This document shows positions 1 to 64,000 of a DNA stretch of 64,000 bases, piece by piece. The position numbers were made by a program, and so were the translations under genes. Source of the DNA: Polyangia bacterium (GTDB taxonomy: Bacteria; Myxococcota_A; Polyangia; Fen-1088); the NCBI GenBank assembly GCA_035549075.1, contig DASZRT010000032.1, positions 48,488 through 112,487 of the forward strand, read 5' to 3'. Each line of letters starts with the position of its first letter. Positions within the stretch are counted from its first letter, which is position 1. A model generated the notes under the pieces. The model was given only the letters and a program-made list of their open reading frames with translations, made no database searches and had not been told where the DNA came from.

Positions 1-113
1 GACCGCGACACCGAGATCGCCGTGGACATCTTCTGCGAGTACCTCGGCGAGGCCTTCGACGTTCTCAAGACGCGTGCCGAAGCGGGAACGCCCGCAGGTC
101 AGCGCGTGCTCTG
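1..113 (+). CDS. 3' end of a CDS entering from upstream (partial)
   Basis: Frame 1 shows high GC3 for about 60 nt (DRDTEIAVDIFCEYLGEAFD...) and stops at 112-114. Coding signal then continues in frame 2 (see 74..376). No family recognised. Confidence 0.3.
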
Positions 114-376
114 AGGCCGAGTCGGTTCAGCAGGGAAACAAGCAGTGGTGGACCGAGCACACCATGTCCTACGACCGGCACAACGAGATCGCGGCGCCGC
201 GTTTGTCCGCCGAATGCTACGACGCGATTACTCGATCCTCGTGCGCGTCGGAGCTCATGGGGCAAGAGAGCGACGTCGTTCCTCTTCCGCGCCAGGTCCG
301 CAAGCTCGCCATCAAGCTGCTGCGCGAGCGGTATCAGAAGCGCGCGCAGACCCGTCGCGGAACTTCATCTTCCTGA
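74..376 (+). CDS. hypothetical protein (possibly the continuation of the upstream CDS after a frame change)
   Basis: 100-aa ORF with strongly GC3-biased codons. No recognisable motif. Confidence 0.4.
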   Translation: MPKRERPQVSACSEAESVQQGNKQWWTEHTMSYDRHNEIAAPRLSAECYDAITRSSCASELMGQESDVVPLPRQVRKLAIKLLRERYQKRAQTRRGTSSS

Positions 377-448
377 CGGCGAGTCACCCCAACGTCTGAG
401 AACGCTTCTTCAGAAGGCGCCGCGCATCTCGGCCCGGCGTGACGCGGA

Positions 449-2644
449 TTACGTCGTGGCCTTCTGATCGGGCCCGTTGCCGTAGGTGTACCCGTACCGG
501 TAGTAGTTCCGGTAGTAGTACTCATAGCCGTAGGCGGGATTGGAGAAGTCGATGGCGTTGACGACGACGCCGACCATGCGTGCCTTCGCCGACGTGAGCT
601 GACGTCGCGCATGGATCGCCGAGTCGCGCGTGGTCTCGCCCGCCTTGATGATGAGGACGACGCCGTCGACGAGGTTGCCGAGGACGGCGGGGTCGGTCAC
701 AGCCGATGTCGGCGGTGAGTCGAGGATGACACGATCATAGAGCTTCGCGCAGTCGGCGAGCACGAGCGCGAAGCGATCGGTGTGGAGGAGCTCCGACGGG
801 TTCGGCGGTACGGGGCCGCAAGGCAGGACGTCGAGGTTCGGGACGTCGGTGTGCTTGATGGCCTCGGTAAGCGGTGACTTGCCGACGATGACGGTCGAGA
901 TGCCCGTCTGGTTGGGCACGCCGAACGAGCGGTGGAGGCGCGGGCGGCGCATGTCGGTGTCGACGATGAGCACGCGGCCGCCGGCCTCGGCCATCGTGAC
1001 GCCGAGGTTGATGGCCGTCGTCGTCTTGCCCTCCTGCGGGCTCGGGCTCGTGATGACCATCGTGCGGATCGGGTGATCCGGCGACATGAAGAGGATGTTC
1101 GTGCGGATGGAGCGGCAGCACTCGGCGGCCACCGACTTCGGGTCGAGGAAGACGCCGAGGTCGCGCTCGCGTAGGTTGTCGTTGACCTGCTGCTGCTGGT
1201 CGCCCGCGGCGGCGGCGCCGATGACGGGCACGAGGCCGAGCACGGGCACGCCGAGGAACTGCTCGACGTCCTGCTGGGTCTTGAGCGTGTTGTCGAGCGC
1301 CTCGATCGCGAACGCGAGCGCGATGCCCGTCGCGAGGCCGAGCATGAGGCCGACCATGAGGTTCTGCACGGGCTTCGGCCGCACGGGCGCGCCCGGCACG
1401 ACGGCGCGCTCGAGCACGCGCACGTTGTTCGTGCGCATGGGACCGGTGATGTCGATCTCCTTCTGGCGCGTCGCGATGAGGCTGTACATCTTGTCGTTCT
1501 GGCTCGCGGCGCGCATGAGCGGCCGGTACTCGACCTCGATCTTCGAGAGATCGATCGCCTCGGTCTTCTGCTGCTCCATCATGGCGTGGAGCGATTTTTC
1601 GTTGTCGACGATCTCCTGATAGCTCTTCTCGAAGGTCGTGAGCGTCTCGTCGAGCTCCTTGCGGTACGCCTTGCGCATCTCCTCGATCTGGCCCTGGAGG
1701 CTCTTCATGCGCGGGTGCTCGGGCCCGTACTTCGACGAGAGGTCGGCGTAGTCCTTGGAGTACTGCAGGAAGTTCTCGCGCAGCTTCGAGATCGCCTCCT
1801 TGTCGCGGATCTCCGGGAGCGTCTCGCGTTCCTCGATGTTGTCGCGCGCGCTCACGATCATGCGGCGCTTGGCCTCGAGCTGGAGCCGCTGGATGCGCAG
1901 CTCGGTCAGCTTCGTGTTGACGACGGCGAGGTTGCTGCTGAGCATGCTCTGCTTGTCGTCGAGGCTTACGGCGAGCAGGTTGCGGTCCTTCTTGAACTGG
2001 TAGAGCTTGAGCTCCGAGTCCTCGAGCTGCTTCTTGAGGTCGGCCTCTTGCTCGGCGAGCCACGCCATGGCGGATCGCGCGCCCTCGAGCTTGTAGTCGA
2101 GGTTGTACTCGATGTACGTGTCGGCGATCGTGTTGGCGATGAGCGCCGCGCGCTGTGGCTTGCGGTCGGTGACCGTGATGGTCGCGATGCGCGAGTCCTT
2201 GAGCGGCTTCGCGGCGACCTGGGCCGAGAGCGCGCGGCCGAGCGCGACGAGATCGTGGTTCGGCCCCATGAGGCCCATGTAGTCCGGATCGTATTGAAGC
2301 CCGAGCTTCTCGGCCGTGCGCTGGCCGACGCCCGTCGACTGAATGATGCGGTACTGCGTCTCGTAGAACTCCTTGTTCGCCCAGAACGAGCCCGTGCCGA
2401 GCTCGACGACGTCCTTCGAGCCGGGGAGCACCTGCGGCGCCTGCGACTCGATGATGATTTGGCAGGTCGCCTCGTAGACCTTCGCCTGTCGGTACGTGTA
2501 GACGAACGCGATGACCGTCGCGATGATCATCGACAGCACGACGAACGGCCATCGCTTGCGGACGGTGCGCCAGTAGGAGCGCAGGTCGCGTTGCGGAGCG
2601 GCGGCTCCCGGGTCGTTCGCGGGCAGATCAGACGACGGTGTCAC
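449..2644 (-). CDS. polysaccharide co-polymerase / BY-family tyrosine kinase (Wzc-like)
   Basis: 731 aa. N-terminal TM segment, long coiled-coil periplasmic region, second TM, then a CpsD/CapB-type ATPase with Walker A (SPSPQEGKTTTAINLG...VDTDMRRP). The C-terminal tail is Tyr-rich (GYEYYYRNYYRYGYTYG). Confidence 0.9.
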   Translation of the reverse strand: MTPSSDLPANDPGAAAPQRDLRSYWRTVRKRWPFVVLSMIIATVIAFVYTYRQAKVYEATCQIIIESQAPQVLPGSKDVVELGTGSFWANKEFYETQYRIIQSTGVGQRTAEKLGLQYDPDYMGLMGPNHDLVALGRALSAQVAAKPLKDSRIATITVTDRKPQRAALIANTIADTYIEYNLDYKLEGARSAMAWLAEQEADLKKQLEDSELKLYQFKKDRNLLAVSLDDKQSMLSSNLAVVNTKLTELRIQRLQLEAKRRMIVSARDNIEERETLPEIRDKEAISKLRENFLQYSKDYADLSSKYGPEHPRMKSLQGQIEEMRKAYRKELDETLTTFEKSYQEIVDNEKSLHAMMEQQKTEAIDLSKIEVEYRPLMRAASQNDKMYSLIATRQKEIDITGPMRTNNVRVLERAVVPGAPVRPKPVQNLMVGLMLGLATGIALAFAIEALDNTLKTQQDVEQFLGVPVLGLVPVIGAAAAGDQQQQVNDNLRERDLGVFLDPKSVAAECCRSIRTNILFMSPDHPIRTMVITSPSPQEGKTTTAINLGVTMAEAGGRVLIVDTDMRRPRLHRSFGVPNQTGISTVIVGKSPLTEAIKHTDVPNLDVLPCGPVPPNPSELLHTDRFALVLADCAKLYDRVILDSPPTSAVTDPAVLGNLVDGVVLIIKAGETTRDSAIHARRQLTSAKARMVGVVVNAIDFSNPAYGYEYYYRNYYRYGYTYGNGPDQKATT

Positions 2645-2704
2645 CGGGTGAGCGTACAGCAGCCTACCAGGGGGCGCAAGACGAGGCGGGATCGGGACTT
2701 ACGT

Positions 2705-3745
2705 CTACTTCACCAGGTCGAGCCGGTCCCTCGGCGAGCGAGGTTGGACGCGGGTTTTCCACAGCTCGCGCGCGTTGCGGCGCGCCTGGACGGCGAGGTA
2801 GCGGGCGGCGTCGAGCCGCGTGTCGAAGTGCTCGAGCTTGCGGCGCAGCTGCTCGAGCCGCGCCACGTGAGCGATCGCCCCGTAGCCGTCGACGATGCGT
2901 CGGGCGCGCGGCGTCGGAGGCGCGGGCCGTTGCCCTCGCGCCCACGTCGGAAGGAACGCCGCCGCGAGCGCGAGCGCTGTCTCGAGCGGCCGCGCGACGC
3001 GCCACGCGCGCGCGATCTCGGCGGCGCGCGCCGTCGACGACGCGTCGGGGAGGAGGCGCGCGAGGTCGACGAGCGCGAGCGCCGGCACGTCGAAGTGATC
3101 GATCGCCATGTGCAGCGTGTGAAAGACGGCCGCATGCGTTTCGGAGAGGCGCGAGACCGGCGCGCCCGCAAGCTCGAGCGGCGCGCGCCGCGCCCACACG
3201 TCGCCGAGATCGATCGCGGCGCGCGCCCTGGGCGCGAGGCCGAGGTGCAGATCGAGCTCGACGCCGCCGCGGTTCCAGGCGACCTCGTGGTAGTCGGGCT
3301 CGTCGAAGCCCGGCGCCGCGGCGCGCGGCTCGTAGCCCATGCGATCGAGCGCCTCGAAGGCCGCGCGCCTGCGGTCGGCGGGCACGAGCAGATCGACGTC
3401 CGACGTCGGGCGCACGCCGCTCGCGCCGTAGAGGACGGCTTCGTACGCGACACCTTTGAGGACGATCGTGTCGACGCCGGCGGCGGCGAGGGCGCGGGCC
3501 GCGTCGGCGGCGGCGTCGCGGAACACGAGGTTGCGCGCGACGGTCTGCATGCGATCGGCGCGCGCCGCGGCGGCGAGCTTCGCCGGCAGCGCCGCGCCCG
3601 CGATCGACGAGAGCAGAGGCGTCAGCCGGTGGCGCCGCGCGACGGCGAGCGCGCGGGTCTCGTCGCCGAGCGCGCCGGCCGCCGCAGGGTCCTCGACGAG
3701 CGCGAGCAGCGCCCGCAGCGTCTCGCGCTCAGCGGGGGCGTCCAC
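2705..3745 (-). CDS. nucleotidyltransferase-fold protein (MNT-like, NTP_transf_5-like)
   Basis: 346 aa with G..x9..DVDLLV, typical of minimal nucleotidyltransferase folds. Overlaps the upstream GT2 by 17 nt and is co-oriented with the Wzc-like gene. Confidence 0.5.
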   Translation of the reverse strand: MDAPAERETLRALLALVEDPAAAGALGDETRALAVARRHRLTPLLSSIAGAALPAKLAAAARADRMQTVARNLVFRDAAADAARALAAAGVDTIVLKGVAYEAVLYGASGVRPTSDVDLLVPADRRRAAFEALDRMGYEPRAAAPGFDEPDYHEVAWNRGGVELDLHLGLAPRARAAIDLGDVWARRAPLELAGAPVSRLSETHAAVFHTLHMAIDHFDVPALALVDLARLLPDASSTARAAEIARAWRVARPLETALALAAAFLPTWARGQRPAPPTPRARRIVDGYGAIAHVARLEQLRRKLEHFDTRLDAARYLAVQARRNARELWKTRVQPRSPRDRLDLVK

Positions 3746-4493
3746 GGCGCACGCCGTACTTCACGATGCAGACCATGGCGCGCACGCCGTCCTTCCAGCC
3801 GATCTTCTTGCCCTCGGCATAGGTGCGCCCCTGGTAGCTGATGGGCACCTCGTAGATGCGCACGCGCATCTTGGCGACCTTGGCCGTCAGCTCGGGCTCG
3901 ACGCCGAAGCGGTCCTCCTCGATCGTGACCGACTGGATGATCTCGCGGCGGAAGGCCTTGTAGCAGGTCTCCATGTCGGTGATGTTGATGTCGTTGAGCA
4001 TGTTCGACGCGAGCGTGAGCGTGTGGTTGACCACGGCGTGCCAGAAGTACAGCGCGCGGCGCGGCGTCCCGATGAAGCGCGAGCCGAACGTCACGTCGGC
4101 GATGCCGTCGCGGATCGGCTGGATGAGCGGCACGAGGTCGCGTGGGTCGTACTCGAGGTCGGCGTCCTGGATGACGACGATGTCGCCCGTCGCGAGCGAG
4201 AAGCCCGTGCGCAGCGCCGCGCCTTTGCCCATGTTGTGGGGCTGCAGGTGCGCGCGCACTTCGTTGTGGCCGCGCATGGCCTCGGGGCGCGGCAACCAGC
4301 CGGCGAGGCCTCGCTCGCCGAGCGCGGCGACCAGCTCGCGGCTGCCGTCGGTCGAGCCGTCGTCGACGACGATGATCTCCTTGTCGAGGTCGACGGCCGC
4401 GACGCGCTGGATCGACTCGCGCAGCGTGGGTGCCTCGTTGTACACGGGCATGACGATCGAGAGCTTCACGGGCGCCGCCCGCCAGGAGACCAC
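3729..4493 (-). CDS. family 2 glycosyltransferase (polyprenol-phosphate sugar synthase-like)
   Basis: 254 aa. SIVMPVYNE...IIVVDDGSTDGS...IQDADLEYDP are GT2 DXD-type motifs. The size fits DPM1-like enzymes. Confidence 0.8.
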   Translation of the reverse strand: MVSWRAAPVKLSIVMPVYNEAPTLRESIQRVAAVDLDKEIIVVDDGSTDGSRELVAALGERGLAGWLPRPEAMRGHNEVRAHLQPHNMGKGAALRTGFSLATGDIVVIQDADLEYDPRDLVPLIQPIRDGIADVTFGSRFIGTPRRALYFWHAVVNHTLTLASNMLNDINITDMETCYKAFRREIIQSVTIEEDRFGVEPELTAKVAKMRVRIYEVPISYQGRTYAEGKKIGWKDGVRAMVCIVKYGVRRGRPR

Positions 4494-4526
4494 TCCGCGC
4501 AGCGCCCGTCAACGCGGAGCCGCGTT

Positions 4527-5651
4527 TTGAGCGACGACGTCGACGAGGCCTCGGGCGTCCCGAGCGCCGATCTGACGGCGTTGCACGCGCCGCTCGCCGG
4601 CGAGCTCGAGGCGGCCGCGCGGCGCGTGCTCGCGTCGGGGCGCTTCATCCTCGGCGCCGAGGTCGCGGCCTTCGAGCGCGAGCTCGCGGCGGCGCTCGGC
4701 GTCGCTCGCGCCGTGGGCATCTCGTCGGGCACGGACGCGCTGCTCGCGCTGCTCATGGCCCACGGCGTGGGGCCGGGCGACGAGGTCGTGACGACGCCGC
4801 TGTCGTTCTTCGCGACGGCGGGCGTGATCGCGCGCGTGGGCGCGCGCCCCGTGTTCGCCGACGTCGAGCCCGACACGCTCAACCTCGCTCCGGACCGTGC
4901 GATCGAGAAGCTCGGCCCGCGCGCGCGCGCGATCGTCGTCGTCCATTTGTTCGGGCGAGCCGCGCGCACGGCGCCGCTCGCGGCGGCCTGCACCTCGCGC
5001 GGGCTCGCGCTCATCGAAGACGCCGCGCAAGCGATCGGCGCGACGAGCGACGGGCGGCCCGTGGGCTCCGTCGGCGCCGCGGCGCTGTCGTTCTTCCCGT
5101 CGAAGAACCTCGGCGGCTTCGGCGACGGCGGCGCGGTCGTCACCGACGACGCCGCGCTCGCCGATCGCGTCGCGCTGCTGCGATCGCACGGGGCGACCGC
5201 GCGCATGCGCCACGAGCTCGTGGGCGGCAACTTCCGGCTCGACGAGCTGCAGGCGGCGCTCTTGCGCGTGAAGCTCCCGCATCTTTCACGCTGGACCGAG
5301 CGGCGTCGCGGGCACGCGCGTCGCTACCGCGCGGCGCTCGCGAACTTGCCCGGGCTCGCGCTGCCGCCCGACGACGATACCTGCGTGTGGAACCAGTTCG
5401 TCGTACGCGTGCGCGACGGGCGCCGCGACGAGCTCGCGCGTGCGCTCGCAAAGCGAAAGATCGCGACGGCGATCTACTACGCGACGCCGCTGCACCTGCA
5501 GCCGGCGCTCGCGTCGCTCGGCCACGGTGCGGGCGACTTCCCCGTCGCCGAGGCCGCGGCCGCCGAAGTTCTGGCGTTGCCCGTCGCTGCCGAGCTCGAC
5601 GACACGGCGATCGACCGCGTCGCCGACGCCGTCAGGCAATTCTTTCCTTAG
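4527..5651 (+). CDS. DegT/DnrJ/EryC1/StrS-family sugar aminotransferase (WbpE/PglE-like)
   Basis: ASGRFILG near the N-terminus, the SFFPSKNLGGFGDGG PLP-lysine motif, and ATPLHLQPA near the C-terminus. Start assigned to the TTG at 4527 (the in-frame ORF upstream is antisense to the GT2). Stop overlaps the convergent acetyltransferase stop by 4 nt. Confidence 0.8.
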   Translation: MSDDVDEASGVPSADLTALHAPLAGELEAAARRVLASGRFILGAEVAAFERELAAALGVARAVGISSGTDALLALLMAHGVGPGDEVVTTPLSFFATAGVIARVGARPVFADVEPDTLNLAPDRAIEKLGPRARAIVVVHLFGRAARTAPLAAACTSRGLALIEDAAQAIGATSDGRPVGSVGAAALSFFPSKNLGGFGDGGAVVTDDAALADRVALLRSHGATARMRHELVGGNFRLDELQAALLRVKLPHLSRWTERRRGHARRYRAALANLPGLALPPDDDTCVWNQFVVRVRDGRRDELARALAKRKIATAIYYATPLHLQPALASLGHGAGDFPVAEAAAAEVLALPVAAELDDTAIDRVADAVRQFFP

Positions 5652-6220
5652 GCGGGCGCGAGCCGCGACTTGATCACACGATACGCGGCGCCGCAAGCCG
5701 CGCAGAGCGTGCCGCCGCGCGCGCGCGGCTTGGGCAAGATCTCGCCGCACGCGCAGGCCCAGCCCGTCGCGCGCGCGGGCACGCCCGCGACGAGCGCGTA
5801 GGGCGCGACGTCGCGCGAGACGACGGCGCCCGCGGCGACGAACGCGTGCGCGCCGATCGAGACGCCGGCGACGATCGTCGCGTTGGCGCCGATGGTCGCG
5901 CCGCGGCCCACGCGCGTCGCGACGTAGGCGCCGCGCCGGCTCACCGTCGCGCGCGGCGTGCGCACGTTCGTGAACACGGCCGACGGCCCGACGAACACGT
6001 CGGCCTCGAGCGCGACGCCGTCGTAGATCGAGACGTTGTTCTGCACGCGGCAGCGATCGCCGACGACGGCCGCGGCGGCGACGAAGACGTTCTGCCCGAG
6101 CACGACGTCGGCGCCGACGCGCGCGCCGGACATCACGTGACAGAAGTGCCAGATCTTCGTCCCGTCGCCGATCGTCGCCGGCGCGTCGACGACGGCCGTC
6201 GCGTGCGCCCAGAACGTCAT
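5648..6220 (-). CDS. hexapeptide-repeat sugar N-acetyltransferase (WbpD/PglD-like)
   Basis: 190 aa of left-handed beta-helix repeats (GARVGADVVLGQNVFV..., IGANATIVAGVSIGAHAFVAAGAVV). ATGA start/stop overlap with the oxidoreductase upstream. Confidence 0.8.
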   Translation of the reverse strand: MTFWAHATAVVDAPATIGDGTKIWHFCHVMSGARVGADVVLGQNVFVAAAAVVGDRCRVQNNVSIYDGVALEADVFVGPSAVFTNVRTPRATVSRRGAYVATRVGRGATIGANATIVAGVSIGAHAFVAAGAVVSRDVAPYALVAGVPARATGWACACGEILPKPRARGGTLCAACGAAYRVIKSRLAPA

Positions 6221-7224
6221 CGAGCGACCGGCACCGGCGCGCCGCCCACGCGCATCGATCGTTCGCCCGCCTCGAGCACGCGCAGCACGTCGAGAGCGCG
6301 CGCGCCGTCGCCGGGCGGGGTCGCGCCGCGCGCGATCGCCTCGACGAAGCGCTCGCACTCGACGAGCAGCGGCTCGGCGTCGCCGACGGGGGGCACGTCG
6401 ATCTCGCCCACGTGCGCGACGAAACCAGCGGCCCCGGGCGCGCGCGCGAACGCGCGATCGAGCACGCGAAGCGGCCGCTCGTGATTTGTCTCGTCGAAGG
6501 TCAGCATGCGGCGATCGCCGACGACGACGAGCGAGCGTCGCTTGTCGGGCGCGAGCCACGACACGTGGACGTGCGCGACGCGCCCGTCGGCGAAGCTCAG
6601 CGTCGCGAACGCGACGTCGGGCGTGTCGGGCTGCAGATAAGCCGCGCCCGTGGCGCTCACCGTCACCGGCGTCGCGTCGAACAAGTGCAACGCGACGGCG
6701 ACGTCGTGCGGCGCCACCGACCACCACGCGCTCTCCGACGGGCGCACGGTGCCGAAGCCGACGCGCGTCGCCTGCAAATACAGCACGCGTCCCAGCGCGC
6801 CTTCGGCGAGGAGCGCGCGCGCCCGCTCGACGCCCGGGTGGTGCAGCAGCACGTGGCCCACCATGAGGACGCGGCGATCGCGCGCGGCCCGTGCGACGAG
6901 GGCCTCGCCCGCGACGACCGACAGCGCCATCGGCTTCTCGACGAGCACGTGCTTGCCGGCGTCGAGCGCCCGCAGCGCGACCTCGTGGTGGCGCGGCGAA
7001 TCGACGGCGACGGCGACGGCGTCGAGGCCGGGCGCCGCCAGCAGCCGGTCGAGCTCGGGCGTGAGGAGGATCCCGGCGTGGGCGGCGCCCGCGCGCGCCA
7101 GCCGCTCGCCGTCGAGGTCGGCGACGCCGACGAGCCGCGCGCCGCGCGCCCGCGCGAAGGCCCGCGCCAAGGTGAGCCCCCACGGGCCCGCGCCCACGAC
7201 GCCGACGTTGATCGTCAGCTGCAT
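6217..7224 (-). CDS. Gfo/Idh/MocA-family NAD-dependent sugar oxidoreductase (WbpB/GnnA-like)
   Basis: Rossmann motif INVGVVGAGPWG directly after Met MQLT, followed by EKPMA. Start chosen at the internal ATG at 7224; the longer ORF to 7410 has an Arg/Pro-rich N-terminus with no signal. Confidence 0.75.
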   Translation of the reverse strand: MQLTINVGVVGAGPWGLTLARAFARARGARLVGVADLDGERLARAGAAHAGILLTPELDRLLAAPGLDAVAVAVDSPRHHEVALRALDAGKHVLVEKPMALSVVAGEALVARAARDRRVLMVGHVLLHHPGVERARALLAEGALGRVLYLQATRVGFGTVRPSESAWWSVAPHDVAVALHLFDATPVTVSATGAAYLQPDTPDVAFATLSFADGRVAHVHVSWLAPDKRRSLVVVGDRRMLTFDETNHERPLRVLDRAFARAPGAAGFVAHVGEIDVPPVGDAEPLLVECERFVEAIARGATPPGDGARALDVLRVLEAGERSMRVGGAPVPVAR

Positions 7225-7297
7225 TTGGAAGCTGCACATCCTAGCAGTGACGCGGCCGTACAGAAACGCCGCGAGTCGGACGATACTTCGACCGCCC

Positions 7298-7861
7298 ATG
7301 CGCCGCGCTCTCTTCGTCTCCGCTCTCCTGGCCATTGGTTGTGGCTTCGCGGGCTGCGGCCACGCCGCGCCCGAGATGATCGCGGGCGGCGGCTCGCGCG
7401 AGCTGGTCATGGCCTACGACGACGCGCACGCGACGGGCACGCTCGCGTTCCCATCGACGACCTACGAGAGCGTCGTGCGCTTCGCGCTGCCCGAGGGGGA
7501 GCACCAGCCCCTGCGCCTGCGCCTGCAGGCCGAGGCCGCCGGGCAGCTCGAGATCACGATCTACGACACCACGATCCTCGAGACCCCCGGCGAAGCCATC
7601 CGGACGATGTCTCGCGCGCTCGCCAAGGAGGACCTCTCCGACGGCAAAGACGGCCGCTGGGTCGTGCAAGACCTCGCGTCGATGCACCCGCTCAAGGGCA
7701 TCGTCTGGGTCGGCGTGCGCAAGTCGGGCGGCGAGCCGACGATCTGGGCCAGCAGCGTCGTCTCGGGCCAGGCCTTCGTGCGCAACAACGACCCGACGAA
7801 CCTCATGGGCCTGCTGCCGACGAAGCGCACGCCCATGATTCGCCTCGAAGTCGCTCCTTGA
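7298..7861 (+). CDS. hypothetical lipoprotein
   Basis: Signal peptide with lipobox (MRRALFVSALLAIGCGFAGC). High GC3. Confidence 0.65.
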   Translation: MRRALFVSALLAIGCGFAGCGHAAPEMIAGGGSRELVMAYDDAHATGTLAFPSTTYESVVRFALPEGEHQPLRLRLQAEAAGQLEITIYDTTILETPGEAIRTMSRALAKEDLSDGKDGRWVVQDLASMHPLKGIVWVGVRKSGGEPTIWASSVVSGQAFVRNNDPTNLMGLLPTKRTPMIRLEVAP

Positions 7862-7867
7862 TCTGAC

Positions 7868-7933
7868 GGGGGCGTGGCTCGCTGCCGCTCGCACGCCCCC
7901 GGACCCCCCTCACTCCGCGCGGCAAAGCCGCGC
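7868..7933. terminator. two GC-rich hairpins between convergent genes
   Basis: gggggcgtg-N15-cacgccccc (9-bp perfect stem) and gcgcggc-aaa-gccgcgc (7-bp stem), between the lipoprotein stop (7861) and the thiD stop (7944). Neither has a U-tract. Confidence 0.35.
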
Positions 7934-7943
7934 TGCGCTCGCG

Positions 7944-8711
7944 TCACGGGAGATGGCGTTCGTGGCCCACGTTGATCGCTCTTCCGAGCGCGTCCACGAG
8001 CCAGGCCGTCGCGGCGTCGATCGCGTCCGTCAGAGAGGCGCCGCGCGCGAGCTCGACGGCGATGGCGGTCGCGAGCGCGCAGCCCGTGCCGCGGACGTCG
8101 CCGCCGCCGACACGCGCGTGCGCGAAGCGGTTCACCTCGGTGGACGTGGCGAGCACATCGATCGCCTCGCTGCCCGCGACGTGTCCGCCTTTGACGAGCG
8201 CCGCCGCGATGCCCGCCTGGACCAGCGCGGCCGCCGCCTTGGCCGCGTCGTCGACGGTGACCACGCGTCGGCCGGTGAGCGCCTCGGCCTCTGCCGCGTT
8301 GGGCGTCACGAGCGTCGCGCGTCGCAGCAGCCCCCGCAGCCCCGACGGCTCGCCGCGAAAGAGCGCGCCGCCCCGCGATGTCTTTAGAACCGGGTCGAAG
8401 ACGACCGCCCCTGTGTAACCCGAAAGCCCCGCCTCGATGGCCTCGGCGCAGGCGGCGTCGGGCACCATGCCGATCTTCACGGCGCTTGGCCCCGAGGCGA
8501 CCGCACGCGCGAGCGCGGCCCGCAGAGCGTTCGCTGCGCGCGGCTCGATCTCATGGATGCCGTCGCCCTGCTCGGTCCATGCCGTCCCGACGGCGATCGG
8601 TTGCGCGCCGCGCGCCCGAGCCGTGAGGACGTCACGCAGCAACCCGGCGCCCCCACCTGGGTCGAGGCCCCCCACGACGACGAGGCAGGACCCTATTTGC
8701 GGCGCTCGCAC
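7944..8711 (-). CDS. thiD: hydroxymethylpyrimidine/phosphomethylpyrimidine kinase
   Basis: VVGGLDPGGGAG anion-hole motif and the ribokinase-like fold pattern (GGDVRGTGCALATAIA). Confidence 0.85.
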   Translation of the reverse strand: MRAPQIGSCLVVVGGLDPGGGAGLLRDVLTARARGAQPIAVGTAWTEQGDGIHEIEPRAANALRAALARAVASGPSAVKIGMVPDAACAEAIEAGLSGYTGAVVFDPVLKTSRGGALFRGEPSGLRGLLRRATLVTPNAAEAEALTGRRVVTVDDAAKAAAALVQAGIAAALVKGGHVAGSEAIDVLATSTEVNRFAHARVGGGDVRGTGCALATAIAVELARGASLTDAIDAATAWLVDALGRAINVGHERHLP

Positions 8712-8735
8712 GGGGCGTTATCATAGATCGCTCTT

Positions 8736-10313
8736 TTGGATGGAACGGCCGCCCGTGGCACAACCATCCAGCGGCAAGGCCCTCCCGTGGCGGTCCAACT
8801 CTCGGAGCCGATTCAGTTCGGCAAATACACGCTCTTCGAGCGCATCGGCCGCGGTGGCATGGCGGATGTGTACAAGGGACGTGTGTCCGGGCCCCAGGGC
8901 TTCGAGCGCGTCTTCGTCGTCAAGCGCATCCTCCCGCACCTGTCCGACGACGCGACCTTCATCAAGATGTTCGTCGAGGAGGCGAAGCTCTCGGCGCGCC
9001 TCGCCCACCCGAACATCGTCCAGATCTTCGAGCTCGGCGCCGTCGACGGCGAGTACTTCATCTCGATGGAGTACATCCGCGGCCACGATCTCGCCGAGAC
9101 GATGCGCGCCATCTGGAAGACGATGGGCCCGCCGCGGCCCGAGCTCGTCGCCTACATCGGTCGCGAGGCCTGCCGCGCGCTGAGCTACGCGCACAGCCTC
9201 GCCGACGAGCGCGGCCGCCCGCTGGGCATGATCCACCGCGACGTCTCGCCCTCGAACATCATGATCTCGTACGAGGGCGCGGTGAAGCTCCTCGACTTCG
9301 GCATCGCCAAGGCGCTGGGCGAGGCGCCCGAGACGACGAAGAGCGGGACGATGAAGGGCAAGTACGCCTACATGGCGCCCGAGCAGACCGAGGGTGACGA
9401 CGTCGATCACCGCATCGACATCTTCTCGTGCGGCATCGTGCTGCACGAGGTGCTCACGGGGCGACGCCTCTTCAAAGGCACGAACGACGTGCTCACGATC
9501 GAGCGCGTGCGCCGCTGCGAGGTGCCGCCGCCGTCGCAGCAGAACCCGATGGTGCCGCCGGAGCTCGACGCCATCATCCTGCGCGCGCTCTCGCGCGATC
9601 GCGACAAGCGGTTCGCGACGGCGGCCGACATGGCCGACGCGCTCGACGACGTCGTGCACGCGGCGCGCTTCCAGCCGACGCACCTCGCGCAGCTGCTGCA
9701 CGACCTCTTCCCCGTCGAGGGCGGCGCGCCGTCGCCGCGCCTTTCGGTGAACGCGAGCCAGCAGGTCACGAGCTCGAGCATCCGCGCGCTGCGCTCGCCG
9801 ACGGTGCCGCCCGTGACGCGCACGAGCACGGCGACGGCGACGCCTTCGCGCTCGGCCGTCGCCGACATGCGCGCCGCCGAAGAGGTCTCGCTCAAGCCGA
9901 AGCCGAAGTGGCGCGGCGCCGCGGCGGCCGTGCTCGTCCTGGGCGCGGGCGGGCTCTTCGTGTGGAAGGGCGGCGTCGCCAAGAAGCTCATGCCGCAGGA
10001 GGATCCCGCGCGGCTCGCGCCCGCGGGCGATCCGTCGAAGCGCTTCCACGTCTTCGTGAAGTCGGATCCGTCGGGCGCCGACATCTTCATCGACGGCGAG
10101 CTCATCGGCGCGACGCCCGTCACGCTGCCGATCGATCTCAACGGCAAGACGGCCGTGAAGATGATCCTGCGCAAGGACGGCTTCGAGGACTACGAGCAGC
10201 GGGTCATCAACGAGATGCCGCTGTCGATCAACCTCAAGGCGAAGCCCGTCGAGCCGCCGCCCAAGGCCGAAGACACGCCACCGCCGGCCGCGCCGGCTCC
10301 CGCCACGGAGTGA
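8736..10313 (+). CDS. Ser/Thr protein kinase with C-terminal PEGA domain
   Basis: Hanks kinase motifs: GRGGMADVYKG, VVKRIL, HRDVSPSNIM, DFGIAK, APEQ. C-terminal PEGA-like segment (VKSDPSGADIFIDGELIGATPVTL). Confidence 0.9.
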   Translation: MDGTAARGTTIQRQGPPVAVQLSEPIQFGKYTLFERIGRGGMADVYKGRVSGPQGFERVFVVKRILPHLSDDATFIKMFVEEAKLSARLAHPNIVQIFELGAVDGEYFISMEYIRGHDLAETMRAIWKTMGPPRPELVAYIGREACRALSYAHSLADERGRPLGMIHRDVSPSNIMISYEGAVKLLDFGIAKALGEAPETTKSGTMKGKYAYMAPEQTEGDDVDHRIDIFSCGIVLHEVLTGRRLFKGTNDVLTIERVRRCEVPPPSQQNPMVPPELDAIILRALSRDRDKRFATAADMADALDDVVHAARFQPTHLAQLLHDLFPVEGGAPSPRLSVNASQQVTSSSIRALRSPTVPPVTRTSTATATPSRSAVADMRAAEEVSLKPKPKWRGAAAAVLVLGAGGLFVWKGGVAKKLMPQEDPARLAPAGDPSKRFHVFVKSDPSGADIFIDGELIGATPVTLPIDLNGKTAVKMILRKDGFEDYEQRVINEMPLSINLKAKPVEPPPKAEDTPPPAAPAPATE

Positions 10314-10372
10314 CGATCGATCGCGCCTTGGCCGTTGACACGGCGGGCGGTCGATCCCAATGCTTGCCGAGC

Positions 10373-11167
10373 ATGTTTCGTGGGCGCAGCGTGGCCGTCG
10401 TCGTCCCGGCCTACAACGAGCGGGACAAGATCGCCGCGACGGTTCGATCGATCCCCGGCTACGTCGATCACTTGATCGTCGTCGACGACGGCAGCGCCGA
10501 CGACACGGCCGACGTCGCGCGCGCGCAGGCCGCGCGTCGCCAGGCCGGCCGCGCCGAGATCATCCGCCACGCCGAGAACCGCGGCGTCGGCGCCGCGATC
10601 GCGACGGGCTACGCGCGCGCGCTCGAGCTTGGCGTGTTCGCGACGGCGGTCATGGCGGGCGACGGCCAGATGGATCCCGTCGATCTGCCGCACCTGCTCG
10701 AGCCCGTCGTCGCGGGCGAAGCCGACTACGCCAAGGGCAACCGCTTCGCGTGGCCCGGCGGCTGGCGCGACATGCCGCGCGCGCGCCTCTTCGGCAGCGT
10801 CGTGCTCTCGCTTGCGACGCGCGTCGCCTCGGGCTACTGGCGCCTCTTCGATTCGCAGTGCGGGTACACGGCGGCGTCGCGGCGCGCGCTGCTCGCGATC
10901 GATCCCGCGCGCATGTTCGGCCGCTACGGCTACCCCAACGACGTGCTCGCACGCCTCGGCGCGAGCCGCGCCCGCGTCGTCGACGTGCCCGTGCGCCCGA
11001 TCTATGGGCCGGCGTGGCGCTCGGGGCTGCGGCCGACGCGCGTCGCGCTGCCGATCGCGGGCTTGCTGCTGCGCGGGTGGTGGCGGCGGATGACCTCGCC
11101 GCGCGTCGCACAGGCGAACGAGGCGATCGCGCCGGCCGCGGTTTCCGTGTCGCGCGAGGTCGCCTGA
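10373..11167 (+). CDS. family 2 glycosyltransferase
   Basis: VVVPAYNE...LIVVDDGSADDT...GDGQMDP are GT2 motifs. Start chosen at the ATG reading MFRGRSVAVVV. Confidence 0.8.
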   Translation: MFRGRSVAVVVPAYNERDKIAATVRSIPGYVDHLIVVDDGSADDTADVARAQAARRQAGRAEIIRHAENRGVGAAIATGYARALELGVFATAVMAGDGQMDPVDLPHLLEPVVAGEADYAKGNRFAWPGGWRDMPRARLFGSVVLSLATRVASGYWRLFDSQCGYTAASRRALLAIDPARMFGRYGYPNDVLARLGASRARVVDVPVRPIYGPAWRSGLRPTRVALPIAGLLLRGWWRRMTSPRVAQANEAIAPAAVSVSREVA

Positions 11168-11172
11168 GCGGC

Positions 11173-12270
11173 GTGCGCGTCGGCGTCGTCACGACGTCAT
11201 ACCCGCGCGGGCCGGGCGACGCCGCGGGCGCGTTCGTCGCCGATCGCGTCGAGGCGCTGCTCGCCGACGGGCACGACGTCGACGTCATCGCCGCGGGCGC
11301 GCCGTCGCGCACGAGCGCCGTCTCGCGCGGCGGACGCCTCACGATCACGCGGCTGCCCGCGCATGTGGGCGACGGCCCCGATCTCTTCGCGGGCGCGGGG
11401 GCGCCCGAGACGCTCGAAGCGGGCGCCGCCGCGGCGTGGCTCGGCGCCGCGCGCTTCTCGGCGGCGCTCGCGGCCGAGGTGCGCGCGCGCGCTTCGGGGT
11501 GGGCGCGCGTCGAGAGTCATTGGCTCGCGCCGTGCGCGCTCGCCGTCGCCGCGGGCGCGCCCGCGCTCGCGCACCGCGCGACGGCGCACTCGGGCGACGT
11601 CGCGCTTCTCGAGCGCGTCCCGTTCGGCCGCACGCTCGCGCGTGCCCTCGTCGCGAGCGGCGCGACGCTCGTGTTCGTGAGCGAGGCGCTGCGTCGTCGC
11701 TTCTCCGCGCTCGTCGGGAGCCATATAGAAGTCGGCGACGTCGAGCGGCTGCGCGTGCCCGCACTTTTTACGCGCGCTTCGCGGCCCGATCGCGCGATGC
11801 GCGCGGCGCTCGGCCTCTCGTCGCCGACCGTCGTCGCCGTGGGCCGTCTCGTGCCGATCAAGGGGTTCGATCTGCTCGTGCGCGCGTGCGCGTCCACCGA
11901 GGGCGGTCGGGTTCCGCTCGTGATCGTGGGCGACGGTCCCGAGCGCGCGCGCCTTCGCCGCCTCGCCGATGGCCTCGGCGTGGATTTGAAAACGCCAGGC
12001 CACGTCGCGCGCGCCGAGGTCGGTGCGTGGCTGCGGGCCGCCGATCTCTACGCACAGCCGTCGCGGGTCTTGCCGAACGGCCGCACCGAAGGGCTCCCGG
12101 TCGCGACCCTCGAGGCGCTCGCGACCGGATTGCCGGCCGTCGTCTCCGACTCGGGTGGCTTGGGCGAGCTCGCGGCGGTGGATTCCAGCGTCGAGGTCGT
12201 GCCGGCGGGCGACGTCCCGGCCCTCGCGCGCGCCGTCCGCCGGGGTCTCGGCCTCGCTCGCGCGGCGTGA
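11173..12270 (+). CDS. family 4 (GT-B, group 1) glycosyltransferase
   Basis: C-terminal EGLPVATLEALATGLPAVVSDSGG is the GT4 E-x7-E-type motif. GTG start 6 nt after the GT2 stop. Confidence 0.8.
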   Translation: MRVGVVTTSYPRGPGDAAGAFVADRVEALLADGHDVDVIAAGAPSRTSAVSRGGRLTITRLPAHVGDGPDLFAGAGAPETLEAGAAAAWLGAARFSAALAAEVRARASGWARVESHWLAPCALAVAAGAPALAHRATAHSGDVALLERVPFGRTLARALVASGATLVFVSEALRRRFSALVGSHIEVGDVERLRVPALFTRASRPDRAMRAALGLSSPTVVAVGRLVPIKGFDLLVRACASTEGGRVPLVIVGDGPERARLRRLADGLGVDLKTPGHVARAEVGAWLRAADLYAQPSRVLPNGRTEGLPVATLEALATGLPAVVSDSGGLGELAAVDSSVEVVPAGDVPALARAVRRGLGLARAA

Positions 12271-12409
12271 GTCAACCTGCGCGATTGTAACGCCCGTGTA
12301 ACCAACTACGCACCGCACCGCGGCTGAAACCGCGCAGCGGGCTACGCAGTGCCCTTGAATAAAGGCCGCAAGTCACTGAAATGACGGTGTTCAATTTTCG
12401 GCACATCGC

Positions 12410-12997
12410 GTGCTGGAGAGACGGGACATGGCCGAGGCAAGCCCCCGCCCGACAGCCGAGCCCGAGATCTCGGTGGTTCTCTCCGTCGGCAACGACGAGG
12501 ACCGCGTCGGACATCACGTTCGTTCGGTCGCCGACCACCTTCGCCGCCTGGGGCGCTCGTTCGAAATCGTCGCCGTCAACGACGGCTCGACCGACAACAG
12601 CCTCTCGATCGCGACGCTGCTCGCGGGCACCGTACCCGAGCTTCGCGTCCTGGCCCGCAATTCGGCGGGACGCGCGTTCTTGCGCGGCGCTTCCGAGGCG
12701 CGTGGCTCGGTTCTCGTGCTGCTTTCGGCCAACAGCGGCCCGTCACTCGCGCCGCTCGGGTGGGCGCTGTCGCGCCTCGCCGCCGGCCGCGACGCCGTCA
12801 TCCTGCGTGGCCGCTACATCGTGGCGCGCCGGCTGGCCACGCTTCCCGTGATCGTTCGCGCCACCGGTCCGGGGTTGTTCTTCGAGTCGATCTTCGAGCG
12901 CCGGGCGCAGGACTTGGGCGTCGACGTCGTCGGATCGCGCCCTCGCCGGCAGACGCCGTTGCTGCTGCGCCCCGTTCTGCGGTTCCTGGCCGCCTGA
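12410..12997 (+). CDS. small GT2-like glycosyltransferase-fold protein
   Basis: ISVVLSVGNDEDRV...EIVAVNDGSTDNS resembles the GT2 N-terminal half. The protein is only about 190 aa. An alternative start lies at 12428. Confidence 0.5.
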   Translation: MLERRDMAEASPRPTAEPEISVVLSVGNDEDRVGHHVRSVADHLRRLGRSFEIVAVNDGSTDNSLSIATLLAGTVPELRVLARNSAGRAFLRGASEARGSVLVLLSANSGPSLAPLGWALSRLAAGRDAVILRGRYIVARRLATLPVIVRATGPGLFFESIFERRAQDLGVDVVGSRPRRQTPLLLRPVLRFLAA

Positions 12998-13081
12998 GCC
13001 GGCCGGTGTCCGGGCGACGTAAGCATTCCTCGTTGCTGGCCGCGCCTCGCCCCGTCCCCGGGGTGGTGGTAACCTAGCGCG

Positions 13082-14110
13082 ATGCTTTCGATCCTAGAGG
13101 CGGTCTTCGGCCTCGGTCTCCTCATCGTGCTGCACGAGGGCGGTCACTTCCTCGTGGCGTGCCTGTGCGGCATGCGCGTCGAGCGGTTCTCGATCGGCTT
13201 CGGTCCGACGCTGCTGGGTTTCAAGCGCGGTGAGACCTTGTTTCAGGTCGCGCCGATTCCTCTGGGCGGCTTCGTCCAGATCACGGGTCTCAATCCGAAC
13301 GAAGAGTTCGATAAGAACGATCCCTACGTTTATCCGAACCGCCCGCGCTGGATGCGCCTGCTGACGATCCTCGCGGGGCCGGCGGCGAACTACGTCACGG
13401 CTTTCGTGCTCATGCTGCTCGTGCTGCTGACCTTCGGCATGCCGTCGAAGACGCAGAAGATCATCGAGCCCGTGCCCGGCAAGCCGGCGGCGCTCGCTGG
13501 CCTGCAGGCGGGCGACGTGCTCGTCGCGGCGAACGGCCAGCCCGTCTCGGCCGACGCGCCCATCAGCGAGATCATCCGCGCGGGCGCGGGCGCGGCCGTG
13601 AAGATCGACGTCAAGCGCGCGGGCCAGCCGATGTCGTTCAACGTGACGCCCGAGCACCAGTCGTCGGGCGCCTACCAGGTCGGCATCCAGATCGGTCCCG
13701 TCGACGAGCGCACGCCCGTCTCGCCGGTGACGGCCGTCAAGGAAGCGCTCGTCTACCCGTACTACACGTCGCTCGGCATCCTCGGCGGGCTCTACGACAT
13801 GATCCGCGGGCGCGTGCACGCCGATCTGTCGGGCCCCATCGGCATCACCAAGCAGATTGCCAAGGCGGCGGACCGTGGCGTCGTCGACTTTCTGGGGATG
13901 ATCATCCTGCTGTCGGTCTACCTCGGGCTCTTCAACCTGCTGCCGCTGCCGGCGCTCGACGGCGGGCGCGCGTTGTTCCTCGCGATCGAGGCGATGACGC
14001 GGCGGCGCGTGAACCCGCGCGTGGAAGCCGCCGTGCACACGGCGGGCTTCGTGCTGCTGCTCGGCGTGCTCGTGATCGTCAGCATCAAGGACGTCTTCGG
14101 CAAGGGCTGA
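13082..14110 (+). CDS. rseP: RIP site-2 zinc metalloprotease
   Basis: HEGGHF (HExxH) in TM1, a central PDZ domain, and the LLPLPALDGG motif. Confidence 0.9.
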   Translation: MLSILEAVFGLGLLIVLHEGGHFLVACLCGMRVERFSIGFGPTLLGFKRGETLFQVAPIPLGGFVQITGLNPNEEFDKNDPYVYPNRPRWMRLLTILAGPAANYVTAFVLMLLVLLTFGMPSKTQKIIEPVPGKPAALAGLQAGDVLVAANGQPVSADAPISEIIRAGAGAAVKIDVKRAGQPMSFNVTPEHQSSGAYQVGIQIGPVDERTPVSPVTAVKEALVYPYYTSLGILGGLYDMIRGRVHADLSGPIGITKQIAKAADRGVVDFLGMIILLSVYLGLFNLLPLPALDGGRALFLAIEAMTRRRVNPRVEAAVHTAGFVLLLGVLVIVSIKDVFGKG

Positions 14111-14113
14111 GCC

Positions 14114-15076
14114 GTGTCGCGGGCGCCGCGCGGATCGCGGATTCACCGCGGGCTCGTCGGCGAACGCGCGCTCGTGGGCACGCCGTACCTCGCCGACGCG
14201 GGGCTGCGGCGCGAGTACGCCGACGAGATCGCGCCGCGCACGACGGCGGCGCTCGGCAAGATCCTCGACGAGGTCTACGCCGAGGCGCCGGCGCCGACGC
14301 GCGCGCTCGATCTCGGCGCGGGCACAGGCGCCGCGGGCGCGACGCTGCGGGCGCGCTTCGGCGCGGCGCTCGAGGTCGTCGCCGTCGATCGCGTCCGTGC
14401 ACCGGGGATCGTCGTCATCGATCTAGAGCTCGAGCGCGAGCTGCCGCGCGATCTCGGGCGCTTCGATCTCGTCGTCGCGGCGCACGTGCTCAACGAGCTG
14501 TTCGGTCGCCGCGACGAGGCGACGCGCGTGGCCGAGCGCGCGGCGCGCGTGCTGGCGTGGGCGCGCGCGCTCGCGCCCGGCGGCACGTTGATCCTCGTCG
14601 AGCCCGCGCTGCGGGAGACGTCGCGCGCGCTGCTCGCCGTGCGCGATCGCGTGCTCGCCGCGGGACTGCACGTCGTCGCGCCGTGCTTCTTCACGGGCCC
14701 GTGCCCGGCGCTCGCGCGCGAGCGCGACTGGTGCCACGACGCCGCGAAGGTGCCGTCCTCGCCGCGCGTCGACTTCAGCTGGCTCGCGCTGCGCCCGTCG
14801 CCGCCGCCCGCGCGCCTCGGAGAGCCGTTGCGCGTCGTGAGCGACGCGCTCGTCGAGAAAGGGCGCCTCAAGATCTTCGCGTGCGGCGCCGGCGGCCGCG
14901 GCGCCTACGTGCGGCTCGACCGCGCGGCCAGCGAAGCGAACGCCGACTTCGCGCGCCTCGAGCGCGGCGACGTGTTCGCGTTCGAGGGCGAGCCGCCGGC
15001 GGCGACCGCCGACGGCGCGCGCGTCGCCGCCGACGCGGTCGTCACGCGCCGAGCTGGCGCTTCGCCTCGCGGATGA
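14114..15076 (+). CDS. class I SAM-dependent methyltransferase (Rsm22-like)
   Basis: LDLGAGTGAAG SAM-binding motif. C-terminal cysteine cluster (APCFFTGPCP...WCHD). Confidence 0.55.
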   Translation: MSRAPRGSRIHRGLVGERALVGTPYLADAGLRREYADEIAPRTTAALGKILDEVYAEAPAPTRALDLGAGTGAAGATLRARFGAALEVVAVDRVRAPGIVVIDLELERELPRDLGRFDLVVAAHVLNELFGRRDEATRVAERAARVLAWARALAPGGTLILVEPALRETSRALLAVRDRVLAAGLHVVAPCFFTGPCPALARERDWCHDAAKVPSSPRVDFSWLALRPSPPPARLGEPLRVVSDALVEKGRLKIFACGAGGRGAYVRLDRAASEANADFARLERGDVFAFEGEPPAATADGARVAADAVVTRRAGASPRG

Positions 15077-15665
15077 TCGGGCGGACGTCGATGCCGAGCA
15101 TGCCGGCGCGGCGCGCCGCCTCGAGGCCGAGATCGGTGTCTTCGTAGACGGTGCACACGGCGGGCGCGACGCCGAGCCGGCGCGCCGCTTCGAGGAAGAC
15201 GTCGGGCTCGGGCTTGTGGCGGACGGTGTCCTCGGAGGCGACGACGGCCGAGAACCACCCGGTGATGCCGATCGTCCGGAGGGCGTTCTCGACGACGCGG
15301 CGCGAGCTGCCCGACGCGACGGCCAGCGGCCCGGCGCGCTCGGCGCGCAGCCCGCGCGCGATCGCGACGACGGGCTCGATGGCGGCGAGCGCGAGCGCGC
15401 CGCTCGCGAGGCCTTCGACGTAGGCCTGCTCCTTCTCGTGCGCGATGACGACGGGATCGTGCGGCAGGCCCGCGCGCTCGAGCAGCAGCGCCGCGATCTT
15501 CGGCGTCGGCACGCCCCCCAGCTCGTAGAAGAGCGTCTCGGGGAAGTCGAGGCCGTACTTCGCGGCGACGTCCTGCCACATCCGGTAGTGCGTCGGCATG
15601 GTGTCGACGAGCGTGCCGTCGAGGTCGAAGATGAACGCGCGCGCGGCGCCGGGCGGGGTCGTCAC
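15042..15665 (-). CDS. HAD-superfamily hydrolase (beta-phosphoglucomutase-like)
   Basis: FIFDLDGTLVDT motif I, a cap domain, and a C-terminal GxDxxxG-type motif. Confidence 0.85.
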   Translation of the reverse strand: MTTPPGAARAFIFDLDGTLVDTMPTHYRMWQDVAAKYGLDFPETLFYELGGVPTPKIAALLLERAGLPHDPVVIAHEKEQAYVEGLASGALALAAIEPVVAIARGLRAERAGPLAVASGSSRRVVENALRTIGITGWFSAVVASEDTVRHKPEPDVFLEAARRLGVAPAVCTVYEDTDLGLEAARRAGMLGIDVRPIIREAKRQLGA

Positions 15666-15754
15666 GTTCGTCGACTCTGGAGAGGCCCGCGCGATCTGTC
15701 AACGGCGCGCCGCGCGAGCGCCGCCCGTGCCGTGCGCTGCTAGACTGGCGTCGC

Positions 15755-17164
15755 TTGGACGAGACGGAAGACATCGCGAAGGACGCGACGGTCGCGGTGA
15801 CGAAGGTGACCGCGCCGCCCGTCGCCTCATCCGGCGACGCGTCGCCAGCGGTGCCGCCTGTCGCGCCGCCGCCGCCCGCGGGAACGTTCGATCCGCTCGT
15901 CGGCGCGACGCTCGCGGGCCGCTACGAGATCGTGCGTCGCATCGGCGAGGGCGGCATGGGCGCCGTCTACGAGGCCAAGCACGCCGTCATCGGCAAGCGC
16001 GTCGCCGTCAAGGTGCTGCTCGAGAAGTTTCTCACGAAGAGCGACTTCGTGGCGCGCCTGCTGCAAGAGGCGCGGCTCGCGAGCTCGATCGGCCACGAGA
16101 ACATTGTCGACGTCACCGACTTCGGCACGACCGACGACGGCCGCTCGTTCGTCGTCATGGAGTTCCTCGACGGCGAGGCGCTCTCGCAGCTGGTGATGCG
16201 CGAGGCGCCGCTGCCGATCGAGCGCAGCCTGCGCATCGCGCGTCAGGTCGCCTCGGCGCTGGGCGCCGCCCACGCCAAGGGCATCTTCCACCGCGACGTG
16301 AAGCCCGAGAACGTCTACCTCGTGCGCCGCGCCGACGCCGACTTCGTCAAGGTCGTCGACTTCGGCATCTCGAAGGCCGTCAAACAAGGCGGCCAACCGG
16401 GCGACGACGGGCCCGACCCGTACCGCCTCACGCACACGGGGCTGTTGCTCGGCACGCCGCTCTACATGTCGCCCGAGCAGGCGCGCGGCGACGAGGACCT
16501 CGACCACCGCGTCGACATCTGGGCGCTGGGCGTGATGATGTACGAGTGCCTCACGGGCGAGGTCCCGTTTCGCGCCAACAACTACCTCGGCATCATCTCG
16601 CAGGTGCTGACGCACACGGCGCCGGCGCCGTCGAAGCTGCGGCCCGAGCTCGGCATCCCCGAGGCCGTCGAGGCCGTCGTCATGCACGCGATGGAGAAGG
16701 ATCGCGCGCGCCGCTATCAAGAGATGGCGGATCTCGAGCGCGACCTCGAGCGGCTGCTCGCGGGCGATCAGAACGTCGGGTTGCCGATCGTCGACGCGCC
16801 CGCGGCGCCCGTCGCCGAGCCGCCGCGGCGGTGGCACCTCGGGGTCGTCGCGGCCGTCGTGCTCGCGGGCGGCGTCGCGCTCGCGCGCGGGCGGCCGTCG
16901 GGCGGGCGAGCGCCCGCGGCCGTGGCGGCCCCCGTCGTCGCCCCACCTCCCGCGGCGATGACGACGACGCTCGATCGCGCGCGCGTCGAGCCGCCCGAGC
17001 CGACGATGCCGACGTCGCCGCCCGCGCACACGGCGAAGTCGCCTCACGCGCGCGCTCGATTAGTTCCTCACGCGCCCGCGGCGCCGGGCGCCGCGCCCGC
17101 CAGCGACTCCGTCAAGCGCGGCGTGCTCCCGTCGGGCTCGCGCGAGGCGTACCCCGACCAGTAG
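15755..17164 (+). CDS. Ser/Thr protein kinase
   Basis: GEGGMGAVYEA, VAVKVL, HRDVKPENVYL, DFGISK, SPEQ. Pro/Ala-rich C-terminus. Confidence 0.9.
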   Translation: MDETEDIAKDATVAVTKVTAPPVASSGDASPAVPPVAPPPPAGTFDPLVGATLAGRYEIVRRIGEGGMGAVYEAKHAVIGKRVAVKVLLEKFLTKSDFVARLLQEARLASSIGHENIVDVTDFGTTDDGRSFVVMEFLDGEALSQLVMREAPLPIERSLRIARQVASALGAAHAKGIFHRDVKPENVYLVRRADADFVKVVDFGISKAVKQGGQPGDDGPDPYRLTHTGLLLGTPLYMSPEQARGDEDLDHRVDIWALGVMMYECLTGEVPFRANNYLGIISQVLTHTAPAPSKLRPELGIPEAVEAVVMHAMEKDRARRYQEMADLERDLERLLAGDQNVGLPIVDAPAAPVAEPPRRWHLGVVAAVVLAGGVALARGRPSGGRAPAAVAAPVVAPPPAAMTTTLDRARVEPPEPTMPTSPPAHTAKSPHARARLVPHAPAAPGAAPASDSVKRGVLPSGSREAYPDQ

Positions 17165-17238
17165 GACCAGCGACGTAGCTTTGCCGCGGCGCTGGGCGGG
17201 CGGTCCCCTCATTTAGTTGTTATTCTGGCGGCGCTCAC

Positions 17239-19092
17239 GTGCGCGTTCGCTCCGTCGCCTGGCTCCTGCTCGTTCTCGTCGTGACGCTGACGGCGCGCTC
17301 GCCATCCGCGCGCGCGGACGACGCGACGGCGCAGGCGCGTTCGCACTACGAGATGGGGCTGCAGCTCTTCGACGCGCGCGAGCACGAGCAGGCGCTCATC
17401 GAGTTCGAGCGCGCCAACGAGCTGAAGTCGCGCCCGGCGGCGCTCTTCATGATGGCCCAGTGCGAGTACTTGCTCGGTCGTCTCAAAGACGCGCGCGCGC
17501 ACTACGCGCGCTATGTCACCGAGAACCCGACCGGCGAGTTCGTCGAGCTCGCCAAGGACCGCGTCGACAGCATCGACAAGCGCCCGAGCACCTTCGTCAT
17601 CAACACGGTTCCCGACGACGTCACCGTGCTCATTCGCCGAGAGCCGGCCGCGGGGCCCGTCGCGGCGCCCGACGTCACGGGCCAGGCGCCCAACAACTTC
17701 CAGGTGCCGCGCGGCCGCTACCGCATCGACGTCACGAAGCCGAACTACCAGGGGCAGACGCGCATCGTCGAGGTCGACGTCGCCGAGACGAAGCCGCTGT
17801 TCTTCAAGCTCGACCCGATCCCTGCGCGCCTCGAGATCACGACGGCGCCCGAGGGCGCGACGCTCTACGTGAACGGCAACCGCGCGCGCAACCCGTACGC
17901 GCAGGACGTTCCCCCGGGCCGCTACGAGATCTTCGCCGAGGCGGCGCAGCACGACAGCCGCACCGTCGAGCTCACGCTGTCGCCCGGTGAGCAGCGAAAG
18001 CTCGTCGGACCGAACCTGCTCTCCCTGCCGTACGTCCGCCGGTCGGGACGCCCCGAGATCATCGTCGCGTCGGGCGTCATCGGCGCGTTCATCGGCGCGG
18101 GCGCCGTCGCGGCGGCGATCGGCAAGCCGCTGCAGAGCCCGGGCGTCGCGTCGGTCTTCCTCGTGACGGGCGGCGGGCTCGCGGGCGCCGTCGGCGGCGC
18201 GCTCATCGCGGCGCCGCTCGTCCCGCGCTACATCCCCGATAACCGCGCGCTCTACGTCATCGGCGGCATGTGGATCGGCGGCGCCGAGGGCGCGGGCCTC
18301 GGCATGGTGTGGAACCAGGTCTCGACGCGCCGGGAGACCGTCGTGGGTCCGTGCACCGGGCCGAGCCCGTGCCGCCCCGCGCTCGGCGAACAGCTGCGCG
18401 CGGGGTTCATCGGCAGCTTGCCGGGCCTCGCGCTCGGCCTCACGGCCGCGGGCCTCACGTCCGAGCGCGCGCCGACCTACGGGCGCGCCGCGCTCATCCA
18501 GAGCGCCGCGCTCGGCGGCATGTTCACGGGCGCGCTCACGCAGCTCGCGCTGAAGTGGCAGCCGTACGGCGCCGGCTGGGAGGAGACCGTGCGCGCGCCT
18601 ACGACGGACGACGCGACGAAAGCGATCAGCGGCGAAGCGCCTCAGATGAGCTGCACGTTCGGGCTCAGCCAGAACTGTGTCTATCGCGAGACCAGCGTGA
18701 TGGATCTCGCGCCGGGCGCGCTCATCGGGCTCAACGTCGGGCTCGCCGCGGGCCTTCTCGGCGCCTACGTGCCAGATCAGTCGAAGTACGGGCCCACGTG
18801 GAGGCGCGTGCTCATCGTCGACCTCGCCGTCGGCACGGGCATGCTCGCGGGCGGCATCACGGGCTGCGTCGCCAACACCGATCACTGCTTGCTCGGCGAG
18901 CCGGACAACCAGGCGCGCGCGATCGTCGGCGCGTCGGCGCTCGCGGGCGGCGCCATCGGCCTCGTGAGCGGCCTCGTGCTCACGCGCCACTTCGACGACG
19001 ACACGAGCGCGCCCAGCGGCCCGTCGTCGATCACCGTCGCGCCCCTCACGTTGAAAGACGGCGCGGGCTTCGTCGCCCTCGGCTCGTTCTAG
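17239..19092 (+). CDS. secreted TPR/PEGA-domain protein with C-terminal Gly-rich membrane region
   Basis: Signal peptide, a TPR-like N-terminal region, two PEGA-like segments (TVPDDVTVLIRREPAAGP..., TTAPEGATLYVNGN...), then long Gly/Ala-rich hydrophobic stretches. Confidence 0.7.
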   Translation: MRVRSVAWLLLVLVVTLTARSPSARADDATAQARSHYEMGLQLFDAREHEQALIEFERANELKSRPAALFMMAQCEYLLGRLKDARAHYARYVTENPTGEFVELAKDRVDSIDKRPSTFVINTVPDDVTVLIRREPAAGPVAAPDVTGQAPNNFQVPRGRYRIDVTKPNYQGQTRIVEVDVAETKPLFFKLDPIPARLEITTAPEGATLYVNGNRARNPYAQDVPPGRYEIFAEAAQHDSRTVELTLSPGEQRKLVGPNLLSLPYVRRSGRPEIIVASGVIGAFIGAGAVAAAIGKPLQSPGVASVFLVTGGGLAGAVGGALIAAPLVPRYIPDNRALYVIGGMWIGGAEGAGLGMVWNQVSTRRETVVGPCTGPSPCRPALGEQLRAGFIGSLPGLALGLTAAGLTSERAPTYGRAALIQSAALGGMFTGALTQLALKWQPYGAGWEETVRAPTTDDATKAISGEAPQMSCTFGLSQNCVYRETSVMDLAPGALIGLNVGLAAGLLGAYVPDQSKYGPTWRRVLIVDLAVGTGMLAGGITGCVANTDHCLLGEPDNQARAIVGASALAGGAIGLVSGLVLTRHFDDDTSAPSGPSSITVAPLTLKDGAGFVALGSF

Positions 19093-19098
19093 GCGGTT

Positions 19099-20523
19099 CT
19101 AGACTTCGAAGCCGAGTGACTTCAGCTCGGCTTCCAGAGCTTCGAGCTCTTTCCGCACGTTCTCGGGCGCGGGGCCGCCCTTGACGGTGCGCGCGGCGAC
19201 GGCGCGCGCGGGATCGAGCGCCTGCATGACGGCGGGCGTGAGCTTGGGATCGATCGCCGCGAGCGCCTTCGCGTCGAGACTGCGCAGGGATACGCCGCTT
19301 TCGCCAGTCTCCTCTGCGGCGCGCACGAGCTTGCCGACGATCTCGTGCGCCGAGCGGAACGGCAGCCCGCCGCGCACGAGCTCCTCGGCGAGGTCCGTCG
19401 CGCCGAGCGCCGGATCGCCCGCGGCCGCCTGCATGCGCTCGACGTTGAACTCGAGGCTGTCGACGAGGCCGGGCAGCACGGCCAGCACTTGCCGCGCCGT
19501 CTCGACGGCGTCGTAGAACGGCTCCTGCGTCTCCTGCAGATCCTTGTTGTAGGCGAGCGTGAGGCCCTTGCTGATCGTGAGCAGCGCGACGAGATCGCCC
19601 ATCACGCGCGCCGGCTTCGCGCGCAAGAGCTCGGCGATGTCGGGGTTGCGCTTCTGCGGCATGAGCGAGCTGCCCGAGCAGTAGCCCTCGCCGAGGCGCA
19701 CGAAGCCGAACTCCGTCGTCGACCACAGCACGAGCTCTTCGCCGAGGCGAGAGGCGTGCACGCCCATGAGCGCGCACGCGAAGGCGATCTCGGCGGCGAA
19801 GTCGCGGTCGGAGACGGCGTCGAGGCTGTTGCGCGTGGGGCCGCCCTCGAACGCGAGGGCGGCGGCCGTGTTGGCGCGATCGATCGGCAGGCCCGTCGAC
19901 GCGAGCGCGCCCGAGCCGAGCGGTGACTCGCCGGCGCGCTTGGCCGCGTCGAGCAGGCGCCCGCGATCGCGGCGCAGCATCTCGGCGTAGGCGAGCAGGT
20001 GGTGGCCCAGCGTCACGACCTGCGCGCGCTGTAGGTGCGTGTAGCCCGGCAGCAGCGTGCCCGCGTGCTCGCGCGCGCGCCGCGCGAGCGCGAGGCGCGT
20101 GCGGTCGATGCCCGCGACGAGATCGACGCACGAGCGCAGCGCGTAGAGCCGCAGGTCGGTCGCGACCTGATCGTTGCGGCTGCGCGCCGTGTGAAGGCGC
20201 CGCGCCGGATCGCCGACGAGCTCGGTGAGCCTCGACTCGACGTTCATGTGCACGTCCTCGAGCGCAGCGTCCATCTTGCGCTCGCCGCGCTCGAACTCTC
20301 CCGCGACCTGGTCGAGGCCGGCGACGATCGCGTCGGCGTCGGCCGCGCTGATGAGGCCGACCGACGCGAGCATGCGCGCGTGCGCTTGGCTGCCGCGAAC
20401 GTCGTCGCGCAGCAAGCGACGGTCGAAGTCGATCGACGCGTTGAGCGCCGCCGCCGCCGGATCCATGGCGCCCGAGAACCGCGCGCCGCGTCCTCCCGCG
20501 ACAGCTTTCTCCTGCTTCGTCAT
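19099..20523 (-). CDS. argH: argininosuccinate lyase
   Basis: Fumarase/aspartase-family signatures ([21 protein letters not shown]) and the overall ArgH architecture. Confidence 0.9.
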
Positions 20524-20683
20524 GCTGCGCTTTTACCGTTGCGTCTCGCAGAGCGCGACACATTTCGGACGCGTAACTTCGTCACGATCGTCGCGCGCAA
20601 ACGTGGCGCGTGCGCGACCTGCAAGCTACTCTGAAATCGAGGGCACCGTGACCGGCTGGCCCACAAAAGGAGGACAAGAACGC

Positions 20684-20767
20684 ATGAGTAAACGCACCCA
20701 AACGCACGGTACGGATTCTCACCGCACTCTCTCCCGCTTCGGCGCCAAGGAGCCCGGGCGAAGCTGA
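20684..20767 (+). CDS. candidate small ORF (27 aa) with consensus RBS
   Basis: AAAGGAGG sits 8 nt upstream of an ATG (MSKRTQTHGTDSHRTLSRFGAKEPGRS). It lies in a low-GC 514-bp intergenic region with mixed codon bias. Confidence 0.3.
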   Translation: MSKRTQTHGTDSHRTLSRFGAKEPGRS

Positions 20768-20903
20768 GCCTCCAGTTCGACTGACACAGGGTTTTCGAGC
20801 TCGTAGCACCCGAAACCGGTCCCGCGACGAAAGCTCGCGTCAAAGGCCATAAATCGGGCGGCGCCTCGAGGCGCTAGCTCTCGACCAGCCCAATAGCGGT
20901 CCC

Positions 20904-20947
20904 GAAACGCGCCGAGGAGAATGTTCTCCCGGCGCGTTTCCTTTTAG
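20904..20947 (+). terminator. Rho-independent terminator-like hairpin
   Basis: gaaacgcgccgAggagaa-tgt-ttctcccggcgcgtttc: a 17-bp stem with one bulge and a 3-nt loop, followed by cttttag. Confidence 0.55.
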
Positions 20948-21037
20948 AGCAAGTGAGCGCAGCGCGGCTTTGCCGCGCGGAGCGAAGGGGGTTCGGGGGC
21001 ACCCGAGCGAAGCGAGCGGTACCCCCGACGACTACGA

Positions 21038-21811
21038 CTACGATGCGCGCTTGACGCGGAGGCCGTTGAGCTCGTCGAGGAACTTCGCCGTCGTCTCGAT
21101 GCTGTTCTCGAGCGACTCGATGACCAGGTTCAGCAGGCCGTCGTTCTCGAAGCGCAGCACCTCGTAGTAGCGCTGACGATCGATCGAGTGGATGACCGCC
21201 GGCAAATAGCCGTGGCGAATCAGGATGTAGTTCATCAGCAGGCGCGCCAGCTTCCCCGAGTTCTTCGTCCACGGGTAGATGTTGAGCAGCCGGAAGTGCG
21301 CCTTCGTCGCGCGCGTGATCGGGTGCAGCTCGTTGAACTCGTCCGAGTGCATCCACTCGTCCAGCTTCTTCATCTTCGCCGTGATCTTCTCGGGCGGCGC
21401 GATCTCGTGATAGTAGAGCCGGTGCAAGGGGTTCTCCTTGCGGAACGGGAAGCCCTTCGCCGCCGCCTCGGGCGTGATGAGCCCGTAGAGCTTCTTGATG
21501 AGCTCGAGGTCGATGGGCGTCGGCTTCTTGCCCGAGTTGGCGTCGCGCACGAAGTCGACGGCCAGCTTGTGGTTCCGAACCTCCTCGTACATCGGGATCA
21601 GCGTGACATCACTGATGATGCGCTGATCGATCGCGGCCTTGAGCTCGGAGTACGAGAGGACGACGCCCTCGAGCGCGTTGTCGTGGAAGATCCACGAGAC
21701 ATCGAGACGGTCCTGATACGTTTTGAGGATGCTCGCCGGGAACGAATTCTGCTTCCCACGCAAACTCTCCATCTTGGCGTCGAGCTCGAAGAACTTCGCG
21801 TCCATCCCCAT
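21038..21811 (-). CDS. Fic-family protein with degenerate catalytic motif
   Basis: AHFRLLNIYPWTKNSGKLARLLMNYILI aligns to the Fic core a-H-x-x-f-x-x-IHPFxDGNGRxxRLLmNxlL. The catalytic His is Tyr here, and D, N and R of DGNGR are K, S and K. Confidence 0.7.
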   Translation of the reverse strand: MGMDAKFFELDAKMESLRGKQNSFPASILKTYQDRLDVSWIFHDNALEGVVLSYSELKAAIDQRIISDVTLIPMYEEVRNHKLAVDFVRDANSGKKPTPIDLELIKKLYGLITPEAAAKGFPFRKENPLHRLYYHEIAPPEKITAKMKKLDEWMHSDEFNELHPITRATKAHFRLLNIYPWTKNSGKLARLLMNYILIRHGYLPAVIHSIDRQRYYEVLRFENDGLLNLVIESLENSIETTAKFLDELNGLRVKRAS

Positions 21812-22112
21812 CTCCTAAGTTCCTTCCTTTTGAACGTGGCGAGTTCCGGGATTAACGAGGGGCCGGTTCAGTTACCAGCAGCGGGAAATCGTATTTCGCG
21901 AGAACCCTTTGGTCAAGCGGGGTTAGGAGACTTTTTCCCCAGGTTACAGAGTCTGGCCGACGTGTCTTGTTGCTTCCAAGTTTCGGGATGTCAGGGCCCT
22001 CACCACGTAGATCGCGCTTTTTGCAGGGCCAAAGCACCCGCACCAGCTGGCGGACTTAGATTCGTAGAGCCGATATACATAAAATCATTAGAAAATTCGC
22101 CTTGTTCAAAAC

Positions 22113-22140
22113 TTGACTCGCCGCCCTCCTGGGCAAGAAT
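22113..22140 (+). promoter_or_regulatory. candidate sigma70-type promoter of the dcw cluster
   Basis: TTGACT (22113-22118), a 16-nt spacer, then AAGAAT (22135-22140). It ends about 8 nt before the rsmH ATG and is preceded by an AT-rich stretch. Confidence 0.3.
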
Positions 22141-22148
22141 GACCGGAC

Positions 22149-23102
22149 ATGCGGGCCGAGCGCCGTATCGCCTCCGGTCCCGGTGCCCCAGACGCATCGG
22201 TTGACGGAATTCGGGCGCTGCACGAACCGGTGCTGCTGCAAGAGGTGCTCACCTACCTCGAACCGCGGTCTGGCGGCCTTTATTGCGACGGGACCGTCGG
22301 CATGGGCGGACACGCGCGCGCGATCCTGGAACGGGCCGCGCCCGACGGGCGGCTCGTCGGCATCGATCGCGATCGCGACGCGCTCGCCGAGGCGAAGGCG
22401 ACGCTCGAGCCGTTCGGCGATCGCGTCACGCTGGTGCACGCGCCGTTCGCGCGCGCGCGCGCCGTGCTCGAAGAGCTGGGCGTCGTGCCGGTCGACGGGT
22501 TCCTCGTCGACCTCGGCGTGTCGTCGCCGCAGCTCGACCGCGCGGAGCGCGGCTTCTCGTTCCGCGGCGCGGGTCCGCTCGACATGCGCATGGATCAGAG
22601 CGGCGGCGAGACGCTCGCAGAGCTGCTGCGACGCGTGGACGAGGGCGAGCTCGAGCACATCATCCGCGAGTACGGCGAAGAGCGGTACGCGCGCCGCATC
22701 GCCGCGGCGATCATGCGCGAGCGCGACGCGCTCGACTCGACGGCGGCGCTCGCGGCCGTCGTCGCGCGCGCGATGCCGGCGCACGAGCGGCACAAAAACC
22801 CGGCGACGCGCACGTTCCAGGCGTTGCGCATCGCCGTCAACGACGAGCTCGGCCAGCTCGCGTCGTTCCTCGACGGCGTGACCGACTGCCTCAAGCCGGG
22901 CGGCCGGCTGTGCGTCATCGCGTTTCACTCGCTCGAGGACCGCATCGTCAAGCAGCGGCTGCGGCGGCTCGCGGGCAAAGACGGCAGCGGGCCGGCGCGC
23001 CTGCGCCTGCTCAACAAGCACGTCGTCGTCGCCGGCGAAGAAGAGCGCCTGCGCAACCCGCGCGCGCGATCGGCGAAGCTGCGCGCCGTGGAGAAGCTCT
23101 GA
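22149..23102 (+). CDS. rsmH: 16S rRNA (cytosine1402-N4)-methyltransferase
   Basis: HEPVLLQEVL...DGTVGMGGHARAIL...VDLGVSSPQLD are MraW motifs. First gene of the dcw cluster. Confidence 0.9.
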   Translation: MRAERRIASGPGAPDASVDGIRALHEPVLLQEVLTYLEPRSGGLYCDGTVGMGGHARAILERAAPDGRLVGIDRDRDALAEAKATLEPFGDRVTLVHAPFARARAVLEELGVVPVDGFLVDLGVSSPQLDRAERGFSFRGAGPLDMRMDQSGGETLAELLRRVDEGELEHIIREYGEERYARRIAAAIMRERDALDSTAALAAVVARAMPAHERHKNPATRTFQALRIAVNDELGQLASFLDGVTDCLKPGGRLCVIAFHSLEDRIVKQRLRRLAGKDGSGPARLRLLNKHVVVAGEEERLRNPRARSAKLRAVEKL

Positions 23103-23103
23103 C

Positions 23104-23598
23104 GTGAGCTCTCCCACGGCGTCTTCGATCGTCGAGACCGACGCGCGCCACCGGCGCGGCATCGGCGTCGGCGCGTTCCTGCTCGCGATCGCGACGGTGG
23201 GCGCGGTCGCGCACGTCGGCGTGCGCGGGCAGGGCATCGAGGTCGCCTACGCGCTGGGCCGCGAGAAGCAGATCAACACGAAGCTCGAAGAGGAGCGGCG
23301 CCGCCTCAACATCGAGATCGGCATGCTCAAGGATCCCGTGCGCGTCGTGAGCTTCGCGCGCGACAAGCTCAAGATGGGCCCGCCCGCGCCGGCCGACATC
23401 GTGCGCCTCGTGCCGGGGCAGGTGCTGGGCGCGCCGCCCGCCGTGACCGCGCCGGCCGCGCCGAAGCGCGCGCCGCGCAGGCCGGCCGCCGCGAGGCCCG
23501 TGGTCGCGAAGCCCGTCAAGGTCGAGGCGAAGGCCGCGCCCGCATCGGAAGATGCGCCGGCCGCCGACGAGGCGCCGCGAACGGACGGTGACGAGTGA
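23104..23598 (+). CDS. ftsL: cell division protein FtsL-like
   Basis: Position between rsmH and ftsI. A single TM (GVGAFLLAIATVGAV) followed by a coiled coil, with a Pro/Ala-rich C-terminus. GTG start. Confidence 0.6.
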   Translation: MSSPTASSIVETDARHRRGIGVGAFLLAIATVGAVAHVGVRGQGIEVAYALGREKQINTKLEEERRRLNIEIGMLKDPVRVVSFARDKLKMGPPAPADIVRLVPGQVLGAPPAVTAPAAPKRAPRRPAAARPVVAKPVKVEAKAAPASEDAPAADEAPRTDGDE

Positions 23599-25676
23599 CG
23601 TTCCCCGGGCGGTGGACGCGCGTCCGCATCGTCGCCTTCGGCGCGATCCTGGGCGGCCTCTTCTTCGCCGTCGCGAAGCGCTCGTACAACCTGCAGGTGC
23701 TCGAGGCCGATCGCCTGCGCGGCATGGCCGAGGAGCAGTACCTGCGCGAGGTCGAGCTGCCGCCGCGGCGCGGGCGCATCCTCGATCGCAACGGCGCCGA
23801 GCTGGCGTCGACGGCCGACGTCGACTCGATCTACTGCAACCCGCGGCGCCTGCCCGATCCGCGCGAGGCGTCGCGCCTGCTCGCGAAGGTGCTCGATCTC
23901 GATCGCCACGAGCTCGAGAAGAAGCTCTCGCAGCGACGCTTCTTCGCGTGGGTCAAGCGCAAGGTCACGCCCGACGAGGCCGCGGCCGTGAAGTCGCTGG
24001 ATCTGCCGGGCGTCGCCTTCGTGCGCGAGCCGCGCCGCTTCTACCCGAACCGCGCGCTCGCGGCGACGGTCATGGGCCTCGCGGGCTCCGACGGGCGCGG
24101 CCTCGACGGCGTCGAGCTCGCCTACGACAAGGCGCTGCGCGGGACGACGTCGTCGGTCGTCGGCGTGCGCGACGCGCTCGGGCGCGAGCTGGCCGTCGAC
24201 GGCTTGCCCGACGCGCCCACGGGCGCGGGCGCCGACGTCGTGCTCTCGATCGATCGCTACCTCACCTTCGTCACCGAGCGCGCGATCGCCGACGGCCAGG
24301 CGCGCACGCACGCGAAGGACGTCGTCGCCGTCGTCATGGATCCGGGCACGGGCGAGATCCTCGCGATGGCGTCGGTGCCGACGTTCAACCCCAACGATCC
24401 CGGCGAGGCGGCGAACGGCGCGCGCGATCGCGCCATCACCGACTCGTACGAGCCGGGCTCGACGATGAAGACCTTCACGCTGGCGTCGGCGCTCGACGCG
24501 GGCGTCATCCGCGCCGACGATCGCTTCGACTGCCTGCAGGGCAAGATGATGGTCGGCAAGTACTCGATCCACGACACGCACCCGCACGGCGTGCTCACGG
24601 CGGCCGAGGTGTTCAAGTTCTCGAGCAACATCGGCGCGACGAAGATCGCGCGGCGGCTCGGGCGCGAGGGGCTCGCCGACGCGCTCGATCGCTTCGGCTT
24701 CGGGCACCCGACGGGCGTGGGCCTGCCGGGCGAGCGCTCGGGCATCATCCGCCCCGTCGACAAGTGGGGCGACATCGGCTTCGCCAACGTGTCGTTCGGG
24801 CAGGGCCTCACGGTGACGCCGCTGCAGATGGTGAGCGGCGTGAGCGCCATCGCCGCGGGCGGCGTGTACCGCGCGCCGCGCGTCGTGTCGCGCGTCGTGG
24901 CCGCCGACGGCAGCGTCGAGACGCCGACGGTCACGCCCGATCGCCGCGTGATGTCCGAGCACGCGGCGCGCACGATGCTGCAGATCATGCGCGGCGTGAC
25001 CGAGGAGGGCGGCACGGCCAAGCAGGCGGCCATCGACGGTTACGTCGTCGGCGGCAAGACGGGCACGGCGCAGAAGGTCGCCAACGGCCACTACGACCCG
25101 GACAAGTGGGTGTCGTCGTTCGTGGGCGTCGTGCCGCTCGAGGCGCCGCGCCTCGCGATCATCGTCGTCGTCGACGAGCCGCAGGGCGGTCACCTGGGCG
25201 GCGCCGTCGCGGCGCCCATCTTCAAGGACATCGCCGAGCAAGCGCTGCGCTACCTGCACGTCCCGCCGTCGCCCGACGCCGCGGTCGCGGCGCGCGTGCC
25301 GAAGGGCGGGCGCGCGCCGCTGGCCGATGCCGACGACGCGCCGGCCGCGGAAGGTTCTCCGACGGATTTGCCCGTGTACGCCGACGCCGACGGGCCCGGC
25401 GACGATCCGGCGATGGCCGAGCAGTGGAACGCCGTCGCGGGCGCCGAGGGCGGCGCTTCGGACCACGCGAGCGCCGCGCCGCCGCCGACGGCGATCCCGA
25501 GCTTCGCGGGCATGACGCTCGGCGAGGCGGTGCGCGCCGCGCGCCGCAGCGGCGTCGAGCTGGCCTTCGACGACGTGACGGGCACGGCGGGCGGCGTCGT
25601 CTTGTCGCAGACGCCGGGGCCAGGGCCTTCGTCGCGCGGGACGCTGTGCCGCGTGACGCTGGGACACGTCGAATGA
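23595..25676 (+). CDS. ftsI: peptidoglycan D,D-transpeptidase (class B PBP)
   Basis: N-terminal TM and dimerisation domain, transpeptidase motifs STMKT, SSN and KTGTA, and a C-terminal PASTA-like domain. Confidence 0.9.
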   Translation: MTFPGRWTRVRIVAFGAILGGLFFAVAKRSYNLQVLEADRLRGMAEEQYLREVELPPRRGRILDRNGAELASTADVDSIYCNPRRLPDPREASRLLAKVLDLDRHELEKKLSQRRFFAWVKRKVTPDEAAAVKSLDLPGVAFVREPRRFYPNRALAATVMGLAGSDGRGLDGVELAYDKALRGTTSSVVGVRDALGRELAVDGLPDAPTGAGADVVLSIDRYLTFVTERAIADGQARTHAKDVVAVVMDPGTGEILAMASVPTFNPNDPGEAANGARDRAITDSYEPGSTMKTFTLASALDAGVIRADDRFDCLQGKMMVGKYSIHDTHPHGVLTAAEVFKFSSNIGATKIARRLGREGLADALDRFGFGHPTGVGLPGERSGIIRPVDKWGDIGFANVSFGQGLTVTPLQMVSGVSAIAAGGVYRAPRVVSRVVAADGSVETPTVTPDRRVMSEHAARTMLQIMRGVTEEGGTAKQAAIDGYVVGGKTGTAQKVANGHYDPDKWVSSFVGVVPLEAPRLAIIVVVDEPQGGHLGGAVAAPIFKDIAEQALRYLHVPPSPDAAVAARVPKGGRAPLADADDAPAAEGSPTDLPVYADADGPGDDPAMAEQWNAVAGAEGGASDHASAAPPPTAIPSFAGMTLGEAVRAARRSGVELAFDDVTGTAGGVVLSQTPGPGPSSRGTLCRVTLGHVE

Positions 25677-27229
25677 GCCACGCGCTCGCCGAGCTGCTTC
25701 GCGGCGTCGAGCTCGTGTCGACCTCGGGTGCGATCGAGAACGTACGCGTCGCCGAGGTACGCGACGACTCGCGCAAGGTGCAGCCCGGCGACCTCTTCGT
25801 CGCGGCGCCTGGACCCGTCGCCGACGGTCGCGCGTTCGTCACCGACGCGATCGCACGCGGCGCGACGGCGCTCGTCACCGAGGGCGCGGCGCCGACGAGC
25901 TTCCCCGGCCTCGTCGTGCTCGTGCCGCAGGCGCGCCACGCGCTCGGCCTCATCGCGGCGAACCGCTTCGGCGCGGCGGCGGCGCTCTCGCTCCACGCCA
26001 TCACGGGCACGAACGGCAAGACGACGACGAGTTACCTCGTCGAGGGTATGCTGCGCGCCGCGGGGCGTGTCCCGGGCGTCGTCGGCACGGTCGCGTACCG
26101 CTCGGCGGCGCCTGGCTTCGCGACCGTCGACGCGCCCAACACGACGCCGGGTGCGCTGCTGCTGCACTCGGTGCTGGCCGACATGCGCGCCGCCGGCACG
26201 ACCGACGTCGCGCTCGAAGCGACGTCGCAGGCGCTCGATCAAAATCGCCTCGACGGCTGCGCCTTTCGCGTGGCGGCGCTCACCAACGTCACGCAGGACC
26301 ACCTCGACTATCACGGCACGATGGACCGCTACTTCGACGCCAAGGCGATCCTGTTCGAGAGGATGCTCGCGCCGAACGGGGTCGGCGTCGTCTTCGTCGA
26401 CAAAGACGAAGGCGTGCGCATGCGCGCGCGCTGCCCGCGGCCCGTCGTCGGCGTCGCCACCCAAGCGATGAAGACGGCCGGTGCCGACGTCGTCGCCGGC
26501 ATCGCCGTCATGGACGACCGCGGCGTGCGCGTGTCGTTCTCGACGCCAATGGGGCCCGTGAAGATCGACTCGCCGCTCGTGGGCGACTTCAACCTCGAGA
26601 ACCTCGCGATCGCCGTCGGCATGGGCGTCGCCGCCGATCTGCCGGTGTCGGCCATCGAGTCCGGCCTCGCGGGCGTCGCGGGTGTGCCGGGCCGGCTCGA
26701 GCGCGTGCCCAACGGGCGCGGAGTCCTTTGCGTCGTCGACTACGCCCACACGCCCGACGGCCTCGCGCGCGCGATCGCCGCGCTCAAGCCCTACGCACGC
26801 GGGCGCCTCGTCGTCGTGTTCGGCTGCGGCGGCGATCGCGATCGTCGCAAGCGGCCCATGATGGGGAAGATCGCCGGCGCGGGCGCCGATCTCTCGATCG
26901 TCACGTCGGACAACCCACGCACGGAAGACGCCGACGCGATCATCGATATGATCGTCCCCGGCCTCGAGGAGGGGCTCGCGCGGCCCGTGTCGACGGCGCA
27001 AGCGCGCAGCTGGATCCGCCCGTCGGAGGCCATGGGGCGCACTTACTGCCGCGTCACCGATCGCCGCGCGGCGATCCAGCTCGCGACGGCCCTCGCGCTC
27101 CCGGGCGACGTGCTCCTCATCGCCGGCAAGGGACACGAGGATTACCAGATCGTCGGCACGACGAGATCGCACTTCGACGATCGCGAGGAGGCCGCCGTCG
27201 GCTTCGCCCTCGCCGAGGCGAACGCGTGA
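25673..27229 (+). CDS. murE: UDP-N-acetylmuramoyl-L-alanyl-D-glutamate--2,6-diaminopimelate ligase
   Basis: Mur ligase P-loop ITGTNGKTTTSYL and the MurE domain order. ATGA overlap with ftsI. Confidence 0.9.
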   Translation: MSHALAELLRGVELVSTSGAIENVRVAEVRDDSRKVQPGDLFVAAPGPVADGRAFVTDAIARGATALVTEGAAPTSFPGLVVLVPQARHALGLIAANRFGAAAALSLHAITGTNGKTTTSYLVEGMLRAAGRVPGVVGTVAYRSAAPGFATVDAPNTTPGALLLHSVLADMRAAGTTDVALEATSQALDQNRLDGCAFRVAALTNVTQDHLDYHGTMDRYFDAKAILFERMLAPNGVGVVFVDKDEGVRMRARCPRPVVGVATQAMKTAGADVVAGIAVMDDRGVRVSFSTPMGPVKIDSPLVGDFNLENLAIAVGMGVAADLPVSAIESGLAGVAGVPGRLERVPNGRGVLCVVDYAHTPDGLARAIAALKPYARGRLVVVFGCGGDRDRRKRPMMGKIAGAGADLSIVTSDNPRTEDADAIIDMIVPGLEEGLARPVSTAQARSWIRPSEAMGRTYCRVTDRRAAIQLATALALPGDVLLIAGKGHEDYQIVGTTRSHFDDREEAAVGFALAEANA

Positions 27230-28659
27230 ACGCGCCCGCGTCGCACGCGTTCGACTTCGCGGCGCGCGCCATGCGCGGGGTGATCATCCAGAAAGGAACG
27301 CGTGGCGACGCGTTCGCGGGCGGCGCGTCCGACTCGCGCGAGGTGAAGGCAGGCGCGATCTTCTTCGCGTTCCCGGGCGAGCGCGTCGACGGCTTCGCGT
27401 TCGCGGCGCAGGCGGCGGCGAACGGCGCGGCAGGCGTCGTCGTCGCGCGCGGGCGCGGCGTGCCCGCGGGCTGCGAAGCGCTCACGGTCATCGAGGTCGA
27501 CGACGCGCGCCTCGCGATGGGCGATCTCACGCGCGCGGTGCGCGCACAATTCGGCGGCAAGGTCGTCGGCGTCACGGGCTCGAACGGCAAGACGACGACG
27601 AAGGAGCTGGTCGCGGCCGCGCTCGCGCCCATGGGGGACGTGCTGCGCACGCCGGCTAGCCTCAACACCGACGTCGGCTTGCCGCTCACCGTGCTCGGCG
27701 CGACGGGGCGCGAGGCGGCGTGGGTGCTGGAGATGGCGATGCGCGGGCGCGGCGAGATCGCCTACCTCGCCGACATCGCGTCGCCGCACGTCGGCGTCAT
27801 CACCAACGTCGGCGGCGCGCACCTCGAGCGCCTCGGGACGATCGAAGAGGTCGCGCGCGCCAAGGGCGAGCTGTTCGCGGGCCTCGGGCCCGACGCGGTC
27901 GCGGTGCTGCCTGCGGGCGATCCGCTCGTCGAGCCGCAGGCGGCGCACATCCCGCGCGCGCGTCGCGTGACGTTCGACGGCGGCGTCGCGGGTTCGAAGC
28001 CCGACGTGCGCGTGCTCGAGCTTCTGCCCGCGGGCGCCGCGGGCTCCGTCGTGCGCTACGCCGTGGGTGATCTCCCGGTCGTTGCCCGGCTGCCGCTCGC
28101 GGGCCTTCACAACGCGAAGAACGGCGCCGCCGCGCTCGCCGTCGCGCGCGCTCTCGGCGTGTCCGCACCCGAGGCAGCTCTCGCGCTCGAAAAAGTCGCG
28201 CTGCCGCCGCACCGTTCAGCCGCCGTTCCGGCCGGCGGTCGCGTCGTGCTCGACGACTGCTACAACGCCAACCCCGATTCGATGAAGGCCGCGCTCGCCT
28301 CGGTCGTCGCGTCGGCGACGCCCGCGCGCGCCTTCGCGATCCTGGGCGACATGAAAGAAGTCGGTTCACATTTGGCCGAGTCCGAGGCGCTCCACCGCGA
28401 GGTCGGGCGCGCCGCGGGCCAACGCCTCGCCGGGCTCGTCGCGATGGGTGCGCTCGCTGATGCGCTGATCGCGGGCGCGCGTGACGCGGGCCTGCCCGCC
28501 GACAGAGCCGTCGCCGCCGCGACGCCCGAAGAGGCCGCGGCGCGCGCCGCCGCCTGGACGGCGCCTGGCGATTGGATCCTCGTCAAAGCTTCCCGTGGCA
28601 TGAAACTCGAGCGCGCCGTCGACGCGCTCGTCGCAACCCTCTCGTCGGGGGCCAGATAA
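27226..28659 (+). CDS. murF: UDP-N-acetylmuramoyl-tripeptide--D-alanyl-D-alanine ligase
   Basis: VTGSNGKTTTKEL P-loop. GTGA overlap with murE. Confidence 0.9.
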   Translation: MNAPASHAFDFAARAMRGVIIQKGTRGDAFAGGASDSREVKAGAIFFAFPGERVDGFAFAAQAAANGAAGVVVARGRGVPAGCEALTVIEVDDARLAMGDLTRAVRAQFGGKVVGVTGSNGKTTTKELVAAALAPMGDVLRTPASLNTDVGLPLTVLGATGREAAWVLEMAMRGRGEIAYLADIASPHVGVITNVGGAHLERLGTIEEVARAKGELFAGLGPDAVAVLPAGDPLVEPQAAHIPRARRVTFDGGVAGSKPDVRVLELLPAGAAGSVVRYAVGDLPVVARLPLAGLHNAKNGAAALAVARALGVSAPEAALALEKVALPPHRSAAVPAGGRVVLDDCYNANPDSMKAALASVVASATPARAFAILGDMKEVGSHLAESEALHREVGRAAGQRLAGLVAMGALADALIAGARDAGLPADRAVAAATPEEAAARAAAWTAPGDWILVKASRGMKLERAVDALVATLSSGAR

Positions 28660-28663
28660 CGAG

Positions 28664-29776
28664 ATGCTCTTTCACCTCTTCAACGCGCTCCGCGAGACCA
28701 TCCCGGGCGCCAACGTCTTTCGCTACGTCTCGACGCGCATCGCGCTCGCGACGCTGACGTCGTTGCTCATCACGTTCATCGTCGCGCCGTGGTTCATCCG
28801 CCGGGCGCGCGCGCGTCAGCTGGGCGAGGTCATCCGCGAGGACGGCCCCGCGGGCCACGCCAGCAAGCGAGGCACGCCGACGATGGGCGGCGCCCTCATC
28901 ATCTTGGCCCTCGTGGCGGCGACCGTGCTGTGGTGCGACCTGCGCAGCACGCTGGTTTGGCTCGCGCTGTTCGTCACCGTCGGCTACGGCGTCATCGGCT
29001 TCGTCGACGACTACATCAAGATCGTCAAGAAAAACAAAAAAGGCTTGCCGGGGCGCGTGAAGCTCTTGGGCCAGCTGATCATCGGCGGCGTCGCCGCGGC
29101 CTGGCTCTACGCGACCGACGCGCTGCCGCCCGAGGTTCGCCTCCACGTCGCGCTGCCGCTCGTGAACTTCCACCACGCGCACCTCACGCTGCCGCTCGTG
29201 GCGTTCGTCGCCTTCGGCGTCTTCGTGCTCATGGCGGAGTCGAACGCCGTCAACCTCACCGACGGCCTCGACGGCCTCGCGATCGGCCCCGTCATCATCT
29301 GCTCGTTCACGCTGCTGCTGCTCGCCTACGCGGCGGGCACGACGCTGCGCAACTTCAACATCGCCGACTACCTGGGCATGCCACACGTGCCGGGCACGGG
29401 CGAGCTGGCCGTGTTCTGCGGCGCCATGGGCGGCGCCGGCATCGGCTTTCTCTGGTTCAACACGCACCCGGCGCAGGTCTTCATGGGCGACGTCGGCGCC
29501 CTCGCGCTCGGCGGCGCCATCGGCTTCGTGGGCCTCGCCACCAAGACCGAGATGTCGCTGCCCATCATCGGCGGCGTCTTCGTGGCCGAGGCCGTCAGTG
29601 ACATCATCCAGGTGGCCTACTACAAGCGCACGAAGAAGCGCGTCTTCTTGATGGCGCCCATCCACCACCACTTCGAGAAGCTGGGCTGGCCCGAGTCGCG
29701 CATCGTGGTGCGTTTCTGGATCGTCTCGTTCGCCTGCGCGATCCTGGGCCTCGTCGTCACGCTCAAAGTCCGCTGA
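28664..29776 (+). CDS. mraY: phospho-N-acetylmuramoyl-pentapeptide-transferase
   Basis: Polytopic membrane protein with MraY-family motifs (NAVNLTDGLDGLA, PTMGG). Confidence 0.9.
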   Translation: MLFHLFNALRETIPGANVFRYVSTRIALATLTSLLITFIVAPWFIRRARARQLGEVIREDGPAGHASKRGTPTMGGALIILALVAATVLWCDLRSTLVWLALFVTVGYGVIGFVDDYIKIVKKNKKGLPGRVKLLGQLIIGGVAAAWLYATDALPPEVRLHVALPLVNFHHAHLTLPLVAFVAFGVFVLMAESNAVNLTDGLDGLAIGPVIICSFTLLLLAYAAGTTLRNFNIADYLGMPHVPGTGELAVFCGAMGGAGIGFLWFNTHPAQVFMGDVGALALGGAIGFVGLATKTEMSLPIIGGVFVAEAVSDIIQVAYYKRTKKRVFLMAPIHHHFEKLGWPESRIVVRFWIVSFACAILGLVVTLKVR

Positions 29777-29784
29777 AACCAGGG

Positions 29785-31158
29785 ATGCCGCCCGAGCTCA
29801 AAGGAAAGCGCGTTCTCGTCGTCGGTCTCGGGCGCTCCGGGACGGCGGTCGCGATCCTGTGCGCGGCCCACGGCGCCGTCGTCACCGTGACCGACAAGCG
29901 CGGCATCGACGTGCTCGGGCCCGCGCTCGCCGAGCTGCCGCGCAACGTCGCCGTCGAGATCGGCGGCCACGAGACCGAGACCTTCCTCGCGACCGACCTC
30001 ATCGTCTTGTCGCCGGGCGTGCCCGAGATCCCCGAGCTGAAGGCGGCGCGCGCCGCGGGCGTCGCCGTCACGGGTGAGATGGAGCTCGCCTCGCGCTTCA
30101 TCGAGGCACCCATCATCGCCATCACGGGCACGAACGGAAAGTCGACGACGACGACGCTCGCGGGCGCGATGACGATGGCCAGCGGGCGGCCCACGTTCGT
30201 GGGCGGCAACCTCGGCGACCCGCTCGCGCTCGCCGTGGGCACGCCCGCGGGCGACGCCGGCGGCGCGTGCGTCGTCGAGGTGTCGAGCTTCCAGCTCGAG
30301 ACGACGCAGACCTTCCACCCGCGCGTCGCCGTGCTGCTCAACATCACGGCTGATCACCTCGATCGCTACGTCGACCTCGACGACTACGCGCGCACGAAGG
30401 GGCGCATCTTCGCGGCGCAGGCGTCGTCGGACTTCGCCGTCGTCAACCTCGACGACCCGCTGGCCGTGAAGCAGACCGAGGGCATCCGCGCGCGTCGGCT
30501 CGGCTTCTCGCTCGAGCAGCGCCTGTCCGAAGGCGCGTGGCTCGACGGCGAGGAGCTCGTCGTGCGCCTGCCGGGCGCGCGCACCGAGGCGTACCCGACA
30601 ACGGTGCCCGCGCTCGTGGGCCGCCACAACCAGGCCAACGCGCTCGCGGCGCTGCTCGCGAGCCGCCTCGCGGGCGCGACCCACGCCGAGGCGCTGCGCG
30701 CCCTCAACGAGTTCCAGCCGCTCGCGCACCGCATGGAGCTCGTCGCCAACGTCGGCGGCGTCATGTTCTACGACGACTCGAAGGGCACGAACGTCGGCGC
30801 CGTCGTCGCGGCGCTCGACGGCTTCCCGCGGCCCGTCGTGCTCATCGCCGGCGGGCGCGACAAGGGGGGAGACTACGCGCCGCTCGCCGAGGCGATGCGC
30901 CGCGTGGGCCGCGCCGCCGTGCTCATCGGCGAGGCCGCGGACAAGATCGAGGCGGCGTTCCGCGGCGTCGTGCCCGTCTCGCGCGCGGCGACGATGGAGG
31001 CCGCCGTCGGCGAGGCGACGCGGCTCGCCGAGCCGGGCGACGCCGTCGTGCTGTCGCCGGCCTGCTCGAGCTTCGACATGTTCCGCGACTACGCGCACCG
31101 CGCGCAGGTGTTCCGCGCCGCCGTCGAGGCCGTCGTGCAGAAAGAGCAGGGCGCGTGA
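29785..31158 (+). CDS. murD: UDP-N-acetylmuramoylalanine--D-glutamate ligase
   Basis: N-terminal Rossmann VVGLGRSG and Mur ligase P-loop ITGTNGKSTTTTL. Confidence 0.9.
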   Translation: MPPELKGKRVLVVGLGRSGTAVAILCAAHGAVVTVTDKRGIDVLGPALAELPRNVAVEIGGHETETFLATDLIVLSPGVPEIPELKAARAAGVAVTGEMELASRFIEAPIIAITGTNGKSTTTTLAGAMTMASGRPTFVGGNLGDPLALAVGTPAGDAGGACVVEVSSFQLETTQTFHPRVAVLLNITADHLDRYVDLDDYARTKGRIFAAQASSDFAVVNLDDPLAVKQTEGIRARRLGFSLEQRLSEGAWLDGEELVVRLPGARTEAYPTTVPALVGRHNQANALAALLASRLAGATHAEALRALNEFQPLAHRMELVANVGGVMFYDDSKGTNVGAVVAALDGFPRPVVLIAGGRDKGGDYAPLAEAMRRVGRAAVLIGEAADKIEAAFRGVVPVSRAATMEAAVGEATRLAEPGDAVVLSPACSSFDMFRDYAHRAQVFRAAVEAVVQKEQGA

Positions 31159-32594
31159 GGACGACCCGGGTCGCTCCGACGACGCGCTCGACGCGCGCGA
31201 GCCGCCGCGAGGCCCTCGCGTCGACGGCCATCACGCCCGCGTCGCGCCGCCTGCCGACGCCCGAGCGCGAGCCGCGCCGCTGGCCCGCGCTCGAGAAGCT
31301 GCGCGCGCGCTGGGCCGCGCTCATGACCAAGCTCGCGCGCGCCTTCGACGGCTCGCCGCACATCCGGCCCAGCGAGGTCGGCGTCGATCGCGTCCTCGTC
31401 GGCACCGTGCTCGCGCTGTGCGCGTTCGGCATCGTCATGGTCTATTCGTCGGGCGCCGTGTTCGCGGCCAAGAAGTACGGCGACTCGGCCTACTTCCTCA
31501 AGCGCGAGGTCATCTACGCGACGCTCGGCCTGGTCGCGATGTCGTTCGCGGCGCGCTTCGACTACGCCCACTACCGGCGCATCGCCTACCCGCTGCTGTT
31601 CGCGAGCATCCTCTTCCTCGCCGTCGTCTTGAAGATCGGCTCACGCGCGGGCGGCGCCATCCGCTGGTTCCGCTTGGGCCCGCTGTCGTTCCAGCCCAGC
31701 GAGCTCGCGAAGTTCGCGCTCGCCGTCTACCTCGCGTCGCTGCTGGCGCGTCAGGCCGAGAAGGTGAAGGTCTTCTCGATCGGCTTCGCGCCGCCGCTGC
31801 TCGTCACGGGCGTGATGATGGGCCTGCTGCTCAAGCAGCCGGACCTCGGCACGGCCGTGATCTTCGGCGTCGTCGCGCTCGGCCTGCTGTGCGTCGCCGG
31901 CACGCGCACGAGCTACCTCATCCTCGCCGTGCTCGTGGCCGCGCCCGCGGGCTGGAAGTTCATCGTGTCGACGCCGTTCCGCATGCGCCGCATGCTGGCC
32001 TTCCTAGATCCGTGGGCCTTCCGCCGCGACGTCGGCTACCAGATCACCGAGTCGCTCATCAGCGTCGGCTCGGGCGGCACGACGGGTCTCGGCCTCGGCG
32101 ACGGCCGGCAGAAGCTCTTCTTCCTGCCCGAAGCGCACACCGACTTCATCCTCTCGATCGTGGGCGAAGAGCTGGGCCTCATCGGCATCGTGTGCGTCGT
32201 GCTCGGCTTCTCGATCCTCGTGTGGCGCGGGCTGCGCGCGGCGTTCCGGGCGCGCGACGTGTTCGGCTGCTACCTCGCCTTCGGCATCACGGCGATGTTC
32301 GGCCTGCAGGCGCTCGTCAACATCGGCGTCGTGCTCGGCTCGCTGCCGACGAAGGGCCTGCCGCTGCCGTTCATCAGCTACGGCGGCACGTCGCTCGTCG
32401 TGAGCCTCTTCATGGCGGGCGTGCTCGCCAACATCTCGGCGCGCAACCCCGAGCCGGGCGAGGGCCTCGAGGGCCTGCTCGCCGAGGTGCGCGCGCGCGC
32501 CCGCAAGGCGCGCAACCGCCGCGCCGAGGGCGGCCCAAAGATCATCGTCGAGCTCGACGACGGCCCGCGCGGTCCCGAGCCCACCGCCTCGTGA
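31155..32594 (+). CDS. ftsW: SEDS-family peptidoglycan glycosyltransferase
   Basis: Ten-TM SEDS topology. Start assigned to the GTG overlapping the murD stop (GTGA); the alternative internal ATG is at about 31322. Confidence 0.85.
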   Translation: MRTTRVAPTTRSTRASRREALASTAITPASRRLPTPEREPRRWPALEKLRARWAALMTKLARAFDGSPHIRPSEVGVDRVLVGTVLALCAFGIVMVYSSGAVFAAKKYGDSAYFLKREVIYATLGLVAMSFAARFDYAHYRRIAYPLLFASILFLAVVLKIGSRAGGAIRWFRLGPLSFQPSELAKFALAVYLASLLARQAEKVKVFSIGFAPPLLVTGVMMGLLLKQPDLGTAVIFGVVALGLLCVAGTRTSYLILAVLVAAPAGWKFIVSTPFRMRRMLAFLDPWAFRRDVGYQITESLISVGSGGTTGLGLGDGRQKLFFLPEAHTDFILSIVGEELGLIGIVCVVLGFSILVWRGLRAAFRARDVFGCYLAFGITAMFGLQALVNIGVVLGSLPTKGLPLPFISYGGTSLVVSLFMAGVLANISARNPEPGEGLEGLLAEVRARARKARNRRAEGGPKIIVELDDGPRGPEPTAS

Positions 32595-33703
32595 TGACCG
32601 CCGCCGCGCCTCGCCCCCTTCGTGTCCTCATCGCCGGCGGCGGCACGGGCGGGCATTTGTATCCGGGCATCGCGCTCGCCGAGGCGCTCACATCGTCGGG
32701 CGGAGGCGAAGTCTTGTTCGTCGGCACGGCGAAAGGTCTCGAGACGAAGCTCGTTCCCGAGGCGGGCTTTCCGCTCGAGCTCATGGACGTCACGGGCCTC
32801 AAGCGCACGGGGCTGATGGCGCTCGTGCGTGGCCTCGCGCGGTTGCCCGGCGCGTTCTTCCAGGCGCGCGCGATCCTGCGGCGGTTCCGGCCCGATCTCG
32901 TCGTCGGCGTCGGCGGCTACGCGTCGGGCCCCCTCGTCTTCGCGGCCGCGCTGTCGGGCTACCCGACGGCGATCCAAGAGCAGAACAGCAAGCCTGGCTT
33001 CACGAACCGCGTGCTCGGTCGCGTCGTGCGCCGCGTGTTCGTCGCCTTCGAAGAGGCGAAGCGCTCGTTCTCAGCGCGCAAGACGCGCCTCTTCGGCAAC
33101 CCGGTGCGCCGGCGCTTCCTCGAAAAGGTCGCGCGCGCGGGCGCGACGCCGCCCGCCCCCACGAAGTCGATCCTCGTGCTCGGCGGCAGCCAGGGCTCGC
33201 ACGCCGTCAACGAGCTGCTCTCGACGACGATCCAGGTGCTCAAGGCGCGCGACGTGTTGCCGCCCGTCGTGCACCAGACGGGGCCGGCCGAAGAGGTCCG
33301 CATGAACCTCTACTACGAGGCGCTCGGCCTGTCCGACAAGGTCACCGTGCGCGCGTTCATCGACGACATGCCGGCGGCGCTCGCCGACGCCGCGCTCGTC
33401 GTGGCGCGCGCGGGCGCGCTCACGCTCGCCGAGCTGGCCATCATGGGGCGCCCCGCGATCCTCGTGCCGCTGCCGACGGCCACCGACGATCACCAGACGC
33501 GCAACGCGCTCGAGTTCGCGCACGCGGGCGCGGCCGTCGTCGTGCCGCAATACGAAACGGCCGCCACGCAGCTCGCCGACATCATCGTCGCTCTGTTCAA
33601 CGAGCCGGGCCGCCTCGAAAACATGGGCGAGGCCATGCGCTCGCTCGCGAAGCCGGCGGCGACCGAAGAGATCGTCGCCGAGCTGCGCTCGCTCGTGAAG
33701 TAG
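32594..33703 (+). CDS. murG: UDP-N-acetylglucosamine--N-acetylmuramyl-(pentapeptide) pyrophosphoryl-undecaprenol N-acetylglucosamine transferase
   Basis: LIAGGGTGGHLYPGIALAE N-terminal motif. GT28 C-terminal domain. Confidence 0.9.
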   Translation: MTAAAPRPLRVLIAGGGTGGHLYPGIALAEALTSSGGGEVLFVGTAKGLETKLVPEAGFPLELMDVTGLKRTGLMALVRGLARLPGAFFQARAILRRFRPDLVVGVGGYASGPLVFAAALSGYPTAIQEQNSKPGFTNRVLGRVVRRVFVAFEEAKRSFSARKTRLFGNPVRRRFLEKVARAGATPPAPTKSILVLGGSQGSHAVNELLSTTIQVLKARDVLPPVVHQTGPAEEVRMNLYYEALGLSDKVTVRAFIDDMPAALADAALVVARAGALTLAELAIMGRPAILVPLPTATDDHQTRNALEFAHAGAAVVVPQYETAATQLADIIVALFNEPGRLENMGEAMRSLAKPAATEEIVAELRSLVK

Positions 33704-33709
33704 CGCGGT

Positions 33710-36217
33710 TCAGTACATGCGGAAGCGGTAGCCGAGCGAGAAGCGCAGGCCCCAGTTGCCGTCGACGAGGGCGTGCGGGTTGTCGTGCTGCGACGACGCG
33801 ACCTGTGTGCAGCGGTTGTTGTTGGCGCAGTCGTCGAAGGGATAGAAACTCGCGACGAGGTCGAAGGTGAGGCGCTGGAAGAACGCCGCTCCGAAGATCA
33901 GCTCGGGGCCTTCGCGTTGCAGCAAGAGGCCGTCGAACGTGCTGAGCCTATCGATGGCCCAACCGCCGCCGAAGTGCAGCTGCACCAGAGACTGAAACGT
34001 ATTGCCCGCGCAGCGCTGCAGCTGCAGCTCGTCGGTGAGGTGCACCGCGCCTCCGTACGTGAAGGCGAGCGAGCGCCCTTCGCCGACCGGGTCGTAGTCC
34101 TGGGTCGCGTGCACGCCCGTGATGCGCAGCTCGACATCGGCCATGAGGTGCAGCTCGCGCGGCATGCGGTCCCACGGCACGCGATGCGCGGCGCTGAACG
34201 AGAGGCCACGATCACTCACGAACGCCAGGTCGAGCGTCATCGTCGGTGGCTGGTAGACGTAGGCGAAGTTGAGCGCCGCCTTGGCGAGATCGCCGACGAC
34301 GAGGCGGCCAGGGACGTCGAGCAACGGCTGCGCCGTCGTCGTGCGGTGCACGATGACCTGGAGGTCGTCGCGGATGGCGAGATCGACGGTGCCGGCGGTC
34401 GCGGGCAAGTGGTGGTACTTGAGGTCGCGGTACACGTAGGGCGCGGGCGCGTCGTTGGTGGTCGGGCCGGGCGCCTCGCCCAGCGCGCGCAGGAAAGTTT
34501 CCTGCTCGCCGGTGATCGTCGACGACAGCGACGGCGCTTGCTTCTCGCGCCAGGCGAGCGTCGCTTCGCTCGCGTAGGCGAGCGCCTCGACGTTGCGGCG
34601 GAAGGCGTCGCCGTCGGGTAGTCCCGTCCCCACGGCGGCGCACGCGGCCGGCGCGCCCGTGCCCGGCGCGCCGAAGCGCCGCGCGCGGTAGGCCATGAGG
34701 CAGTCGAGCTCGGGCGCGTTCTCGAAGGCGGGACCTGCGCCCGTCGCGCGCATCACCTGGAACGCGAGCGACGTCTGCGCGAGGTTTTGCCAGGCGTCGA
34801 CCATGCCCGCGTAGAAGTCGTAGACGCGAAAGTCGCCCTCGGCGAAGGCGAGGAACTCCATGAGGTACGCGCCGGCGACGGGCTCTTGCCGTGGCGGGCT
34901 CTCGAGCTCTTGCAGCAAGCCCGGCTCGCGTTCGAGCACGTCGAGCAGCGCGACCTCGAACGAAGTGCTCATGAAGTCACCCGCGAAGGTGCTCCACGTG
35001 TCGAGGAACGTTCCGCGCGACGGTTCCTCGGCGCGCTCGTTGTCCTTCGGGTCGATCGGGCGCGACACGGTGACGTCCGGATCCTGCACGATGTAGCGGG
35101 TGGGTGTCTTTGGATCGCGACCTTCGGCCAACAAGCGCCAGCGTCGCATTTCGACGGCGAGGCCCACGGGCCGATCGTCGAAGACGCCGCCATCCGTGTA
35201 CCAGCCGTCGTCGTGCGGGGCCCGCGGGTCGTCGGTGAGCAGGTGCAACCAACGCGGCGGGAACGCAAACGAGAACGCCGACGAGGCTGCGAGCGTCTTC
35301 GTGACCGAATCGACGTCGTACGATTCGAGTCGGCGCAGCTCGAGCTCGAGCAGATCGTGGCTCGGATCGTTGGGCGGCGGCTCGAGGGGCCGCAGCGTCG
35401 GCGCGGCCTCGCCGCTCGCCTTCGTGAGCGAGAACGTCAGCTTCTCCGTCTGCACGGGCAACACGAGGCCCACGCCGTCGAGCGGTTGGATCTGCCGGGC
35501 GTGCACGCGCGTCGTCGTGAGGCCCATATCGATCCGGCACGCGTCGCTCCACTTCGTCTTCTTCCACTCTCGGCTGAGGTAGTCGGCCGAGGCGTCGATG
35601 GGCTTCGTCGAGAGCAGCCCATCGCGTTTGACGCCGTCGGCGTCGATGAGCTCCTTCTCGCCCACGGGGACCCAGACGTTCCAGAACAAGCTCTCGCGCG
35701 GGCGTGGGTTGGGCGCCTGGCAGGCCGTCATCGCCGAGACGAAGGCGTTGATCGAGCCCGACGAGGCGCCCGTGACGAGCGCGAGCGGCGCCGTGCCCTC
35801 GGCGGGTTTCCAGTCGCGCTTGGTCGCGGCGGCGCGCGCGCCGGCGCGCGGCTCGAGCGCGCGCAGCTCGCTGAAGGCCGCCAGCAGGTAATAGAGGTAG
35901 CCGCCCTGGTAGTTGCCGAGGCTCACGGCGCCCGAGATGCTGAGCGCGAGCGGGCGCGACAGCTCCTCGTCGAGCAGCGCGATCTCGTCGGGGCTCGCGG
36001 CGGCGTCGTCGCCGCCGAGCCACGCCGCGAGGTGATGCACCGTCCGACCGTCCCAAGGCGGCGCATCTTTGCCGCGGATGACGGTGCCCCGCGCGGCGTG
36101 GTGATCGGCGATGGCGGCCAGCGCGGCCCGGTCGTCGGGCGCGTGAGGCGCCGCGCGCGCCGTGCCGGAGAGTCCGACCATCAGCCCGAAGAGTGCGACG
36201 CGGCCTCGTCTCGACAC
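33710..36217 (-). CDS. patatin-like phospholipase with C-terminal outer-membrane beta-barrel-like domain (PlpD/type Vd-like candidate)
   Basis: Signal peptide, a Gly-rich oxyanion region (LALSISGAVSLGNYQGG), a GxSxG nucleophile (VTGASSGSINAF) and the DGG aspartate (WYTDGGVFDD). The C-terminus ends ...LRFSLGYRFRMY, an aromatic-terminated OMP-like strand. Confidence 0.55.
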   Translation of the reverse strand: MSRRGRVALFGLMVGLSGTARAAPHAPDDRAALAAIADHHAARGTVIRGKDAPPWDGRTVHHLAAWLGGDDAAASPDEIALLDEELSRPLALSISGAVSLGNYQGGYLYYLLAAFSELRALEPRAGARAAATKRDWKPAEGTAPLALVTGASSGSINAFVSAMTACQAPNPRPRESLFWNVWVPVGEKELIDADGVKRDGLLSTKPIDASADYLSREWKKTKWSDACRIDMGLTTTRVHARQIQPLDGVGLVLPVQTEKLTFSLTKASGEAAPTLRPLEPPPNDPSHDLLELELRRLESYDVDSVTKTLAASSAFSFAFPPRWLHLLTDDPRAPHDDGWYTDGGVFDDRPVGLAVEMRRWRLLAEGRDPKTPTRYIVQDPDVTVSRPIDPKDNERAEEPSRGTFLDTWSTFAGDFMSTSFEVALLDVLEREPGLLQELESPPRQEPVAGAYLMEFLAFAEGDFRVYDFYAGMVDAWQNLAQTSLAFQVMRATGAGPAFENAPELDCLMAYRARRFGAPGTGAPAACAAVGTGLPDGDAFRRNVEALAYASEATLAWREKQAPSLSSTITGEQETFLRALGEAPGPTTNDAPAPYVYRDLKYHHLPATAGTVDLAIRDDLQVIVHRTTTAQPLLDVPGRLVVGDLAKAALNFAYVYQPPTMTLDLAFVSDRGLSFSAAHRVPWDRMPRELHLMADVELRITGVHATQDYDPVGEGRSLAFTYGGAVHLTDELQLQRCAGNTFQSLVQLHFGGGWAIDRLSTFDGLLLQREGPELIFGAAFFQRLTFDLVASFYPFDDCANNNRCTQVASSQHDNPHALVDGNWGLRFSLGYRFRMY

Positions 36218-36274
36218 GCGCCGACCGTAGCGCGGGCCGCGCGCGCCTCAAAGAAAGGACCTTCGGCGGGATGC

Positions 36275-36907
36275 TTACGGCGCCCGCCCGGCGGCCCGCG
36301 CGCCGACGAGCGCGAGATCGCGCGCGAGCAGCTCGCGCAGCTCGCGCCGGCGCTCGGGCGTGGGCGCGCGCAGCGCCGCCGACGGGTGAATCGTCACGAC
36401 GACGTCGGGCGCGGGCGCGCCGAGCTCACGCGCGAGCGGAAACACCTGGCCGCGATCGCGCAGGACGCGCACGCTCGGGCCCAGCAGCGAGCCGGCCGCC
36501 GTCGCGCCGAGCGCGGCGACGACGCGCGGCCGCACGAGCCGGAGCTCGTCGTCGAGCCACTGACGGCAGGCCGCCGCCTCGCGCGCGCTCGGCTTCTCGT
36601 GCAGGCGGCGCTTGCCGCGCTCGACGAACTTGAAGTGCTTCACGGCGTTGGTGACGTAAACGCTCGCGCGCGGCAGGCCCGCCAGGGCGAGCGCCTCGTC
36701 GAGCAGCGCGCCCGCCGGCCCCACGAACGGGTGGCCGCGGCGATCCTCTTCGTCGCCGGGTTGCTCACCCACGAGCATGACGGCCGCTCGGGGCGGGCCC
36801 TCGCCGAACACGGCCTGCGTCGCCGCCGCGTACAGCGGGCAAGCGCGGCACGTGGCGCAGGCCGCGGCCGCTTGTGCGAGCGATGCGGAGGGCGCGCCCG
36901 CCGGCAT
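36275..36907 (-). CDS. family 4 uracil-DNA glycosylase (4Fe-4S type)
   Basis: CxxC...C, GEGP, VMLVGEQPGxxED, PFVGPAGxLLD, VYVTNAVKH, and HPSA. Start placed at internal Met MPAGAP. The longer ORF has an Arg-rich N-terminal artefact. Confidence 0.8.
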   Translation of the reverse strand: MPAGAPSASLAQAAAACATCRACPLYAAATQAVFGEGPPRAAVMLVGEQPGDEEDRRGHPFVGPAGALLDEALALAGLPRASVYVTNAVKHFKFVERGKRRLHEKPSAREAAACRQWLDDELRLVRPRVVAALGATAAGSLLGPSVRVLRDRGQVFPLARELGAPAPDVVVTIHPSAALRAPTPERRRELRELLARDLALVGARAAGRAP

Positions 36908-36915
36908 CACGGCCT

Positions 36916-38256
36916 CTAGGGCGGCGCGGCCTCGATGCGCCAGATGCAGTTGCCGACGTCGTCGCTCACGAGCAGGCCGCCGTCGCCGTCGACGGCGATG
37001 CCCACGGGGCGGCCCCACGCCTCGCCGTCGGCGTTCGCGAAGCCCGTCATGAAGTCCTCGTAGCCGCCGAGCGCCCGGCCTTTGTCATCGACGGGAATGC
37101 GCACGACCTCGTAGCCGGCCAGGGCGCTGCGGTTCCACGAGCCGTGCTGGGCCGCGAAGATGTTGCCGTTGTACGCGGCCGGGAATTGCTCGCCGTCGTA
37201 GAAGACGAGCTGCATCGAGGCCGCGTGCGGCTCGACCAGCACGTCGGGCACGATGACCTTCGACGCGAGCTCGGCGTGCTTGCCGCCGAGGCGCGGGTCG
37301 GCGTGGCCGCCGATGTAGAAGTACGGCCAGCCGTAGAAGCCGCCGTCGACGACGCGCGTGACGTAGTCGGGCACGAGCTCGTCGCCCAGCTCGTCGCGCT
37401 CGTTGACCGACGCCCACAGCGCGCCGTCGCGCGGCGAGATCGCGAGGCCGACGGCGTTGCGGATGCCCGACGCGTAGACGCGGCGATCTTTGCCGTCATT
37501 GTTGCCATCGATGGTCATCTCGAGGATGTCGGCGCGCTCTTTCTCGCCGGGGTGGTCGTCGGGATCGTCCACATTCGAAAATGACCCGACGGACACGTAG
37601 AGCTTCTTGCCGTCGGGCGAGATCGCGAGGTCGCGCGTCCAGTGGCCGCCGCCGCGGAGCAGGCCGCCGCCCGGCAGGTCGGCGATCTTCGTGGGCGCGC
37701 CGCGCGCCTTGAGATCGCCGTAGTAGTAGGGGAAGCGGAGCACGGCGTCGGTGTCGCCGACGTAGAGCGCCTGCGGCCGCTTGCCCGGCGGCCAGAACGC
37801 GAGGCCGAACGGCTTCTCGAGATCGGAGGCGAACGTCTCGATCTGCGCGGCGCGGCCGTCCTTGCCGACGCCGCGCAAGACGCGCACGCGGCCCGACCAG
37901 CTCTCGCTCACGAAGACGTCGGCGTTGGGGGCGACGCGCAGCGCGCGCGGGCGCTCGAGGCCCTCGGCGTAGAGCGAGACGCGGAAGCCGCGCGGCACCT
38001 GCGGCCACGCTTTTTCGGGGCGCGGCACGACGTGCGGCGAGCGATCCGCCGAGCGCGTCGCAAACGGCTTCGGCAGCGGATCGGCCGCGATCTTGTGCGC
38101 CGCGCCGGGCGTTTGCGCCGACGCGTCGTTCGCGCGCTGCCGCGCCGAGCTCTTGAGCTTCGCGGCGGCGAGGCCCCCGGCGAGCGCGAGCACGCCGACG
38201 GCGACGGTGACGACGCGCGAGGAGATCCGCCCGGCCATGATCTTGAAGCTACTCAC
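36916..38256 (-). CDS. PQQ-dependent sugar dehydrogenase (soluble aldose/sorbosone dehydrogenase family)
   Basis: N-terminal TM/signal, then a beta-propeller with motifs typical of the sorbosone dehydrogenase / YliI family. GTG start. Confidence 0.75.
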   Translation of the reverse strand: MSSFKIMAGRISSRVVTVAVGVLALAGGLAAAKLKSSARQRANDASAQTPGAAHKIAADPLPKPFATRSADRSPHVVPRPEKAWPQVPRGFRVSLYAEGLERPRALRVAPNADVFVSESWSGRVRVLRGVGKDGRAAQIETFASDLEKPFGLAFWPPGKRPQALYVGDTDAVLRFPYYYGDLKARGAPTKIADLPGGGLLRGGGHWTRDLAISPDGKKLYVSVGSFSNVDDPDDHPGEKERADILEMTIDGNNDGKDRRVYASGIRNAVGLAISPRDGALWASVNERDELGDELVPDYVTRVVDGGFYGWPYFYIGGHADPRLGGKHAELASKVIVPDVLVEPHAASMQLVFYDGEQFPAAYNGNIFAAQHGSWNRSALAGYEVVRIPVDDKGRALGGYEDFMTGFANADGEAWGRPVGIAVDGDGGLLVSDDVGNCIWRIEAAPP

Positions 38257-38316
38257 GCGGCGCGCGATCGCAAGCTATCCGTTGACGCGCGCCCGCGCGC
38301 CGTCGAAAGTGCGCGC

Positions 38317-39681
38317 ATGTTTCGCAAGCGCGACGTCGCCATCCACTTCGTCGGCATCGGCGGCATCGGCATGTCGGGCATCGCCGAGGTGTTGCTCGAC
38401 CTCGGGTATCCGGTGTCGGGCTCCGACGTGAAGGAGAGCGACGTCACGCGGCGGCTCACGTCGCTGGGCGCGCGCGTCACCGTCGGCCACCGCGCCGAGA
38501 ACGTCGCCGCCGCCGACGTCGTCGTCGTGTCGAGCGCCGTCAAGGCCGACAACCCCGAGGTCGCGGCGGCGCGCGCGCGCGACGTGCCCGTGATCCCGCG
38601 CGCCGAGATGCTGGGCGAGCTCATGCGCGTCAAGGACGGCGTCGCCGTCGCGGGCAGCCACGGCAAGACGACGACGACGACGATGATCGCGACCATCCTC
38701 GCGCGCGCCGGGCTCGATCCCACCGTCGTCATCGGCGGCAAGGCGCGCGCCTTCGGCTCGAACGCGCGCCTCGGCGGCGGCGAGCTGCTCGTCGCCGAGG
38801 CTGACGAGAGCGACGGCTCGTTTCGCCACCTGTTGCCGATGGTCGCGGTGGTCACCAACATCGATCGCGAGCACATGGACCACTTCGGGACGGAGGCGGC
38901 GCTCGAGGCGGCCTTCCTCGACTTCGCCGATCGCGTACCGTTTTACGGGCTCGTCGTCGTGGGCGCCGACAGCCCGCTCGCCGCGCGGCTGCCGCCGAAG
39001 CTCACGAAGCGCCACGTCACCTACGGCCTGCGCGCCGGCGACTACCGCGGCGAGATCGTCGACGCGCGCCCCGACGGCACGCGCTTCCGCATCCGCGTGC
39101 GCGGCGCCGAGCGCGGCGAGGCGCGCATTCGCATGCCCGGCGTGCACTACGCCGAAAACGCGCTCGCGGCGTTGTGCGTGGCGGACTTCCTCGGCGTTTC
39201 GTTCGCCGACACGTGCGGCGCGCTCGAGGCGTTCGAGGGCGTCGACCGGCGCTTCAGCGTGCGCGGCGAGGCGGGCGGCGTGCTCGTCGTCGACGACTAC
39301 GGCCACCACCCCACGGAGCTCGCGGCGACGATCGCGGCGGCGCGGCTGCACGGCCGGCGGTTGGTCGTCGCGTTTCAGCCGCACCGCTACTCGCGCACGA
39401 AGGACCTGATGGACGCGTTCGCGCCCGCGCTCGCCGGCGCCGACGAACTCGTGCTCACCGACATCTACGCCGCGGGCGAGGCGCCGCTCGCCGGGGTGAA
39501 CATCGAGGCGATGTTGGCGACGTTCCCGCGGGTCGGCGGGCGGAAGGTGTCGTACGCCCCGCGCGGCGAGCTGGTCGCGGCGTTGGTCGCCGCGGCGCGA
39601 CCGGGGGACCTGATCCTTTGTTTGGGCGCGGGCGACATCACGAATGCCGCGGCGGACGTGCTGGGGCGGCTGGGCAGATAG
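38317..39681 (+). CDS. murC: UDP-N-acetylmuramate--L-alanine ligase
   Basis: FVGIGGIGMSGIAE N-terminus. P-loop VAGSHGKTTTTTMIA. Confidence 0.9.
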   Translation: MFRKRDVAIHFVGIGGIGMSGIAEVLLDLGYPVSGSDVKESDVTRRLTSLGARVTVGHRAENVAAADVVVVSSAVKADNPEVAAARARDVPVIPRAEMLGELMRVKDGVAVAGSHGKTTTTTMIATILARAGLDPTVVIGGKARAFGSNARLGGGELLVAEADESDGSFRHLLPMVAVVTNIDREHMDHFGTEAALEAAFLDFADRVPFYGLVVVGADSPLAARLPPKLTKRHVTYGLRAGDYRGEIVDARPDGTRFRIRVRGAERGEARIRMPGVHYAENALAALCVADFLGVSFADTCGALEAFEGVDRRFSVRGEAGGVLVVDDYGHHPTELAATIAAARLHGRRLVVAFQPHRYSRTKDLMDAFAPALAGADELVLTDIYAAGEAPLAGVNIEAMLATFPRVGGRKVSYAPRGELVAALVAAARPGDLILCLGAGDITNAAADVLGRLGR

Positions 39682-39733
39682 TCCGTCTGTCGTTTTCTGG
39701 ACAGACGCCCGCGCTCGTCGTTCGATCGTGGGA

Positions 39734-40666
39734 ATGGGCGAGCCGCTGCCTCAACGCACGCGTGTGACCGCGGTCGAGGTGCCGCGGCGCGGGTTGTTGC
39801 GCCGGCGGTCGAACCGGCGCGTGCTCGTCGTGAAGCGCTCGCCGCTCGTGTGGTTCGGCGAGGTGGCCAAGGCGGTCGCGTCGCGGCTCGCCGTGCTCGG
39901 CAAGCTCGTCGTCGTGTGCGCGTTGGTCGCGGGCGCGGTCTACGGCGGGCGCGCGCTCGTGCGCCACGTCGTCGCGTCGCCGCGCTTCGACCTGCGCGAG
40001 ATCCGCGCCGACGCGACCCTGCACATCTCGCACGACGACGTCGTCGAGCTGTCGGGCCTCTCGCCGGGCGACCACCTGCTGGCGATCGACACCGACGCCG
40101 TCGCGGCGCGCGTCGCGGCGCACCCGTGGGTCGCGAGCGTGCGCGTGCGGCGCCAGCTGCCGTCGGCGCTCGCGATCGACGTCGTCGAGCGGCGCGCGGC
40201 GGCGACGGCGCTGCTCGGCACGCTGTACCTGCTCGACGAGACGGGCCGCCCGTTCAAGCGCGCGACGCTCGAGGAGGCCGACGGCCTACCCATCGTCACG
40301 GGCCTCTCGCGCGAGCAGTACACGCTGGCGCGCAACGCGAGCGAGGCCGCCTTCCGCGAGGGCCTGAGCCTCCTCGCCGCGTACCGCGCCGTCGATTCTC
40401 TGTCCGCCGCGCACGGTCCGTCGAGCCGCCCCGCGCTCTCGGAGATTCACATCGATCCGCGCGCGGGCTTCTCGCTCGTGTTCTACGACGGCGGCGGCGA
40501 AGTCTTGCTCGGCCGCGGCGATTGGGCCGGCAAGCTCGCGCGCCTCGACGAGATCCTGGGCGCGCTCGGCCCGCGCGGCGCGAGCGCGCTGCGGGCCGTG
40601 CACCTCGACGGCCCCACGCACGATCGAGTGACGGTGCGCCTCGCGGCGACGCCCTCACCCGGTTAG
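39734..40666 (+). CDS. ftsQ: cell division protein FtsQ/DivIB
   Basis: Single TM followed by a POTRA domain (FDLREIRADATLHISHDDVVELSGLSPGDHLLAIDTDAVAARVAAHPWVASVRV). Sits immediately after murC. Confidence 0.75.
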   Translation: MGEPLPQRTRVTAVEVPRRGLLRRRSNRRVLVVKRSPLVWFGEVAKAVASRLAVLGKLVVVCALVAGAVYGGRALVRHVVASPRFDLREIRADATLHISHDDVVELSGLSPGDHLLAIDTDAVAARVAAHPWVASVRVRRQLPSALAIDVVERRAAATALLGTLYLLDETGRPFKRATLEEADGLPIVTGLSREQYTLARNASEAAFREGLSLLAAYRAVDSLSAAHGPSSRPALSEIHIDPRAGFSLVFYDGGGEVLLGRGDWAGKLARLDEILGALGPRGASALRAVHLDGPTHDRVTVRLAATPSPG

Positions 40667-42435
40667 TGGTTGCCGCGGAAGACGCGCGCGCCGCTGCCGC
40701 CCACGAGGAAGTCGAGGTCGGCGCCGCGGTCGGCCTGCTGCACGTGATCGAGGTAGAGCTTGAGGTACCCGCGTGGCTCGTGTGGTGCGGGCGGCGTCCA
40801 GCGCGCGCGGCGGCGCGCGAGCTCGTCGTCGGCGACGTCGAGGTGCAACCTGCGCGCTTCGACGTCGAGCTCGATGACGTCGCCCGTCTCGACGAGCGCG
40901 AGCGGCCCGCCCGCCGCTGACTCCGGCGCCACCTGCACGACGACCGTCCCCGCGGCCGTGCCGCTCATGCGCGCGTCGGAGAGGCGCACCATGTCCGTCA
41001 CGCCGCGCGCGAGCAGCTTCTTCGGCAGCGAGAGCAGCCCCACCTCCGGAAAGCCCGGGTAGCCGCGCGGCCCGCAGTTCTTGAGCACCAGCACCGATTC
41101 GGGCCCGACCTCGAGCGCGGGATCGTCGATGCGCCGATCGTAGTCGTCGATGTCGGCGAACACGACGGCGGGCCCGCGGTGCTTCATGAGCGCGGGCGTC
41201 GCCGCCGACGGCTTGATGAGCGCGCCACCCGGCGCGAGGTTGCCCATGAGCACGGCGATCCCGCCGCGCGGCTTGAAGGGCGCGTCGGCCGTGAAGATGA
41301 CGTCGCGGTTCCAGCAGGGCGCGTCGGCGATCTCCTCGCCGAGCGTCCGCCCCGTGACCGTGAGCGCGCCGCCGTGCAGGCGCGGCGCGAGCTCGCGCAG
41401 CAGCGCCGCGAGGCCGCCCGCGTAGAAGAAGTCCTCCATGAGGTGCTTCCCCGAAGGCACGAGGTTCGCGAGGCACGGCACGTCGCGGCCCAGCCGATCC
41501 CAGTCGTCGAGCGACAGCGGCACGCCGAGGCGCCCCGCGATCGCCAGCAGGTGCACGACGGCGTTGGTCGAGCCGCCGAGGCCCGCGTTGGTGACGATCG
41601 CGTTCTCGAACGCCGCGCGCGTCAGGATGTGCGAGAGGCGCACGTCGTCCTTGACGAGCCCGACGATGCGGCGGCCCGCGAGGTGCGCCAGCGTGCTCCG
41701 CCGCGCGTCGGGCGCCGGGATCGCCGCGTTGCCCGGCAGCGCGACGCCCATCGCCTCGCACAGCGCCGCCATGGTCGACGCCGTGCCCATTGTCATGCAC
41801 GAGCCCGCCGAGCGCGCCATGCACGCCTCGGCGTCGCGCGCGTCCGCAAGGGTGATCTCGCCCGTCTTCAGCTGATCGCCCAGCTTCCACAGCATCGTGC
41901 CCGAGCCGACGTCGCGGCCGCGCCACTTGCCGTTGAGCATGGGCCCGCCCGACACGAAGATCGCCGGCAGATCGCAGCTGGCCGCGCCCATGAGCAGCGC
42001 GGGCGTCGTCTTGTCGCAGCCGCCCAGCAAGATGACGCCGTCGATCGGGTTCGCGCGGATCGACTCCTCGACGTCCATGCTCGCGAGGTTGCGGAACAGC
42101 ATCGTCGACGGGCGCATGAGGCTCTCGCCCAGGCTCATCACGGGGAACTCGAGCGGGAAGCCGCCCGCCTCCCACACGCCGCGCTTCACGCGCTCGGCGA
42201 GCGCGCGCAGGTGGCCGTTGCACGGCGTGAGCTCCGACCACGTGTTGCAGATGCCGATGACGGGCCGGCCGTCGAACACGTCGTCGGGCACGCCCTGGTT
42301 CTTCAGCCAGCTGCGGTGAAGGATGCCCTCGCGCCCCGGGGCGTCGAACCACGCCGCGCTCCGCAGCCGGCGCCTGCCGCCCTTTGAGTCGTCCGCCACG
42401 GCGGCAGTGTATCGAAGCCGCCGCGCGGTTGGCAT
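40663..42435 (-). CDS. IlvD/EDD-family dehydratase (sugar-acid dehydratase-like)
   Basis: GGCDKTTPALLMGAASCDLPAIFVSGGPM and SAGSCMTMGTASTM Fe-S cluster motifs. Start taken at the first ATG, MPTARRL; a GTG alternative lies at 42399. Confidence 0.75.
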   Translation of the reverse strand: MPTARRLRYTAAVADDSKGGRRRLRSAAWFDAPGREGILHRSWLKNQGVPDDVFDGRPVIGICNTWSELTPCNGHLRALAERVKRGVWEAGGFPLEFPVMSLGESLMRPSTMLFRNLASMDVEESIRANPIDGVILLGGCDKTTPALLMGAASCDLPAIFVSGGPMLNGKWRGRDVGSGTMLWKLGDQLKTGEITLADARDAEACMARSAGSCMTMGTASTMAALCEAMGVALPGNAAIPAPDARRSTLAHLAGRRIVGLVKDDVRLSHILTRAAFENAIVTNAGLGGSTNAVVHLLAIAGRLGVPLSLDDWDRLGRDVPCLANLVPSGKHLMEDFFYAGGLAALLRELAPRLHGGALTVTGRTLGEEIADAPCWNRDVIFTADAPFKPRGGIAVLMGNLAPGGALIKPSAATPALMKHRGPAVVFADIDDYDRRIDDPALEVGPESVLVLKNCGPRGYPGFPEVGLLSLPKKLLARGVTDMVRLSDARMSGTAAGTVVVQVAPESAAGGPLALVETGDVIELDVEARRLHLDVADDELARRRARWTPPAPHEPRGYLKLYLDHVQQADRGADLDFLVGGSGARVFRGNH

Positions 42436-42465
42436 CGGCGTTGCTGGTTCGACGCCCCGCGCACC

Positions 42466-43074
42466 ATGGACCTCCCTCCTTCCCCGTTCGGCGGCCCCGT
42501 TCCCGTGGTTCGGCCGCTCGACCCTGATCGCAATGTCCCGATCGCGTCGCGCGCGCCAACCCGCATCGTCCGCGAGCCCGACGTCCTCGCGCGCGTGACG
42601 CTCGCTTTCTTCACCGTCGCCGTCGCCGCGTGGATCGTCCTCTCGTGGACGGGCTACCGCGGCGACTACGTCGGCGCGCAGCAGGCGTGGCACCGCGGCG
42701 CGCACAACCTCGTCGAGATCACGCTCGTGCGCGAGGACGAGACGAAGCTCGCCTGCGCGTCCGGCGTGTCGCTGGGCGCGCTCGCCTGCGCGTTCGACGG
42801 CGACCGCCACCCCCGCGCCGTCGCGCCGCCCGACCCGGACTTGCTGCGGCCGTACTCGACGACGGGCGGCGACGTGATCGTGGGGGCGGGCTTGTGGAGT
42901 GCGGCGACGTTGCGGCGCCCGCTGCCGGCCGAGCGCTTCACCGTCGTGTGCGACTTCGAGGTCGTCGACCTCGTGCGCTCGCTGTCCCTTCGTTGGGCGC
43001 CGGACGCGGCGTTCGACGCCGCGACGAAGAGCCTGCCCGTGGGACGCCTCACCGGCTGCACGGTCCCGCCGTGA
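42466..43074 (+). CDS. hypothetical membrane-anchored protein
   Basis: 202 aa, high GC3, one TM (LAFFTVAVAAWIVLSW). Its stop overlaps the start of the downstream GT-C gene (GTGA). Confidence 0.55.
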   Translation: MDLPPSPFGGPVPVVRPLDPDRNVPIASRAPTRIVREPDVLARVTLAFFTVAVAAWIVLSWTGYRGDYVGAQQAWHRGAHNLVEITLVREDETKLACASGVSLGALACAFDGDRHPRAVAPPDPDLLRPYSTTGGDVIVGAGLWSAATLRRPLPAERFTVVCDFEVVDLVRSLSLRWAPDAAFDAATKSLPVGRLTGCTVPP

Positions 43075-44330
43075 GCGAGTCGTGGCGGCGGCTCTCGCGC
43101 GCCGAGCGCGTCACGACGATCGCGCTCGTCGTCATGATCGCGGGCGGCGTCGCGCTGCGGCTGTGGAACGTGGGCTTTCCCACGAAGATGCAGTTCGACG
43201 AAGACCACTTCGTCTTGAACGCGCGCGCCTACCTCACGCACGGAGACGACGGCAACAACCACCCGCCCCTAGGCAAGCTGGCGATCGCCGTCGGCATGCT
43301 CGCGTTCGGCGACGACTCGCTCGGGTGGCGCGCCGCCTCGGTCGCGTGGGGCTTGCAGACGATCATCCTCGCGGCGGCGCTCGCGCGCGAGCTGTTCGAC
43401 GATCGGCGCGCCGGCCTCTTCGCCGCGGCGTTCGTCGCCGCCGACGGGTTCTTCATCGCGTACTCGCGCTCGGCCGTGCTCGACGGCGGGCTCGCGTGCC
43501 TCGTGCTGTGGAGCGTGCTCGCGGCGGCGTGCGCGCGCTCGTGGCGCGGCGTGCTCGCGAGCGCCGTGCTCGTCGGGCTCGCAGCCTCGGTGAAATGGAG
43601 CGGCGGCTTCGCCGTCGTGCCCGCGGCCGTCGCCTTGGTGTGGCGGCGCCGCGTGCCGAAGCGCGCGCTGCTGCTCTTCGGCCTGGCGCCGATCGTCCAC
43701 CTCGGGCTGTGGACGGCGGCGCTGCGCCTCACGGGCCACGCGGCCGATCCGGCGGCGCTGCTCGCGGTCATGCGCCGCGCGCTGCAGAGCCACGTCGACA
43801 ACGGGCACCTCTCGCACGGCGTCGCCTCGCGCTGGTGGAGCTGGCCCATCTTCTGGCGGCCCATCGTCATCAAGGACGCCACGCACGGCGTCTGGCACCA
43901 CTACGCGTCGTGCGTCGGGAACCCGCTGCTGTTCTTGGGCGCGGCGCTCACGTGTGCCGGTGTCATCGGTGCCGCGATCGTTTCTCTGCGCTCACAGCTG
44001 GCGCGGGCGTTTCTCTGCGCCTTCGACGGCGGCTCGGGCTTCGTGCGGGCGTGCGGCGTGCTCGTCGTCGGCTGGCTCGCGCTCATCGCGCCGTGGACGG
44101 GGCCGCGCTCGTACACGTTCATCTATCACTACCTGCCGTCGTACGGCTTCGCGCTCGTGCTGCTCGCGGGCGTCGTCGCGCGCCTCGAGCGCCGCTGGCC
44201 CGCGCGCGTCGCGTACTTCGCGTGCAGCGTGCTGGTCGTGGCCGCGTTCTACGCGCCCGTGTGGGCCGAGCTGCCGATCTCGGCCGAGGCCGCCGTTTGG
44301 CGCCTGCCGTTTCCGCTATGGCGGCCTTAG
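43071..44330 (+). CDS. GT-C glycosyltransferase, PMT/GT39-like (polyprenol-phosphate-sugar dependent)
   Basis: FDEDHFVLNARAYLTHGDDGNNHPPLGKL matches the PMT-family loop-1 DE motif. At least 10 predicted TM segments. Confidence 0.65.
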   Translation: MSESWRRLSRAERVTTIALVVMIAGGVALRLWNVGFPTKMQFDEDHFVLNARAYLTHGDDGNNHPPLGKLAIAVGMLAFGDDSLGWRAASVAWGLQTIILAAALARELFDDRRAGLFAAAFVAADGFFIAYSRSAVLDGGLACLVLWSVLAAACARSWRGVLASAVLVGLAASVKWSGGFAVVPAAVALVWRRRVPKRALLLFGLAPIVHLGLWTAALRLTGHAADPAALLAVMRRALQSHVDNGHLSHGVASRWWSWPIFWRPIVIKDATHGVWHHYASCVGNPLLFLGAALTCAGVIGAAIVSLRSQLARAFLCAFDGGSGFVRACGVLVVGWLALIAPWTGPRSYTFIYHYLPSYGFALVLLAGVVARLERRWPARVAYFACSVLVVAAFYAPVWAELPISAEAAVWRLPFPLWRP

Positions 44331-45349
44331 GGCGCGGTCGCGCCGCAGCCGATGCGCGCGTGGCTCACGCGGACATCATCAATCCAGACGTCGGCGAGCG
44401 TGGGCGTCGGGTGGTACTGCAGGACGCCGATCGACACGAGCGAGAACGTCGGTGGCTTGCGATCGGAGAAGTCGCTCTTCTGTTCGGGAAGCTCGACGCC
44501 GTCGACCCAGACGCGCCGGTGCGTCGTCGTCGCGTCGCCGCCCTGCATGAGCTCGAGGCACGTCCACGTCTTCGGCACGACGCGCGTGTCGGAGCGCGGC
44601 CCGAACTCCGTGAACGTCGGGCCGTGCGCGTGCACGTCGGGCCCGTCGCCGTAGTACTCCGAGTACCCGAGCCATTGCTTGTCGCCCGCCGAGCCGAGCC
44701 CCGCCTCGACGAAGCCGAGATCGTTGTTCCCCGTCGCGAGCAGGTAGGCCATGTGAAAGCCGCCCATCTGATCGGCGGGAAGATCGGGATCGAAGTAGAT
44801 CCACGCCCGCGTGTAGAAGGTGTTGTCCTTCGCCGGGAAGGTGACGGCGTCGGTGATCTGCGCCGTTTGCTGGCCGCCCGCTTTCAGCTTCACGTGCAGC
44901 GCGAACGCCGAGCCGTTCCGCGTGTGCGCGCCGTCGACGACGATCGACGCGCCGCCGCTCGCGTGCTGCCCCCAGATTTTCGGATCGAGCGCGCCGCTCT
45001 CGAAGTCTTCGCACAGCTCCGTGCCCGAGGTCGTGCAGGTGGACGCTGGGGAGTCGTGCGCGACGTCGGCGACGGCGTCCGGTGCGCTCGCGTCGTGGGC
45101 GCCGCCGCTGCCGCCCGTCGCCGTCGCACCGCCGTTCGCGTCCGGCGACGCGCCGCCCGTCGCGGCGTCGAGCACCTCGCCGCCCGTGCCGCCCGTCTGG
45201 CCGCCCGTCGCGACGACGCCGCCCGCGCCGACGACGCCACCGGTCGGCGTCGCGCCGCCGGTGCCGCCGATTTTCTCCCCGCCCGCGCAAGCCGCGCCCG
45301 CGAGGAGCGCCCCCGCGAGCATCACCGCCGAGAGCTTCGCCATGGCCAT
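44327..45349 (-). CDS. secreted lipoprotein with Gly/Thr-rich linker and C-terminal beta-rich domain of unknown function
   Basis: Start at MAMAKLSAVMLAGALLAGAAC (lipobox). The linker GGTGGATPTGGVVGAGG... is at 45064..45277. Confidence 0.6.
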   Translation of the reverse strand: MAMAKLSAVMLAGALLAGAACAGGEKIGGTGGATPTGGVVGAGGVVATGGQTGGTGGEVLDAATGGASPDANGGATATGGSGGAHDASAPDAVADVAHDSPASTCTTSGTELCEDFESGALDPKIWGQHASGGASIVVDGAHTRNGSAFALHVKLKAGGQQTAQITDAVTFPAKDNTFYTRAWIYFDPDLPADQMGGFHMAYLLATGNNDLGFVEAGLGSAGDKQWLGYSEYYGDGPDVHAHGPTFTEFGPRSDTRVVPKTWTCLELMQGGDATTTHRRVWVDGVELPEQKSDFSDRKPPTFSLVSIGVLQYHPTPTLADVWIDDVRVSHARIGCGATAP

Positions 45350-45443
45350 CTCCGTAGAGACGTCGGCTCGTGTCTCGACAGGCACGTTTCTTCGACCCAC
45401 CGACGCAACTCGACGCGCCGGTGGTAGATAAGTCGCGGCGGCG

Positions 45444-46490
45444 ATGGCGATCCGGGCGAACAGTGGGCAAAGGCGGTCGAGCGTCTTGGTGACGATCGTG
45501 GTTTTTCTGGCGAGCGCTTCGGCGTGCGTCGTCCCTCGCGACACGCCGCTCGATTCGTCGGCCGACGCACCAACCGAGGTCGCGCTCGAAGGGCCGCAAG
45601 CATTCGACGCCCCTGATTCGAGCGCCGCCGACGCACCAGCGACGGATCGCGAGACAACCGACGCTCCATCGACATCGACCGGCGATGCGGCGATCGACAT
45701 TTCCGACGTGCCTGTCGACGCCACCGTCGACACGGCCATGGACGCACCAGCTTGCCAAGGCGGCTATCGGACGTGCCCGGGCTCGACCGCCTGCATTCGA
45801 ACCGCCCCCGCCGCGTGCTGTGCCGACAAAGAGTGCCCCTCCGCGAAGCCTTCCTGCGTCGACAACGTCTGCAAGGCGCGCGCGCTCAACGACTCATGCT
45901 CGGCCGACACCGAGTGCGGCAGCGGCCACTGCGCCCCGACCGCATCCGGCGCGACGACGAAGGTCTGCTGCAGCACCGCCTGCGACGGCCCCTGCAACGC
46001 CAGCTGCGCCGGCGGCACCTGCGAGCACAAACCGTTCAGGACGTCCTGCGGCGAGATCGACAACAACGATTATGCTCCGCGGTTCTACCTGTGTGACGGC
46101 AATGGAAATTGCAATCCACCGGTATTCCCATGTGGAACGGGAAGTTCGTGCGCCGCGAAGAGCGACGTCGCTTGCTGCGGCGACCCCAACAACAATCTTC
46201 GACCCGCCTGCTTGCCGCCGGCGACCTGTGCGCAGGGAGCGGGCAACTTTGCCCAGAATTGCCGAGCGACGATAGATTGTCCGGTGGGCAACTTCTGTTG
46301 CGTCATCCAAAACCTGGACGTGCAGCTCACTGCGTGTTCAGCAAATTGCCAGACTTACGCACCCGCAGAGTGGGATTCAACGGCCTACGCCCACGGCCAG
46401 TCCTGTGACTATTTGAGGGATTCGAGTTGTCCCGCAGGGCAGCACTGCGGCGTCGCGAACGACTACACGGGGATCAGCTTGTGTGAGTAG
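45444..46490 (+). CDS. cysteine-rich secreted lipoprotein
   Basis: Signal/lipobox (VFLASASAC). More than 40 Cys in repeated C-x-x-x-C / CC patterns. Confidence 0.6.
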   Translation: MAIRANSGQRRSSVLVTIVVFLASASACVVPRDTPLDSSADAPTEVALEGPQAFDAPDSSAADAPATDRETTDAPSTSTGDAAIDISDVPVDATVDTAMDAPACQGGYRTCPGSTACIRTAPAACCADKECPSAKPSCVDNVCKARALNDSCSADTECGSGHCAPTASGATTKVCCSTACDGPCNASCAGGTCEHKPFRTSCGEIDNNDYAPRFYLCDGNGNCNPPVFPCGTGSSCAAKSDVACCGDPNNNLRPACLPPATCAQGAGNFAQNCRATIDCPVGNFCCVIQNLDVQLTACSANCQTYAPAEWDSTAYAHGQSCDYLRDSSCPAGQHCGVANDYTGISLCE

Positions 46491-47703
46491 AGCGTTGACC
46501 ACGTAGGACGCGCCGCTTCGCGCGGCGCGCACGAAGTGCGAGCGCGATCAATGAGGCAGCGGAGAACCACAGCGGTCGCTCCGGTCCACTTGAGCCGCTA
46601 ATCGCACAACCAGAACCTCCGCCGCTCCTCGTGCCCGATGAGCCGCCGCCGCCTGCCGCGCCACCTGCGGCCGTCGCACCGCCCTCGCCGACTGAGCTGC
46701 CCGCGGAACCACCGGTGCTTCCGGTCGCGCCGCCTGAGCTGCCCGTCGAACCAGCGGCGCTCCCCGTCGTGCCGCCTGTCGTCGTCGACCCACCGTCGCC
46801 CGTCGTGCCACCGCTCGCGGCTGCGCCACCAGCGCCTGTGCTGCCGCCGTTTCCCGCGGTGCCGCCGCCGTCGCTGCCGCCAGTTGCGCCTCCATCGGGA
46901 GTGCCGTCCGTCGGTGCGCCGATTTTGATGTCGGATTGCGCATCGGCCTCGATGAAGTCGTCGAAGTAAATCGTCTCGGTGTACGGCTGCGTGAGGACGC
47001 GGTGGAGGCCGGTTAGAAAGTAGAGGTCGTTGGCGTTCGGCTTGGTCTTGTGCTTGTACCCCGTGACGACTTGTTGACCGTCGAGCCAGAAGTCGACGAG
47101 GCCCTTTGTCGCGTCCTGTGACCAGTGGAAGTGAATCGCGATCTGGTGCCAGTGGCCGGGCGTGAAGTCGCCGGACCAGATGTGAACAGAGCCGAGATTC
47201 GCGCCGTTCGACTCGATGCCGAGGTTGATCGTCGTGCCGCCGCCCGTCTTCGGCTCGAACCAGATGTCGAACCAGTTCAGGCTGTTCGTGGTCTCGAACA
47301 TGCCGAATTCGTCGCGCGTCTGCGCATCGGCGGCGAGGTAGTAGTGGCCGGACAAGTACATGTCCTTTCCTTCGCCGGTGAGCGTGCTGTTGTGGCGGAC
47401 GTCGATGCGATCCTGGTAGTACTGACCGTAAATATCGTCTGGGTGAACCGTGAGCTTGCACGCCAGGTTGCCGGAGTAGACCCGCTCGCCGAGGACCTCG
47501 GCTTCGAGGCGTCCGTTAAACTCGACCATGGAGCCGACGTTGAACTCGACACCCGGGGCGCCGCTTCCACAAGGGTCGCCGCTCTTGTTCTTCTCGAAGC
47601 CTGCCGTCCACACGACGGTCGCGTGTGCGGATCTCGCGGCTCCTACGGCGAGCACGGACGTGGCGAGGGCGAGGGCCAGGCGGGGGCGCGCGGTGGTCTT
47701 CAT
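46474..47703 (-). CDS. secreted protein with jelly-roll-like domain, Gly/Ser/Thr linker and MYXO-CTERM-like sorting tail
   Basis: Signal peptide at MKTTARPRLALALATSVLAVGAARSAHA. The linker is at 46593..46911. The C-terminus reads GC-AISGSSGPERPLWFSAASLIALALRARRAKRR (Cys, then a hydrophobic stretch, then basic residues). Confidence 0.6.
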   Translation of the reverse strand: MKTTARPRLALALATSVLAVGAARSAHATVVWTAGFEKNKSGDPCGSGAPGVEFNVGSMVEFNGRLEAEVLGERVYSGNLACKLTVHPDDIYGQYYQDRIDVRHNSTLTGEGKDMYLSGHYYLAADAQTRDEFGMFETTNSLNWFDIWFEPKTGGGTTINLGIESNGANLGSVHIWSGDFTPGHWHQIAIHFHWSQDATKGLVDFWLDGQQVVTGYKHKTKPNANDLYFLTGLHRVLTQPYTETIYFDDFIEADAQSDIKIGAPTDGTPDGGATGGSDGGGTAGNGGSTGAGGAAASGGTTGDGGSTTTGGTTGSAAGSTGSSGGATGSTGGSAGSSVGEGGATAAGGAAGGGGSSGTRSGGGSGCAISGSSGPERPLWFSAASLIALALRARRAKRRVLRGQRSTHTS

Positions 47704-47769
47704 GGTGCTCCCGGATGCGGGTGAGGGCACAAACGGCTCAGGCGCCTAGCGGCGCGACGTCCGATCATT

Positions 47770-49029
47770 CTATTTGATCTGGGCCTCGGCGAAGTCGACG
47801 AGCATTTGGTTTCCGACGGTGCGCGTAATGGTTTTGGGGATTCGCCGCAAATACCAGCGTACGGGCCAGTCGATCTTCTGGCCGGGGGCGAAGGTCGCTT
47901 GCTCGTGGTGGTCCTCGACCTCCTCGTAGCTGCGGTCCTCGCGGTAGTAGACCTCGACCTCGCCGTGGCCGGTGCCGGCGGTCTTGTCGGGGATGTCCTT
48001 GAACGTCTTGATCAACATGATGTCGCCGGCGCCGGTCGTGTCGGGCACGACGTGCGCAACCCAGCCGCCCGACGCGTCGGTCGAGTACTTGCCGTACGTG
48101 GCCGGTGTACCTGGCACGTACTTCGTGTGGTCGAGCCACACGACGCCGTTCACGACGCTGACGCACGCCTTGATCGGCGAGCTCGTCGGCGGTCCGTAGA
48201 GCGGCGCGCTCGACGCGGCTGGCGGCGCGGGGAAGAAGGTGAGGCCGTTCGGGTAGACGCGCGTGACCTCCCAGTGGCCCGTCGTCATCGACGCCGTGCC
48301 CGTGTTCGTGATCGAGTAGACGATGTCGATGGCGCCGGCCGCCAGGTTCGCGGCGAACTTCTTGGTCACGGTGAACGTCATGTTCGCGAACGCGACGGTC
48401 GGGCCCGTGCCCGAGAACGAGTCGTCGTCGGCGACGGTCATCGGGTAGGTCATCGTGTCGAAGGCGGGGACGAGCATCATGTTGGCGCCGCCCTTGGCCT
48501 GCGCGCTGCCCATCCACTGGCCTTCTGGCGCGGTCCAGAACGTCGAGCCCCAGTAGCTGGCGTTCGCGGTCGCGTCGGTGAGGACGTTCTTGCCGTCGAG
48601 GCTGTACTCGACGATGCGCCCGCCCGGCGCGGGATCGACGGTGAACTTCGTCGTGCCGAATTCCAGCGTGTAGACGCCCGCGCGCATGACGGGCAGCGTG
48701 AGGGTCGCGCCGCCCGCGCCGCCTGTACTCGACGAGCCGCCGGCGCCGCCTGAACCACCGGCGCTCGTCGAACCGCCCGTGCCGCCCGCGCCCCCGACGC
48801 TGGTCGATCCGCCGCTACCGCCGCTGCCGCCAACGCCGCCAACGCTGGTCGTGCCGCCGGTACCGCCCGAGCTCGTCGCACCAGCCGTCCCGCCGGTTCC
48901 ACCTGTGCTCGTCGTCGAGCCGACGCTCCCGCCGGTTCCACCGCCGCCGTCGTCGCTCGACGAGCCGCCGCCCGAGCAGCCAACCACCAACAAAACGCCA
49001 AACGAAACCAAGCTCGTCCTGACGCTCAT
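47770..49029 (-). CDS. lipoprotein with Gly/Ser/Thr linker (possible mutarotase-like beta-sandwich domain)
   Basis: Lipobox MSVRTSLVSFGVLLVVGCSGG. Linker GGGTGGSVGSTTSTGG... at 48729..48978. Confidence 0.55.
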   Translation of the reverse strand: MSVRTSLVSFGVLLVVGCSGGGSSSDDGGGGTGGSVGSTTSTGGTGGTAGATSSGGTGGTTSVGGVGGSGGSGGSTSVGGAGGTGGSTSAGGSGGAGGSSSTGGAGGATLTLPVMRAGVYTLEFGTTKFTVDPAPGGRIVEYSLDGKNVLTDATANASYWGSTFWTAPEGQWMGSAQAKGGANMMLVPAFDTMTYPMTVADDDSFSGTGPTVAFANMTFTVTKKFAANLAAGAIDIVYSITNTGTASMTTGHWEVTRVYPNGLTFFPAPPAASSAPLYGPPTSSPIKACVSVVNGVVWLDHTKYVPGTPATYGKYSTDASGGWVAHVVPDTTGAGDIMLIKTFKDIPDKTAGTGHGEVEVYYREDRSYEEVEDHHEQATFAPGQKIDWPVRWYLRRIPKTITRTVGNQMLVDFAEAQIK

Positions 49030-49083
49030 GCGATCGTCGATAGCACGATCCGAACTTTCGTCCTAGCGAGCCCGAGACGTACA

Positions 49084-49827
49084 ATGAGGGCGGTGAGCGC
49101 GCCCACTCCGTCGCTGGAGTCGACATCTTCGCCGTCTCCATGGCGAACGGCGCTCGCGCTCGGGCGCGTCGCGACGCTGCCGACGGTATGGACGAACGTC
49201 CTCGCGGGCGTCGCGTTCGCGGCCGATCCATCGGCGGGCGTCGTGCTCCCCGTCGCGCTCGCGGCGTCGCTGCTCTATTTCGCCGGCACGTTCCTCAACG
49301 ACGCGTTCGACGCGAAGGCCGACGCCGCCAACCGCCCCGATCGGCCGATCCCGCAGGGCCAGGTCACGGCGCGCACCGTCTTCGCCGCGGGCTTCGGCTT
49401 CATGGCGCTCGGCCTGGCGATCCTGTGGGTCGGGCCGGGCGGCGATCGCGCGATCGCGCCCGGCGTCGCGCTCGCCGCGCTCGTCGTGTTTTACGACGTC
49501 GCCCACCGCAAGCTCGCGCTCGCGCCGGTGATCCTCGGCCTGTGCCGCGTCGCCGCCTACGTCGTCGCGTCGCGTGCCGCCGCGCCGGGCCTGCCGCCGC
49601 CGCTCGTCGTCGGCGCGCTGCTGATCCTGTCGTGTCAGGTGACGCTCGGCGTGGTCGCGCGCCGCGAGGCGGCCGAGCCGACGGCGCCGCGCCGCTTCGA
49701 CTTGCTCACGGCGGGCCTCTCGCTCGTCGACGGCGCACAGTTGCTCGCGCTCGGCCACTGGGGCCACCCGCTCCTGTGCGTGGGCGCGTTCTTGCTTGCG
49801 CGCCGCCTGCAGCGCGCGGTGCCTTAG
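49084..49827 (+). CDS. UbiA-family prenyltransferase
   Basis: NDAFDAKADAANRPDRPIPQG (the NDxxDxxxD Asp-rich motif) and multiple TM segments. Confidence 0.7.
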   Translation: MRAVSAPTPSLESTSSPSPWRTALALGRVATLPTVWTNVLAGVAFAADPSAGVVLPVALAASLLYFAGTFLNDAFDAKADAANRPDRPIPQGQVTARTVFAAGFGFMALGLAILWVGPGGDRAIAPGVALAALVVFYDVAHRKLALAPVILGLCRVAAYVVASRAAAPGLPPPLVVGALLILSCQVTLGVVARREAAEPTAPRRFDLLTAGLSLVDGAQLLALGHWGHPLLCVGAFLLARRLQRAVP

Positions 49828-50790
49828 TCAGCGCGCGCGGGCCGCGGCGATCATGTCGCGCGCGACGTCTTTCATGTGGTGCTGCGCCGTCCACCCGAGC
49901 CGCTCGCGCGCCTTGGCTGGCGAGCCGAGGCTCACGCGCAGGTCGCCCGGGCGGAAGAGCGAGCGATCCTGATCGACGTGGTCGGCGGCGCGCAGGCCCA
50001 CGGCCGCGAACGCCTCGTCGACGAACGCCGACAGCGGGTGCGTCTCGCCCGTACAGATGACGTAGTCGTCGGGCTGCTCTTGCTGCAGCATGCGCCACAT
50101 CGCCTCGACATACTCGGGCGCCCAGCCCCAGTCGCGGCGAATCGCGAGATCGCCGAGCAAGAGGCGCTCGCGGCTGCCGTCGGCGATGCGGCACGCGGCC
50201 GCGACGACCTTCTGCGTGACGAAGCGCTCGGGCCGCAGCGGCGACTCGTGGTTGAAGAGGATGCCCGACGACGCGTGGATGCCGTAGGCGCGGCGGTAGC
50301 TGCTGACCTGCCAGAACGCCGCCGCCTTCGCGACGCCGTAGGGGCTGCGCGGGCGGAAGGGCGTCTGCTCGTCCGCGGGCGACTCCGTCTCGCCGAAGCA
50401 CTCGCTCGAGCACGCGTTGTAGAAGCGCACCGGCCGCTTGAGCAGGCGAATCGCCTCGAGCAGGTTGAGCGTCCCGAACGCGATGCTCTCGAGCGCCTCG
50501 GCCGGCTGATCGAACGACAGCCCGACCGACGTCTGCCCCGCGAGGTTGTAGATCTCGTCGGGCTCGACCTCGAGCATCACGCGGATGACGCTGCGAAAGT
50601 CCGTGAGCGCCGCCGACTTGATCGCGATGCGCTCGCGCACGTCGAGCCGCGTGAGGCTCGAGAACGACGCGACGGCCGCGTCGCGGGAGGTGCCGACGAC
50701 CTTGTAGCCGCGCTCGACGAGCAGCTTCGCGAGGTAAGCGCCGTCCTGCCCGCCCACGCCCCAGATGAGAGCGGTCTTCACTGACGACAC
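49828..50790 (-). CDS. gmd: GDP-mannose 4,6-dehydratase
   Basis: LIWGVGGQDGAYLAKLL, FYNACSSECFG, SPYGVAKAAAFWQ, GILFNHESP, LRDWG, QQEQPDDYVI. These match Gmd closely. Confidence 0.85.
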   Translation of the reverse strand: MSSVKTALIWGVGGQDGAYLAKLLVERGYKVVGTSRDAAVASFSSLTRLDVRERIAIKSAALTDFRSVIRVMLEVEPDEIYNLAGQTSVGLSFDQPAEALESIAFGTLNLLEAIRLLKRPVRFYNACSSECFGETESPADEQTPFRPRSPYGVAKAAAFWQVSSYRRAYGIHASSGILFNHESPLRPERFVTQKVVAAACRIADGSRERLLLGDLAIRRDWGWAPEYVEAMWRMLQQEQPDDYVICTGETHPLSAFVDEAFAAVGLRAADHVDQDRSLFRPGDLRVSLGSPAKARERLGWTAQHHMKDVARDMIAAARAR

Positions 50791-50865
50791 TGTACAAGCA
50801 CCCCGCGGGAGGGCGCCACTGCCAAGCGCGCCTGACTTGACTCGTGAGGCGGAGAGAACATTATC

Positions 50866-51720
50866 TTGAATCCGCTAGGAATGACTGCCTCAAACACACA
50901 CGAGCGCGTGCTCGTCATTCGCCCGACGACTGCGCTGTCCTGGCAGGACTTCCGTGATGCCTGGGACTACCGGGAGCTCCTGTGGATCCTCGCGCTGCGG
51001 GACGTGCGTGTCCGCTACAAGCAAGCGTCGCTCGGCGTGGCGTGGGCACTTCTCCAGCCGCTCACGCAGATGCTCGTCTTCACGGTCCTCTTCAACAAGC
51101 TGGCGGGCATCAAGGCCGATGCCGCCGTTCCTTACTCGGTCTTTTGCTTCGCGGGTCTCACGGTGTGGGGCTTGTTTGCCAACGGCCTCTCCCACTCGAG
51201 CGAGAGCCTCATCGGCAGCGCCAACCTCGTGACGAAGGTGTACTTCCCGCGCGTGTTGATCCCGCTCGCGGCCATCGTGACCGCGGTCGTCGACGCTGGC
51301 ATCACGAGCGTCTTGCTCGTCGCGCTCATGATCTGGAAGCACGTGCCATTTCACGCCTCGATCGTCTTCGCGATCCCGATCGCCGCCGTCGCGGCGCTCT
51401 GTGCGGCGGCGCTCGGGTTGTGGATGTCGGCGCTCAATCTGCGGTACCGCGACGTGCGCTACGCCTTGCCGTTCTTCATTCAAATGCTCGTCTACGCGAC
51501 GCCGGTCTTCTATTCGGCGTCGCTCTTGCCCGAGCGCTACCGTGTGTGGCTCACGCTCAACCCCATGGCAGCCGTCGTCGACGGGTTTCGAGCCGCACTT
51601 TTCGGCACGCCGATCCCTTTCGCTCGTCTTGGCGTCGCCGCCGCTATCGCCCTCGTCGTCGGCGCCCTGGGCTTTGTGCGCTTTCGCCAGCTCGAGCAGA
51701 CGTTCGCGGATCGGATCTGA
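50866..51720 (+). CDS. wzm: ABC-2 type polysaccharide exporter permease
   Basis: Six-TM ABC-2 permease. Stop overlaps the ATG of the downstream ATPase. Confidence 0.85.
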   Translation: MNPLGMTASNTHERVLVIRPTTALSWQDFRDAWDYRELLWILALRDVRVRYKQASLGVAWALLQPLTQMLVFTVLFNKLAGIKADAAVPYSVFCFAGLTVWGLFANGLSHSSESLIGSANLVTKVYFPRVLIPLAAIVTAVVDAGITSVLLVALMIWKHVPFHASIVFAIPIAAVAALCAAALGLWMSALNLRYRDVRYALPFFIQMLVYATPVFYSASLLPERYRVWLTLNPMAAVVDGFRAALFGTPIPFARLGVAAAIALVVGALGFVRFRQLEQTFADRI

Positions 51721-53018
51721 TGTCGAACCCGATCATCGAGGCTCGCGGACTCGGCAAGGAGTACGTTCTCGGTGCAAGCGGACGCTCGACGTTCCGTGAG
51801 GCGATCATCGGGGGGCTCGCTGCGCCGTTGAAGATGCTCGGCCGCAAGCGGCCATCGAGGGAGACGTTCTGGGCGCTCAAAGACGTCTCGTTCGACATCG
51901 CGCGCGGCGAAGCCGTGGGAATCATCGGGCGCAACGGCGCTGGAAAGTCGACGCTTCTCAAGATCCTGTCGCGGATCACCGCGCCCACGAACGGCGAGGT
52001 TCGCCTTCACGGAAACATCGCCTCTCTGCTCGAGGTGGGCACCGGCTTTCATCCCGAGCTCAGCGGGCGAGACAACATCTTCCTCAACGGCGCGATCATG
52101 GGCATGTCGCGCGCCGAAGTACGGCGGCAGTTCGACGAGATCGTCGCGTTCTCCGAGGTCGAGAAGTTCCTCGACACGCCCGTCAAGCGCTACTCCTCGG
52201 GCATGTACGTGCGCCTCGCGTTCGCCGTCGCGGCGCACCTGCAGCCGGAGATCCTCGTCGTCGACGAGGTCCTGGCCGTCGGTGACGCGTCTTTTCAGCG
52301 CAAGTGCCTCGGCAAGATGCAGTCGGTGGCATCGGGGGGACGCACGGTCCTTTTCGTGAGCCACAACATGGCCGCCATCACGCGGTTGTGCACGCGCGCC
52401 ATTCTTCTCTCGCACGGCTCCGTCGCTGCCGACGGCCCGGTCGCCAAAGTGGCCGCGGTCTACGCCGGTGGCACCACCGGCGAGAGCCCGACGGAGGTCG
52501 ACTTCCGCAAGCGTGGCAAAGCACCAGGCTCGGAGCACGCCAAGCTGCTCGCGGCTCGTATCATCGGGGATCAACCGGGCTCACCTTCCATCGACATCCG
52601 ACGGTCGTTCTCCGTACAAATGGACTTCGAGGTCCTCACCGACAAGTACGCCGTGAACCCGAACCTTCACTTCTTCAACGAAGAAGGCGCGTGCGTGTTC
52701 ATCACGGGCGACGGATACCTCCGCGAGAACCAACGGCCGCGGTCGCCCGGCGTCTATCGGTCGACCACGACGATCCCCGGCAACTTCATGTCCGAGGGGA
52801 TGTTCTCCGTCGACGTCGCGATCTCGACGTCCGATCCGGTGCTCGTTCACGCGCACGAGCGCGGCTTACTGTCGTTCAACGTCTACGATCCGGGCGAGGG
52901 CGACTCTTTGCGCGGACACTACGCGGGCCCGTTCCCGGGCGCCGTGAGACCGATGTTACCTTGGACGACAGAAAGGCTCGGCGCCGTCGTCAACCTCAGG
53001 GAGAGCGGAGAAGCATGA
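51720..53018 (+). CDS. wzt: polysaccharide ABC exporter ATP-binding protein with C-terminal glycan-binding domain
   Basis: Walker [13 protein letters not shown] signature YSSGM, Walker B ILVVDE. An extra ~180-aa C-terminal domain follows. Confidence 0.85.
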
Positions 53019-53785
53019 AGGCGGTGATCCTCGCGGGCGGCCTCGGCACCCGAATCAGCGAAGAGACGCAGGTGCGGCCCAAGCCCATGGTCGAGATCGG
53101 GGGGCGCCCGATCCTCTGGCACATCATGAAGCTCTACGCGCACCACGGCGTGACGGAGTTCGTCGTGTGCCTCGGCTACAAGGGCTACGTCATCAAGGAG
53201 TACTTCGCGAATTACTTCGTTCACAACTCGGACGTGACGTTCCACCTCGCCGACAACCGTGTCGAGGTTCACCAACGCAAGGCCGAGCCGTGGCACGTCA
53301 CGCTCGTCGATACGGGTGAGAAGACGCAGACGGGCGGTCGACTCAAGCGCGTGCGCCAGTACGTCGGCAACGAGACGTTCTGCCTCACTTACGGCGACGG
53401 CGTGTCGAACGTCGACATCGGCGCGTCGATCAAGTTCCACGAGTCGCAGGGCCGCCTCGCTACGGTCACGGCCATCACGCCGCCGGGTCGCTTCGGCATG
53501 CTGACAATGGAAGACCGGCGCATCACGGGCTTCTCCGAGAAGCCGCCCGGCGACGGCGCGCGCGTCAACGGCGGCTTCTTCGTGCTCTCGCCCAAGGTGT
53601 TCGACTACGTCGCGGGCGACGCGACCGTGTGGGAGCGCGAGCCGCTCGAACGCCTCGCCGCCGACGGTCAGCTGTCGGCGTTCATCCACGAGGGCTTCTG
53701 GCAGCCCATGGATCACCTGCGCGACAAGGTGCTGCTCGAGGAGCTGTGGAGCTCCGGCGCGGCGCCGTGGAAGATCTGGGAGTGA
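53015..53785 (+). CDS. rfbF: glucose-1-phosphate cytidylyltransferase
   Basis: [18 protein letters not shown] and overall RfbF/DdhA similarity. ATGA overlap with wzt. Confidence 0.9.
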
Positions 53786-54855
53786 CCAACCTGGGCGCGA
53801 CGGACTCGTTCTGGAAGGGCCGGCGCGTCTTCCTCACGGGCCACACCGGCTTCAAGGGCGGTTGGCTCGCCGTCATGCTCGAGCGCCTCGGCGCCGTCGT
53901 CACGGGCTATTCGCTCGCGCCCGAAGGCGACCGGACACTGTTCGCGAGCGCGCGCGTCGATCGGCACGCGAAATCAATCATCGCCGACATTCGCGATCTC
54001 TCGGTGCTGCGCGCAGCGGTCTCCGCGGCGGCGCCCGAGGTGGTGCTGCACCTCGCGGCGCAAGCGCTCGTGCTGACGTCTTACGAGCGGCCGCTCGACA
54101 CGTTCTCGACCAACGTCGTCGGCACGGCGAACGTGCTCGAAGCGGCGCGCGAGACGTCGTCGGTGCGCGCCGTCGTCGTCGTCACGAGCGACAAGGTCTA
54201 CAAGAACCGCGAGTGGGCGTGGGGCTACCGCGAGAACGACGAGCTCGGCGGGCGCGATCCGTATTCGAGCAGCAAGGCGTGCACCGAGCTCGTCGCGGCC
54301 TCGTACCGCGACTCGTTCCTCGCGGCGCGCGGCGTGGCGCTGGCGACGGCGCGCGCGGGCAACGTCATCGGCGGCGGCGACTGGGCGGCGAACCGCATCG
54401 TGCCCGACTTCGTGCGCGCGACCATCGCGGGCGAGCCGCTGCGCGTGCGTAACCCGGCGAGCACACGACCCTGGCAGCACGTGCTCGAGCCCATCGAAGG
54501 CTATCTCGTGCTCGCGCGCCGCCTGCTCGAAGATCCGAAGGCGTACGCCACAGGGTGGAACTTCGGTCCGCCGCCGGACGCCGTGCAGCCGGTGCGGCGC
54601 CTGGCGGACGATCTCGTGGCGGCCTGGGGTGACGGTGCTTCCTGGCGCGCCGAGACGGTCGACCAGCCGCACGAGGCCGGCCTGCTGACGCTCGACGCGA
54701 CCAAGGCGCGGCGCGAGCTCAGTTGGACACCGCGGCTCGGGTACGAACGGGGCGTCCGCGCCACCGTCGACTGGTACCGGGCCTATGCGCGCGGCGCCGA
54801 TTGCGAGGCAAAAACGATCGAACAGGTTGACGCGTATCTCGACCCACAGTCATGA
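53782..54855 (+). CDS. rfbG: CDP-glucose 4,6-dehydratase
   Basis: [20 protein letters not shown], an SDR YSSSK catalytic motif, and RfbG-length C-terminus. GTGA overlap with rfbF. Confidence 0.85.
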
Positions 54856-56009
54856 TCGCGACGCCCATGTCGCATCCTTCGGCGCCTCCTCACCTCCCCG
54901 TCTTCATCCCCTCGATCGGCGTTGACACGCTCAAGGCGGTCACGGACGCGTTCCACGTCGGCTGGCTCGGCATGGGCGCCTCGACGCTCGAGCTCGAGAC
55001 GAAGATCGGCGCCTACCTCGGCATCGGCGAGCGGCGCGTTCTCGCGACGAACACCGGAACGTCGGCGCTGCACATCGCGCTCAAGCTCGCGGGCGTCGGC
55101 CCCGGCGACGAGGTCATCGTGCCCTCGTTCAACTTCATCGCCGACCACCAGGCGATCAAGCAGTGCGGCGGCGTCCCCGTGCTGTGCGACATCTGCGACG
55201 ACGACCTCGGCGCCGATCCCGCGGCCGTCGAGGCGCTCGTCACGCCGCGCACGAAGGCGATCCTGCCGCTTCACTACGCGGGCATCCCGTGCCGCATCGA
55301 CGCGCTCCGCGCCGCCGCGCGCAAGCACAACCTGCGCATCGTCGAGGACGCGACGCACGCGTTCGGCAGCGTCGCGCGCGGCAAGAAGGTCGGTAGCGAC
55401 GGCGACCTCGTCTGCTTCAGCTTCGATCCCGTCAAGATCATCACGTCGATCGACGGCGGCGCCGTCGTCCTGCCGTCGTCGGACGACATGGCGCCAGCGC
55501 AGCGCCTGCGCCTGCTCGGCATCGATAAAGACACCGTCGAGCGTTACAAGAACACGCGCTCGTGGGAGTACGACGTCCTCGACGAGGGCTACCGCTACCA
55601 CCTCACGAACATCAACGCCTCTATCGGCCTGTCACAGCTCGCGCGCGTCGACGAGTTCATCTCGTCGCGCCAGCGCGCCTGCCGCCGCTATTCGGCGGCG
55701 CTGAAGGACGTCCCGGGCCTGCGCGTCCCGCAGAGCGACTACGAGGGTGTGTCGCCCTTCATTTACTTCGTGCGCGTCGACAAAGATCGCCGCCTAGGCC
55801 TCATCGACGCGCTCAAGAAACAGAACATTGCCACCGGCATCCATTTCCTACCGACGCATAAGTTCACGATCGCGCGTCAATGGCCGCGCGGCCCCATGCC
55901 CGTGACCGAGCGGGTGTGCGACGAGGTCGTCACGCTGCCGCTGCACTCGGGCATGAACAACGAGACGGTCGACCGGGTCGTCGAGGCGATCCGGTCGTAC
56001 CTGACGTAG
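54852..56009 (+). CDS. DegT/DnrJ/EryC1/StrS-family PLP-dependent sugar aminotransferase (acting on a CDP-4-keto-6-deoxyhexose by context)
   Basis: SFDPVKII PLP-lysine region and the family fold. At 385 aa it is aminotransferase-sized, not E1 (RfbH)-sized. Confidence 0.75.
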   Translation: MIATPMSHPSAPPHLPVFIPSIGVDTLKAVTDAFHVGWLGMGASTLELETKIGAYLGIGERRVLATNTGTSALHIALKLAGVGPGDEVIVPSFNFIADHQAIKQCGGVPVLCDICDDDLGADPAAVEALVTPRTKAILPLHYAGIPCRIDALRAAARKHNLRIVEDATHAFGSVARGKKVGSDGDLVCFSFDPVKIITSIDGGAVVLPSSDDMAPAQRLRLLGIDKDTVERYKNTRSWEYDVLDEGYRYHLTNINASIGLSQLARVDEFISSRQRACRRYSAALKDVPGLRVPQSDYEGVSPFIYFVRVDKDRRLGLIDALKKQNIATGIHFLPTHKFTIARQWPRGPMPVTERVCDEVVTLPLHSGMNNETVDRVVEAIRSYLT

Positions 56010-56016
56010 CGTCGTG

Positions 56017-56763
56017 CTACTTGACGCGCTTGAGGAAGCCCTCGGGCGCGACCGAGATCAGCAACTTGTGATCGTAGCCCTCGTCGACGACGAACGCGTC
56101 CGTCTCCGTCAGAAACTTCCGCACGGCCGACAGCGGGCTGTTGCCCGGACCCCACGGGCGATTCGGGAACAGCTCTTTCGGCGCGTGCTCGACGGACGTG
56201 TCCATGACGACGATGTACGAGCCGACACTGACGAGCTTCGCGTAGCGCCTCAGCTCGTCGAGCACGTGCTCCTCGGTGTGGTTCGAGTCGAGCACGACCA
56301 GGACGGGGCCGTCCTGGCCGACCTGCGCGATGACTTTCCCGACGGTCTCATCGCTCACCGACGAGCCTTGGATGAGCCGGATTCGCTTCGCCATCGGGTG
56401 CGCCTCAATGGCCTGGCGGTTGTGCTCGCGGATATCGATGTCGACCGCGATGACGCGGGCTCTCGGATCGCCTATGAGCTCGAGCATCGACGCGAAGAAG
56501 ACCGCCGAGCCGCCGTGCGCGACGCCCGTCTCGACGATGACCTTCGGTTGCACCGCCCAGACGACCTCCTGCAGCGCGACGATGTCCTGCGGGAATTGGA
56601 TGATGGGCCGCCCCATCCACCGGAAGTTGTAGGTGTATCCGTGGCGAGCGGTGTCGAGCATCCACTTGCGGCTGAGGGCGAGGAGCTCTTTGTCCGCGCC
56701 TTGCTCCGCGAGCGCCTTCTCACGCTGCGCCTTGAATTCTTCTTCAGGAGTCATGGGCCTCAC
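56017..56763 (-). CDS. CmcI/cephalosporin-hydroxylase-family sugar O-methyltransferase-like protein
   Basis: IVETGVAHGGSAVFFAS...VLDSNHTEEHV is characteristic of the CmcI-family class I methyltransferase fold. Confidence 0.65.
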   Translation of the reverse strand: MRPMTPEEEFKAQREKALAEQGADKELLALSRKWMLDTARHGYTYNFRWMGRPIIQFPQDIVALQEVVWAVQPKVIVETGVAHGGSAVFFASMLELIGDPRARVIAVDIDIREHNRQAIEAHPMAKRIRLIQGSSVSDETVGKVIAQVGQDGPVLVVLDSNHTEEHVLDELRRYAKLVSVGSYIVVMDTSVEHAPKELFPNRPWGPGNSPLSAVRKFLTETDAFVVDEGYDHKLLISVAPEGFLKRVK

Positions 56764-57359
56764 TTATACAAATAGATCGTGAACTCCCACAGCGGGTAGT
56801 CGTGCCGGAGGGCGACTTTCGGGGTCATGTTCTTCCCCATTCGCAAGAGCTCGGACGGATCGTAGTGAAAATTTCGAGGGTGCTGGTAGTTGACGTAGGT
56901 GCTGAGGAAGTTCGCGGCAACACCCTTGGTCGACAGCTCGAGCATTCGTTCGAGCATCCGCCGCGTAAACGACAGATTGTCCTCGAGCTTGAAGCTGAGT
57001 GCGCCGCTCAGCAGGTGCCAATCGGCCGTCGCCGAGTAGCCCTCGTCGAGGATGTCGGCGCGCGTGAAGCGAAGCTCCGGGTGTCGCGCGCGCGCGACGG
57101 TAAGGAGCTCATCCGAAATGTCGACGCCCGCGTACCGTACGGGTCCGATCGTCGACGTGAGGTACGGCTCGAGGTCGCCGAACCCACAGCCGACGTCGCA
57201 CACCGAGTCCCCAGCGCGTACGCCGATTTCCGAGAGGACCTTGAACCGCAGCACCTGATCCTCGACGCTCTTCCACCCGACCGAGCGGACGTCGTAGCCC
57301 ATCTCGGCGACGCGGTCGGCGTAGAGCTTCAGGAGGGCGTCGCGCTCGTTCGTCTCCAC
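56760..57359 (-). CDS. class I SAM-dependent methyltransferase
   Basis: VCDVGCGFGDL motif I. ATGA overlap with the downstream gene. Confidence 0.75.
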   Translation of the reverse strand: METNERDALLKLYADRVAEMGYDVRSVGWKSVEDQVLRFKVLSEIGVRAGDSVCDVGCGFGDLEPYLTSTIGPVRYAGVDISDELLTVARARHPELRFTRADILDEGYSATADWHLLSGALSFKLEDNLSFTRRMLERMLELSTKGVAANFLSTYVNYQHPRNFHYDPSELLRMGKNMTPKVALRHDYPLWEFTIYLYK

Positions 57360-57363
57360 GGCT

Positions 57364-58518
57364 TCACTTGTTCGCGTCGATCAGCTTGCGCATCTTGCCG
57401 AGCGCGACGTCGATGGCGTCGAGAGGCTCCGTGCCGAACGAAACGCGCACGAACGCATCGCACGAAGCGCCGTACCCTGAGCCGGGAACGACAGCGATAT
57501 GATCCTCTTTGAGGAGGCGGGTCGCGAACTCTTCGGACGACAGCTTGGACGGCGCTGTCGACACGAAGAAGTAGAAGGTGCTGCTGCCGGGTAGCACGCC
57601 GAGCCCATGCTTCTCGAGGAGGCGCGCCACCTGCGCGCGCTTCTCGGAGAGCGTGACGATCTGCGGGCGACACACCTGTTGCAGCTCGTCCCAGTGCTTC
57701 GCGACGTAGTACTGAAGGATCGTCGCGGGGCACGTCACGACGTGCTGGTTGATCTTGAGGATTTGATAGATGAGGTCGGAGCGCGAGAAGACGTATCCGA
57801 GGCGCCAGCCCGAGATCCCGAAGTTCTTCGAGATCGAATTGCACACAATCGTGTTGCGTAGCTCGGGATCGATCTTGCCGAACGACGTGAAGCCGTCGTC
57901 GAGCACGAAGTCACTGTAAGCCTCATCGGCGAGGATGAACGCGCCGTGCTCCCGCGCGACGCCGAGCAGGTGCTCCATGTCGGCCCGCGACAGAACCTCG
58001 CCGCGTGGGTTGTGCGGGTTGTTGACGATGATGAGCTTCGTTCGCTCGGTCACATAGCGCGCGTAATCTTTGACGCCGCATGAGTACGGCATCATGACGG
58101 GCTTCGCACGCAGCAGCTTGACCTGTTCGGGGTAGCTGACCCAGGTTGGCTCGTGGATCAACACCTCGTCGCCCGGGTTGAGGACGGCCATCATCGCGAA
58201 GTAGATGGCCGCCTTCGAGCCCACCGTCATGATGAGCTGAGTCGAGGGGTCGACCTCGACCTTGAACTCACGCTTGTAGTGGCGCGCGACAGCGTCGCGC
58301 AGCTCGGGGATGCCGCGCGAGTGCGAGTAGTGGTACAGCGTCGGGAAAGGCAGATCGTCGAACGTCCGCAGCGGGACGTCGAAGTACGCCTCGCCCAACG
58401 AGAGCACCGTCACATGGACACCGTTGCGCTTGAGATCGTAGACGAGGTTGTTGAAGCGGATCGAGACGGCCTCGATCGAATCGGAAACAGCTTGATTGAG
58501 GGGAAAATCTGACTTCAT
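57364..58518 (-). CDS. class I/II PLP-dependent aminotransferase
   Basis: NPHNPRGEV and SISKNFGISGWRLGY (the Schiff-base lysine). Start at MKSDFPL. Codon GC3 is slightly lower than its neighbours. Confidence 0.8.
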   Translation of the reverse strand: MKSDFPLNQAVSDSIEAVSIRFNNLVYDLKRNGVHVTVLSLGEAYFDVPLRTFDDLPFPTLYHYSHSRGIPELRDAVARHYKREFKVEVDPSTQLIMTVGSKAAIYFAMMAVLNPGDEVLIHEPTWVSYPEQVKLLRAKPVMMPYSCGVKDYARYVTERTKLIIVNNPHNPRGEVLSRADMEHLLGVAREHGAFILADEAYSDFVLDDGFTSFGKIDPELRNTIVCNSISKNFGISGWRLGYVFSRSDLIYQILKINQHVVTCPATILQYYVAKHWDELQQVCRPQIVTLSEKRAQVARLLEKHGLGVLPGSSTFYFFVSTAPSKLSSEEFATRLLKEDHIAVVPGSGYGASCDAFVRVSFGTEPLDAIDVALGKMRKLIDANK

Positions 58519-59267
58519 CGTAGGAGCTCGCCGCCTTTGACAGAGGACCACAGTCTCTTAGAGTTTTCCAACAGCTGCATTCCGAGCGCGTCCGACGCGA
58601 GCCCACCCTCGGCCGCGAGACGAATCGCAGACTCGAGTTGGGGCTCGGCCTCGGCGCTCGGCCAGTCGCTGCCGAAGAGGATCCGGTTTCGTCGCTTCTG
58701 AACGTACTGAACCCACGGACGCAGGAAGTCGGTCCCCGCGAACGTCGCGAAGGTGATGGAGAAGTCGTAGTACACGTTGCCGAGCCGAGCTGTGTGCGCT
58801 CGCAGATGCCAGCTCTCGTAGCCGCCGCCGTGGGTTGCGACGATGGGCAGTTCGGGGAAGGCGCGGGCGAGCTCAATCACGAGCTCAAGGCCCGTGTTGT
58901 GCTCGAGCCGGTCGCCCCAGGGGAAGTGGTGAACCATGAAGCCGGCCGCACCCACCTGACGTAGCTTTTCGACGACGGCTGGGATGCGCGCCCGCGTGAT
59001 CGCGTGCAACGTCGGGTGGATCTTCCACCAACTGCTCGCCGCGAGCGGCGCCGGCACCTCGAGTTCGAGCGGGACGGGCGGGATCACGACGACGTTGGCG
59101 GGAAGCTCGTCCCGGCGCCGCGCGACGACGGAAATCTCATCAGCTGTGTTGAGGACGAGGTTGCAGCCGACGAGGTCGGGCCGCTGGCGAACGTAGGTGA
59201 CGAACTTCGTGAATCCCGCGTCGTCGGGGGACGCTAGGTGCACGTGACAGTCGAAGTAGCGCATCAC
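58515..59267 (-). CDS. amidohydrolase-2-family metal-dependent hydrolase
   Basis: FDCHVHL metal-binding motif and TIM-barrel hydrolase pattern. ATGA overlap with the aminotransferase. Confidence 0.65.
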   Translation of the reverse strand: MMRYFDCHVHLASPDDAGFTKFVTYVRQRPDLVGCNLVLNTADEISVVARRRDELPANVVVIPPVPLELEVPAPLAASSWWKIHPTLHAITRARIPAVVEKLRQVGAAGFMVHHFPWGDRLEHNTGLELVIELARAFPELPIVATHGGGYESWHLRAHTARLGNVYYDFSITFATFAGTDFLRPWVQYVQKRRNRILFGSDWPSAEAEPQLESAIRLAAEGGLASDALGMQLLENSKRLWSSVKGGELLR

Positions 59268-60463
59268 GGTTTAGGTGCTGCCGCGTAGCGAACGCGCACC
59301 CTCCGCTTGATGGCCTCAGCCCGCCGATCGACGTCGTCACGATCGGCGCCGAGCGCAATGAAGTAACCTGGGCGGTTGCGGTCGTCGGTCGCGGCGCGGA
59401 TGATGTCGCCCGGCTGGTATGGCACCTCGATGCGATGCCCGATCCCTTCGGCGAGGCAAGCGTCAACGCCCTCGACGGCGGCGACCACGCCGGGCGCGAA
59501 GTTGAAGAACTCAAGGATCGCGGCGCGCGCCTGCACGGCCGGCAACGCCACGCGCTCACCGCGCAGGCGGCGAATCACGAGGTCGTAGGTGTCGAGGCCG
59601 CTGATGTGCGGGACGATGATCGAGGCGATGCCGTTGCCGCCGCCGCGCGCCGCGACCTCGACCAGGTGAGGGACGCCGTCTCGCACGCGATACTCGGCGT
59701 GCGAGACGCCCGTCTCCAAGCCAAGCGACTCGACAACAAGCTTGGCCGTGTCACGCAGCCGATGAAGGATTTCGGGAGCGAAGCGCGGCGGGTATGCCAA
59801 CAACCGGGCGACGCAAGGTCGGTGTGCGTAGTGCGCCTTCTCGGACATCGCGAGGATCGTGCAGTTACCGTCGAGGCTGATGCCCTCGACGGTAACTTCG
59901 GTCCCGTTCACGAACTCCTCGATGAGCACCTGTTCTTGCGACCCTATCGCGCGCGCCCCCAGGAAAGCTTCGGCGACGTCATCGAGGCGCTCGACCAGCG
60001 TCACGCCCATCGATGACTGAGCTTGGAGAGGCTTGACGATCACGGGCAGCCCGAAGGTCTGCGCCGCTTCGCTGGCCTCGTTGGCCGACGAGACGGGCCG
60101 GAACCTCGGCATGGGCACACCCTTGCCTTCGAGGGCTCGGCGCATCACGAGCTTGTTCGTGAATCGCTCGGCGACGGCCCGCGTGATGCCCGGCAGACCC
60201 AATGCCTCATTGATGAACCCCGCGATCGGGACGAGGCGATCGGTTTGCTCGGCGAGAACGAGCCGAGCGTTCACCCGCCGGGCGATCGTGAGCAGCCCCT
60301 CGCGATCGTTCGTGTCGATCCGGACGAACTCGTCGGCGATCTGCCGACCCGGCGCATCACCCGAGATGTCGGCCACGACGGTTCGGACTCCGAGCGCCCG
60401 CGCCGCTTCGATGATGCGGAGCTGCCAGCGACCTCCCCCAAGCACTAGGAACGTGTCAGTCAT
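59264..60463 (-). CDS. ATP-grasp domain protein (carboxylate-amine ligase-like)
   Basis: Pre-ATP-grasp and ATP-grasp pattern (ERFTNKLVMRRALEGKGVPMP...LPVIVKPLQAQSSMGV...IEEFVNGTEVTVEG). ATGA overlap with the amidohydrolase. Confidence 0.7.
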   Translation of the reverse strand: MTDTFLVLGGGRWQLRIIEAARALGVRTVVADISGDAPGRQIADEFVRIDTNDREGLLTIARRVNARLVLAEQTDRLVPIAGFINEALGLPGITRAVAERFTNKLVMRRALEGKGVPMPRFRPVSSANEASEAAQTFGLPVIVKPLQAQSSMGVTLVERLDDVAEAFLGARAIGSQEQVLIEEFVNGTEVTVEGISLDGNCTILAMSEKAHYAHRPCVARLLAYPPRFAPEILHRLRDTAKLVVESLGLETGVSHAEYRVRDGVPHLVEVAARGGGNGIASIIVPHISGLDTYDLVIRRLRGERVALPAVQARAAILEFFNFAPGVVAAVEGVDACLAEGIGHRIEVPYQPGDIIRAATDDRNRPGYFIALGADRDDVDRRAEAIKRRVRVRYAAAPKP

Positions 60464-60542
60464 GCGGATAAGACGCGTCAGATTAACACGGCTCGTCGCT
60501 GGGCGCGCGCCGCGATGTCAGCGTTGCGATGTTCCGTAGGGC

Positions 60543-61811
60543 GTGGTAGCGGATCATGCGCGTATCGTGTCGTCGACCACCTTGAGCTTCTCTTGCCGTT
60601 CGTGTGGCTCTGTTCGATCGGAGCTCGTCCTATCGCTCGGTTCGACGCCTCTCGCGAACTCGCTCGTACTCGGTCCGCAGTCCATGGTCGCCGAGCCGCG
60701 GTTTCCGCTCGACCTCGTGTTCTGCCCCGATTGCACGCTCGTGCAGATCACCGAGACGATTCCGCCCGAGCAGCTGTTCTCGGACTATCTCTATTTTTCG
60801 TCGTTCTCGGACGGGATGCTCAAGCACGCGCGTGAGCTCACGGCGCGTTTCGCGACGAGCGCGAAGTTGGGCCCGACGTCGCTCGCCGTCGAGGTCGCGA
60901 GCAACGACGGTTACCTCCTGCAGTACTATAAGGAAGCCGGAATCCCTGTGCTTGGCATCGAGCCCGCGCAAAACGTCGCCAAGGTCGCCGTCGAGAAGCG
61001 AGGGATCCCCACGGTCGTCGAGTTCTTCGGACGGGAGGTTGCGACGCGCCTCGCCCGAGAGGGGAGGCGCGCCGACATCCTGCACGCTAACAACGTGCTG
61101 GCGCACGTCGCCGATCTCAACGGATTCGTCGCGGGCATCCGCGAGATCCTCACCGACGACGGCATCGCCGCGCTCGAGTTTCCGTACCTCGGCGAGATGA
61201 TCGATCGCTGTGAGTTCGACACGATCTATCACGAGCACCTCTGCTACTACTCGCTGCACGCGCTCAAGCACCTCTTCGAGAAGCACGGCCTCAAGCTCAT
61301 CGGCGTCGAGCGCGTGGCCATCCACGGCGGTTCGCTGCTTTTGCAAGCGGCGCGCGCCGGCTCCTCTCACGCGCCGGCTCCGGCGGTCGCCGCGTTCCTT
61401 GCGGAGGAGTTTGGCCGCGGCATGACGACGATCGGCTTCTACCGTGACTTTGCGCGCCGCGTGCACGCGCTCAAGGACACGCTGGGCGCGCTGCTCGGAA
61501 GCCTCAAGGCCGAAGGCAAGCGCGTCGCTGCCTACGGCGCCGCCGCGAAGGGCAGCACGCTGCTCAACGTCTTCGGTATCGGGCGCGAGACGCTCGAGTT
61601 CGTCGCCGATCGTAGCACCTACAAGCAGGGCCGCTACATGCCCGGTGTCCACATTCCCATCGTCGCGCCAGACGCGCTTCTCGCCGAGATGCCGGACTAT
61701 ACGTTGCTCCTCACGTGGAACTTCGCCGACGAGATCCTCGATCAGCAGAAGGAGTACCGGCGTCGAGGGGGGAAGTTCATCATCCCCGTTCCGGACGCGA
61801 GGATCGTGTGA
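60543..61811 (+). CDS. NDP-hexose C-methyltransferase (TylCIII-like)
   Basis: N-terminal zinc ribbon (CRSCGS...CPDC), a SAM-MTase core, and the C-methyltransferase C-terminal domain (EFDTIYHEHLCYYSLHAL). Confidence 0.8.
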   Translation: MVADHARIVSSTTLSFSCRSCGSVRSELVLSLGSTPLANSLVLGPQSMVAEPRFPLDLVFCPDCTLVQITETIPPEQLFSDYLYFSSFSDGMLKHARELTARFATSAKLGPTSLAVEVASNDGYLLQYYKEAGIPVLGIEPAQNVAKVAVEKRGIPTVVEFFGREVATRLAREGRRADILHANNVLAHVADLNGFVAGIREILTDDGIAALEFPYLGEMIDRCEFDTIYHEHLCYYSLHALKHLFEKHGLKLIGVERVAIHGGSLLLQAARAGSSHAPAPAVAAFLAEEFGRGMTTIGFYRDFARRVHALKDTLGALLGSLKAEGKRVAAYGAAAKGSTLLNVFGIGRETLEFVADRSTYKQGRYMPGVHIPIVAPDALLAEMPDYTLLLTWNFADEILDQQKEYRRRGGKFIIPVPDARIV

Positions 61812-62335
61812 CCTTCGAGCCGACGAAGCTCGCCGGCGTGTTCGTCATCCGTCTCGAACGTCGCGAGGACGAGCGCGGCTTCTTCGCCCGCACGTACTGC
61901 GCTCGAGAGCTGCGGCAGGCAGGTCTCGATCCGGAGATCGTCCAGAGCAGCGTCTCCTACAACCGAGTGCGGGGCACGCTGCGCGGGCTCCACTATCAAG
62001 CGGAACCGTACGAAGAGAACAAGATCGTCTCGTGCATTCGGGGTGCCGTTCATGATGTCGTGGTCGACATTCGCCGCGATTCGCCAACTTACAAAGAGTG
62101 GCTCGGCGTCGAACTGTCGGCGGACGCCGGAACGGCCCTCTACGTTCCGAAGGGTTTCGCGCATGGGTTTCTCACGCTCGAAGACGACGCCATGGTCACC
62201 TATGACATTTCGACCTACTACGAGCCGTCTTCGGTGCGCGGCATTCGTTACGACGACCCCGCGATTGGCGTCGCCTGGCCCACGAAGCCGACCGTCGTTT
62301 CCGCACAAGACCTCGCTCGTCCGAGCTTCGAGTAG
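61808..62335 (+). CDS. dTDP-4-dehydrorhamnose 3,5-epimerase-family (RmlC-like cupin) sugar epimerase
   Basis: FEPTKLAGVFVI...RGFFARTY...GLHYQ...VVVDIRRDSPTYKEW...YVPKGFAHGF. GTGA overlap with the C-methyltransferase. Confidence 0.85.
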   Translation: MTFEPTKLAGVFVIRLERREDERGFFARTYCARELRQAGLDPEIVQSSVSYNRVRGTLRGLHYQAEPYEENKIVSCIRGAVHDVVVDIRRDSPTYKEWLGVELSADAGTALYVPKGFAHGFLTLEDDAMVTYDISTYYEPSSVRGIRYDDPAIGVAWPTKPTVVSAQDLARPSFE

Positions 62336-62357
62336 ACATTTTATGGGAGCCCATTAG

Positions 62358-63365
62358 GTGTCAGCTCGTCGGGTCAGCATCGGGATGCCCGTCTACAACA
62401 GCAATCCCGCCCGTTTCCAGTTAGCGCTAGAAGGCATCCTAGGGCAGAGCTTCGGTGACTTCGAGCTGTTCATTTCCGACAACGGTTCGGGTGACGAAGC
62501 TCGCCAGCTCTACGAGAACGCCGTGAAGTTGGACTCGAGGGTGAGATACAGCCGGCACGAGCGAAACTACGGGGCGGGGCTGAACTTCACGTATGCATTT
62601 ACGAATACGAGCGGCGAGTACTTCATGTGGGCCGCAGACGACGATGTGCGCGGGAAGGACTACCTGGCCCGAACCGTCGAACGGCTCGATCGCGATGCGA
62701 CGGCGGTGTCGGCGGGCACCGATACGATTCTGGTAGACGACAATGGAAACCGTGTTGGCAAAGTCTCGTTTTCCGAGTCCTTCGAATTGCCGACGCCTCA
62801 TCAACGGATTCCGGTGCACGGGTTCGTCAGCGAAGGCGATTACTTCGACATTTACTCGCTTCACCGTCGTCCGGCCCTCCTTCGAACGCACATCGCCGCG
62901 CCCATGCATGGTGCGGACTGCTTGCTTGTTCGGGAGCTGCTCTTGCAAGGCAAGATCGTCCGCACGCACGAGGAGCTGTTTTTCTACCGCGTTCCGATGT
63001 CGTACTCGATGAGCGGGCTCGCGGTGGCGGCCTATGGTGAGCAGGCCTTGCCTTTCCTTTTCCGCCACCCCCACACGTACCTGGCGCTGCAGATGGTCAT
63101 TGCGGTTCTGACGAACGACATTCCGATCAGCGAGGTGGAACGAACGCGCTGCGTGGTGGCGTTAGCGTCGTCATTGGTGCTCCACGGGTGGCTGACCCGT
63201 GATCCCAACTTTCGCACCCGCGCCGAGGCGAAAGAGGCGTGGGGAAGAGGCGATTTCGTCAGGGTGGCCATGCTCATGGCCAAATCATTCGCGCTCGCGC
63301 CCAAAGCAGCGTTGGACCCGTCCGCGTGGCGACGTCTGATCGGCCGGCTCACCCCCGGTTCCTAA
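62358..63365 (+). CDS. family 2 glycosyltransferase
   Basis: VSIGMPVYNS...ELFISDNGSGDEA...AADDD are GT2 motifs. GTG start; the alternative ATG is at 62385. Confidence 0.75.
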   Translation: MSARRVSIGMPVYNSNPARFQLALEGILGQSFGDFELFISDNGSGDEARQLYENAVKLDSRVRYSRHERNYGAGLNFTYAFTNTSGEYFMWAADDDVRGKDYLARTVERLDRDATAVSAGTDTILVDDNGNRVGKVSFSESFELPTPHQRIPVHGFVSEGDYFDIYSLHRRPALLRTHIAAPMHGADCLLVRELLLQGKIVRTHEELFFYRVPMSYSMSGLAVAAYGEQALPFLFRHPHTYLALQMVIAVLTNDIPISEVERTRCVVALASSLVLHGWLTRDPNFRTRAEAKEAWGRGDFVRVAMLMAKSFALAPKAALDPSAWRRLIGRLTPGS

Positions 63366-64000
63366 GCACGAGCTCGACGCCTGTCGGCACCGGCCGTCCC
63401 GCGGCGCGCCTCGCTTCGACGTCGGTTGTCACCAACCTGCCCAGCGTGGGCGTCACGCGCGATGCGAGACCCTCGACGCGCGCGAGCGAGAGGTTGCGAG
63501 ACAGGCACCTCAGGATCATCTGGTTGAACGCGGCTTCGGTGAACCAACGCGCGGGGTAGGGGTTCTCGCAGGCGATGGCTTCGATCACGGACGCGACGTC
63601 GTTCCGAAGCGCCTCGACGCCCGTCGTGACGAAGCGCGCCGGGTCGGGGAGCAGCGGCAGCGCGCAGCACGGCCTGGCGCTCGCGCAGGTCGCCGGTCAC
63701 GAACAGCTCGTGCACCAGGGCGGCGTGCACCTCGGGCAGGCGCGCGTCGAGCACGGCCAGCAGCAGGTGCGCGCGGCCGTATTCGTCGACGGGCCAACCC
63801 AGGGGAAGAACGGGAGGCGCGCTCGGCCGGCGTCGGGCTCTCGATCGGCGTTTGTCCGAGGCAGCGGCTCGCGCCCGTCCACATGATCAAGAACGCGTCG
63901 GTCGCCTCACCGCGCGCGCGCACCTTGTTCAGCGCCTGCCCGAACCAACGCGCGGCCGCGTCGGGTACGCGCGTCGTCAGGATCGATTCGGCGGTGGCTT
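63349..64000 (-). pseudogene. 3' portion of a minus-strand gene running off the window; coding signal switches frame twice
   Basis: The last frame (ending at 63349) reads ...LPLLPDPARFVTTGVEALRNDVASVIEAIACENPYPARWFTEAAFNQMILRCLS...LVLRNRG*. Upstream, a second frame reads ...VDEYGRAHLLLAVLDARLPEVHAALVHELFVTGDLRERQAVLRA. Further upstream a third frame reads ...ESILTTRVPDAAARWFGQALNKVRARGEATDAFLIMWTGASRC. Both switches fall in G/C runs (near 63660-63675 and 63800-63815). Family not recognised. Confidence 0.3.

Follow-up and report, generated by a model that had tools for sequence, protein, structure and literature searches.

In the window, by which we mean the whole 64,000-nt stretch of DNA that was analysed, the plus strand of the 514-bp gap between argH and a Fic gene probably harbours a stand-alone gene (about 20640-20945) for a structured RNA that doubles as mRNA for a 27-codon open reading frame (sORF) that is translated, a reading to which we give a probability of about 0.6. 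The features of this gap are parts of one plus-strand unit of about 305 nt, combining the 27-codon frame with a terminator hairpin, and not separate elements; selection acts on the fold as well as on the frame. As judged from sequence comparison, what we describe here anew would be an independently transcribed and folded RNA with a conserved 27-codon frame, located upstream of argH. A sequence-only reading of the same DNA had noted a low-GC intergenic island at this place, which is borne out by a GC content of 0.63 (window, 0.70; argH, 0.72); the combination of Shine-Dalgarno (SD) sequence and ATG occurs once in the window and in none of 100 shuffles. Horizontal acquisition of a low-GC island was considered and rejected, as GC3 of the Fic gene is 0.93, so that the low GC of Fic stems from its amino-acid composition. 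The elements of the unit, together with the adjoining argH box, are as follows.

20530-20535, minus strand: putative -10-like box of argH (TAAAAG), outside the RNA and 6 nt before the argH ATG (20523).
20603-20608, plus strand: -35-like box GTGGCG (core TGGCG), its promoter role suggested by conservation.
20627-20632, plus strand: -10-like box TACTCT (TAnnnT), with a predicted transcription start near 20639-20641.
20645-20649, plus strand: 5' strand of helix P1 (ACCGU), pairing with 20896-20900.
20654-20659, plus strand: 5' strand of helix P2 (GGCUGG), pairing with 20885-20890.
20667-20674, plus strand: Shine-Dalgarno sequence AAGGAGGA (SD1), 6-10 nt 5' of the ATG.
20684-20767, plus strand: sORF of 27 codons plus stop, peptide MSKRTQTHGTDSHRTLSRFGAKEPGRS, conserved in length and frame.
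20734-20761, plus strand: hairpin H1 (CCGCUUCGG / CCGGGCGA) in the 3' part of the ORF, supported by covariation.
20769-20773, plus strand: anti-SD-like CCUCC, 1 nt past the stop codon, conserved in the short class of copies.
20786-20903, plus strand: match to R1, a covariance model of the 3' domain (53 bits, E = 6.7e-10).
20790-20817, plus strand: hairpin A (GGUUUU / GAAACC) with loop CGAGCU at 20796-20801, supported by covariation.
20818-20848, plus strand: hairpin C/D (outer stem GGUC/GGCC, inner stem GACG/CGUC) with loop AGCUCG at 20832-20837, supported by covariation.
20856-20880, plus strand: helix P3 (GGGC / GCUC) around hairpin E (GCGCC-UCGA-GGCGC), supported by covariation.
20885-20900, plus strand: 3' strands of P2 (CCAGCC, 20885-20890) and P1 (GCGGU, 20896-20900), from pairing in the alignment.
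20904-20945, plus strand: intrinsic terminator, a 16-bp hairpin followed by UUUCCUUUU, with conserved stem, variable loop and T-run.

Whether the ORF and the hairpin recur in relatives, a point raised by the sequence-only reading, has a clear answer: the whole unit is kept in 79 loci, of which 9 were reached via argH homologues and 69 via a DNA pattern, the window being the last, and each locus holds one copy. The carriers are genome fragments of related soil myxobacteria (Polyangia), and the unit was found only in an uncultured clade of this group. Among the argH-linked relatives, a core of about 330 nt stands out from its much less conserved flanks. As the search pattern itself fixes the SD, the ATG and an AAACG motif in the 69 metagenome loci, the 9 argH-derived loci are the only independent test, and in these SD1 is invariant. 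A profile search was also run on the argH upstream regions of more distant genomes, comprising Kofleriaceae and other Myxococcota (L002-L005), a mostly alphaproteobacterial set (L006-L080) and L001, and matched only the truncated L001; in L002-L005, other genes abut argH. Origin from a mobile element or phage was rejected, the element being single-copy and syntenic; a pattern scan of viral contigs gave no matches.

The strand from which the unit is read follows from its base pairs. In the supported pairs, G-U outnumbers A-C by 39:14 and 66:22, a ratio of about 3:1 that identifies the plus strand as the RNA strand. On this strand, 62 of 67 unique upstream regions contain TGGC[GC]-N18-TAnnnT, with the spacing fixed at 18 nt and the TAnnnT hexamer ending 45-51 nt 5' of the sORF ATG (62/67 loci), which suggests a promoter and a transcription start just upstream of P1. 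The -35 of this putative promoter agrees with TTGACA at only three of six positions, a weakness that explains why a consensus scan finds no promoter in the element. At the other end, the sequence-only reading had described a near-perfect 17-bp hairpin followed by CTTTTAG; hairpin and T-run are indeed there, with a stem of 16 bp and one bulged A. Its outer part, GAAACGCGCCG (20904-20914), pairs with CGGCGCGTTTC (20930-20940), its inner part is GGAGA/UCUCC, and TTTCCTTTT (20937-20945) ends the unit. Across loci the stem ACGCGCCGG...CCGGCGCG is kept, with compensatory changes in 4 of 11 pairs, while the loop varies and a T-run, T6-T9 in most loci, lies on the plus strand only. This is a GC-rich hairpin with a U-run directly after it on the transcribed strand, as in intrinsic terminators; a simple terminator scan of the window did not call the hairpin at 20904-20940 because the T-run is interrupted in the window copy. 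Thus, promoter-like boxes, terminator, G-U test and ORF length all agree with the earlier proposal of a short plus-strand transcript running from an SD-led ORF to the hairpin. Further 3', beyond the terminator, lies a GGGGG...CCCCC hairpin, which was considered as a dispersed repeat and rejected, being without enrichment in the window. Near the -35-like box, the reported palindrome tcgcgcgc-N9-gcgtgcgcga is present at 20591-20617, but relatives keep only its centre, AAACGTGGCG.

The element always adjoins argH and, wherever sufficient upstream DNA is available, argH is divergent from it, L119 being the one exception. At 55 of 63 unique loci, the argH ATG is preceded at a distance of 5-9 nt by a TAnnnn hexamer, which in 51 of these cases carries a TGn extension; this suggests that the argH mRNA is leaderless. 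With what appears to be its own promoter just upstream of its ATG, argH would give rise to a second, diverging transcript, and the earlier description of the plus-strand RNA as antisense to the argH promoter is therefore not supported.

It is conceivable that the element instead acts on the minus strand, as a riboswitch-like 5' leader of argH or as a Fic-argH intercistronic region, the plus-strand ORF and terminator being mirror-image artefacts. Such a reading would profit from the constant proximity of argH, from the co-orientation of Fic and argH on the minus strand in the window, and from the reverse strand folding about equally well (z = -2.95). However, an argH riboswitch or leader would carry its structure on the argH strand, whereas the 3:1 excess of G-U over A-C speaks for the opposite one; the T-run 3' of the hairpin, the conserved TAnnnT box, the SD, the ATG and the fixed-length ORF are likewise all on the plus strand, argH has a -10-like box of its own, and the element is kept where other genes replace Fic, which is thus dispensable. 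We consider a minus-strand element very improbable. Two minus-strand ORFs that span parts of the gap (20520-20843 and 20874-21356) gave no match in Pfam and are not conserved, since indels in the variable hairpin are not multiples of three.

On the other side, the downstream gene is convergent in all loci examined, be it Fic, an asparagine-synthase-domain gene (L087) or others. Because a gene in the same orientation follows in no locus, a cis-acting leader is unlikely; of the options of small protein, leader and sRNA that had been listed, the first and the last do not exclude each other, as fold and frame are both selected. For the same reason a leader-peptide attenuator controlling terminator read-through is largely refuted and hardly credible, even though the ORF is short, has many rare codons and precedes both alternative structures and an intrinsic terminator: with a convergent neighbour in every locus there is nothing to attenuate. 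In addition, about 140 nt or more separate the stop from the terminator, with a stably folded domain in between, and the ORF has no run of codons for a single amino acid.

The fold itself comprises the closing helices P1 and P2, hairpin H1 with an AAGGAG loop, the CCUCC anti-SD and a 3' three-way domain held by a kissing loop. Taken over the whole fold, 97.5% of cells form pairs and compensatory changes occur in 15 of 43 pairs, while shuffles gave 6.9 such pairs (0/500) and slid controls 2-5; for the alignment A7, which was fitted to the structure of the model, pair counts are inflated. P1 is paired in 97.6% of cells, with two of its five pairs compensatory (UA to AU and CG to UA), and P2 in 100%, with one pair covarying between A-U and G-C (27 versus 6 sequences). 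A minimum-free-energy fold of the window copy alone recovers both helices (z = -3.06). H1 is paired in 95.5% of cells; four of its eight pairs are compensatory, one of them occurring as GC, CG, UA and AU, and its loop presents a second SD-like AAGGAG (20747-20752, codons 22-23) that is conserved in both the short and the long class of copies. An automated all-against-all search for helices between alignment columns was too noisy for use.

It had escaped the sequence-only reading that the roughly 180 nt between ORF and terminator form a covarying multi-helix domain of a larger RNA. Here, 17 of 20 pairs are compensatory. The stem of hairpin A reads GCGUCC/GGACGC, GGUUUU/GAAACC, ACGUCC/GGACGU, GUCU/AGAC or CGUC/GACG depending on the lineage, with all six pairs compensatory, as are all five pairs of hairpin C/D and all five of hairpin E. 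P3 and hairpin E are paired in 97% and 99% of cells, and one P3 pair is found as GC, GU and AU. The loop AGCUCG of hairpin C/D forms a kissing interaction with the loop of hairpin A that is paired in 97.7% of cells, compared to 4-52% in slid controls, and two of its six pairs covary (CG to UA). The covariance model R1 matches only once in the 64-kb window, and once per related locus.

Concerning the ORF, the earlier claim of 27 codons behind an SD stands, with AAGGAGGA at 20667-20674, the ATG at 20684 and the TGA at 20765-20767; the spacer between SD and ATG, however, measures 9-10 nt and not eight. Were this frame incidental, as in a purely non-coding structured sRNA in which AAGGAGG and CCUCC are helix strands and AAGGAG is a loop motif serving, for instance, as protein-binding site or base-pairing seed, its constancy would be difficult to explain. 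Among 75 complete copies, 56 encode 27 residues and 15 encode 26, so that the frame is open for exactly 26-27 codons in 71/75. The stop codon varies among TAA, TAG and TGA, yet it is never lost, and in the frameshifted L086 copy it lies at most 4 nt from its usual place. Indels within the ORF are multiples of three or compensated (+1/-1), while just outside they are of any length. The synonymous fraction is 0.43 in the sORF frame, twice that of the two others (0.21 and 0.26), with variation of this kind at R4 (CGC/CGT/CGA), G20 (GGA/GGC/GGT/GGG) and E23 (GAG/GAA), and most copies are interrupted by stops in frames 1 and 2. Frame length, the use of all three stops and the compensated indels together argue that the sORF is probably translated, although the central part of its peptide is not conserved.

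Frame, length, stop and synonymous excess are those of a coding sORF, with two caveats that favour the non-coding sRNA: codon-position periodicity is weak (entropy 0.79/0.87/0.94), and GC3 is 0.68, compared to 0.90-0.93 in the neighbouring genes and about 0.92 for genes. Moreover, the central 14 residues differ in frame between the classes while the nucleotides there are still about 75% identical, leaving most of the peptide sequence unconserved, and most of the conserved residues fall on RNA motifs (K22-E23 on the AAGGAG loop, F19-G20 and R26 in the stem of H1), so that their conservation could be a by-product of the RNA. Six diverse sORF peptides found no match in NCBIfam, and in Pfam only a chance-level one to Galanin (E = 0.14). 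Given the behaviour of the frame, we nevertheless regard a purely non-coding RNA as unlikely.

The converse possibility, that the 27-residue basic peptide is the sole functional product of an ordinary small-protein gene and that the structure merely tunes stability or translation of its mRNA, is consistent with the perfect SD, the conserved ORF length and the synonymous variation just described. But a 3' sequence of about 180 nt with this degree of covariation and a kissing loop goes far beyond what stabilising an mRNA would require, the central residues change frame between classes, and codon usage is unlike that of the genes of the genome. This makes a plain small-protein gene quite improbable.

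Returning to a structured RNA with a translated small ORF as the preferred reading, the fold offers a possible means of controlling translation. According to partition-function calculations, the CCUCC behind the stop codon pairs with SD1 in most members of the short class, although this is not the dominant predicted state of the window copy; in the long class, a CCUCUUC located 70-85 nt past the stop takes its place. As the SD is invariant, this SD:anti-SD pairing shows no covariation. We envisage that transcription starts from the sigma-70-like promoter TGGCG-N18-TAnnnT, back to back with the promoter of the probably leaderless argH, and stops at the intrinsic terminator. P1 and P2 link the stretch immediately 5' of the ribosome-binding site with that just 5' of the terminator, thereby enclosing the SD and ORF, the hairpin with the AAGGAG loop, the CCUCC anti-SD and the three-way 3' domain held by its kissing loop. 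The fold could thus gate ribosome access, with CCUCC on the SD as the off state and CCUCC diverted elsewhere, for example to the AAGGAG loop, as the on state; passage of ribosomes through the fixed-length ORF would in turn remodel the RNA, and the RNA and/or the short basic peptide may act elsewhere in the cell.

A 5'-3' long-distance interaction, provided here by P1/P2, combined with the predicted sequestration of SD1 by CCUCC in most of the short class, is also a feature of type I toxin mRNAs, which have an ORF of about 30 codons, CCUCC-type SD sequestration and a strong terminator (PMC5416894, PMC6733600). This layout, shared with hok, aapA1 and their relatives, and a 5' part whose nucleotides are very highly conserved, as would suit an overlapping antisense gene, make it conceivable that the element encodes a toxic peptide from an mRNA that its fold silences and an antisense RNA counters. 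The peptide, however, is not a small hydrophobic membrane peptide: it is strongly hydrophilic and basic (GRAVY about -0.7 to -1.56, pI 9.5-11.7) and lacks any hydrophobic stretch or helix. Furthermore, the element is single-copy, strictly syntenic with argH across the clade and absent from viral contigs, neither a minus-strand promoter or terminator nor an antitoxin RNA was identified, and the G-U pairs favour a plus-strand structure. A toxin-antitoxin module is therefore very unlikely.

A bolder extension of the preferred reading, which we consider rather unlikely, is a translation-sensing riboregulator. Here, the ORF would be a device for ribosome transit and not a gene for a specific peptide, with length and stop fixed, the central codons free to shift frame, and many codons that a genome with 92% GC3 seldom uses. 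Ribosome passage would move CCUCC from the genuine SD to the AAGGAG loop, acting as a decoy, and back, thereby remodelling the kissing-loop 3' domain as the active part, and the back-to-back promoters shared with a leaderless argH would wire the switch to arginine biosynthesis.

The element corresponds to no RNA family we searched. The Rfam scan that the sequence-only reading had proposed returned nothing: none of the covariance models of Rfam 15 matched 20524-21037 at E <= 10, and none matched inside the element in 10 diverse relatives at E <= 1, where the lone hit, a sub-threshold Actino-pnp, lay outside it. ARAGORN found no tRNA or tmRNA in the whole window; identity as a tmRNA was in any case rejected, since the ORF opens with an ATG behind an SD, whereas the tag ORF of tmRNA has no start codon. 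Likewise, a literature search for a described equivalent found none.

The closest parallels are dual-function sRNAs such as SgrS/SgrT, RNAIII/delta-haemolysin, SR1/SR1P, Spot 42/SpfP and AzuCR, which resemble the element in being short stand-alone transcripts with their own promoter (putative in our case), an intrinsic terminator, a conserved RNA structure and an ORF of 15-45 codons that is translated, as the sORF would be. SR1 of Bacillus is tied to arginine metabolism, and the pairing with argH may point to a comparable link here. Both coding potential and a conserved non-coding fold, as expected of this class, are evident in our element, its regulatory activity as an RNA being putative. It differs in having no sequence or structural homology to these sRNAs (no Rfam match), in the location of the ORF within a domain closed by long-range helices, in the unconserved centre of the peptide and in its restriction to an uncultured Polyangia clade. 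With leader and arrest ORFs (trpL-type leaders, TnaC, SpeFL) it shares an ORF whose length and stop position are conserved more than its sequence, as well as rare codons, but it has neither a cis downstream gene nor an amino-acid codon run, and its ORF is enclosed in a folded RNA with a constitutive-looking terminator. The raiA, OLE and ROOL motifs are similar in their covarying multi-helix fold, kissing-loop tertiary contact, narrow taxonomic range and conserved neighbourhood, yet the SD-led ORF sets our element apart, and none of their Rfam models matched.

Few dual-function sRNAs are known (PMC8916003). If confirmed, the argH-linked RNA would be a new family among the few structured RNAs that double as small-protein mRNAs, and the first from Myxococcota. 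Its layout is unusual, with a helix-enclosed ORF followed by a kissing-loop domain, two SD-like motifs facing one anti-SD, and a frame whose length is kept across compensated frameshifts, offering an experimentally tractable case in which to ask whether translation of a tiny ORF can serve as a signal rather than for protein production. The pairing with a probably leaderless argH suggests an unrecognised control of arginine biosynthesis in a large group of uncultured soil bacteria and, should the riboregulator be real, it would represent a new class of RNA sensor with an ORF enclosed within an aptamer-like fold. Gene callers at present leave the gap empty or fill it with spurious ORFs; the covariance model and the sequence pattern now permit annotation of the element in metagenomes.

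The window has a GC content of about 70%, and its closest protein matches carry the labels of Polyangia (Myxococcota) metagenome-assembled genomes. Between argH and a Fic-domain gene lies a gap of 514 bp with 63% GC, for which a sequence-only reading had proposed a short plus-strand transcript. We found all sequence items named there, and place them in the following arrangement:

19099-20523, minus strand: argH
20603-20608 and 20627-20632, plus strand: promoter-like boxes of the RNA
20645-20649 with 20896-20900: helix P1 (ACCGU / GCGGU)
20654-20659 with 20885-20890: helix P2 (GGCUGG / CCAGCC)
20667-20674, plus strand: Shine-Dalgarno sequence (SD) AAGGAGGA
20684-20767, plus strand: 27-codon open reading frame (sORF), ATG at 20684, TGA at 20765-20767, translation MSKRTQTHGTDSHRTLSRFGAKEPGRS
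20734-20761: helix H1, within the end of the ORF, its 11-nt loop showing a second AAGGAG (20747-20752)
20790-20817: hairpin A
20818-20848: hairpin C/D
20856-20880: helix P3 and hairpin E (GGGC / GCUC around GCGCC-UCGA-GGCGC)
20904-20940: terminator, a 16-bp hairpin
21038-21811, minus strand: Fic-domain gene
22149-23102, plus strand: rsmH, first of a cell-division/cell-wall gene cluster

The terminator hairpin, followed by TTTCCTTTT, is present as described, except that its stem has 16 instead of 17 bp; likewise, the spacer between SD and ATG measures 9-10 nt rather than 8. An imperfect palindrome also exists around 20591-20617. The Fic gene has a GC content of only 61% overall with a GC3 of 0.93, indicating that its low GC reflects amino-acid composition and not recent acquisition; a foreign-island origin was rejected on this ground.

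Related contigs were fetched through argH homologues of 89-94% identity. In these, an intergenic core of about 330 nt is conserved far above its flanks, better than even the first codons of argH, and both the ORF and the hairpin are retained as parts of one unit; the original observation is real, and more substantial than its reader thought. The element also occurs in more distant argH-linked loci (76-86% identity), in one of which an asparagine-synthase-domain gene replaces Fic, and another 69 metagenome contigs were recovered with a degenerate pattern derived from the SD/ATG block. argH is divergent in all loci with enough upstream DNA but one, with 98-298 nt between the argH and sORF start codons. 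Many relatives keep the order rsmH, Fic, RNA, argH, with rsmH and Fic divergent, Fic and the RNA convergent, and the RNA and argH divergent. Fic lies convergently downstream in many loci and is missing in at least nine; it is dispensable to the element. The window contains a single copy of the element. No copy was found in viral contigs, nor in the region preceding argH in four Myxococcota genomes of greater distance (Kofleriaceae, Myxococcales or Deltaproteobacteria labels; about 60% argH identity).

The copies fall into two size classes, owing to an insertion in the stretch that links the stop codon to hairpin A; the 3' domain measures 114-124 nt in both. A subgroup of three loci (L088, L131, L125) has a much longer element, with 324-391 nt from the ATG to the GACCAGTC motif compared to 199-282 nt elsewhere; the additional sequence lies within or ahead of the 3' domain, matches to the covariance model of this domain span 157-176 nt, and the H1 loop of L088 reads GAGGAG in place of AAGGAG. 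The sole copy without argH upstream, locus L119, is truncated: promoter, SD and the first ~14 codons are kept before the sequence diverges, leaving an ORF of 22 aa, and the covariance model found no 3' domain. A chimeric assembly could explain this copy, as could a fragment that has decayed or been duplicated.

Several features bear on the strand and extent of the transcript. Upstream of the sORF, TGGC[GC]-N18-TAnnnT is present in 62 of 67 unique sequences, the hexamer ending 45-51 nt before the ATG. The terminator stem ACGCGCCGG...CCGGCGCG is conserved with a variable loop, and in most loci a run of 6-9 T follows it, on the window's plus strand only; in the window this run is interrupted, and for that reason the hairpin escapes a consensus terminator scanner. 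G-U pairs outnumber A-C in the supported helices, by 39:14 and 66:22 in two counts, as expected if the folded RNA is the plus strand. Taken together, boxes, T-run and pair counts point to an RNA from about 20640 to 20945, roughly 305 nt in length. Folding of the window copy alone gave z = -3.06 and recovered the long-range helices; the reverse strand folds about equally well, so that folding energy alone cannot settle the strand.

A consensus structure was computed with RNAalifold from 33 non-redundant copies and then tested by pair counts. Across the full structure 97.5% of cells are paired, and 15 of 43 pairs have changed on both sides, compared to 6.9 ± 1.4 in shuffles (none of 500 reaching 15) and 2-5 in slid controls; P2, for example, shows a switch from G-C to A-U. 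The 3'-domain covariance model finds exactly one copy per locus (window copy 53 bits, E = 7e-10), and 17 of 20 pairs are compensatory on its alignment, which is fitted to the model, so that these counts lean towards the structure. Hairpins A and C/D, placed by anchored parsing, have several stem sequences between lineages, and their loops carry the complementary hexamers CGAGCY and RGCUCG. This putative kissing pairing is 97.7% complementary, against 4-52% in slid controls, and its first and last pairs switch from C-G to U-A, which lends it real but modest support.

The embedded ORF is probably translated, as judged from its conservation pattern. A length of 27 codons is found in 56 of the 75 complete copies, and one of 26 codons, owing to a 3-nt deletion, in another 15; indels keep the frame, single copies gaining one codon (L109, 28 codons) or four (L124, 31 codons), and in L086 a 10-nt insertion still leaves the stop within 4 nt of its usual place. 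TAA, TAG and TGA all occur as stop codons, and in most copies frames 1 and 2 are interrupted by stops. Of the codon differences that involve a single nucleotide, a fraction of 0.43 is synonymous when read in frame 0, versus 0.21 and 0.26 when read in frames 1 and 2. Codon periodicity, however, is weak, and GC3 is 0.68 compared to 0.90-0.93 in neighbouring genes. Best nucleotide alignments between the classes require +1 and -1 indels about 40 nt apart, so that the central ~14 residues are read in different frames, with nucleotides ~75% identical and a total of still 27 codons. Of the invariant residues, most (K22, E23 and flanking F/G/R) fall on the H1 stem and its AAGGAG loop. These last observations are evidence that the nucleotides of the ORF are also constrained as RNA, and in our reading its length and stop position would matter more than most of the peptide sequence. 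The ORF encodes a basic, hydrophilic peptide that matched no Pfam or NCBIfam family. Gene callers missed the conserved ORF in loci L082 and L084, where they instead called ORFs of 38-42 aa just upstream on the RNA strand (L082 4874-5002, its TGA overlapping the sORF start as ATGA; L084 4840-4956); differing between close relatives, these calls look spurious.

The fold may gate access to the SD. In the short class, a CCUCC starts 1-4 nt past the stop codon and is predicted by partition-function folding to pair with the SD in most members; the long class has CCUCUUC instead, 70-85 nt past the stop. An alternative partner for CCUCC would be the AAGGAG in the H1 loop; this pairing would enclose the stop codon in an H-type pseudoknot. 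Such gating of the SD is a model-based proposal: the SD is invariant, so covariation cannot test its pairing with CCUCC, and in the window's own copy this pairing is not the predicted dominant state.

All our conclusions are based on sequence comparison among metagenomic contigs of a single clade. By these, the element is an undescribed, clade-specific gene for a structured RNA, within which lies an ORF that is probably translated. It belongs to no described family: Rfam yielded no match, and no tRNA or tmRNA was found. The cis-acting leader considered in the sequence-only reading is unlikely, as the next gene downstream is always convergent. A leader of argH is unlikely too, as the strand evidence is opposite and argH has its own TGnTAnnnn box. 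The architecture is similar to that of type I toxin mRNAs (PMC5416894, PMC6733600); a typical toxin of this type was rejected, given a peptide without hydrophobic segment and a single-copy, syntenic locus. The nearest known functional category is that of dual-function sRNAs (PMC8916003), and function and mechanism are here proposed from sequence comparison.

In 55 of 63 unique loci, argH has a -10-like TAnnnn box whose end lies 5-9 nt (mode 6) upstream of the ATG, and 51 have a TGn extension; the hexamer reads TAAAAG in the window (within 20521-20535, minus strand) and TATAAG, TATGAG or TAGAAG in relatives. No SD precedes argH, and the pattern suggests a leaderless mRNA. In most relatives, the putative argH and RNA promoters lie back to back within about 30 bp, and may compete or have a common regulator.

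Between RNA terminator and Fic stop, at 20953-21037, are two more GC-rich hairpins (GCGCGGCTTTGCCGCGC; GGGGGCACC-CGAGCGAAGCGAGCG-GGTACCCCC), with a T-run on neither strand, which may be the Fic terminator. Similar GGGGG...CGCKCGCTKCGCKCGC...CCCCC hairpins lie 3' of the terminator in several relatives (e.g. loci L096, L097, L104, L123, L126, L146, L149); the window does not contain this motif as a dispersed repeat. The Fic-rsmH divergent region (21812-22148) is the lowest-GC stretch, at about 52-57%, and contains both consensus promoter matches of the scan, which returned no others. A 393-aa minus-strand ORF at 22056-23237, without Pfam match, overlaps the real rsmH and is a typical high-GC shadow ORF.

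Follow-up and report, generated by a model that had tools for sequence, protein, structure and literature searches.

To our knowledge, Fic proteins have been studied almost entirely as enzymes, and degenerate Fic motifs are without assigned roles except in a few secreted effectors. We know of no characterised Fic or Doc activity in which the catalytic histidine is not retained; Doc, which lacks the flap hairpin, carries it in HxFx[DN][AG]NKR, and AnkX in HxFxDANGRxxV. Fic genes are often located on mobile elements.

The described system closest to the protein presented here, in sequence and in structure (TM about 0.8), is FICD (HYPE), the class II AMPylase and de-AMPylase of BiP, known from human and, as FIC-1, from C. 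elegans. Its His363 is the general base that deprotonates the target hydroxyl, Asp367 holds the essential Mg2+ and Glu234 of the inhibitory helix forms a salt bridge with Arg374; the H363A variant has only background activity and binds AMPylated BiP tightly (PMC6826200). Bacterial single-domain FICD-like Fic proteins of 244-262 residues, such as BT_2513 (PDB 3CUC) and the plasmid-encoded C. botulinum protein WP_003362363.1, have the same architecture as our protein.

Altered Fic motifs can remain functional, as in Doc and AnkX, where the reactions are phosphorylation and phosphocholination (PMC4454073, PMC8401265), and Fic clades without key residues have been noted (PMC4454073). Among the Bartonella effectors discussed in PMC8401265, BepC has a natural non-canonical motif with a lysine at the Asp/Glu position. 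This lysine contacts the alpha-phosphate directly and AMPPNP is bound without Mg; BepC has no detected enzymatic activity, and binds and relocalises GEF-H1 (PMC8401265). AvrB, a Fido superfamily effector of Pseudomonas syringae, lacks the signature although its fold is Fic-like, and acts by binding host proteins (PMC4454073).

Here we describe a FICD-like gene from a Polyangia bacterium, located in a 64,000-nucleotide stretch of contig DASZRT010000032.1 (the window), whose product has a tyrosine where FICD has its catalytic histidine.

Gene and product

The gene and the elements of its product are located as follows (coordinates are those of the window).

21038..21811, minus strand: coding sequence of the Fic-fold protein (ORF list, Pfam Fic, identical database protein)
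21812..21816, minus strand: ribosome-binding site AGGAG (from the sequence; the intergenic alignment ends in a conserved (A)GGAG)
21665..21685, minus strand: inhibitory-helix counterpart H43-D-N-A-L-E48-G49 (alignment to FICD and Clostridium)
21383..21442, minus strand: block R124-I143, RKENPLHRLYYHEIAPPEKI, counterpart of the FICD target-docking flap in the alignment
21230..21277, minus strand: degenerate Fic signature Y179-P-W-T-K-N-S-G-K-L-A-R190-L-L-M-N194, replacing HPFxDGNGRxxRLLxN
21041..21058, minus strand: basic carboxy-terminal tail R-V-K-R-A-S-COOH, a conserved ending

Counted from the first ATG, at 21811, the open reading frame encodes 257 amino acids, and residue numbers given below are those of this form. 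The start is probably the second ATG, at 21805, giving a product of 255 residues, the length called in databases, because the AGGAG sequence abuts the first ATG but is six nucleotides ahead of the second. One such database protein, from the Polyangia metagenome-assembled genome (MAG) GCA_964589105.1, is 100% identical to ours. The database name is just "Fic family protein", and NCBIfam contains no specific model for it. The GC content at third codon positions is 93%, typical for native genes of the present genome, with its 70% GC. A carboxy-terminus of the pattern x-x-[KR]-[KR]-A-S, with mostly arginine at its first position, is shared by 119 of the 120 orthologues; in the wider family, proteins end in "AS" more often than in anything else. 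On the best reading, this is a housekeeping-type gene of an uncultured Polyangia clade, and its product is a FICD/class II-type Fic protein that has a single domain and is located in the cytoplasm.

Fold and alignment register

The protein keeps the Fic fold, in its FICD-like form. Residues 100-197 match Pfam Fic (PF02661) over profile positions 2-93 of 93, with an E-value of 3.7e-12; the score, 47.4 bits, exceeds the gathering cutoff of 24. The Pfam scan of the protein gave Fic only, and no DNA-binding domain was detected. In a phmmer search with the single sequence, human FICD is the top PDB match (5e-22), and the alignment places IYPWTKNSGKLARLLMN on IHPFIDGNGRTSRLLMN of FICD and FHDNALEG on YHTVAIEG. 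A profile built from 34 diverse family members finds FICD at 3e-39, FIC-1 at 2e-32 and 3CUC at 2e-30. An AlphaFold2 model, calculated from a 53-sequence alignment, has a pLDDT of 87.6 and a pTM of 0.88. Foldseek, run with this model against the PDB, ranks FICD structures first (E about 1e-10, query-normalised TM 0.76-0.81), followed by Bacteroides BT_2513 (3CUC, TM 0.76) and C. elegans FIC-1. The canonical C. botulinum Fic protein (244 residues) aligns over its full length by BLASTP, with 31% identity and in the same motif register.

Significant PF02661 similarity and a modelled Fic core place the protein in the Fic/Fido superfamily, and by Pfam and Foldseek the Fic fold accounts for the whole chain. 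It does not belong with the Doc kinases: its motif has neither the histidine nor NKR, and its best matches are FICD-type, not Doc. The preliminary description, made from the sequence alone, had proposed the Fic fold and had been ready to give it up for want of a Fic HMM match or for an intact motif elsewhere in the protein; the match lies well above threshold, and regular-expression searches of the protein found neither H.[FWY].[DEN][GA]N[GK]R nor HP[FWY].

With FICD the protein has in common the collinear core, the Glu-Gly of the inhibitory helix, the second arginine of the signature, the flap block and the short motifs LHP, AH and RxxYY. It differs in having no TPR domain and no membrane anchor, and in five signature residues. 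Since FICD H363A is dead (PMC6826200), the shared fold does not imply a shared activity.

The degenerate signature

The peptide AHFRLLNIYPWTKNSGKLARLLMNYIL is found in the product of the open reading frame, and the counterpart of HPFxDGNGRxxR in it is YPWTKNSGKLAR. The codons for Y179-R190 occupy 21277..21242, in agreement with the segment of about 21240..21280 indicated previously. Alignments to FICD and Clostridium bear out the four replacements listed at that time, of His by Tyr and of Asp, Asn and Arg by Lys, Ser and Lys, and add two that were not listed, of Phe by Trp and of the first Gly by Asn. FICD residues H363, D367, G368, N369 and R371 thus read Y, K, N, S and K, with Y179 at the position of His363 and K183 at that of Asp367. 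In the C. botulinum plasmid protein the same region is canonical, IHPFIDGNGRCGR together with NAIEGN, against IYPWTKNSGKLAR in the window protein. Retained are the proline, the second glycine and the second arginine, as well as the glutamate of the inhibitory helix. The helix that follows, R190-L-L-M-N194, had been described as conserved, and ARL[LV]MN is indeed present in 119 of the 120 orthologues.

The signature of catalytic Fic AMP transferases, HxFx(D/E)GNGRxxR with its histidine, is not present. AMPylation and de-AMPylation by this protein are, we infer, very unlikely, as the residues corresponding to the general base, the metal ligand and two members of the anion hole are lost. A relocated catalytic histidine was considered and rejected, because the conserved histidines are either common to FICD (H43, H135, H163 and H172) or not invariant in the family (H130 and H208).

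Segment H43-G49 aligns with HTVAIEG of FICD and NSNAIEG of Clostridium. Compared with the class II motif [S/T]xxxE[G/N], glutamate and glycine are kept and Ser/Thr is replaced by Asp (D44). E48 and R190, the equivalents of Glu234 and Arg374, are present and conserved, as is G49, and from the FICD alignment E48 and R190 are predicted to pair. Few parts of the protein are as strongly conserved as the flap-aligned block R124-I143, in which the 53 aligned sequences all have R124, P128, L129, H130, R131, Y133, H135, I137, P140 and I143. In the HMMER alignment, Y133 corresponds to flap residue Val316 of FICD (numbering derived from H363).

Conservation and the wider family

Among the 120 best database matches, which are 75-100% identical to the window protein and are taken here as its orthologues, YPWTKNSGK[VL]ARL[LV]MN is present in 119 and HDNALEG in 118. 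Comparison with five close orthologues gives dN/dS ratios of 0.10-0.18 (dS 0.44-0.57). In the 42 loci with all genes complete, the Fic-fold protein has a median of 79.8% identity to its window counterpart, compared with 66.5% for RsmH, 65.5% for FtsI and 78.4% for ArgH. The gene is under purifying selection and shows no decay, given the near-invariant variant motif, the low dN/dS and a conservation exceeding that of RsmH and FtsI.

An exhaustive HMMER search of 1.84 billion representatives of 50%-identity clusters gave 4209 matches with E<=0.001, 120 of them with E<=1e-30. The catalytic histidine is absent from every motif-covering sequence among the 150 best representatives of these 4209, and the consensus of the 150 is [FY]P[FW]xxxSG[KR]xxRLxxN. 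Phenylalanine and tyrosine alternate at the histidine position across the family; the side chain there is therefore not the catalyst. FPFxExNGR or YPxxxHNGR still occurs in some distant members, which suggests that loss of the histidine came first and that the Mg and phosphate ligands drifted later. Invariant across the family are H43, G49, R124, Y133, A168, P180, G186, R190, R212 and Y215, and position 48 is always acidic. Most of these residues are also found in FICD, so they represent a shared scaffold and not a relocated active site.

About 29 of the 150 best representatives are 370-790 residues long, and the five long forms that were retrieved have Lys/Ala/Pro-rich, histone-H1-like amino-terminal extensions without a Pfam domain. 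Named members are all from Myxococcota: Polyangium jinanense (WP_272423020.1, 595 residues), Vulgatibacter incomptus (AKU90645.1, 257 residues) and MAGs labelled "Deltaproteobacteria", "Polyangia" or "Myxococcales". Most members are metagenome proteins without an organism name. We found no literature on this family or on natural FICD-like proteins without the histidine. Degenerate Fic motifs are already known in general; the family would be a conserved natural pseudo-Fic rather than something categorically new.

Genomic context and promoters

As in related uncultured myxobacteria from soil, the Fic-fold gene lies at the head of the dcw cluster, with the following features on its upstream side.

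21812..22148, no strand assigned: divergent intergenic region of 337 bp, with two promoters and a variable middle (GC content, alignment)
21888..21925, minus strand: predicted promoter of the Fic-fold gene (promoter scan and conservation)
22083..22140, plus strand: predicted dcw (rsmH) promoter (promoter scan and conservation)
22149..23102, plus strand: rsmH, first gene of the dcw cluster (Pfam Methyltransf_5, ORFs)

According to the gene calls of an identical contig, rsmH is followed by ftsL, ftsI, murE, murF, mraY, murD and ftsW; the Fic-fold gene is divergent from rsmH and has argH on its other side. In a survey of one genome per GTDB species, which gave 57 loci, all from Polyangia or "Myxococcales" MAGs, 51 have rsmH on the opposite strand, within some 70-820 bp upstream; among them are loci from Nannocystaceae and FL481, where protein identity is only 36-43%. 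The gene argH is downstream in about 30 of the 57. Homologues with 45-52% identity, as well as the genes of Polyangium jinanense and Vulgatibacter incomptus, have unrelated neighbours instead, so the dcw linkage is lineage-specific, not family-wide. The survey of orthologues for the same substitutions and synteny that had been suggested earlier thus finds both, in the near-invariant motif and in these 51 genomes, while the synteny is absent from distant homologues.

The gene had been placed where mraZ is normally found. MraZ, a SpoVT/AbrB-like dcw regulator with a pair of MraZ domains, shares with the Fic-fold protein only the genomic position, immediately upstream of rsmH at the dcw head; its fold is unrelated and its gene is co-directional with rsmH, whereas the Fic-fold gene is divergent and not co-transcribed. 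A tblastn search of the window and of 65 loci with E. coli and Polyangia MraZ queries detected mraZ in just two loci (L046 and L048), where a genuine mraZ lies between the Fic-fold gene and rsmH; the window gave no match. The position stands, but replacement of mraZ was rejected, all three genes being present together in these two loci. The Fic-fold gene would be an old dcw neighbour that came to lie next to rsmH in the absence of mraZ. The Polyangia lineage that carries the window protein has lost mraZ from the dcw head.

The spacer was said to be a shared, AT-rich regulatory region of 337 bp. Its length is confirmed and its GC content is 52.8%, against 70.1% for the window; the sharing is not, since the spacer contains two separate back-to-back promoters about 200 bp apart and no demonstrable shared control element. 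Alignment of the spacers of 24 loci reveals two conserved blocks with unconserved sequence between them. A scan for sigma70-type promoters yielded two predictions, where 0.4 are expected by chance, and both fall on the conserved blocks. The Fic promoter consists of a -35 hexamer TTGACC (21916..21911), a 17-nucleotide spacer and a -10 hexamer TACGAT (21893..21888), in a block that is invariant in the 24 aligned loci. The 14-mer TAACCCCGCTTGAC (21925..21912) starts just upstream of the -35 hexamer and runs into it; it is unique in the window and occurs exactly, once each, in 35 loci, 85-120 nucleotides upstream of the Fic start. The block on the rsmH side contains a conserved AATCATT followed by AAAACTTGACTC, with -35 TTGACT (22113..22118), a 16-nucleotide spacer and -10 AAGAAT (22135..22140); GTCAAGTTTTG, from this block, is unique in the window. 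The rsmH mRNA may be leaderless. Across the window, no Rfam family passed its gathering threshold, and the matches in 20500-22200 did not rise above chance level; ARAGORN found no tRNA or tmRNA.

Several assignments of a more mobile kind were tried. An origin from a mobile element, a toxin-antitoxin pair or a defence system was rejected on the basis of conservation, codon usage and context. A class I FicTA module, in which a small neighbouring antitoxin gene provides the inhibitory helix, was rejected because the inhibitory motif lies within the protein itself and the genes on either side are rsmH and argH; a nearby ORF of 27 residues has no [ST]xxxE[GN] motif and nothing in Pfam or NCBIfam scans. 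An anti-phage SoFic or PDC-S04 system was also rejected, as the matches are at the level of Fic in general and the housekeeping synteny is fixed.

Discussion

The protein is probably a non-AMPylating pseudo-Fic, which would keep the fold and not the chemistry and would act by binding. The pseudo-enzyme part of this reading is based on the absence of the general base and of the metal ligand and on the replacement of two residues in the anion hole; the earlier prediction of a pseudo-enzyme or non-AMPylating Fic gains further support from purifying selection, from the family-wide loss of the histidine and from the dead FICD H363A (PMC6826200). Binding is proposed because FICD H363A binds AMPylated BiP tightly, because BepC, with no detected activity, acts by binding, and because the flap block is strongly conserved.

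In the proposed mechanism, the gene would have a conserved sigma70-type promoter to itself, arranged back-to-back with that of the dcw cluster. With the general-base His, the Mg-binding Asp, the first Gly and Asn of the anion hole and the first Arg gone, neither AMPylation nor de-AMPylation would take place. A conserved partner would be bound through the flap and the active-site groove, and the S-G-K...R loop may keep a weak contact with a phosphate or nucleotide.

BepC, whose motif has a lysine at the Asp/Glu position, works much as proposed here, but is not a close relative. It is a class I secreted type IV secretion (T4SS) effector with OB and BID domains, in which both the catalytic histidine and the GNGR anion hole remain and AMPPNP is bound. 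AvrB has no detectable sequence relationship to the window protein, is secreted, and is missing the whole motif instead of having residues substituted. The motifs of Doc and AnkX are unlike the one described here.

That the protein is still an enzyme, with its remodelled Y-P-W-T-K-N-S-G-K...R loop performing some other reaction, we consider unlikely. Such a reaction would be an Mg-independent nucleotide or phosphoryl transfer, or a hydrolysis, using Lys183/Lys187 and H130, H135 or H208 as a base. The near-invariance of YPWTKNSGK in the clade points to a new constraint rather than mere relaxation and could reflect new chemistry rather than binding alone, and the whole family retains the second Gly and the second Arg, with a basic residue where the first Arg would be. 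However, all characterised activities that we are aware of depend on a Fic/Doc motif that has kept its histidine, while Phe and Tyr alternate here; in the anion hole, a side chain has appeared at the first Gly position and the Asn is lost, and the conserved histidines offer no compensating base. Precedents for other chemistries on altered motifs are provided by Doc and AnkX (PMC4454073, PMC8401265), and for Mg-free AMPPNP binding with a lysine on the alpha-phosphate by BepC, which itself has no detected activity (PMC8401265).

It appears quite improbable that the protein regulates dcw genes or cell division as a functional successor of MraZ, with either a division protein or the shared intergenic region as its target. 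The divergent arrangement with rsmH in 51 of 57 species genomes, even at 36-43% identity, the missing mraZ in the window and nearly all loci, and the conserved non-coding blocks would all fit, and the histone-H1-like tails suggest association with nucleic acids for part of the family. Nevertheless, no DNA-binding domain is detected and the Fic fold accounts for the whole protein, two ordinary sigma70-type promoters explain the conserved blocks, two loci have the Fic-fold gene and mraZ side by side, and more distant homologues are not beside dcw at all. Conserved linkage to argH suggests a frozen gene order, and as the dcw linkage is missing in more distant members, it may be inherited gene order without functional meaning. 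Synteny is what suggests a possible role in cell division. As for a functionless relic of a toxin-antitoxin, defence or mobile-element gene, we regard it as scarcely credible. It would agree with the frequency of Fic genes on mobile elements, with FICD-like Fic genes on plasmids and a few phages, and with the generic matches to the PADLOC defence candidates PDC-S04 and SoFic (1.6e-16 to 6.7e-13). The plasmid and phage matches, however, are canonical and at most 31% identical, the dN/dS ratios and the slow evolution relative to RsmH and FtsI are not those of a relic, the chromosomal position is fixed across the 57 species with native GC3, and there is no adjacent antitoxin-like gene with [ST]xxxE[GN], the inhibitory helix being internal.

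A more specific version of the pseudo-Fic reading, which is a long shot, would have the protein act as a natural reader or trap. By analogy with engineered FICD H363A, which traps BiP-AMP, a FICD-like domain without the histidine might recognise a nucleotidylated or phosphorylated protein, or a specific unmodified partner, without turnover, and might in this Polyangia lineage couple the signal to the expression of cell-wall or division genes or to the activity of the divisome.

This is a whole and deeply conserved chromosomal family in which the catalytic histidine is replaced, with at least 120 clusters (50% identity) below 1e-30 and members in cultured Polyangium and Vulgatibacter, and the Fic-fold protein evolves slower than neighbouring essential genes. 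The family is a clean natural test of what the Fic fold does without catalysis, and the back-to-back arrangement with dcw points to a concrete phenotype that is cheap to look for. Should its members bind modified proteins, they would be a first candidate reader domain for AMPylation; otherwise, they would constitute a well-defined pseudoenzyme family hidden under the annotation "Fic family protein".

The interval between argH and the Fic gene

Two features lie end to end on the forward strand between argH and the gene for the Fic protein:

20685..20768, forward strand: 27-codon ORF, MSKRTQTHGTDSHRTLSRFGAKEPGRS, between argH and the Fic gene
20769..20947, forward strand: conserved region of about 180 nt, directly after the 27-codon ORF

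The ORF has a strong ribosome-binding site (AAGGAGGA), and an ORF of 26–27 codons is kept at the equivalent position in 18 of the 19 loci in which it was found, the exception being the copy in locus L052, shortened to just 21 codons. Substitutions across these loci resemble third-position wobble. Scans of the 27-codon ORF against Pfam and NCBIfam gave no match. Its strand is opposite to that of both argH and the Fic gene.

The conserved region that follows is closed by an intrinsic terminator (GAAACGCGCCG...CGGCGCGTTTC and a T run). Folding is better than for shuffled sequences (z = −3.4), and RNAalifold predicts 19 base pairs, with compensatory changes in three of them. A search of Rfam with the region produced no match; the region could therefore encode a small RNA that lacks annotation, or be a structured 3′UTR.

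Variation and ends of the Fic protein

Among the His-less Fic family (homologues with Phe or Tyr at the position of the catalytic His), five representatives from other genomes, P0138, P0140, P0144, P0147 and P0201, are long forms, with amino-terminal extensions of 250–450 residues whose Lys, Ala and Pro content is extremely high and recalls histone H1 tails. Charged, coiled-coil-like ERAKREAE repeats are also present in some long forms. The family gene of Polyangium jinanense adjoins a gene for a Ser/Thr kinase of 1778 residues, with a DivIC/FtsB-like gene nearby. P0183, a metagenome representative of 788 residues, joins the Fic-family sequence to YjeF_N and carbohydrate-kinase domains of the NAD(P)HX repair type; this single representative could be a true fusion or a mis-assembly. 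Matches to Fic begin only at residue 98 in L052 and at residue 70 in L055, both of which are loci from long-read MAGs; these shortened matches, like the shortened small ORF of L052, probably reflect assembly frameshift errors rather than pseudogenes.

At its other end, the protein carries a short basic motif:

21041..21058, reverse strand: carboxy-terminus RVKRAS-COOH of the Fic protein, conserved in orthologues

All but one of 120 orthologues end in x-x-[KR]-[KR]-A-S, with mostly Arg at the first position. Speculatively, this sequence might serve as a recognition tag, for instance for a protease or a partner.

The start of the dcw cluster

In this lineage (the 64-kb window and loci L002–L058), the dcw cluster begins without mraZ, except in L046 and L048, where a match of 132 residues has 37–39% identity to E. 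coli MraZ. In the window, the start of rsmH lies close to a predicted promoter element:

22135..22151, forward strand: predicted −10 hexamer to rsmH start

RsmH similarity to the other loci begins only near residue 24. Because the annotated ATG (22149) is only about 8 nt past the predicted −10 hexamer and is kept in the closest loci, the sequence suggests that the dcw mRNA may be leaderless.

Follow-up and report, generated by a model that had tools for sequence, protein, structure and literature searches.

Gene order at the head of the dcw cluster

We analysed a 64-kb stretch of DNA (the window) with a GC content of 70% (0.701 overall), in which a dcw cluster runs in the order rsmH, ftsL-like, ftsI, murE, murF, mraY, murD, murG, with ftsL and ftsI each abutting or overlapping the gene before it. 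Ahead of rsmH, across an intergenic gap, lie a gene encoding a Fic-domain protein and, beyond it, argH (Table 1). Proteins identical to RsmH and to the adjacent Fic-family protein occur in metagenome-assembled genomes (MAGs) labelled Polyangia bacterium, and identical DNA is also found on contig CAZPSI010000157.1 of GCA_964589105.1. The order argH(−), fic-like gene (−), gap, rsmH(+) recurred in every relative found, down to 70% RsmH identity, the fic-like gene adjoining rsmH in all loci seen. In relatives of 70–85% RsmH identity the fic–rsmH gap measures 245–432 bp and mraZ is present in none. Further downstream, the cluster is broken after murG by two minus-strand genes, encoding a patatin-like phospholipase and a glucose/sorbosone-dehydrogenase-like protein (GSDH), which are followed by murC and ftsQ and then by ilvD on the minus strand; ftsA and ftsZ were not found after ftsQ in the stretch examined in the window.

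Table 1. Coordinates of genes and sequence features, counted from the first nucleotide of the window
Feature	Position	Strand	Remarks
argH	19099..20523	-	
argH–fic gap			514 bp
Fic-domain gene	21038..21811	-	Pfam Fic 3.7e-12; conserved start 21805
Pseudo-Fic gene, from conserved start	21038..21805	-	255 aa from conserved second ATG
Predicted fic 5'UTR	21806..21881	-	about 75 nt; SD AGGAG 21816..21812
P_fic (predicted)	21888..21916	-	-35 TTGACC 21916..21911, 17-nt spacer, -10 TACGAT 21893..21888
Conserved block	21901..21926	+	AGAACCCTTTGGTCAAGCGGGGTTAG; P_fic -35, part of spacer, 10 nt upstream
Variable spacer between the two promoters	21927..22060		poor alignment, variable length
A/T-rich upstream element of P_rsmH	22072..22099	+	GATATACATAAAATCATTAGAAAATTCG; about -75 to -49
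P_rsmH (predicted)	22108..22140	+	AAAAC, -35 TTGACT 22113..22118, 16-nt G+C-rich spacer, -10 AAGAAT 22135..22140
Gap from -10 to start	22141..22148	+	8 nt, GACCGGAC; then ATG 22149..22151
rsmH	22149..23102	+	317 aa, first dcw gene; Pfam MraW 1.9e-104
Conserved nucleotide block	22200..22214	+	GTTGACGGAATTCGG; codons 18-22 VDGIR, 51 nt after ATG (+52..+66)
ftsL-like ORF	23104..23598		FtsL match weak, 2.4e-6
ftsI	23595..25676		
dcw interruption region	33710..38256 and 40663..42810		

For comparison, 28 metagenome loci were retrieved by a contig scan with the conserved block on the fic side of the gap (21901..21926), that is, independently of the rsmH promoter, and the promoter statistics given below refer to the 27 unique loci of this set with enough downstream DNA. 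Alignment of the gaps of the relatives found through RsmH showed conservation in three places: the block at the fic promoter, the A/T-rich block and the string AAAACTTGAC...A-N-AAT...ATG that leads into rsmH.

The argH–fic gap holds a strongly conserved independent unit of its own (20640..20945, plus strand). It comprises a −10-like TAnnnT, a conserved 5'UTR with the Shine–Dalgarno sequence (SD) AAGGAGG, a 27-codon basic ORF (20684..20767; MSKRTQTHGTDSHRTLSRFGAKEPGRS) and a conserved RNA of about 180 nt that looks structured and ends in a hairpin and a TTTCCTTTT terminator. Twelve variants of the peptide are 26–27 aa long and follow the pattern MSKRTHxNGTLSLRHLHRxGxKExDR, and RNAalifold returned 35 pairs for the unit, 8 of them with compensatory changes. 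In locus L083, where an OmpA-family gene has been inserted, the unit stays beside argH. It gave no Rfam or NCBIfam match, and its features may point to a new small-protein gene or a dual-function RNA.

The low-GC gap and the predicted promoter of the fic-like gene

A preliminary description of the locus had singled out an AT-rich region upstream of rsmH, and composition bears this out. At 0.528, the GC content of 21812..22148 is matched or undercut by just 0.09% of all 337-bp windows of the 64 kb, and the A/T tract at 22073..22099 falls inside the 60 bp with the least GC anywhere in the window (0.32; 22054..22113). The same description found no ORF with good codon bias in the region, and we likewise found GC3 to be 0.65 or less in every frame, versus approximately 0.9–0.97 in the flanking genes; the small ORFs that are present gave no Pfam match and are not kept in relatives. 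The non-coding character of the whole 337 bp assigned to the gap thus stands, whereas its left border has to be moved. The first ATG of the fic-like gene (21811) is ACG in most relatives and the second (21805) has GGAG 6 nt upstream, SD and start being kept as AGGAGA(T/C)GGGGATG in 26 of the 28 related loci. Taking this second ATG as the start of the minus-strand gene sets the gap at 21806..22148 (343 bp).

The left third of the region, described earlier as non-coding, does not code for protein but contains what that description had missed, the predicted promoter and 5'UTR of the divergent gene. In relatives the −10 hexamer of P_fic reads TACGAT, TAGGAT, TATAGT or TATCAT, always TAnnnT, with a spacer of 16 or 17 nt, and we predict P_fic to be a promoter of the sigma-70 (housekeeping) type. 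Its transcript would begin near 21881, a position placed about 7 nt past the −10. The 26-nt block that includes the −35 is near-invariant in the 8 loci found through RsmH, and neither it nor the A/T-rich element on the other side of the gap has a further copy in the window. Because it is conserved beyond what a promoter needs, the block may be an operator for a regulator.

Between the two promoters, alignment of relatives and folding revealed no conserved sequence, ORF or structure. This spacer is much shorter in L087 and L088, and in L107 and L117 a 12-bp tandem repeat (unit about CCACAGCTTTGC) is expanded mid-gap, with more copies in L117; the expansion indicates that the stretch between the promoters is free to vary. 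An 18-nt inverted repeat (21828–21845 / 22094–22111) was treated as chance because relatives do not keep it. The low GC is simply that of non-coding, promoter-rich DNA within a 70% GC genome, and by its conservation the gap reads as a divergent (back-to-back) promoter region.

A degenerate Fic protein encoded on the opposite strand

The product of the divergent gene scores above the cut-off for the Fic domain (PF02661) and matches human FICD structures over its full length (PDB 6i7h, E 5.5e-22, in a sequence-based comparison). Its active-site motif is nevertheless IYPWTKNSGKLAR versus the canonical HPFx[D/E]GNGRxxR, with no variation among close homologues. The clade form of the degenerate motif is YPWT[K/R]NSGK[V/L]AR, in which His has become Tyr, and that of the wider family is [Y/F]P[F/W/Y]xxx[S/T/N]Gxxx[R], usually with Lys or Arg after Gly. 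In every homologue inspected, 9 close and 26 distant, Tyr or Phe replaces the catalytic His, and the degenerate motif is kept across the wider family (at least 120 representatives at E≤1e-30). An inhibitory-helix-like NALEG is also retained. Because the catalytic His and most of the motif are replaced, AMPylation by the known mechanism is unlikely for this protein, which we refer to as pseudo-Fic. Some family members carry a long Lys/Ala-rich N-terminal extension.

Two observations would fit a horizontally acquired insertion, comprising the AT-rich gap and the fic-like gene, that displaced mraZ and whose low GC marks it as foreign DNA: the GC content of 20500..22150 is only 0.55–0.66, below that of the surroundings, and Fic/Doc genes are often mobile. 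The gene itself argues against this. Its GC3 of 0.93 reflects native codon usage, as in host genes, its low total GC arising from codon positions 1 and 2, and its product is more conserved than RsmH (82% versus 70% identity in L088). The invariant gene order in all relatives found and the sharing of the degenerate motif by a broad family point the same way. We therefore consider the insertion highly improbable and reject the fic-like gene as recent foreign DNA on its GC3, fixed synteny and conservation; any insertion would be ancient and fixed.

A conserved predicted promoter precedes rsmH

A candidate promoter, TTGACT-N16-AAGAAT at 22113..22140, had been put forward for the dcw cluster. It is present, and its architecture is kept in the 27 unique loci. 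Compared with TTGACA/TATAAT it scores 9/12, just four of the six positions of AAGAAT agreeing with TATAAT, and a 1-kb scan returned 2 promoter-like sites, the other being P_fic, versus 0.1 ± 0.4 in shuffles. Across the 27 loci the −35 region AAAACTTGAC is invariant, the −35 hexamer itself being TTGACA in 21 and TTGACT in 6, with TTGAC common to all. The spacer is 16 nt long in every locus while its G+C-rich sequence varies. The −10 reads AAGAAT (16 loci), AACAAT (5), AAAAAT (3) or GACAAT (3), with no change at A2, A4, A5 or T6 and free variation at position 3. Judged by alignment, this combination of fixed hexamers and spacing with a drifting spacer is the pattern of a functional sigma-70-type promoter. 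Additional internal or upstream promoters are possible.

The A/T tract that had been noticed just upstream of this promoter (22073..22099) turned out to be a conserved upstream element. In relatives it reads TATCTAATTGAAATTATG... or GATCGCATTGCAATCATT..., is partly palindromic around ATTG(C/A)AAT and aligns at a constant distance from the −35 in all 27 unique loci. It is probably an UP-like element and/or a site for an activator.

It is also conceivable that dcw transcription begins at a more distant upstream site and yields a long regulatory leader, or an sRNA within about 21927..22100; the TTGACT...AAGAAT match would then be incidental or a protein-binding site. Such an arrangement would resemble UpsM of Rhodobacter sphaeroides, a 268-nt dcw leader within which a small ORF has also been discussed (PMC5089854), and it draws on the length of the gap (337–343 bp) and on the conserved A/T-rich element that the gap holds. 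However, the middle of the gap is unconserved and variable in length, and its central 191 nt fold no better than shuffled sequences on either strand (z +1.19 and +0.84). Rfam gave no match in the gap at gathering thresholds and chance-level matches only at E≤10, no tRNA or tmRNA was found, and a scan returned no terminator-like site. Fixed hexamers and spacing around a free spacer sequence are, moreover, what a promoter leaves behind. We therefore regard a long leader as very unlikely. The earlier suggestion of an sRNA in 21850..22100 finds no support either: that span consists of the fic promoter and 5'UTR followed by unconserved spacer, with no fold or Rfam signal, and an sRNA or small ORF in the gap was rejected for want of Rfam or Pfam matches, conservation and folding above the shuffle level.

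A probable rsmH start codon locked to the predicted promoter

The ATG at 22149, from which rsmH was previously taken to begin, is the sole ATG, GTG or TTG between an in-frame TGA at 22140 and the conserved HEPVLL, which supports that assignment. It begins 9 nt past the last base of the −10, leaving an 8-nt gap, GACCGGAC, with neither an SD nor any GGAGG-like run. Throughout the 27 unique loci the promoter-proximal start codon is ATG with no trace of an SD, and the gap between −10 and ATG is 7–16 nt with a mode of 9 (9 nt in 12 loci, 10 in 5 and 8 in 4; three loci have 13–16 nt). Neighbouring genes use strong SDs, AGGAG for the fic-like gene and AAGGAGG for the 27-codon ORF in the argH–fic gap.

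In 23 of the 27 loci the promoter-proximal ATG opens a frame that continues directly into RsmH, with 4 to 24 residues before the conserved HxPVL. Only 4 codons stand before the conserved His in six loci and 5 in one, so the rsmH start is unambiguous in those seven. Since the ATG stays within 7–16 nt of the −10 while the N-terminal peptide is variable, the position of the start follows the promoter rather than the protein, as would be expected for a leaderless or very-short-leader mRNA.

The usual distance from −10 to +1 is 6–7 nt. The predicted transcription start site (TSS) accordingly falls at 22147–22149, at or 1–2 nt before the rsmH ATG, which would give a leader of 0–2 nt in the window and of 2–3 nt in relatives with the modal gap; we therefore speak, with caution, of a ‘near-leaderless’ transcript. 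Given a conserved promoter signature and an SD-less ATG locked to the −10, the best reading is that the rsmH transcript is leaderless or has a leader of 0–4 nt, in agreement with the almost leaderless transcript anticipated from the window alone. A literature search found no paper on leaderless transcripts in Myxococcus.

An upstream frame fused to RsmH

Codons 1–24 of rsmH in the window are a lineage-specific N-terminal extension, homologous to a 29-codon uORF of the closest relatives. In these four loci (L083, L084, L086 and L101) the promoter-proximal ATG opens the uORF, whose TGA overlaps the in-frame GTG of rsmH (GTGA), a stop/start overlap that is typical of translational coupling. All four uORFs have 29 codons despite strong divergence of their peptide sequences. 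The upstream frame has been fused in frame to rsmH in the window, giving the 24-residue extension, and independently in RsmH P0041.

Within the extension lies a short block (22200..22214) whose opening 12 nt, GTTGACGGAATT, do not differ between the window and the four uORF-bearing loci even though they include A/T-ending codons, which are rare in this genome. This identity suggests constraint at the nucleotide level. The encoded VDGIR occupies the same codons (18–22) in P0041. A second promoter at the TTGACG inside the block was considered and rejected, there being no −10-like hexamer 16–18 nt downstream in the five sequences.

An identical RsmH has been annotated in two ways, as 317 aa from ATG 22149 and as 290 aa from GTG 22230 (the NCBI MAG annotation), and for many RsmH proteins of the subclade gene callers use yet another start, the GTG within GTGA. 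Because the closest relatives start elsewhere and NCBI calls GTG 22230, the start at 22149 is a probable RsmH N-terminus in this genome. The promoter-proximal ATG might mainly serve a short leaderless frame, with RsmH starting downstream (e.g. at GTG 22230) and the first 24–27 codons forming a leader that is translated but does not belong to the enzyme. Consistent with this are the GTGA-coupled uORFs and the subclade and NCBI start calls, a GC3 of only about 0.67 in codons 1–24, and the nucleotide-level conservation of 22200..22214. Three observations weigh against it: in the window no stop separates ATG 22149 from the enzyme, and ribosomes starting there would make the long form; initiation at GTG 22230 (V28) would drop the conserved His of HxPVL; and P0041 provides a second in-frame fusion. 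We judge a downstream start unlikely, and it would alter the N-terminus only, leaving the promoter and the near-leaderless reading as they are.

mraZ is absent from this dcw head

That no MraZ-like ORF lies upstream of rsmH, as the preliminary description stated, is evident from the gene found there, the minus-strand Fic-domain gene. We also built an MraZ HMM from the products of 34 mraZ genes that directly precede rsmH in distant genomes, and used it to search six-frame ORFs of the 64-kb window and of the related loci L081 and L083–L089. Nothing matched (best E 0.71), whereas the positive controls gave E values of 1e-43 to 5e-58. MraZ boxes were sought as a triple 4-mer repeat with a period of 9–12 bp on both strands. 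None was present on either strand of 21812..22148, and the same test recovered such an array in 51 of 67 MraZ-containing control loci, the 4-mer being GTGG in 40. The GTGG arrays of the controls agree with the published GTGG[A/T]G repeats, of which Bacillus subtilis has three, with 4-nt spacers (bioRxiv 10.1101/2022.02.09.479790).

Accounts of the dcw operon usually place MraZ and its binding repeats at the head as a general feature (e.g. PMC12957436). Among distant rsmH loci, defined as relatives of 55% RsmH identity or less among the matches listed, 13 of 80 lack MraZ in the sequence examined, 12 of the 13 with a full 6 kb upstream; they belong to Nitrospira/Nitrospirales, an Acidobacteriota MAG, several Clostridia and Prosthecobacter. 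Absence of mraZ from the dcw head is therefore not rare. Within the 64-kb window and the related loci of up to 14 kb mraZ is missing throughout, which makes its local absence a conserved trait of the Polyangia clade. A literature search pairing mraZ with Myxococcota (whole word) found no paper, and a paper on Sinorhizobium meliloti TSSs names mraZ solely for a CtrA motif.

Discussion

The observed sequence features, their pattern of conservation and the local absence of both MraZ and MraZ boxes are best explained, with good probability in our estimation, by an mraZ-less dcw cluster expressed from a divergent promoter region, in which a near-leaderless rsmH is paired with the promoter of a pseudo-Fic gene. 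On the minus strand, TTGACC-17-TACGAT within the conserved 26-nt block would drive the pseudo-Fic gene by way of an SD-containing leader of some 75 nt. On the plus strand, the A/T-rich element and AAAAC-TTGACT, the 16-nt spacer and AAGAAT would direct dcw transcription, with a transcript that starts so close to ATG 22149 that no room is left for an SD. The rsmH mRNA would then be translated as a leaderless or near-leaderless message.

In the canonical mra/dcw head, as in Escherichia coli, B. subtilis and Mycoplasma, Pmra is followed by MraZ-binding repeats, mraZ and rsmH. The locus described here shares with it the order rsmH-ftsL-ftsI-murE-murF-mraY-murD...murG and a single strong-looking promoter ahead of the cluster, but it has neither mraZ nor the three-fold GTGG/TGGG boxes with their period of about 10 bp, and an SD-less rsmH comes first. 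rsmH is likewise the first dcw gene in mraZ-less clusters elsewhere (Nitrospira etc.); a conserved divergent pseudo-Fic partner, in contrast, was seen only in the Polyangia clade among the loci compared. UpsM of R. sphaeroides is comparable in being a non-standard, lineage-specific 5' organisation of dcw, yet it stands at the other end of the range: its leader is long, structured and equipped with an intrinsic terminator, and mraZ is present. Here, by contrast, we predict essentially no leader and found neither a terminator nor mraZ.

Leaderless mRNAs are common in Actinobacteria, Deinococcus and archaea. The rsmH start resembles them in having a −10-like hexamer a few nucleotides before the ATG, no SD and an ATG in every relative. 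Compared with a strictly leaderless mRNA, however, the modal gap between the −10 and the ATG is somewhat larger than the expected 6–7 nt, and the TSS is a predicted one. The divergent protein shares with the FICD/HYPE-type Fic AMP-transferases the Fic fold, a FICD-like layout and NALEG, and differs from them in the loss of the catalytic His and of most of HPFx[D/E]GNGRxxR.

A more far-reaching possibility is that MraZ control of dcw has been replaced in this clade by a different, partly translational device. Its parts would be the near-leaderless start or, in the closest relatives, the GTGA-coupled 29-codon uORF; the nucleotide element at +52..+66; and the co-located, divergent and catalytically dead Fic protein as partner or regulator. 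RsmH modifies C1402 of 16S rRNA at the P site and is reported to affect start-codon selection. If the device exists, unusual initiation could even form an autoregulatory loop via RsmH. We think a replacement of this kind quite unlikely, and translational control through the leaderless start or uORF, like a functional link with pseudo-Fic, is speculative.

As regards the probable arrangement, the near-leaderless rsmH paired with the pseudo-Fic promoter, it is no new kind of element but a lineage-specific variant of known components: sigma-70 promoters, leaderless or short-leader mRNAs, mraZ-less dcw clusters and coupling by stop/start overlap are each already known singly. The locus also flags an annotation problem, as three RsmH N-termini have been assigned among near-identical sequences, and it provides testable promoter and start-site predictions for organisms without genetics. 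What it reveals is a whole uncultured myxobacterial clade that lacks the MraZ module at the head of dcw and has a fixed alternative architecture instead, consisting of a conserved promoter with an SD-less, promoter-locked rsmH start, a coupled uORF in some members and a divergent pseudo-Fic gene.

Follow-up and report, generated by a model that had tools for sequence, protein, structure and literature searches.

The dcw cluster is among the most conserved of bacterial gene orders, and an intact cluster has been connected with the coordinated expression of division and wall-synthesis genes. The window analyzed here, a 64-kb stretch of DNA from an uncultured myxobacterium of the Polyangia, presents a well-documented case, seen in independent assemblies, in which unrelated genes on the opposite strand split dcw and ftsA-ftsZ have been lost after ftsQ. 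Is such a break peculiar to this genome, and what kind of event would have produced it?

Structure of the interrupted cluster

A gene map was built from a GC3 frame plot together with Pfam and NCBIfam scans (Table 1). The map confirms the dcw order from rsmH to murG, all on the plus strand, followed by three minus-strand genes and then by plus-strand murC and ftsQ. The nine genes of the rsmH-murG block (22149 to 33703) share one strand and have overlapping or <10-bp junctions, and their calls are backed by Pfam, the frame plot, tblastn with Escherichia coli proteins, and public-record gene calls. The interruption covers exactly 33704 to 38316, the 4,613 bp from the murG stop to the murC ATG. 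At its left junction (33704 to 33709) only 6 bp separate the convergent stops, TAG in murG and TGA in the patatin gene, too little for a terminator hairpin. On the far side, murC and ftsQ (38317 to 40666), both full length, form a detached 3' fragment of dcw, and ftsQ runs into a convergent dehydratase gene with which its stop codon overlaps as TTAG.

Table 1. Genes of the dcw locus and its interruption (window positions)
Gene	Position	Strand	Support
rsmH	22149-23102	+	Pfam, frame plot
ftsL-like	23104-23598	+	weak: 27 bits, under cut-off
ftsI	23595-25676	+	Pfam, frame plot
murE	25673-27229	+	Pfam, frame plot
murF	27226-28659	+	Pfam, frame plot
mraY	28664-29776	+	Pfam, frame plot
murD	29785-31158	+	Pfam, frame plot
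ftsW	31155-32594	+	Pfam, frame plot
murG	32594-33703	+	Pfam, frame plot
Patatin-like phospholipase	33710-36217	-	Pfam PF01734
UDG, UdgX type	36275-36907	-	NCBIfam TIGR03914, TIGR00758
GSDH/TrAA12-like beta-propeller	36916-38238	-	Pfam PF07995
murC	38317-39681	+	NCBIfam murC equivalog TIGR01082, 509.8 bits
ftsQ	39734-40666	+	Pfam POTRA_1, FtsQ_DivIB_C
IlvD/Edd dehydratase	40663-42435	-	PF00920, PF24877, NF004784

Searches with E. coli proteins (tblastn) gave no match to mraZ, murB, ftsA, or ftsZ anywhere in the 64-kb window; 5' of rsmH there is a divergent Fic-domain gene, 337 bp upstream, and mraZ is not there. The single weak candidate for ddl (59264 to 60517) encodes not Ddl but an ATP-grasp protein of the L-amino-acid-ligase type. 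The original prediction, made from the sequence by itself, had described this gene order, the three inserted families in a broad sense, and the convergent dehydratase, and had noted that the window lacks murB, ddl, ftsA, and ftsZ; all of this is borne out. Set against the canonical E. coli dcw cluster (mraZ-rsmH-ftsL-ftsI-murE-murF-mraY-murD-ftsW-murG-murC-ddlB-ftsQ-ftsA-ftsZ), the window has an identical, packed rsmH-murG order, and murC and ftsQ keep their order and strand. It differs in lacking mraZ, ddl, and murB, in the 4.6-kb opposite-strand stretch between murG and murC, and in that ftsQ is not followed by ftsA-ftsZ.

The murG-murC boundary among relatives

None of about 90 related loci carries this insert. 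The patatin, UDG, GSDH, and ilvD genes had no match in 80 murC loci (E value, 1e-3), and the insert with its right flank had no tblastx match in 14 close-clade loci. Synteny with relatives, which had been named as the check on whether the order is merely lineage-typical, therefore indicates that it is not, with the insert genes in 0 of 80 and 0 of 14 loci, respectively.

The existence of a break at this point is another matter. In a junction survey that was centered on murC, and hence carries an ascertainment bias, the murG-murC gap exceeds 500 bp in 8 of 30 Myxococcota-like loci versus 0 of 33 outside the phylum, where it is at most 290 bp in every locus; the median spacer is 187 bp in the former and 30 bp in the latter. 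Gaps of that size in Myxococcota-like loci were found at ftsW-murG in 2 of 26 cases and at murD-ftsW in none of 19. Among the closest Polyangia relatives, the murG-murC boundary occurs in at least five different states. It is contiguous in three loci (L004, L005, and L009), is occupied in L010, the sister of the window in the MurC tree, by a 7-kb insert with ECF-sigma, kinase, and TPR fragments, and in L090 holds a hypothetical gene, a minus-strand radical SAM gene, a 3-keto-disaccharide hydrolase gene, and an OmpA gene; four more loci (L006 to L008 and L092) have no murG upstream of murC. Breaks also occur elsewhere in the 3' half of the cluster, at murC-ftsQ in L088, at ftsQ-ftsA in L094 and L096, and in L006, L007, and L032.

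The three contiguous loci offer the nearest intact comparison. Their MurC proteins are 77 to 81% identical to that of the window and share the N-terminus MF(R/K)KR(D/N)V, and murC is directly followed by ftsQ in all; they differ in having 9 to 265 bp between murG and murC and in keeping ftsA-ftsZ after ftsQ. The six loci with a disrupted junction are broken at the same place as the window, and L090 likewise has an opposite-strand gene within the cluster, but their content is entirely different and ftsQ-ftsA-ftsZ is retained in all except L007. The absences noted in the original prediction have two meanings: passage from murC to ftsQ without murB or ddl is clade-typical and does not belong to this event, whereas absence of ftsA-ftsZ after ftsQ is not clade-typical. 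The view of the break as unusual is likewise divided, since the content is unique but the junction is labile, as the L010 and L090 inserts and the loci without murG attest. Judged by these sequence comparisons, uniqueness is a matter of the content of the insert, not of the existence of the break, and the murG-murC boundary is labile across the lineage.

Split dcw "sub-clusters" have been described across bacterial phyla in a survey of 85 representative genomes (Leonard et al. 2022, PMC8871954), and the window fits that description; a text search of the same paper returned no mention of Myxococcota, Deltaproteobacteria, or a recurrent murG-murC break. The present case adds another rearrangement to a lineage in which this junction breaks often, with no new mechanism or system. 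Set among the several states of the junction in its clade, it shows that constraint on dcw is relaxed in these large-genome myxobacteria and points to the murG-murC boundary as the weak link, and its value is as comparative material on operon architecture and division-gene regulation in Myxococcota.

Inserted genes and the flanking dehydratase

The patatin-like protein (835 amino acids, counted from GTG 36217) matches PF01734 with 38.6 bits, against a gathering score of 27.7, and its catalytic dyad, the serine of GASSG and the aspartate of DGG, is invariant in a 30-sequence alignment. Its translation and AlphaFold model (pLDDT 82, pTM 0.83) give a layout of signal peptide, patatin domain, helical middle domain, and C-terminal 8-stranded OmpA/OmpX-like barrel, ending in ...GYRFRMY. 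Foldseek matches to the model are CapV, as a fold match of the patatin-like phospholipase, and NspA, PagL, Ail, OmpA, and OmpX; anchoring of the protein in the outer membrane is predicted. In type Vd autotransporters (PlpD-like), the patatin domain is followed by a POTRA domain and an Omp85-type barrel of 16 strands. That architecture was considered and rejected, as the model has 8 long C-terminal strands and its barrel matches are all 8-stranded; Pfam likewise finds no POTRA or Bac_surface_Ag match in the protein.

The UDG protein (210 amino acids) scores 255.8 bits with TIGR03914 (cut-off, 189.95) and 144.8 bits with TIGR00758 (cut-off, 125.3). Motifs of UdgX are GEQPG (A), an R-loop KRRIH with its histidine, and HPS(S/A)(L/V)(L/V)R (B) (PMC10359453), and the protein has GEQPG at 47 to 51, KRRLH at 99 to 103, and HPSAALR at 174 to 180, with one deviation, in motif B. 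By motifs and model it is of the UdgX type, which refines the family-4 uracil-DNA glycosylase originally proposed. Enzymes of this family-4-like class become covalently cross-linked to DNA once uracil has been excised, an activity that is putative for the present protein.

The third product, a GSDH-like protein of 440 amino acids whose N-terminus carries a signal or anchor sequence, is predicted to be exported. It matches PF07995 with 61.8 bits (>25), at profile positions 111 to 276 of 332 only, and TrAA12 is among its precomputed matches; its score with the PQQ model TIGR03606 is 26 bits (cut-off, 434). Of the "PQQ sugar dehydrogenase" first suggested, the GSDH/TrAA12-like propeller stands, while the PQQ equivalog is far under its cut-off; on profile evidence the protein is a GSDH/TrAA12-like propeller only, and PQQ dependence would be putative. 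Only 8 bp separate its gene from the UDG gene downstream, and with such tight minus-strand spacing the three genes look like one transcription unit. They are probably passengers in the cluster, and any role in division would be hypothetical.

The convergent dehydratase contains both ILVD_EDD domains, PF00920 (370 bits) and PF24877 (205 bits), and scores 897 bits with NF004784 (cut-off, 539); with the L-arabinonate dehydratase equivalog it reaches 841, just below the cut-off of 882. By these profiles it is an IlvD/Edd family member of the sugar-acid dehydratase type.

Origin of the arrangement

The dehydratase provides a clue to the history of the locus. Of 80 metagenome loci with a GSDH homologue, 16 have an IlvD/Edd homologue at a distance of 0.1 to 5 kb, a linkage seen in none of 80 control loci (Fisher P = 1.3e-5); the two genes are directly adjacent in one locus (L147) and lie in a sugar-acid context in another (L120). 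As GSDH homologues are often next to IlvD/Edd elsewhere, murC-ftsQ appears to sit inside a former sugar-oxidation neighborhood. In other genomes the dehydratase is usually downstream of GSDH, while here it is upstream on the same strand; ancestral adjacency in this lineage is thus inferred, not observed. No Polyangia relative with a close orthologue of either was found, and the best GSDH match, at 61% identity, is in lower-GC contigs, so that the GSDH and dehydratase genes may have an older horizontal origin.

We consider it likely that intragenomic rearrangements produced the arrangement and that independent transcription of murC-ftsQ made them tolerable. The clade ancestor would have had murG-murC-ftsQ-ftsA-ftsZ, as in the three contiguous loci, with the murG-murC boundary already a transcriptional boundary and murC served by its own promoter. 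Insertions there would then be tolerated, and the 78-bp divergent region that separates GSDH from murC would now drive murC-ftsQ as an operon of its own. The GSDH-like and IlvD/Edd genes, both on the minus strand and flanking murC-ftsQ, would once have formed one sugar-oxidation neighborhood. On the simplest path, a large rearrangement would first break ftsQ-ftsA and join the cluster to that neighborhood, and a local block interchange would then exchange [murC ftsQ] with [patatin UdgX GSDH], via transposition or via tandem duplication and loss, every gene keeping its orientation. The intergenic spaces are too short for relics of a duplication, so this step leaves no direct trace, and the second breakpoint (ftsQ-ftsA) is known from one side only. 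As to its age, the arrangement arose after the lineage separated from relatives that share no more than 81% identity in MurC.

A pre-existing murC promoter is proposed on account of the long Myxococcota spacers and a promoter-like element shared with L005. In the divergent region (38239 to 38316), TTGACG (38282 to 38287) and GAAAGT (38305 to 38310) are separated by a 17-nt spacer and end 6 nt before the murC ATG. The original prediction pointed to this as a weak promoter candidate to be checked, yet a consensus scan of the region finds no consensus sigma-70 site, and the sole support for a putative murC promoter is the likeness to L005, which has a similar TTGAC-N18-AAAGT element at -71 of murC. 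Just 7 instances of the pattern are present in 3.16 Mb. The L005 match is a single, post hoc one in low-complexity GC-rich sequence, and its spacing and distance to the ATG differ from those in the window.

More speculatively, one Polyangia clade may be dismantling dcw piecemeal, the murG-murC boundary being hit independently and recurrently and made permissive by an internal murC promoter, with the window as an instance in which block interchange (tandem duplication and loss or local transposition) placed murC-ftsQ in a sugar-oxidation neighborhood. If true, this tentative scenario would make the clade a natural experiment on why most bacteria conserve the order of dcw genes.

That patatin-UdgX-GSDH instead came as a horizontally acquired island, inserted into an intact dcw between murG and murC, seems improbable. 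It would account for a block missing at the site in every relative and for three co-oriented, tightly spaced, unit-like genes. The closest patatin homologue is only 60% identical, and the closest GSDH homologues reach only 61%, in contigs (GC, 0.55 to 0.64) unlike Polyangia. Against an island, the insert is native in composition (GC, 0.70 to 0.78; GC3, 0.91 to 0.95), with RSCU distances inside the range of its neighbors. No integrase, transposase, or recombinase was found in the Pfam-scanned genes (most GC3-supported genes of the window and a public-record Pfam list for 28 to 50 kb), no tRNA, tmRNA, or other Rfam RNA in the window, and no repeats flanking the insert; the only repeats are GC-rich chance matches of 62 to 95% identity, none of them at its flanks. 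Moreover, the patatin family is present in other Polyangia MAGs, and a simple insertion leaves unexplained why IlvD/Edd, a frequent GSDH neighbor elsewhere, lies beyond murC-ftsQ. On the genes and features scanned, the insert is unlikely to be a mobile island. The native codon bias and lack of transposase or integrase noted in the original prediction thus hold up, but its reading of that bias as a sign of an old rearrangement does not, as genes moved within a genome show native codon usage at once.

It is very unlikely that the order is an ancient, conserved lineage feature in which the three genes were recruited to the division and cell-wall program, for instance for envelope lipid remodeling. 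Two of the products are predicted envelope proteins, the patatin with an outer-membrane anchor and the GSDH-like one exported, and recruitment at this site does happen, with an OmpA-family gene directly upstream of murC in several genomes of a sister subclade. However, none of the three genes occurs close to the cluster in any relative, the patatin homologues examined (45 to 60% identity) lie in unrelated contexts, UdgX is a DNA-repair type with no envelope link, and genes on the opposite strand cannot be cotranscribed with the cluster.

Least credible is a chimeric contig or binning error joining unrelated regions at gene boundaries, since, although the source is a short-read metagenome assembly and the junctions coincide exactly with gene boundaries, every junction gene is full length, composition is uniform, and the junctions recur in two other assemblies of the same population. 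One of these, contig CAZPSI010000157.1 of a second MAG (GCA_964589105.1), matches window positions 23710 to 49681 at 99.98% identity and is collinear over all three junctions; the 5 SNPs that distinguish the two contigs show that neither is a copy of the other. The other, an independent 3.1-kb Logan contig (L085, run SRR12170511), covers the murG-patatin junction at 100% identity and also crosses the patatin-UDG boundary.

The interrupted dcw cluster and its independent assemblies

Genes were called by third-position GC periodicity (the window has about 72% G+C) and confirmed with Pfam and NCBIfam. The cluster of division and cell-wall genes (dcw) runs from rsmH to murG with junctions that overlap or span less than 10 bp, and is then interrupted by three minus-strand genes, encoding a patatin-like protein, a uracil-DNA glycosylase (UDG) and a GSDH-like beta-propeller, before murC and ftsQ resume on the plus strand. 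The original prediction of a dcw interruption at 33704-38316 is borne out by the gene map and tblastn, to the exact coordinate. With spacers of 57 and 8 bp, the patatin, UDG and GSDH genes are spaced like one transcription unit, and a divergent spacer of 78 bp precedes murC. At the far end, ftsQ converges with an IlvD/Edd dehydratase gene.

Features of the window and of related loci
Feature	Location	Strand	Basis or remark
PEGA/TPR gene	window 17179-19092		about 3 kb upstream of rsmH
Fic-domain gene, then 337-bp spacer	window 21038-22148		divergent, in place of mraZ upstream of rsmH
rsmH	window 22149-23102	+	GC3 periodicity, Pfam/NCBIfam
ftsL-like	window 23104-23598	+	weak
ftsI, murE, murF, mraY, murD, ftsW, murG (in this order)	after ftsL-like; murG ends at 33703	+	
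Patatin-like protein gene	window 33710-36217	-	
UDG	window 36275-36907	-	
Substitution cluster in UDG gene	window 36579-36598		window versus CAZPSI010000157.1
GSDH-like beta-propeller	window 36916-38238	-	
Candidate promoter	window 38282-38310		TTGACG-N17-GAAAGT
murC	window, ATG at 38317	+	TIGR01082, 510 bits
ftsQ	window 39734-40666	+	
IlvD/Edd dehydratase	window 40663-42435	-	
Lower-GC stretch	window ~46000-63000		GC 0.59-0.69
Weak ddl-like match	window 59888-60208 (~60 kb)		rejected as Ddl
Insert between murG and murC	L010 3151-10128		weak coding periodicity
OmpA-family gene	L007 9109-9888		same strand as murC
OmpA-family gene	L008 4001-4813		same strand as murC
OmpA-family gene	L090 6767-7609		same strand as murC
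OmpA-family gene	L091 1507-2457		same strand as murC
PEGA/TPR homologue	L092 14994-15826		50-65% identical in segments
GSDH homologue and dehydratase	L147 751-3675		directly adjacent
GSDH homologue and dehydratase	L120 6500-11227		

No mraZ, murB, ftsA or ftsZ was found in the 64 kb by tblastn with E. coli proteins. The weak ddl-like match is not Ddl and belongs to an ATP-grasp protein of the L-amino-acid-ligase type, encoded in a sugar-modification cluster. The surrounding lower-GC stretch has genes for sugar modification and polysaccharides (GDP-mannose 4,6-dehydratase, ABC-2 transporter, DegT aminotransferase, CmcI-type and C-methyltransferases, and the ATP-grasp protein). It resembles a surface-polysaccharide cluster and could be an acquisition. 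The ftsA and ftsZ of this genome were not located with FtsA and FtsZ of L010, the sister of the window in the MurC tree: all seven candidates inspected came from other MAGs (GCA_964431675.1, GCA_031423255.1, GCA_973681155.1, GCA_900681975.1, GCA_035549155.1 and GCA_964618005.1).

Misassembly of the window is unlikely, as a second contig is collinear with it over all three junctions and a third spans two of them. The former, CAZPSI010000157.1 of MAG GCA_964589105.1, encodes identical MurC and patatin proteins and is distinct from the window, being offset and differing at 5 positions in 26 kb. The latter, assembled by Logan from run SRR12170511, equals window 33471-36578 at 100% identity and covers the murG/patatin and patatin/UDG junctions. 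The patatin-like protein is also deposited as HVZ71780.1 (TPA Polyangia MAG). The interruption is real and documented in independent assemblies, and no new mechanism is shown.

Four of the substitutions relative to CAZPSI010000157.1 cluster within 20 bp of the UDG gene. All four are nonsynonymous (EKPSARE versus QTPRARA) and directly follow the KRRLH loop, and the Logan contig ends at exactly 36578, as at an assembly bubble. The cluster could reflect strain-level variation or gene conversion adjoining the catalytic loop.

The murG/murC junction among relatives

A MurC scan with one genome per species gave 80 loci with 10-kb flanks, onto which we mapped the proteins of the window along with MurB, Ddl, FtsA and FtsZ of E. 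coli. Homologues of the patatin, UDG, GSDH and dehydratase proteins are found near murC in none of the 80. The closest loci (MurC 71-81% identical, labelled Polyangia or Myxococcales) and relatives found through FtsA/FtsZ matches form one clade, whose loci are those cited here by handles between L004 and L096, with the usual order murG-murC-ftsQ-ftsA-ftsZ-smpB. As murB and ddl are missing from this order, their absence is clade-typical and separate from the insertion event.

Breaks at the murG/murC junction recur within the clade. murG and murC are contiguous in L004, L005 and L009 (9-265 bp apart), are separated in L010 by 7 kb of inserted, poorly coding DNA that bears fragments of ECF-sigma, kinase and TPR domains, and in L090 by four other genes, among them an OmpA-family gene and a radical-SAM gene on the opposite strand. 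Upstream of murC, an OmpA-family gene is present and murG absent in L007, L008 and L091, an opposite-strand gene is found in L092, and L006 lacks a murG in the nearest 10 kb. The 3' half of the cluster is likewise loosened: it begins at ftsQ in L088, which lacks murC, and at ftsA in L094 and L096, with a non-FtsQ gene upstream, while murC stands alone in L007. Because the survey was centred on murC, its counts are indicative only: gaps of >500 bp occur at murG/murC in 8 of 30 Myxococcota-like loci versus 0 of 33 outside the phylum, at ftsW/murG in 2 of 26 versus 0 of 33, and at murD/ftsW in 0 of 19 versus 0 of 12. Spacers between murG and murC have a median, equally indicative only, of 187 bp in the Myxococcota-like group against 30 bp in loci outside the phylum.

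Several features of these loci deserve mention in their own right. The 7-kb stretch of L010, with domain fragments only, could consist of decayed genes or reflect frameshifts of a long-read assembly. The OmpA-family (peptidoglycan-binding) gene lies directly 5' of murC in one subclade (L007, L008, L090 and L091) and may be a lineage-specific dcw recruit; the N-terminal part of the L007 and L008 proteins has weak coiled-coil-type Pfam matches only. L094 and L096, independently deposited MAG contigs, share the order ftsA-[331 aa, minus strand]-ftsZ and an identical first base, which suggests a repeat or coverage break just upstream; ftsA is separated from ftsQ in both, like in the window.

In Bacillus, murC lies outside the dcw cluster. 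Division of dcw into sub-clusters and delocalisation of its genes have been described across phyla (PMC8871954). To this known splitting the window adds a new instance, with a content unique among the sampled relatives.

Transcription of the split cluster

The arrangement must comprise at least three transcription units: rsmH-murG, GSDH-patatin on the other strand, and murC-ftsQ. The last requires a promoter of its own, within or close to the 78-bp spacer. The weak promoter proposed there in the original prediction fails a consensus scan, which finds no sigma-70 site in 33000-41500, but a similar element, TTGACC-N16-CAAAGT, stands 5' of murC in L005, overlapping there the stop codon of murG. 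This pairwise local match was the sole yield of the upstream comparison, a multiple alignment of murC upstream regions giving nothing informative; across 3.16 Mb of loci, TTGAC-N16-20-AAAGT is matched only 7 times. If the candidate does act as a promoter, the transcript would begin at about the murC ATG and the murC mRNA would be leaderless. The L005 element and the long Myxococcota spacers weakly suggest, post hoc, that a transcriptional boundary existed at murG|murC before the insertion, and such a boundary would explain the junction's tolerance of insertions. Terminator-like matches in 33000-41500 do not exceed shuffled expectation. Antisense read-through may occur at both convergent junctions, as these are too tight for intrinsic terminators: the patatin stop codon lies 6 bp past that of murG, and the dehydratase and ftsQ stop codons overlap.

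The inserted genes and their possible history

No link to division is demonstrated for any of the three inserted genes. The UDG is of the UdgX type: it scores above cut-off for TIGR03914 and carries the motifs GEQPG, KRRLH and HPSAALR, which match those defining the UdgX class (PMC10359453). The patatin-like protein, most likely starting at the GTG at 36217, which yields a signal peptide, belongs to a small family. A confident structure model (pLDDT 82, pTM 0.83) divides into a patatin domain, a helical domain and, at the C-terminus, eight long strands. CapV is the match for the N-terminal part, and the 8-stranded barrels NspA, PagL, Ail, OmpA and OmpX are those for the C-terminal part. The predicted architecture is thus signal peptide, patatin, helical domain and 8-stranded OmpA/OmpX-like outer-membrane barrel. 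A PlpD-like (type Vd) reading was ruled out, the barrel having 8 strands in contrast to 16 in the PlpD type and a POTRA domain being absent. A PDB sequence search with this protein gave no match. The GSDH-like protein has an N-terminal anchor or signal sequence; the PQQ dependence implied by its name in the original prediction is putative.

The insert bears no mark of a mobile element. No integrase or transposase was found in any scanned gene of the window, tRNA and Rfam scans of the window were negative, and a repeat search for att-like or inverted-repeat boundaries gave chance GC-rich matches only. Insert codon usage is like that of neighbouring genes, from which an old rearrangement had been proposed; codon usage gives no date for the event, since an intragenomic move would be native from the outset. 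Patatin homologues are scarce: 5.8 billion proteins include 35 at E < 1e-20, the best of them 60% identical. The genomic contexts of three of them are all unlike that of the window, and the three inserted genes therefore do not travel as a conserved unit. One of the homologues, P0004, adjoins a type VI secretion gene cluster.

Searching metagenome contigs with the GSDH-like protein yielded 80 loci (L097-L176) at 55-61% identity, on contigs of lower GC. In 16 of these, an IlvD/Edd dehydratase, 52-55% identical to that of the window (one 45%), lies 0.1-5 kb from the GSDH homologue, versus none of the 80 murC loci taken as control (Fisher p = 1.3e-5). In one such locus, L120, both genes sit amid a 2-hydroxyacid dehydrogenase, an MFS transporter and an isocitrate-dehydrogenase-family gene; its GSDH homologue has an N-terminal cytochrome c domain. 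The association suggests a periplasmic module for the oxidation of sugars and the dehydration of sugar acids. In the window, both genes are on the minus strand with murC-ftsQ as sole separator, and we infer that they formerly made up one sugar-oxidation neighbourhood, now housing murC-ftsQ.

The most economical history would have two steps. A large rearrangement with its breakpoint at ftsQ|ftsA would have joined the dcw cluster to the sugar-oxidation neighbourhood, and a local interchange of the adjacent blocks murC-ftsQ and patatin-UdgX-GSDH, either through transposition or through tandem duplication and loss, would have followed. Block interchange would keep every gene's orientation, as seen in the window, whose intergenic spaces are too short for relics of it. 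The resulting order is unlike that of other genomes, with the dehydratase upstream of GSDH in the window and usually downstream elsewhere. That block interchange acted together with a lineage-wide, promoter-enabled hotspot is a tentative and rather doubtful proposal.

The 5' edge of the dcw cluster may also be rearranged. The Fic-domain gene found there has an odd composition (GC 0.61 and second-position GC 0.32, yet GC3 0.93). The PEGA/TPR gene farther upstream has a homologue in L092 on the opposite strand, about 9 kb downstream of ftsZ. The pair could be either paralogues or the trace of an inversion around dcw; as an inversion marker it was set aside, such proteins having many paralogues in Myxococcota.
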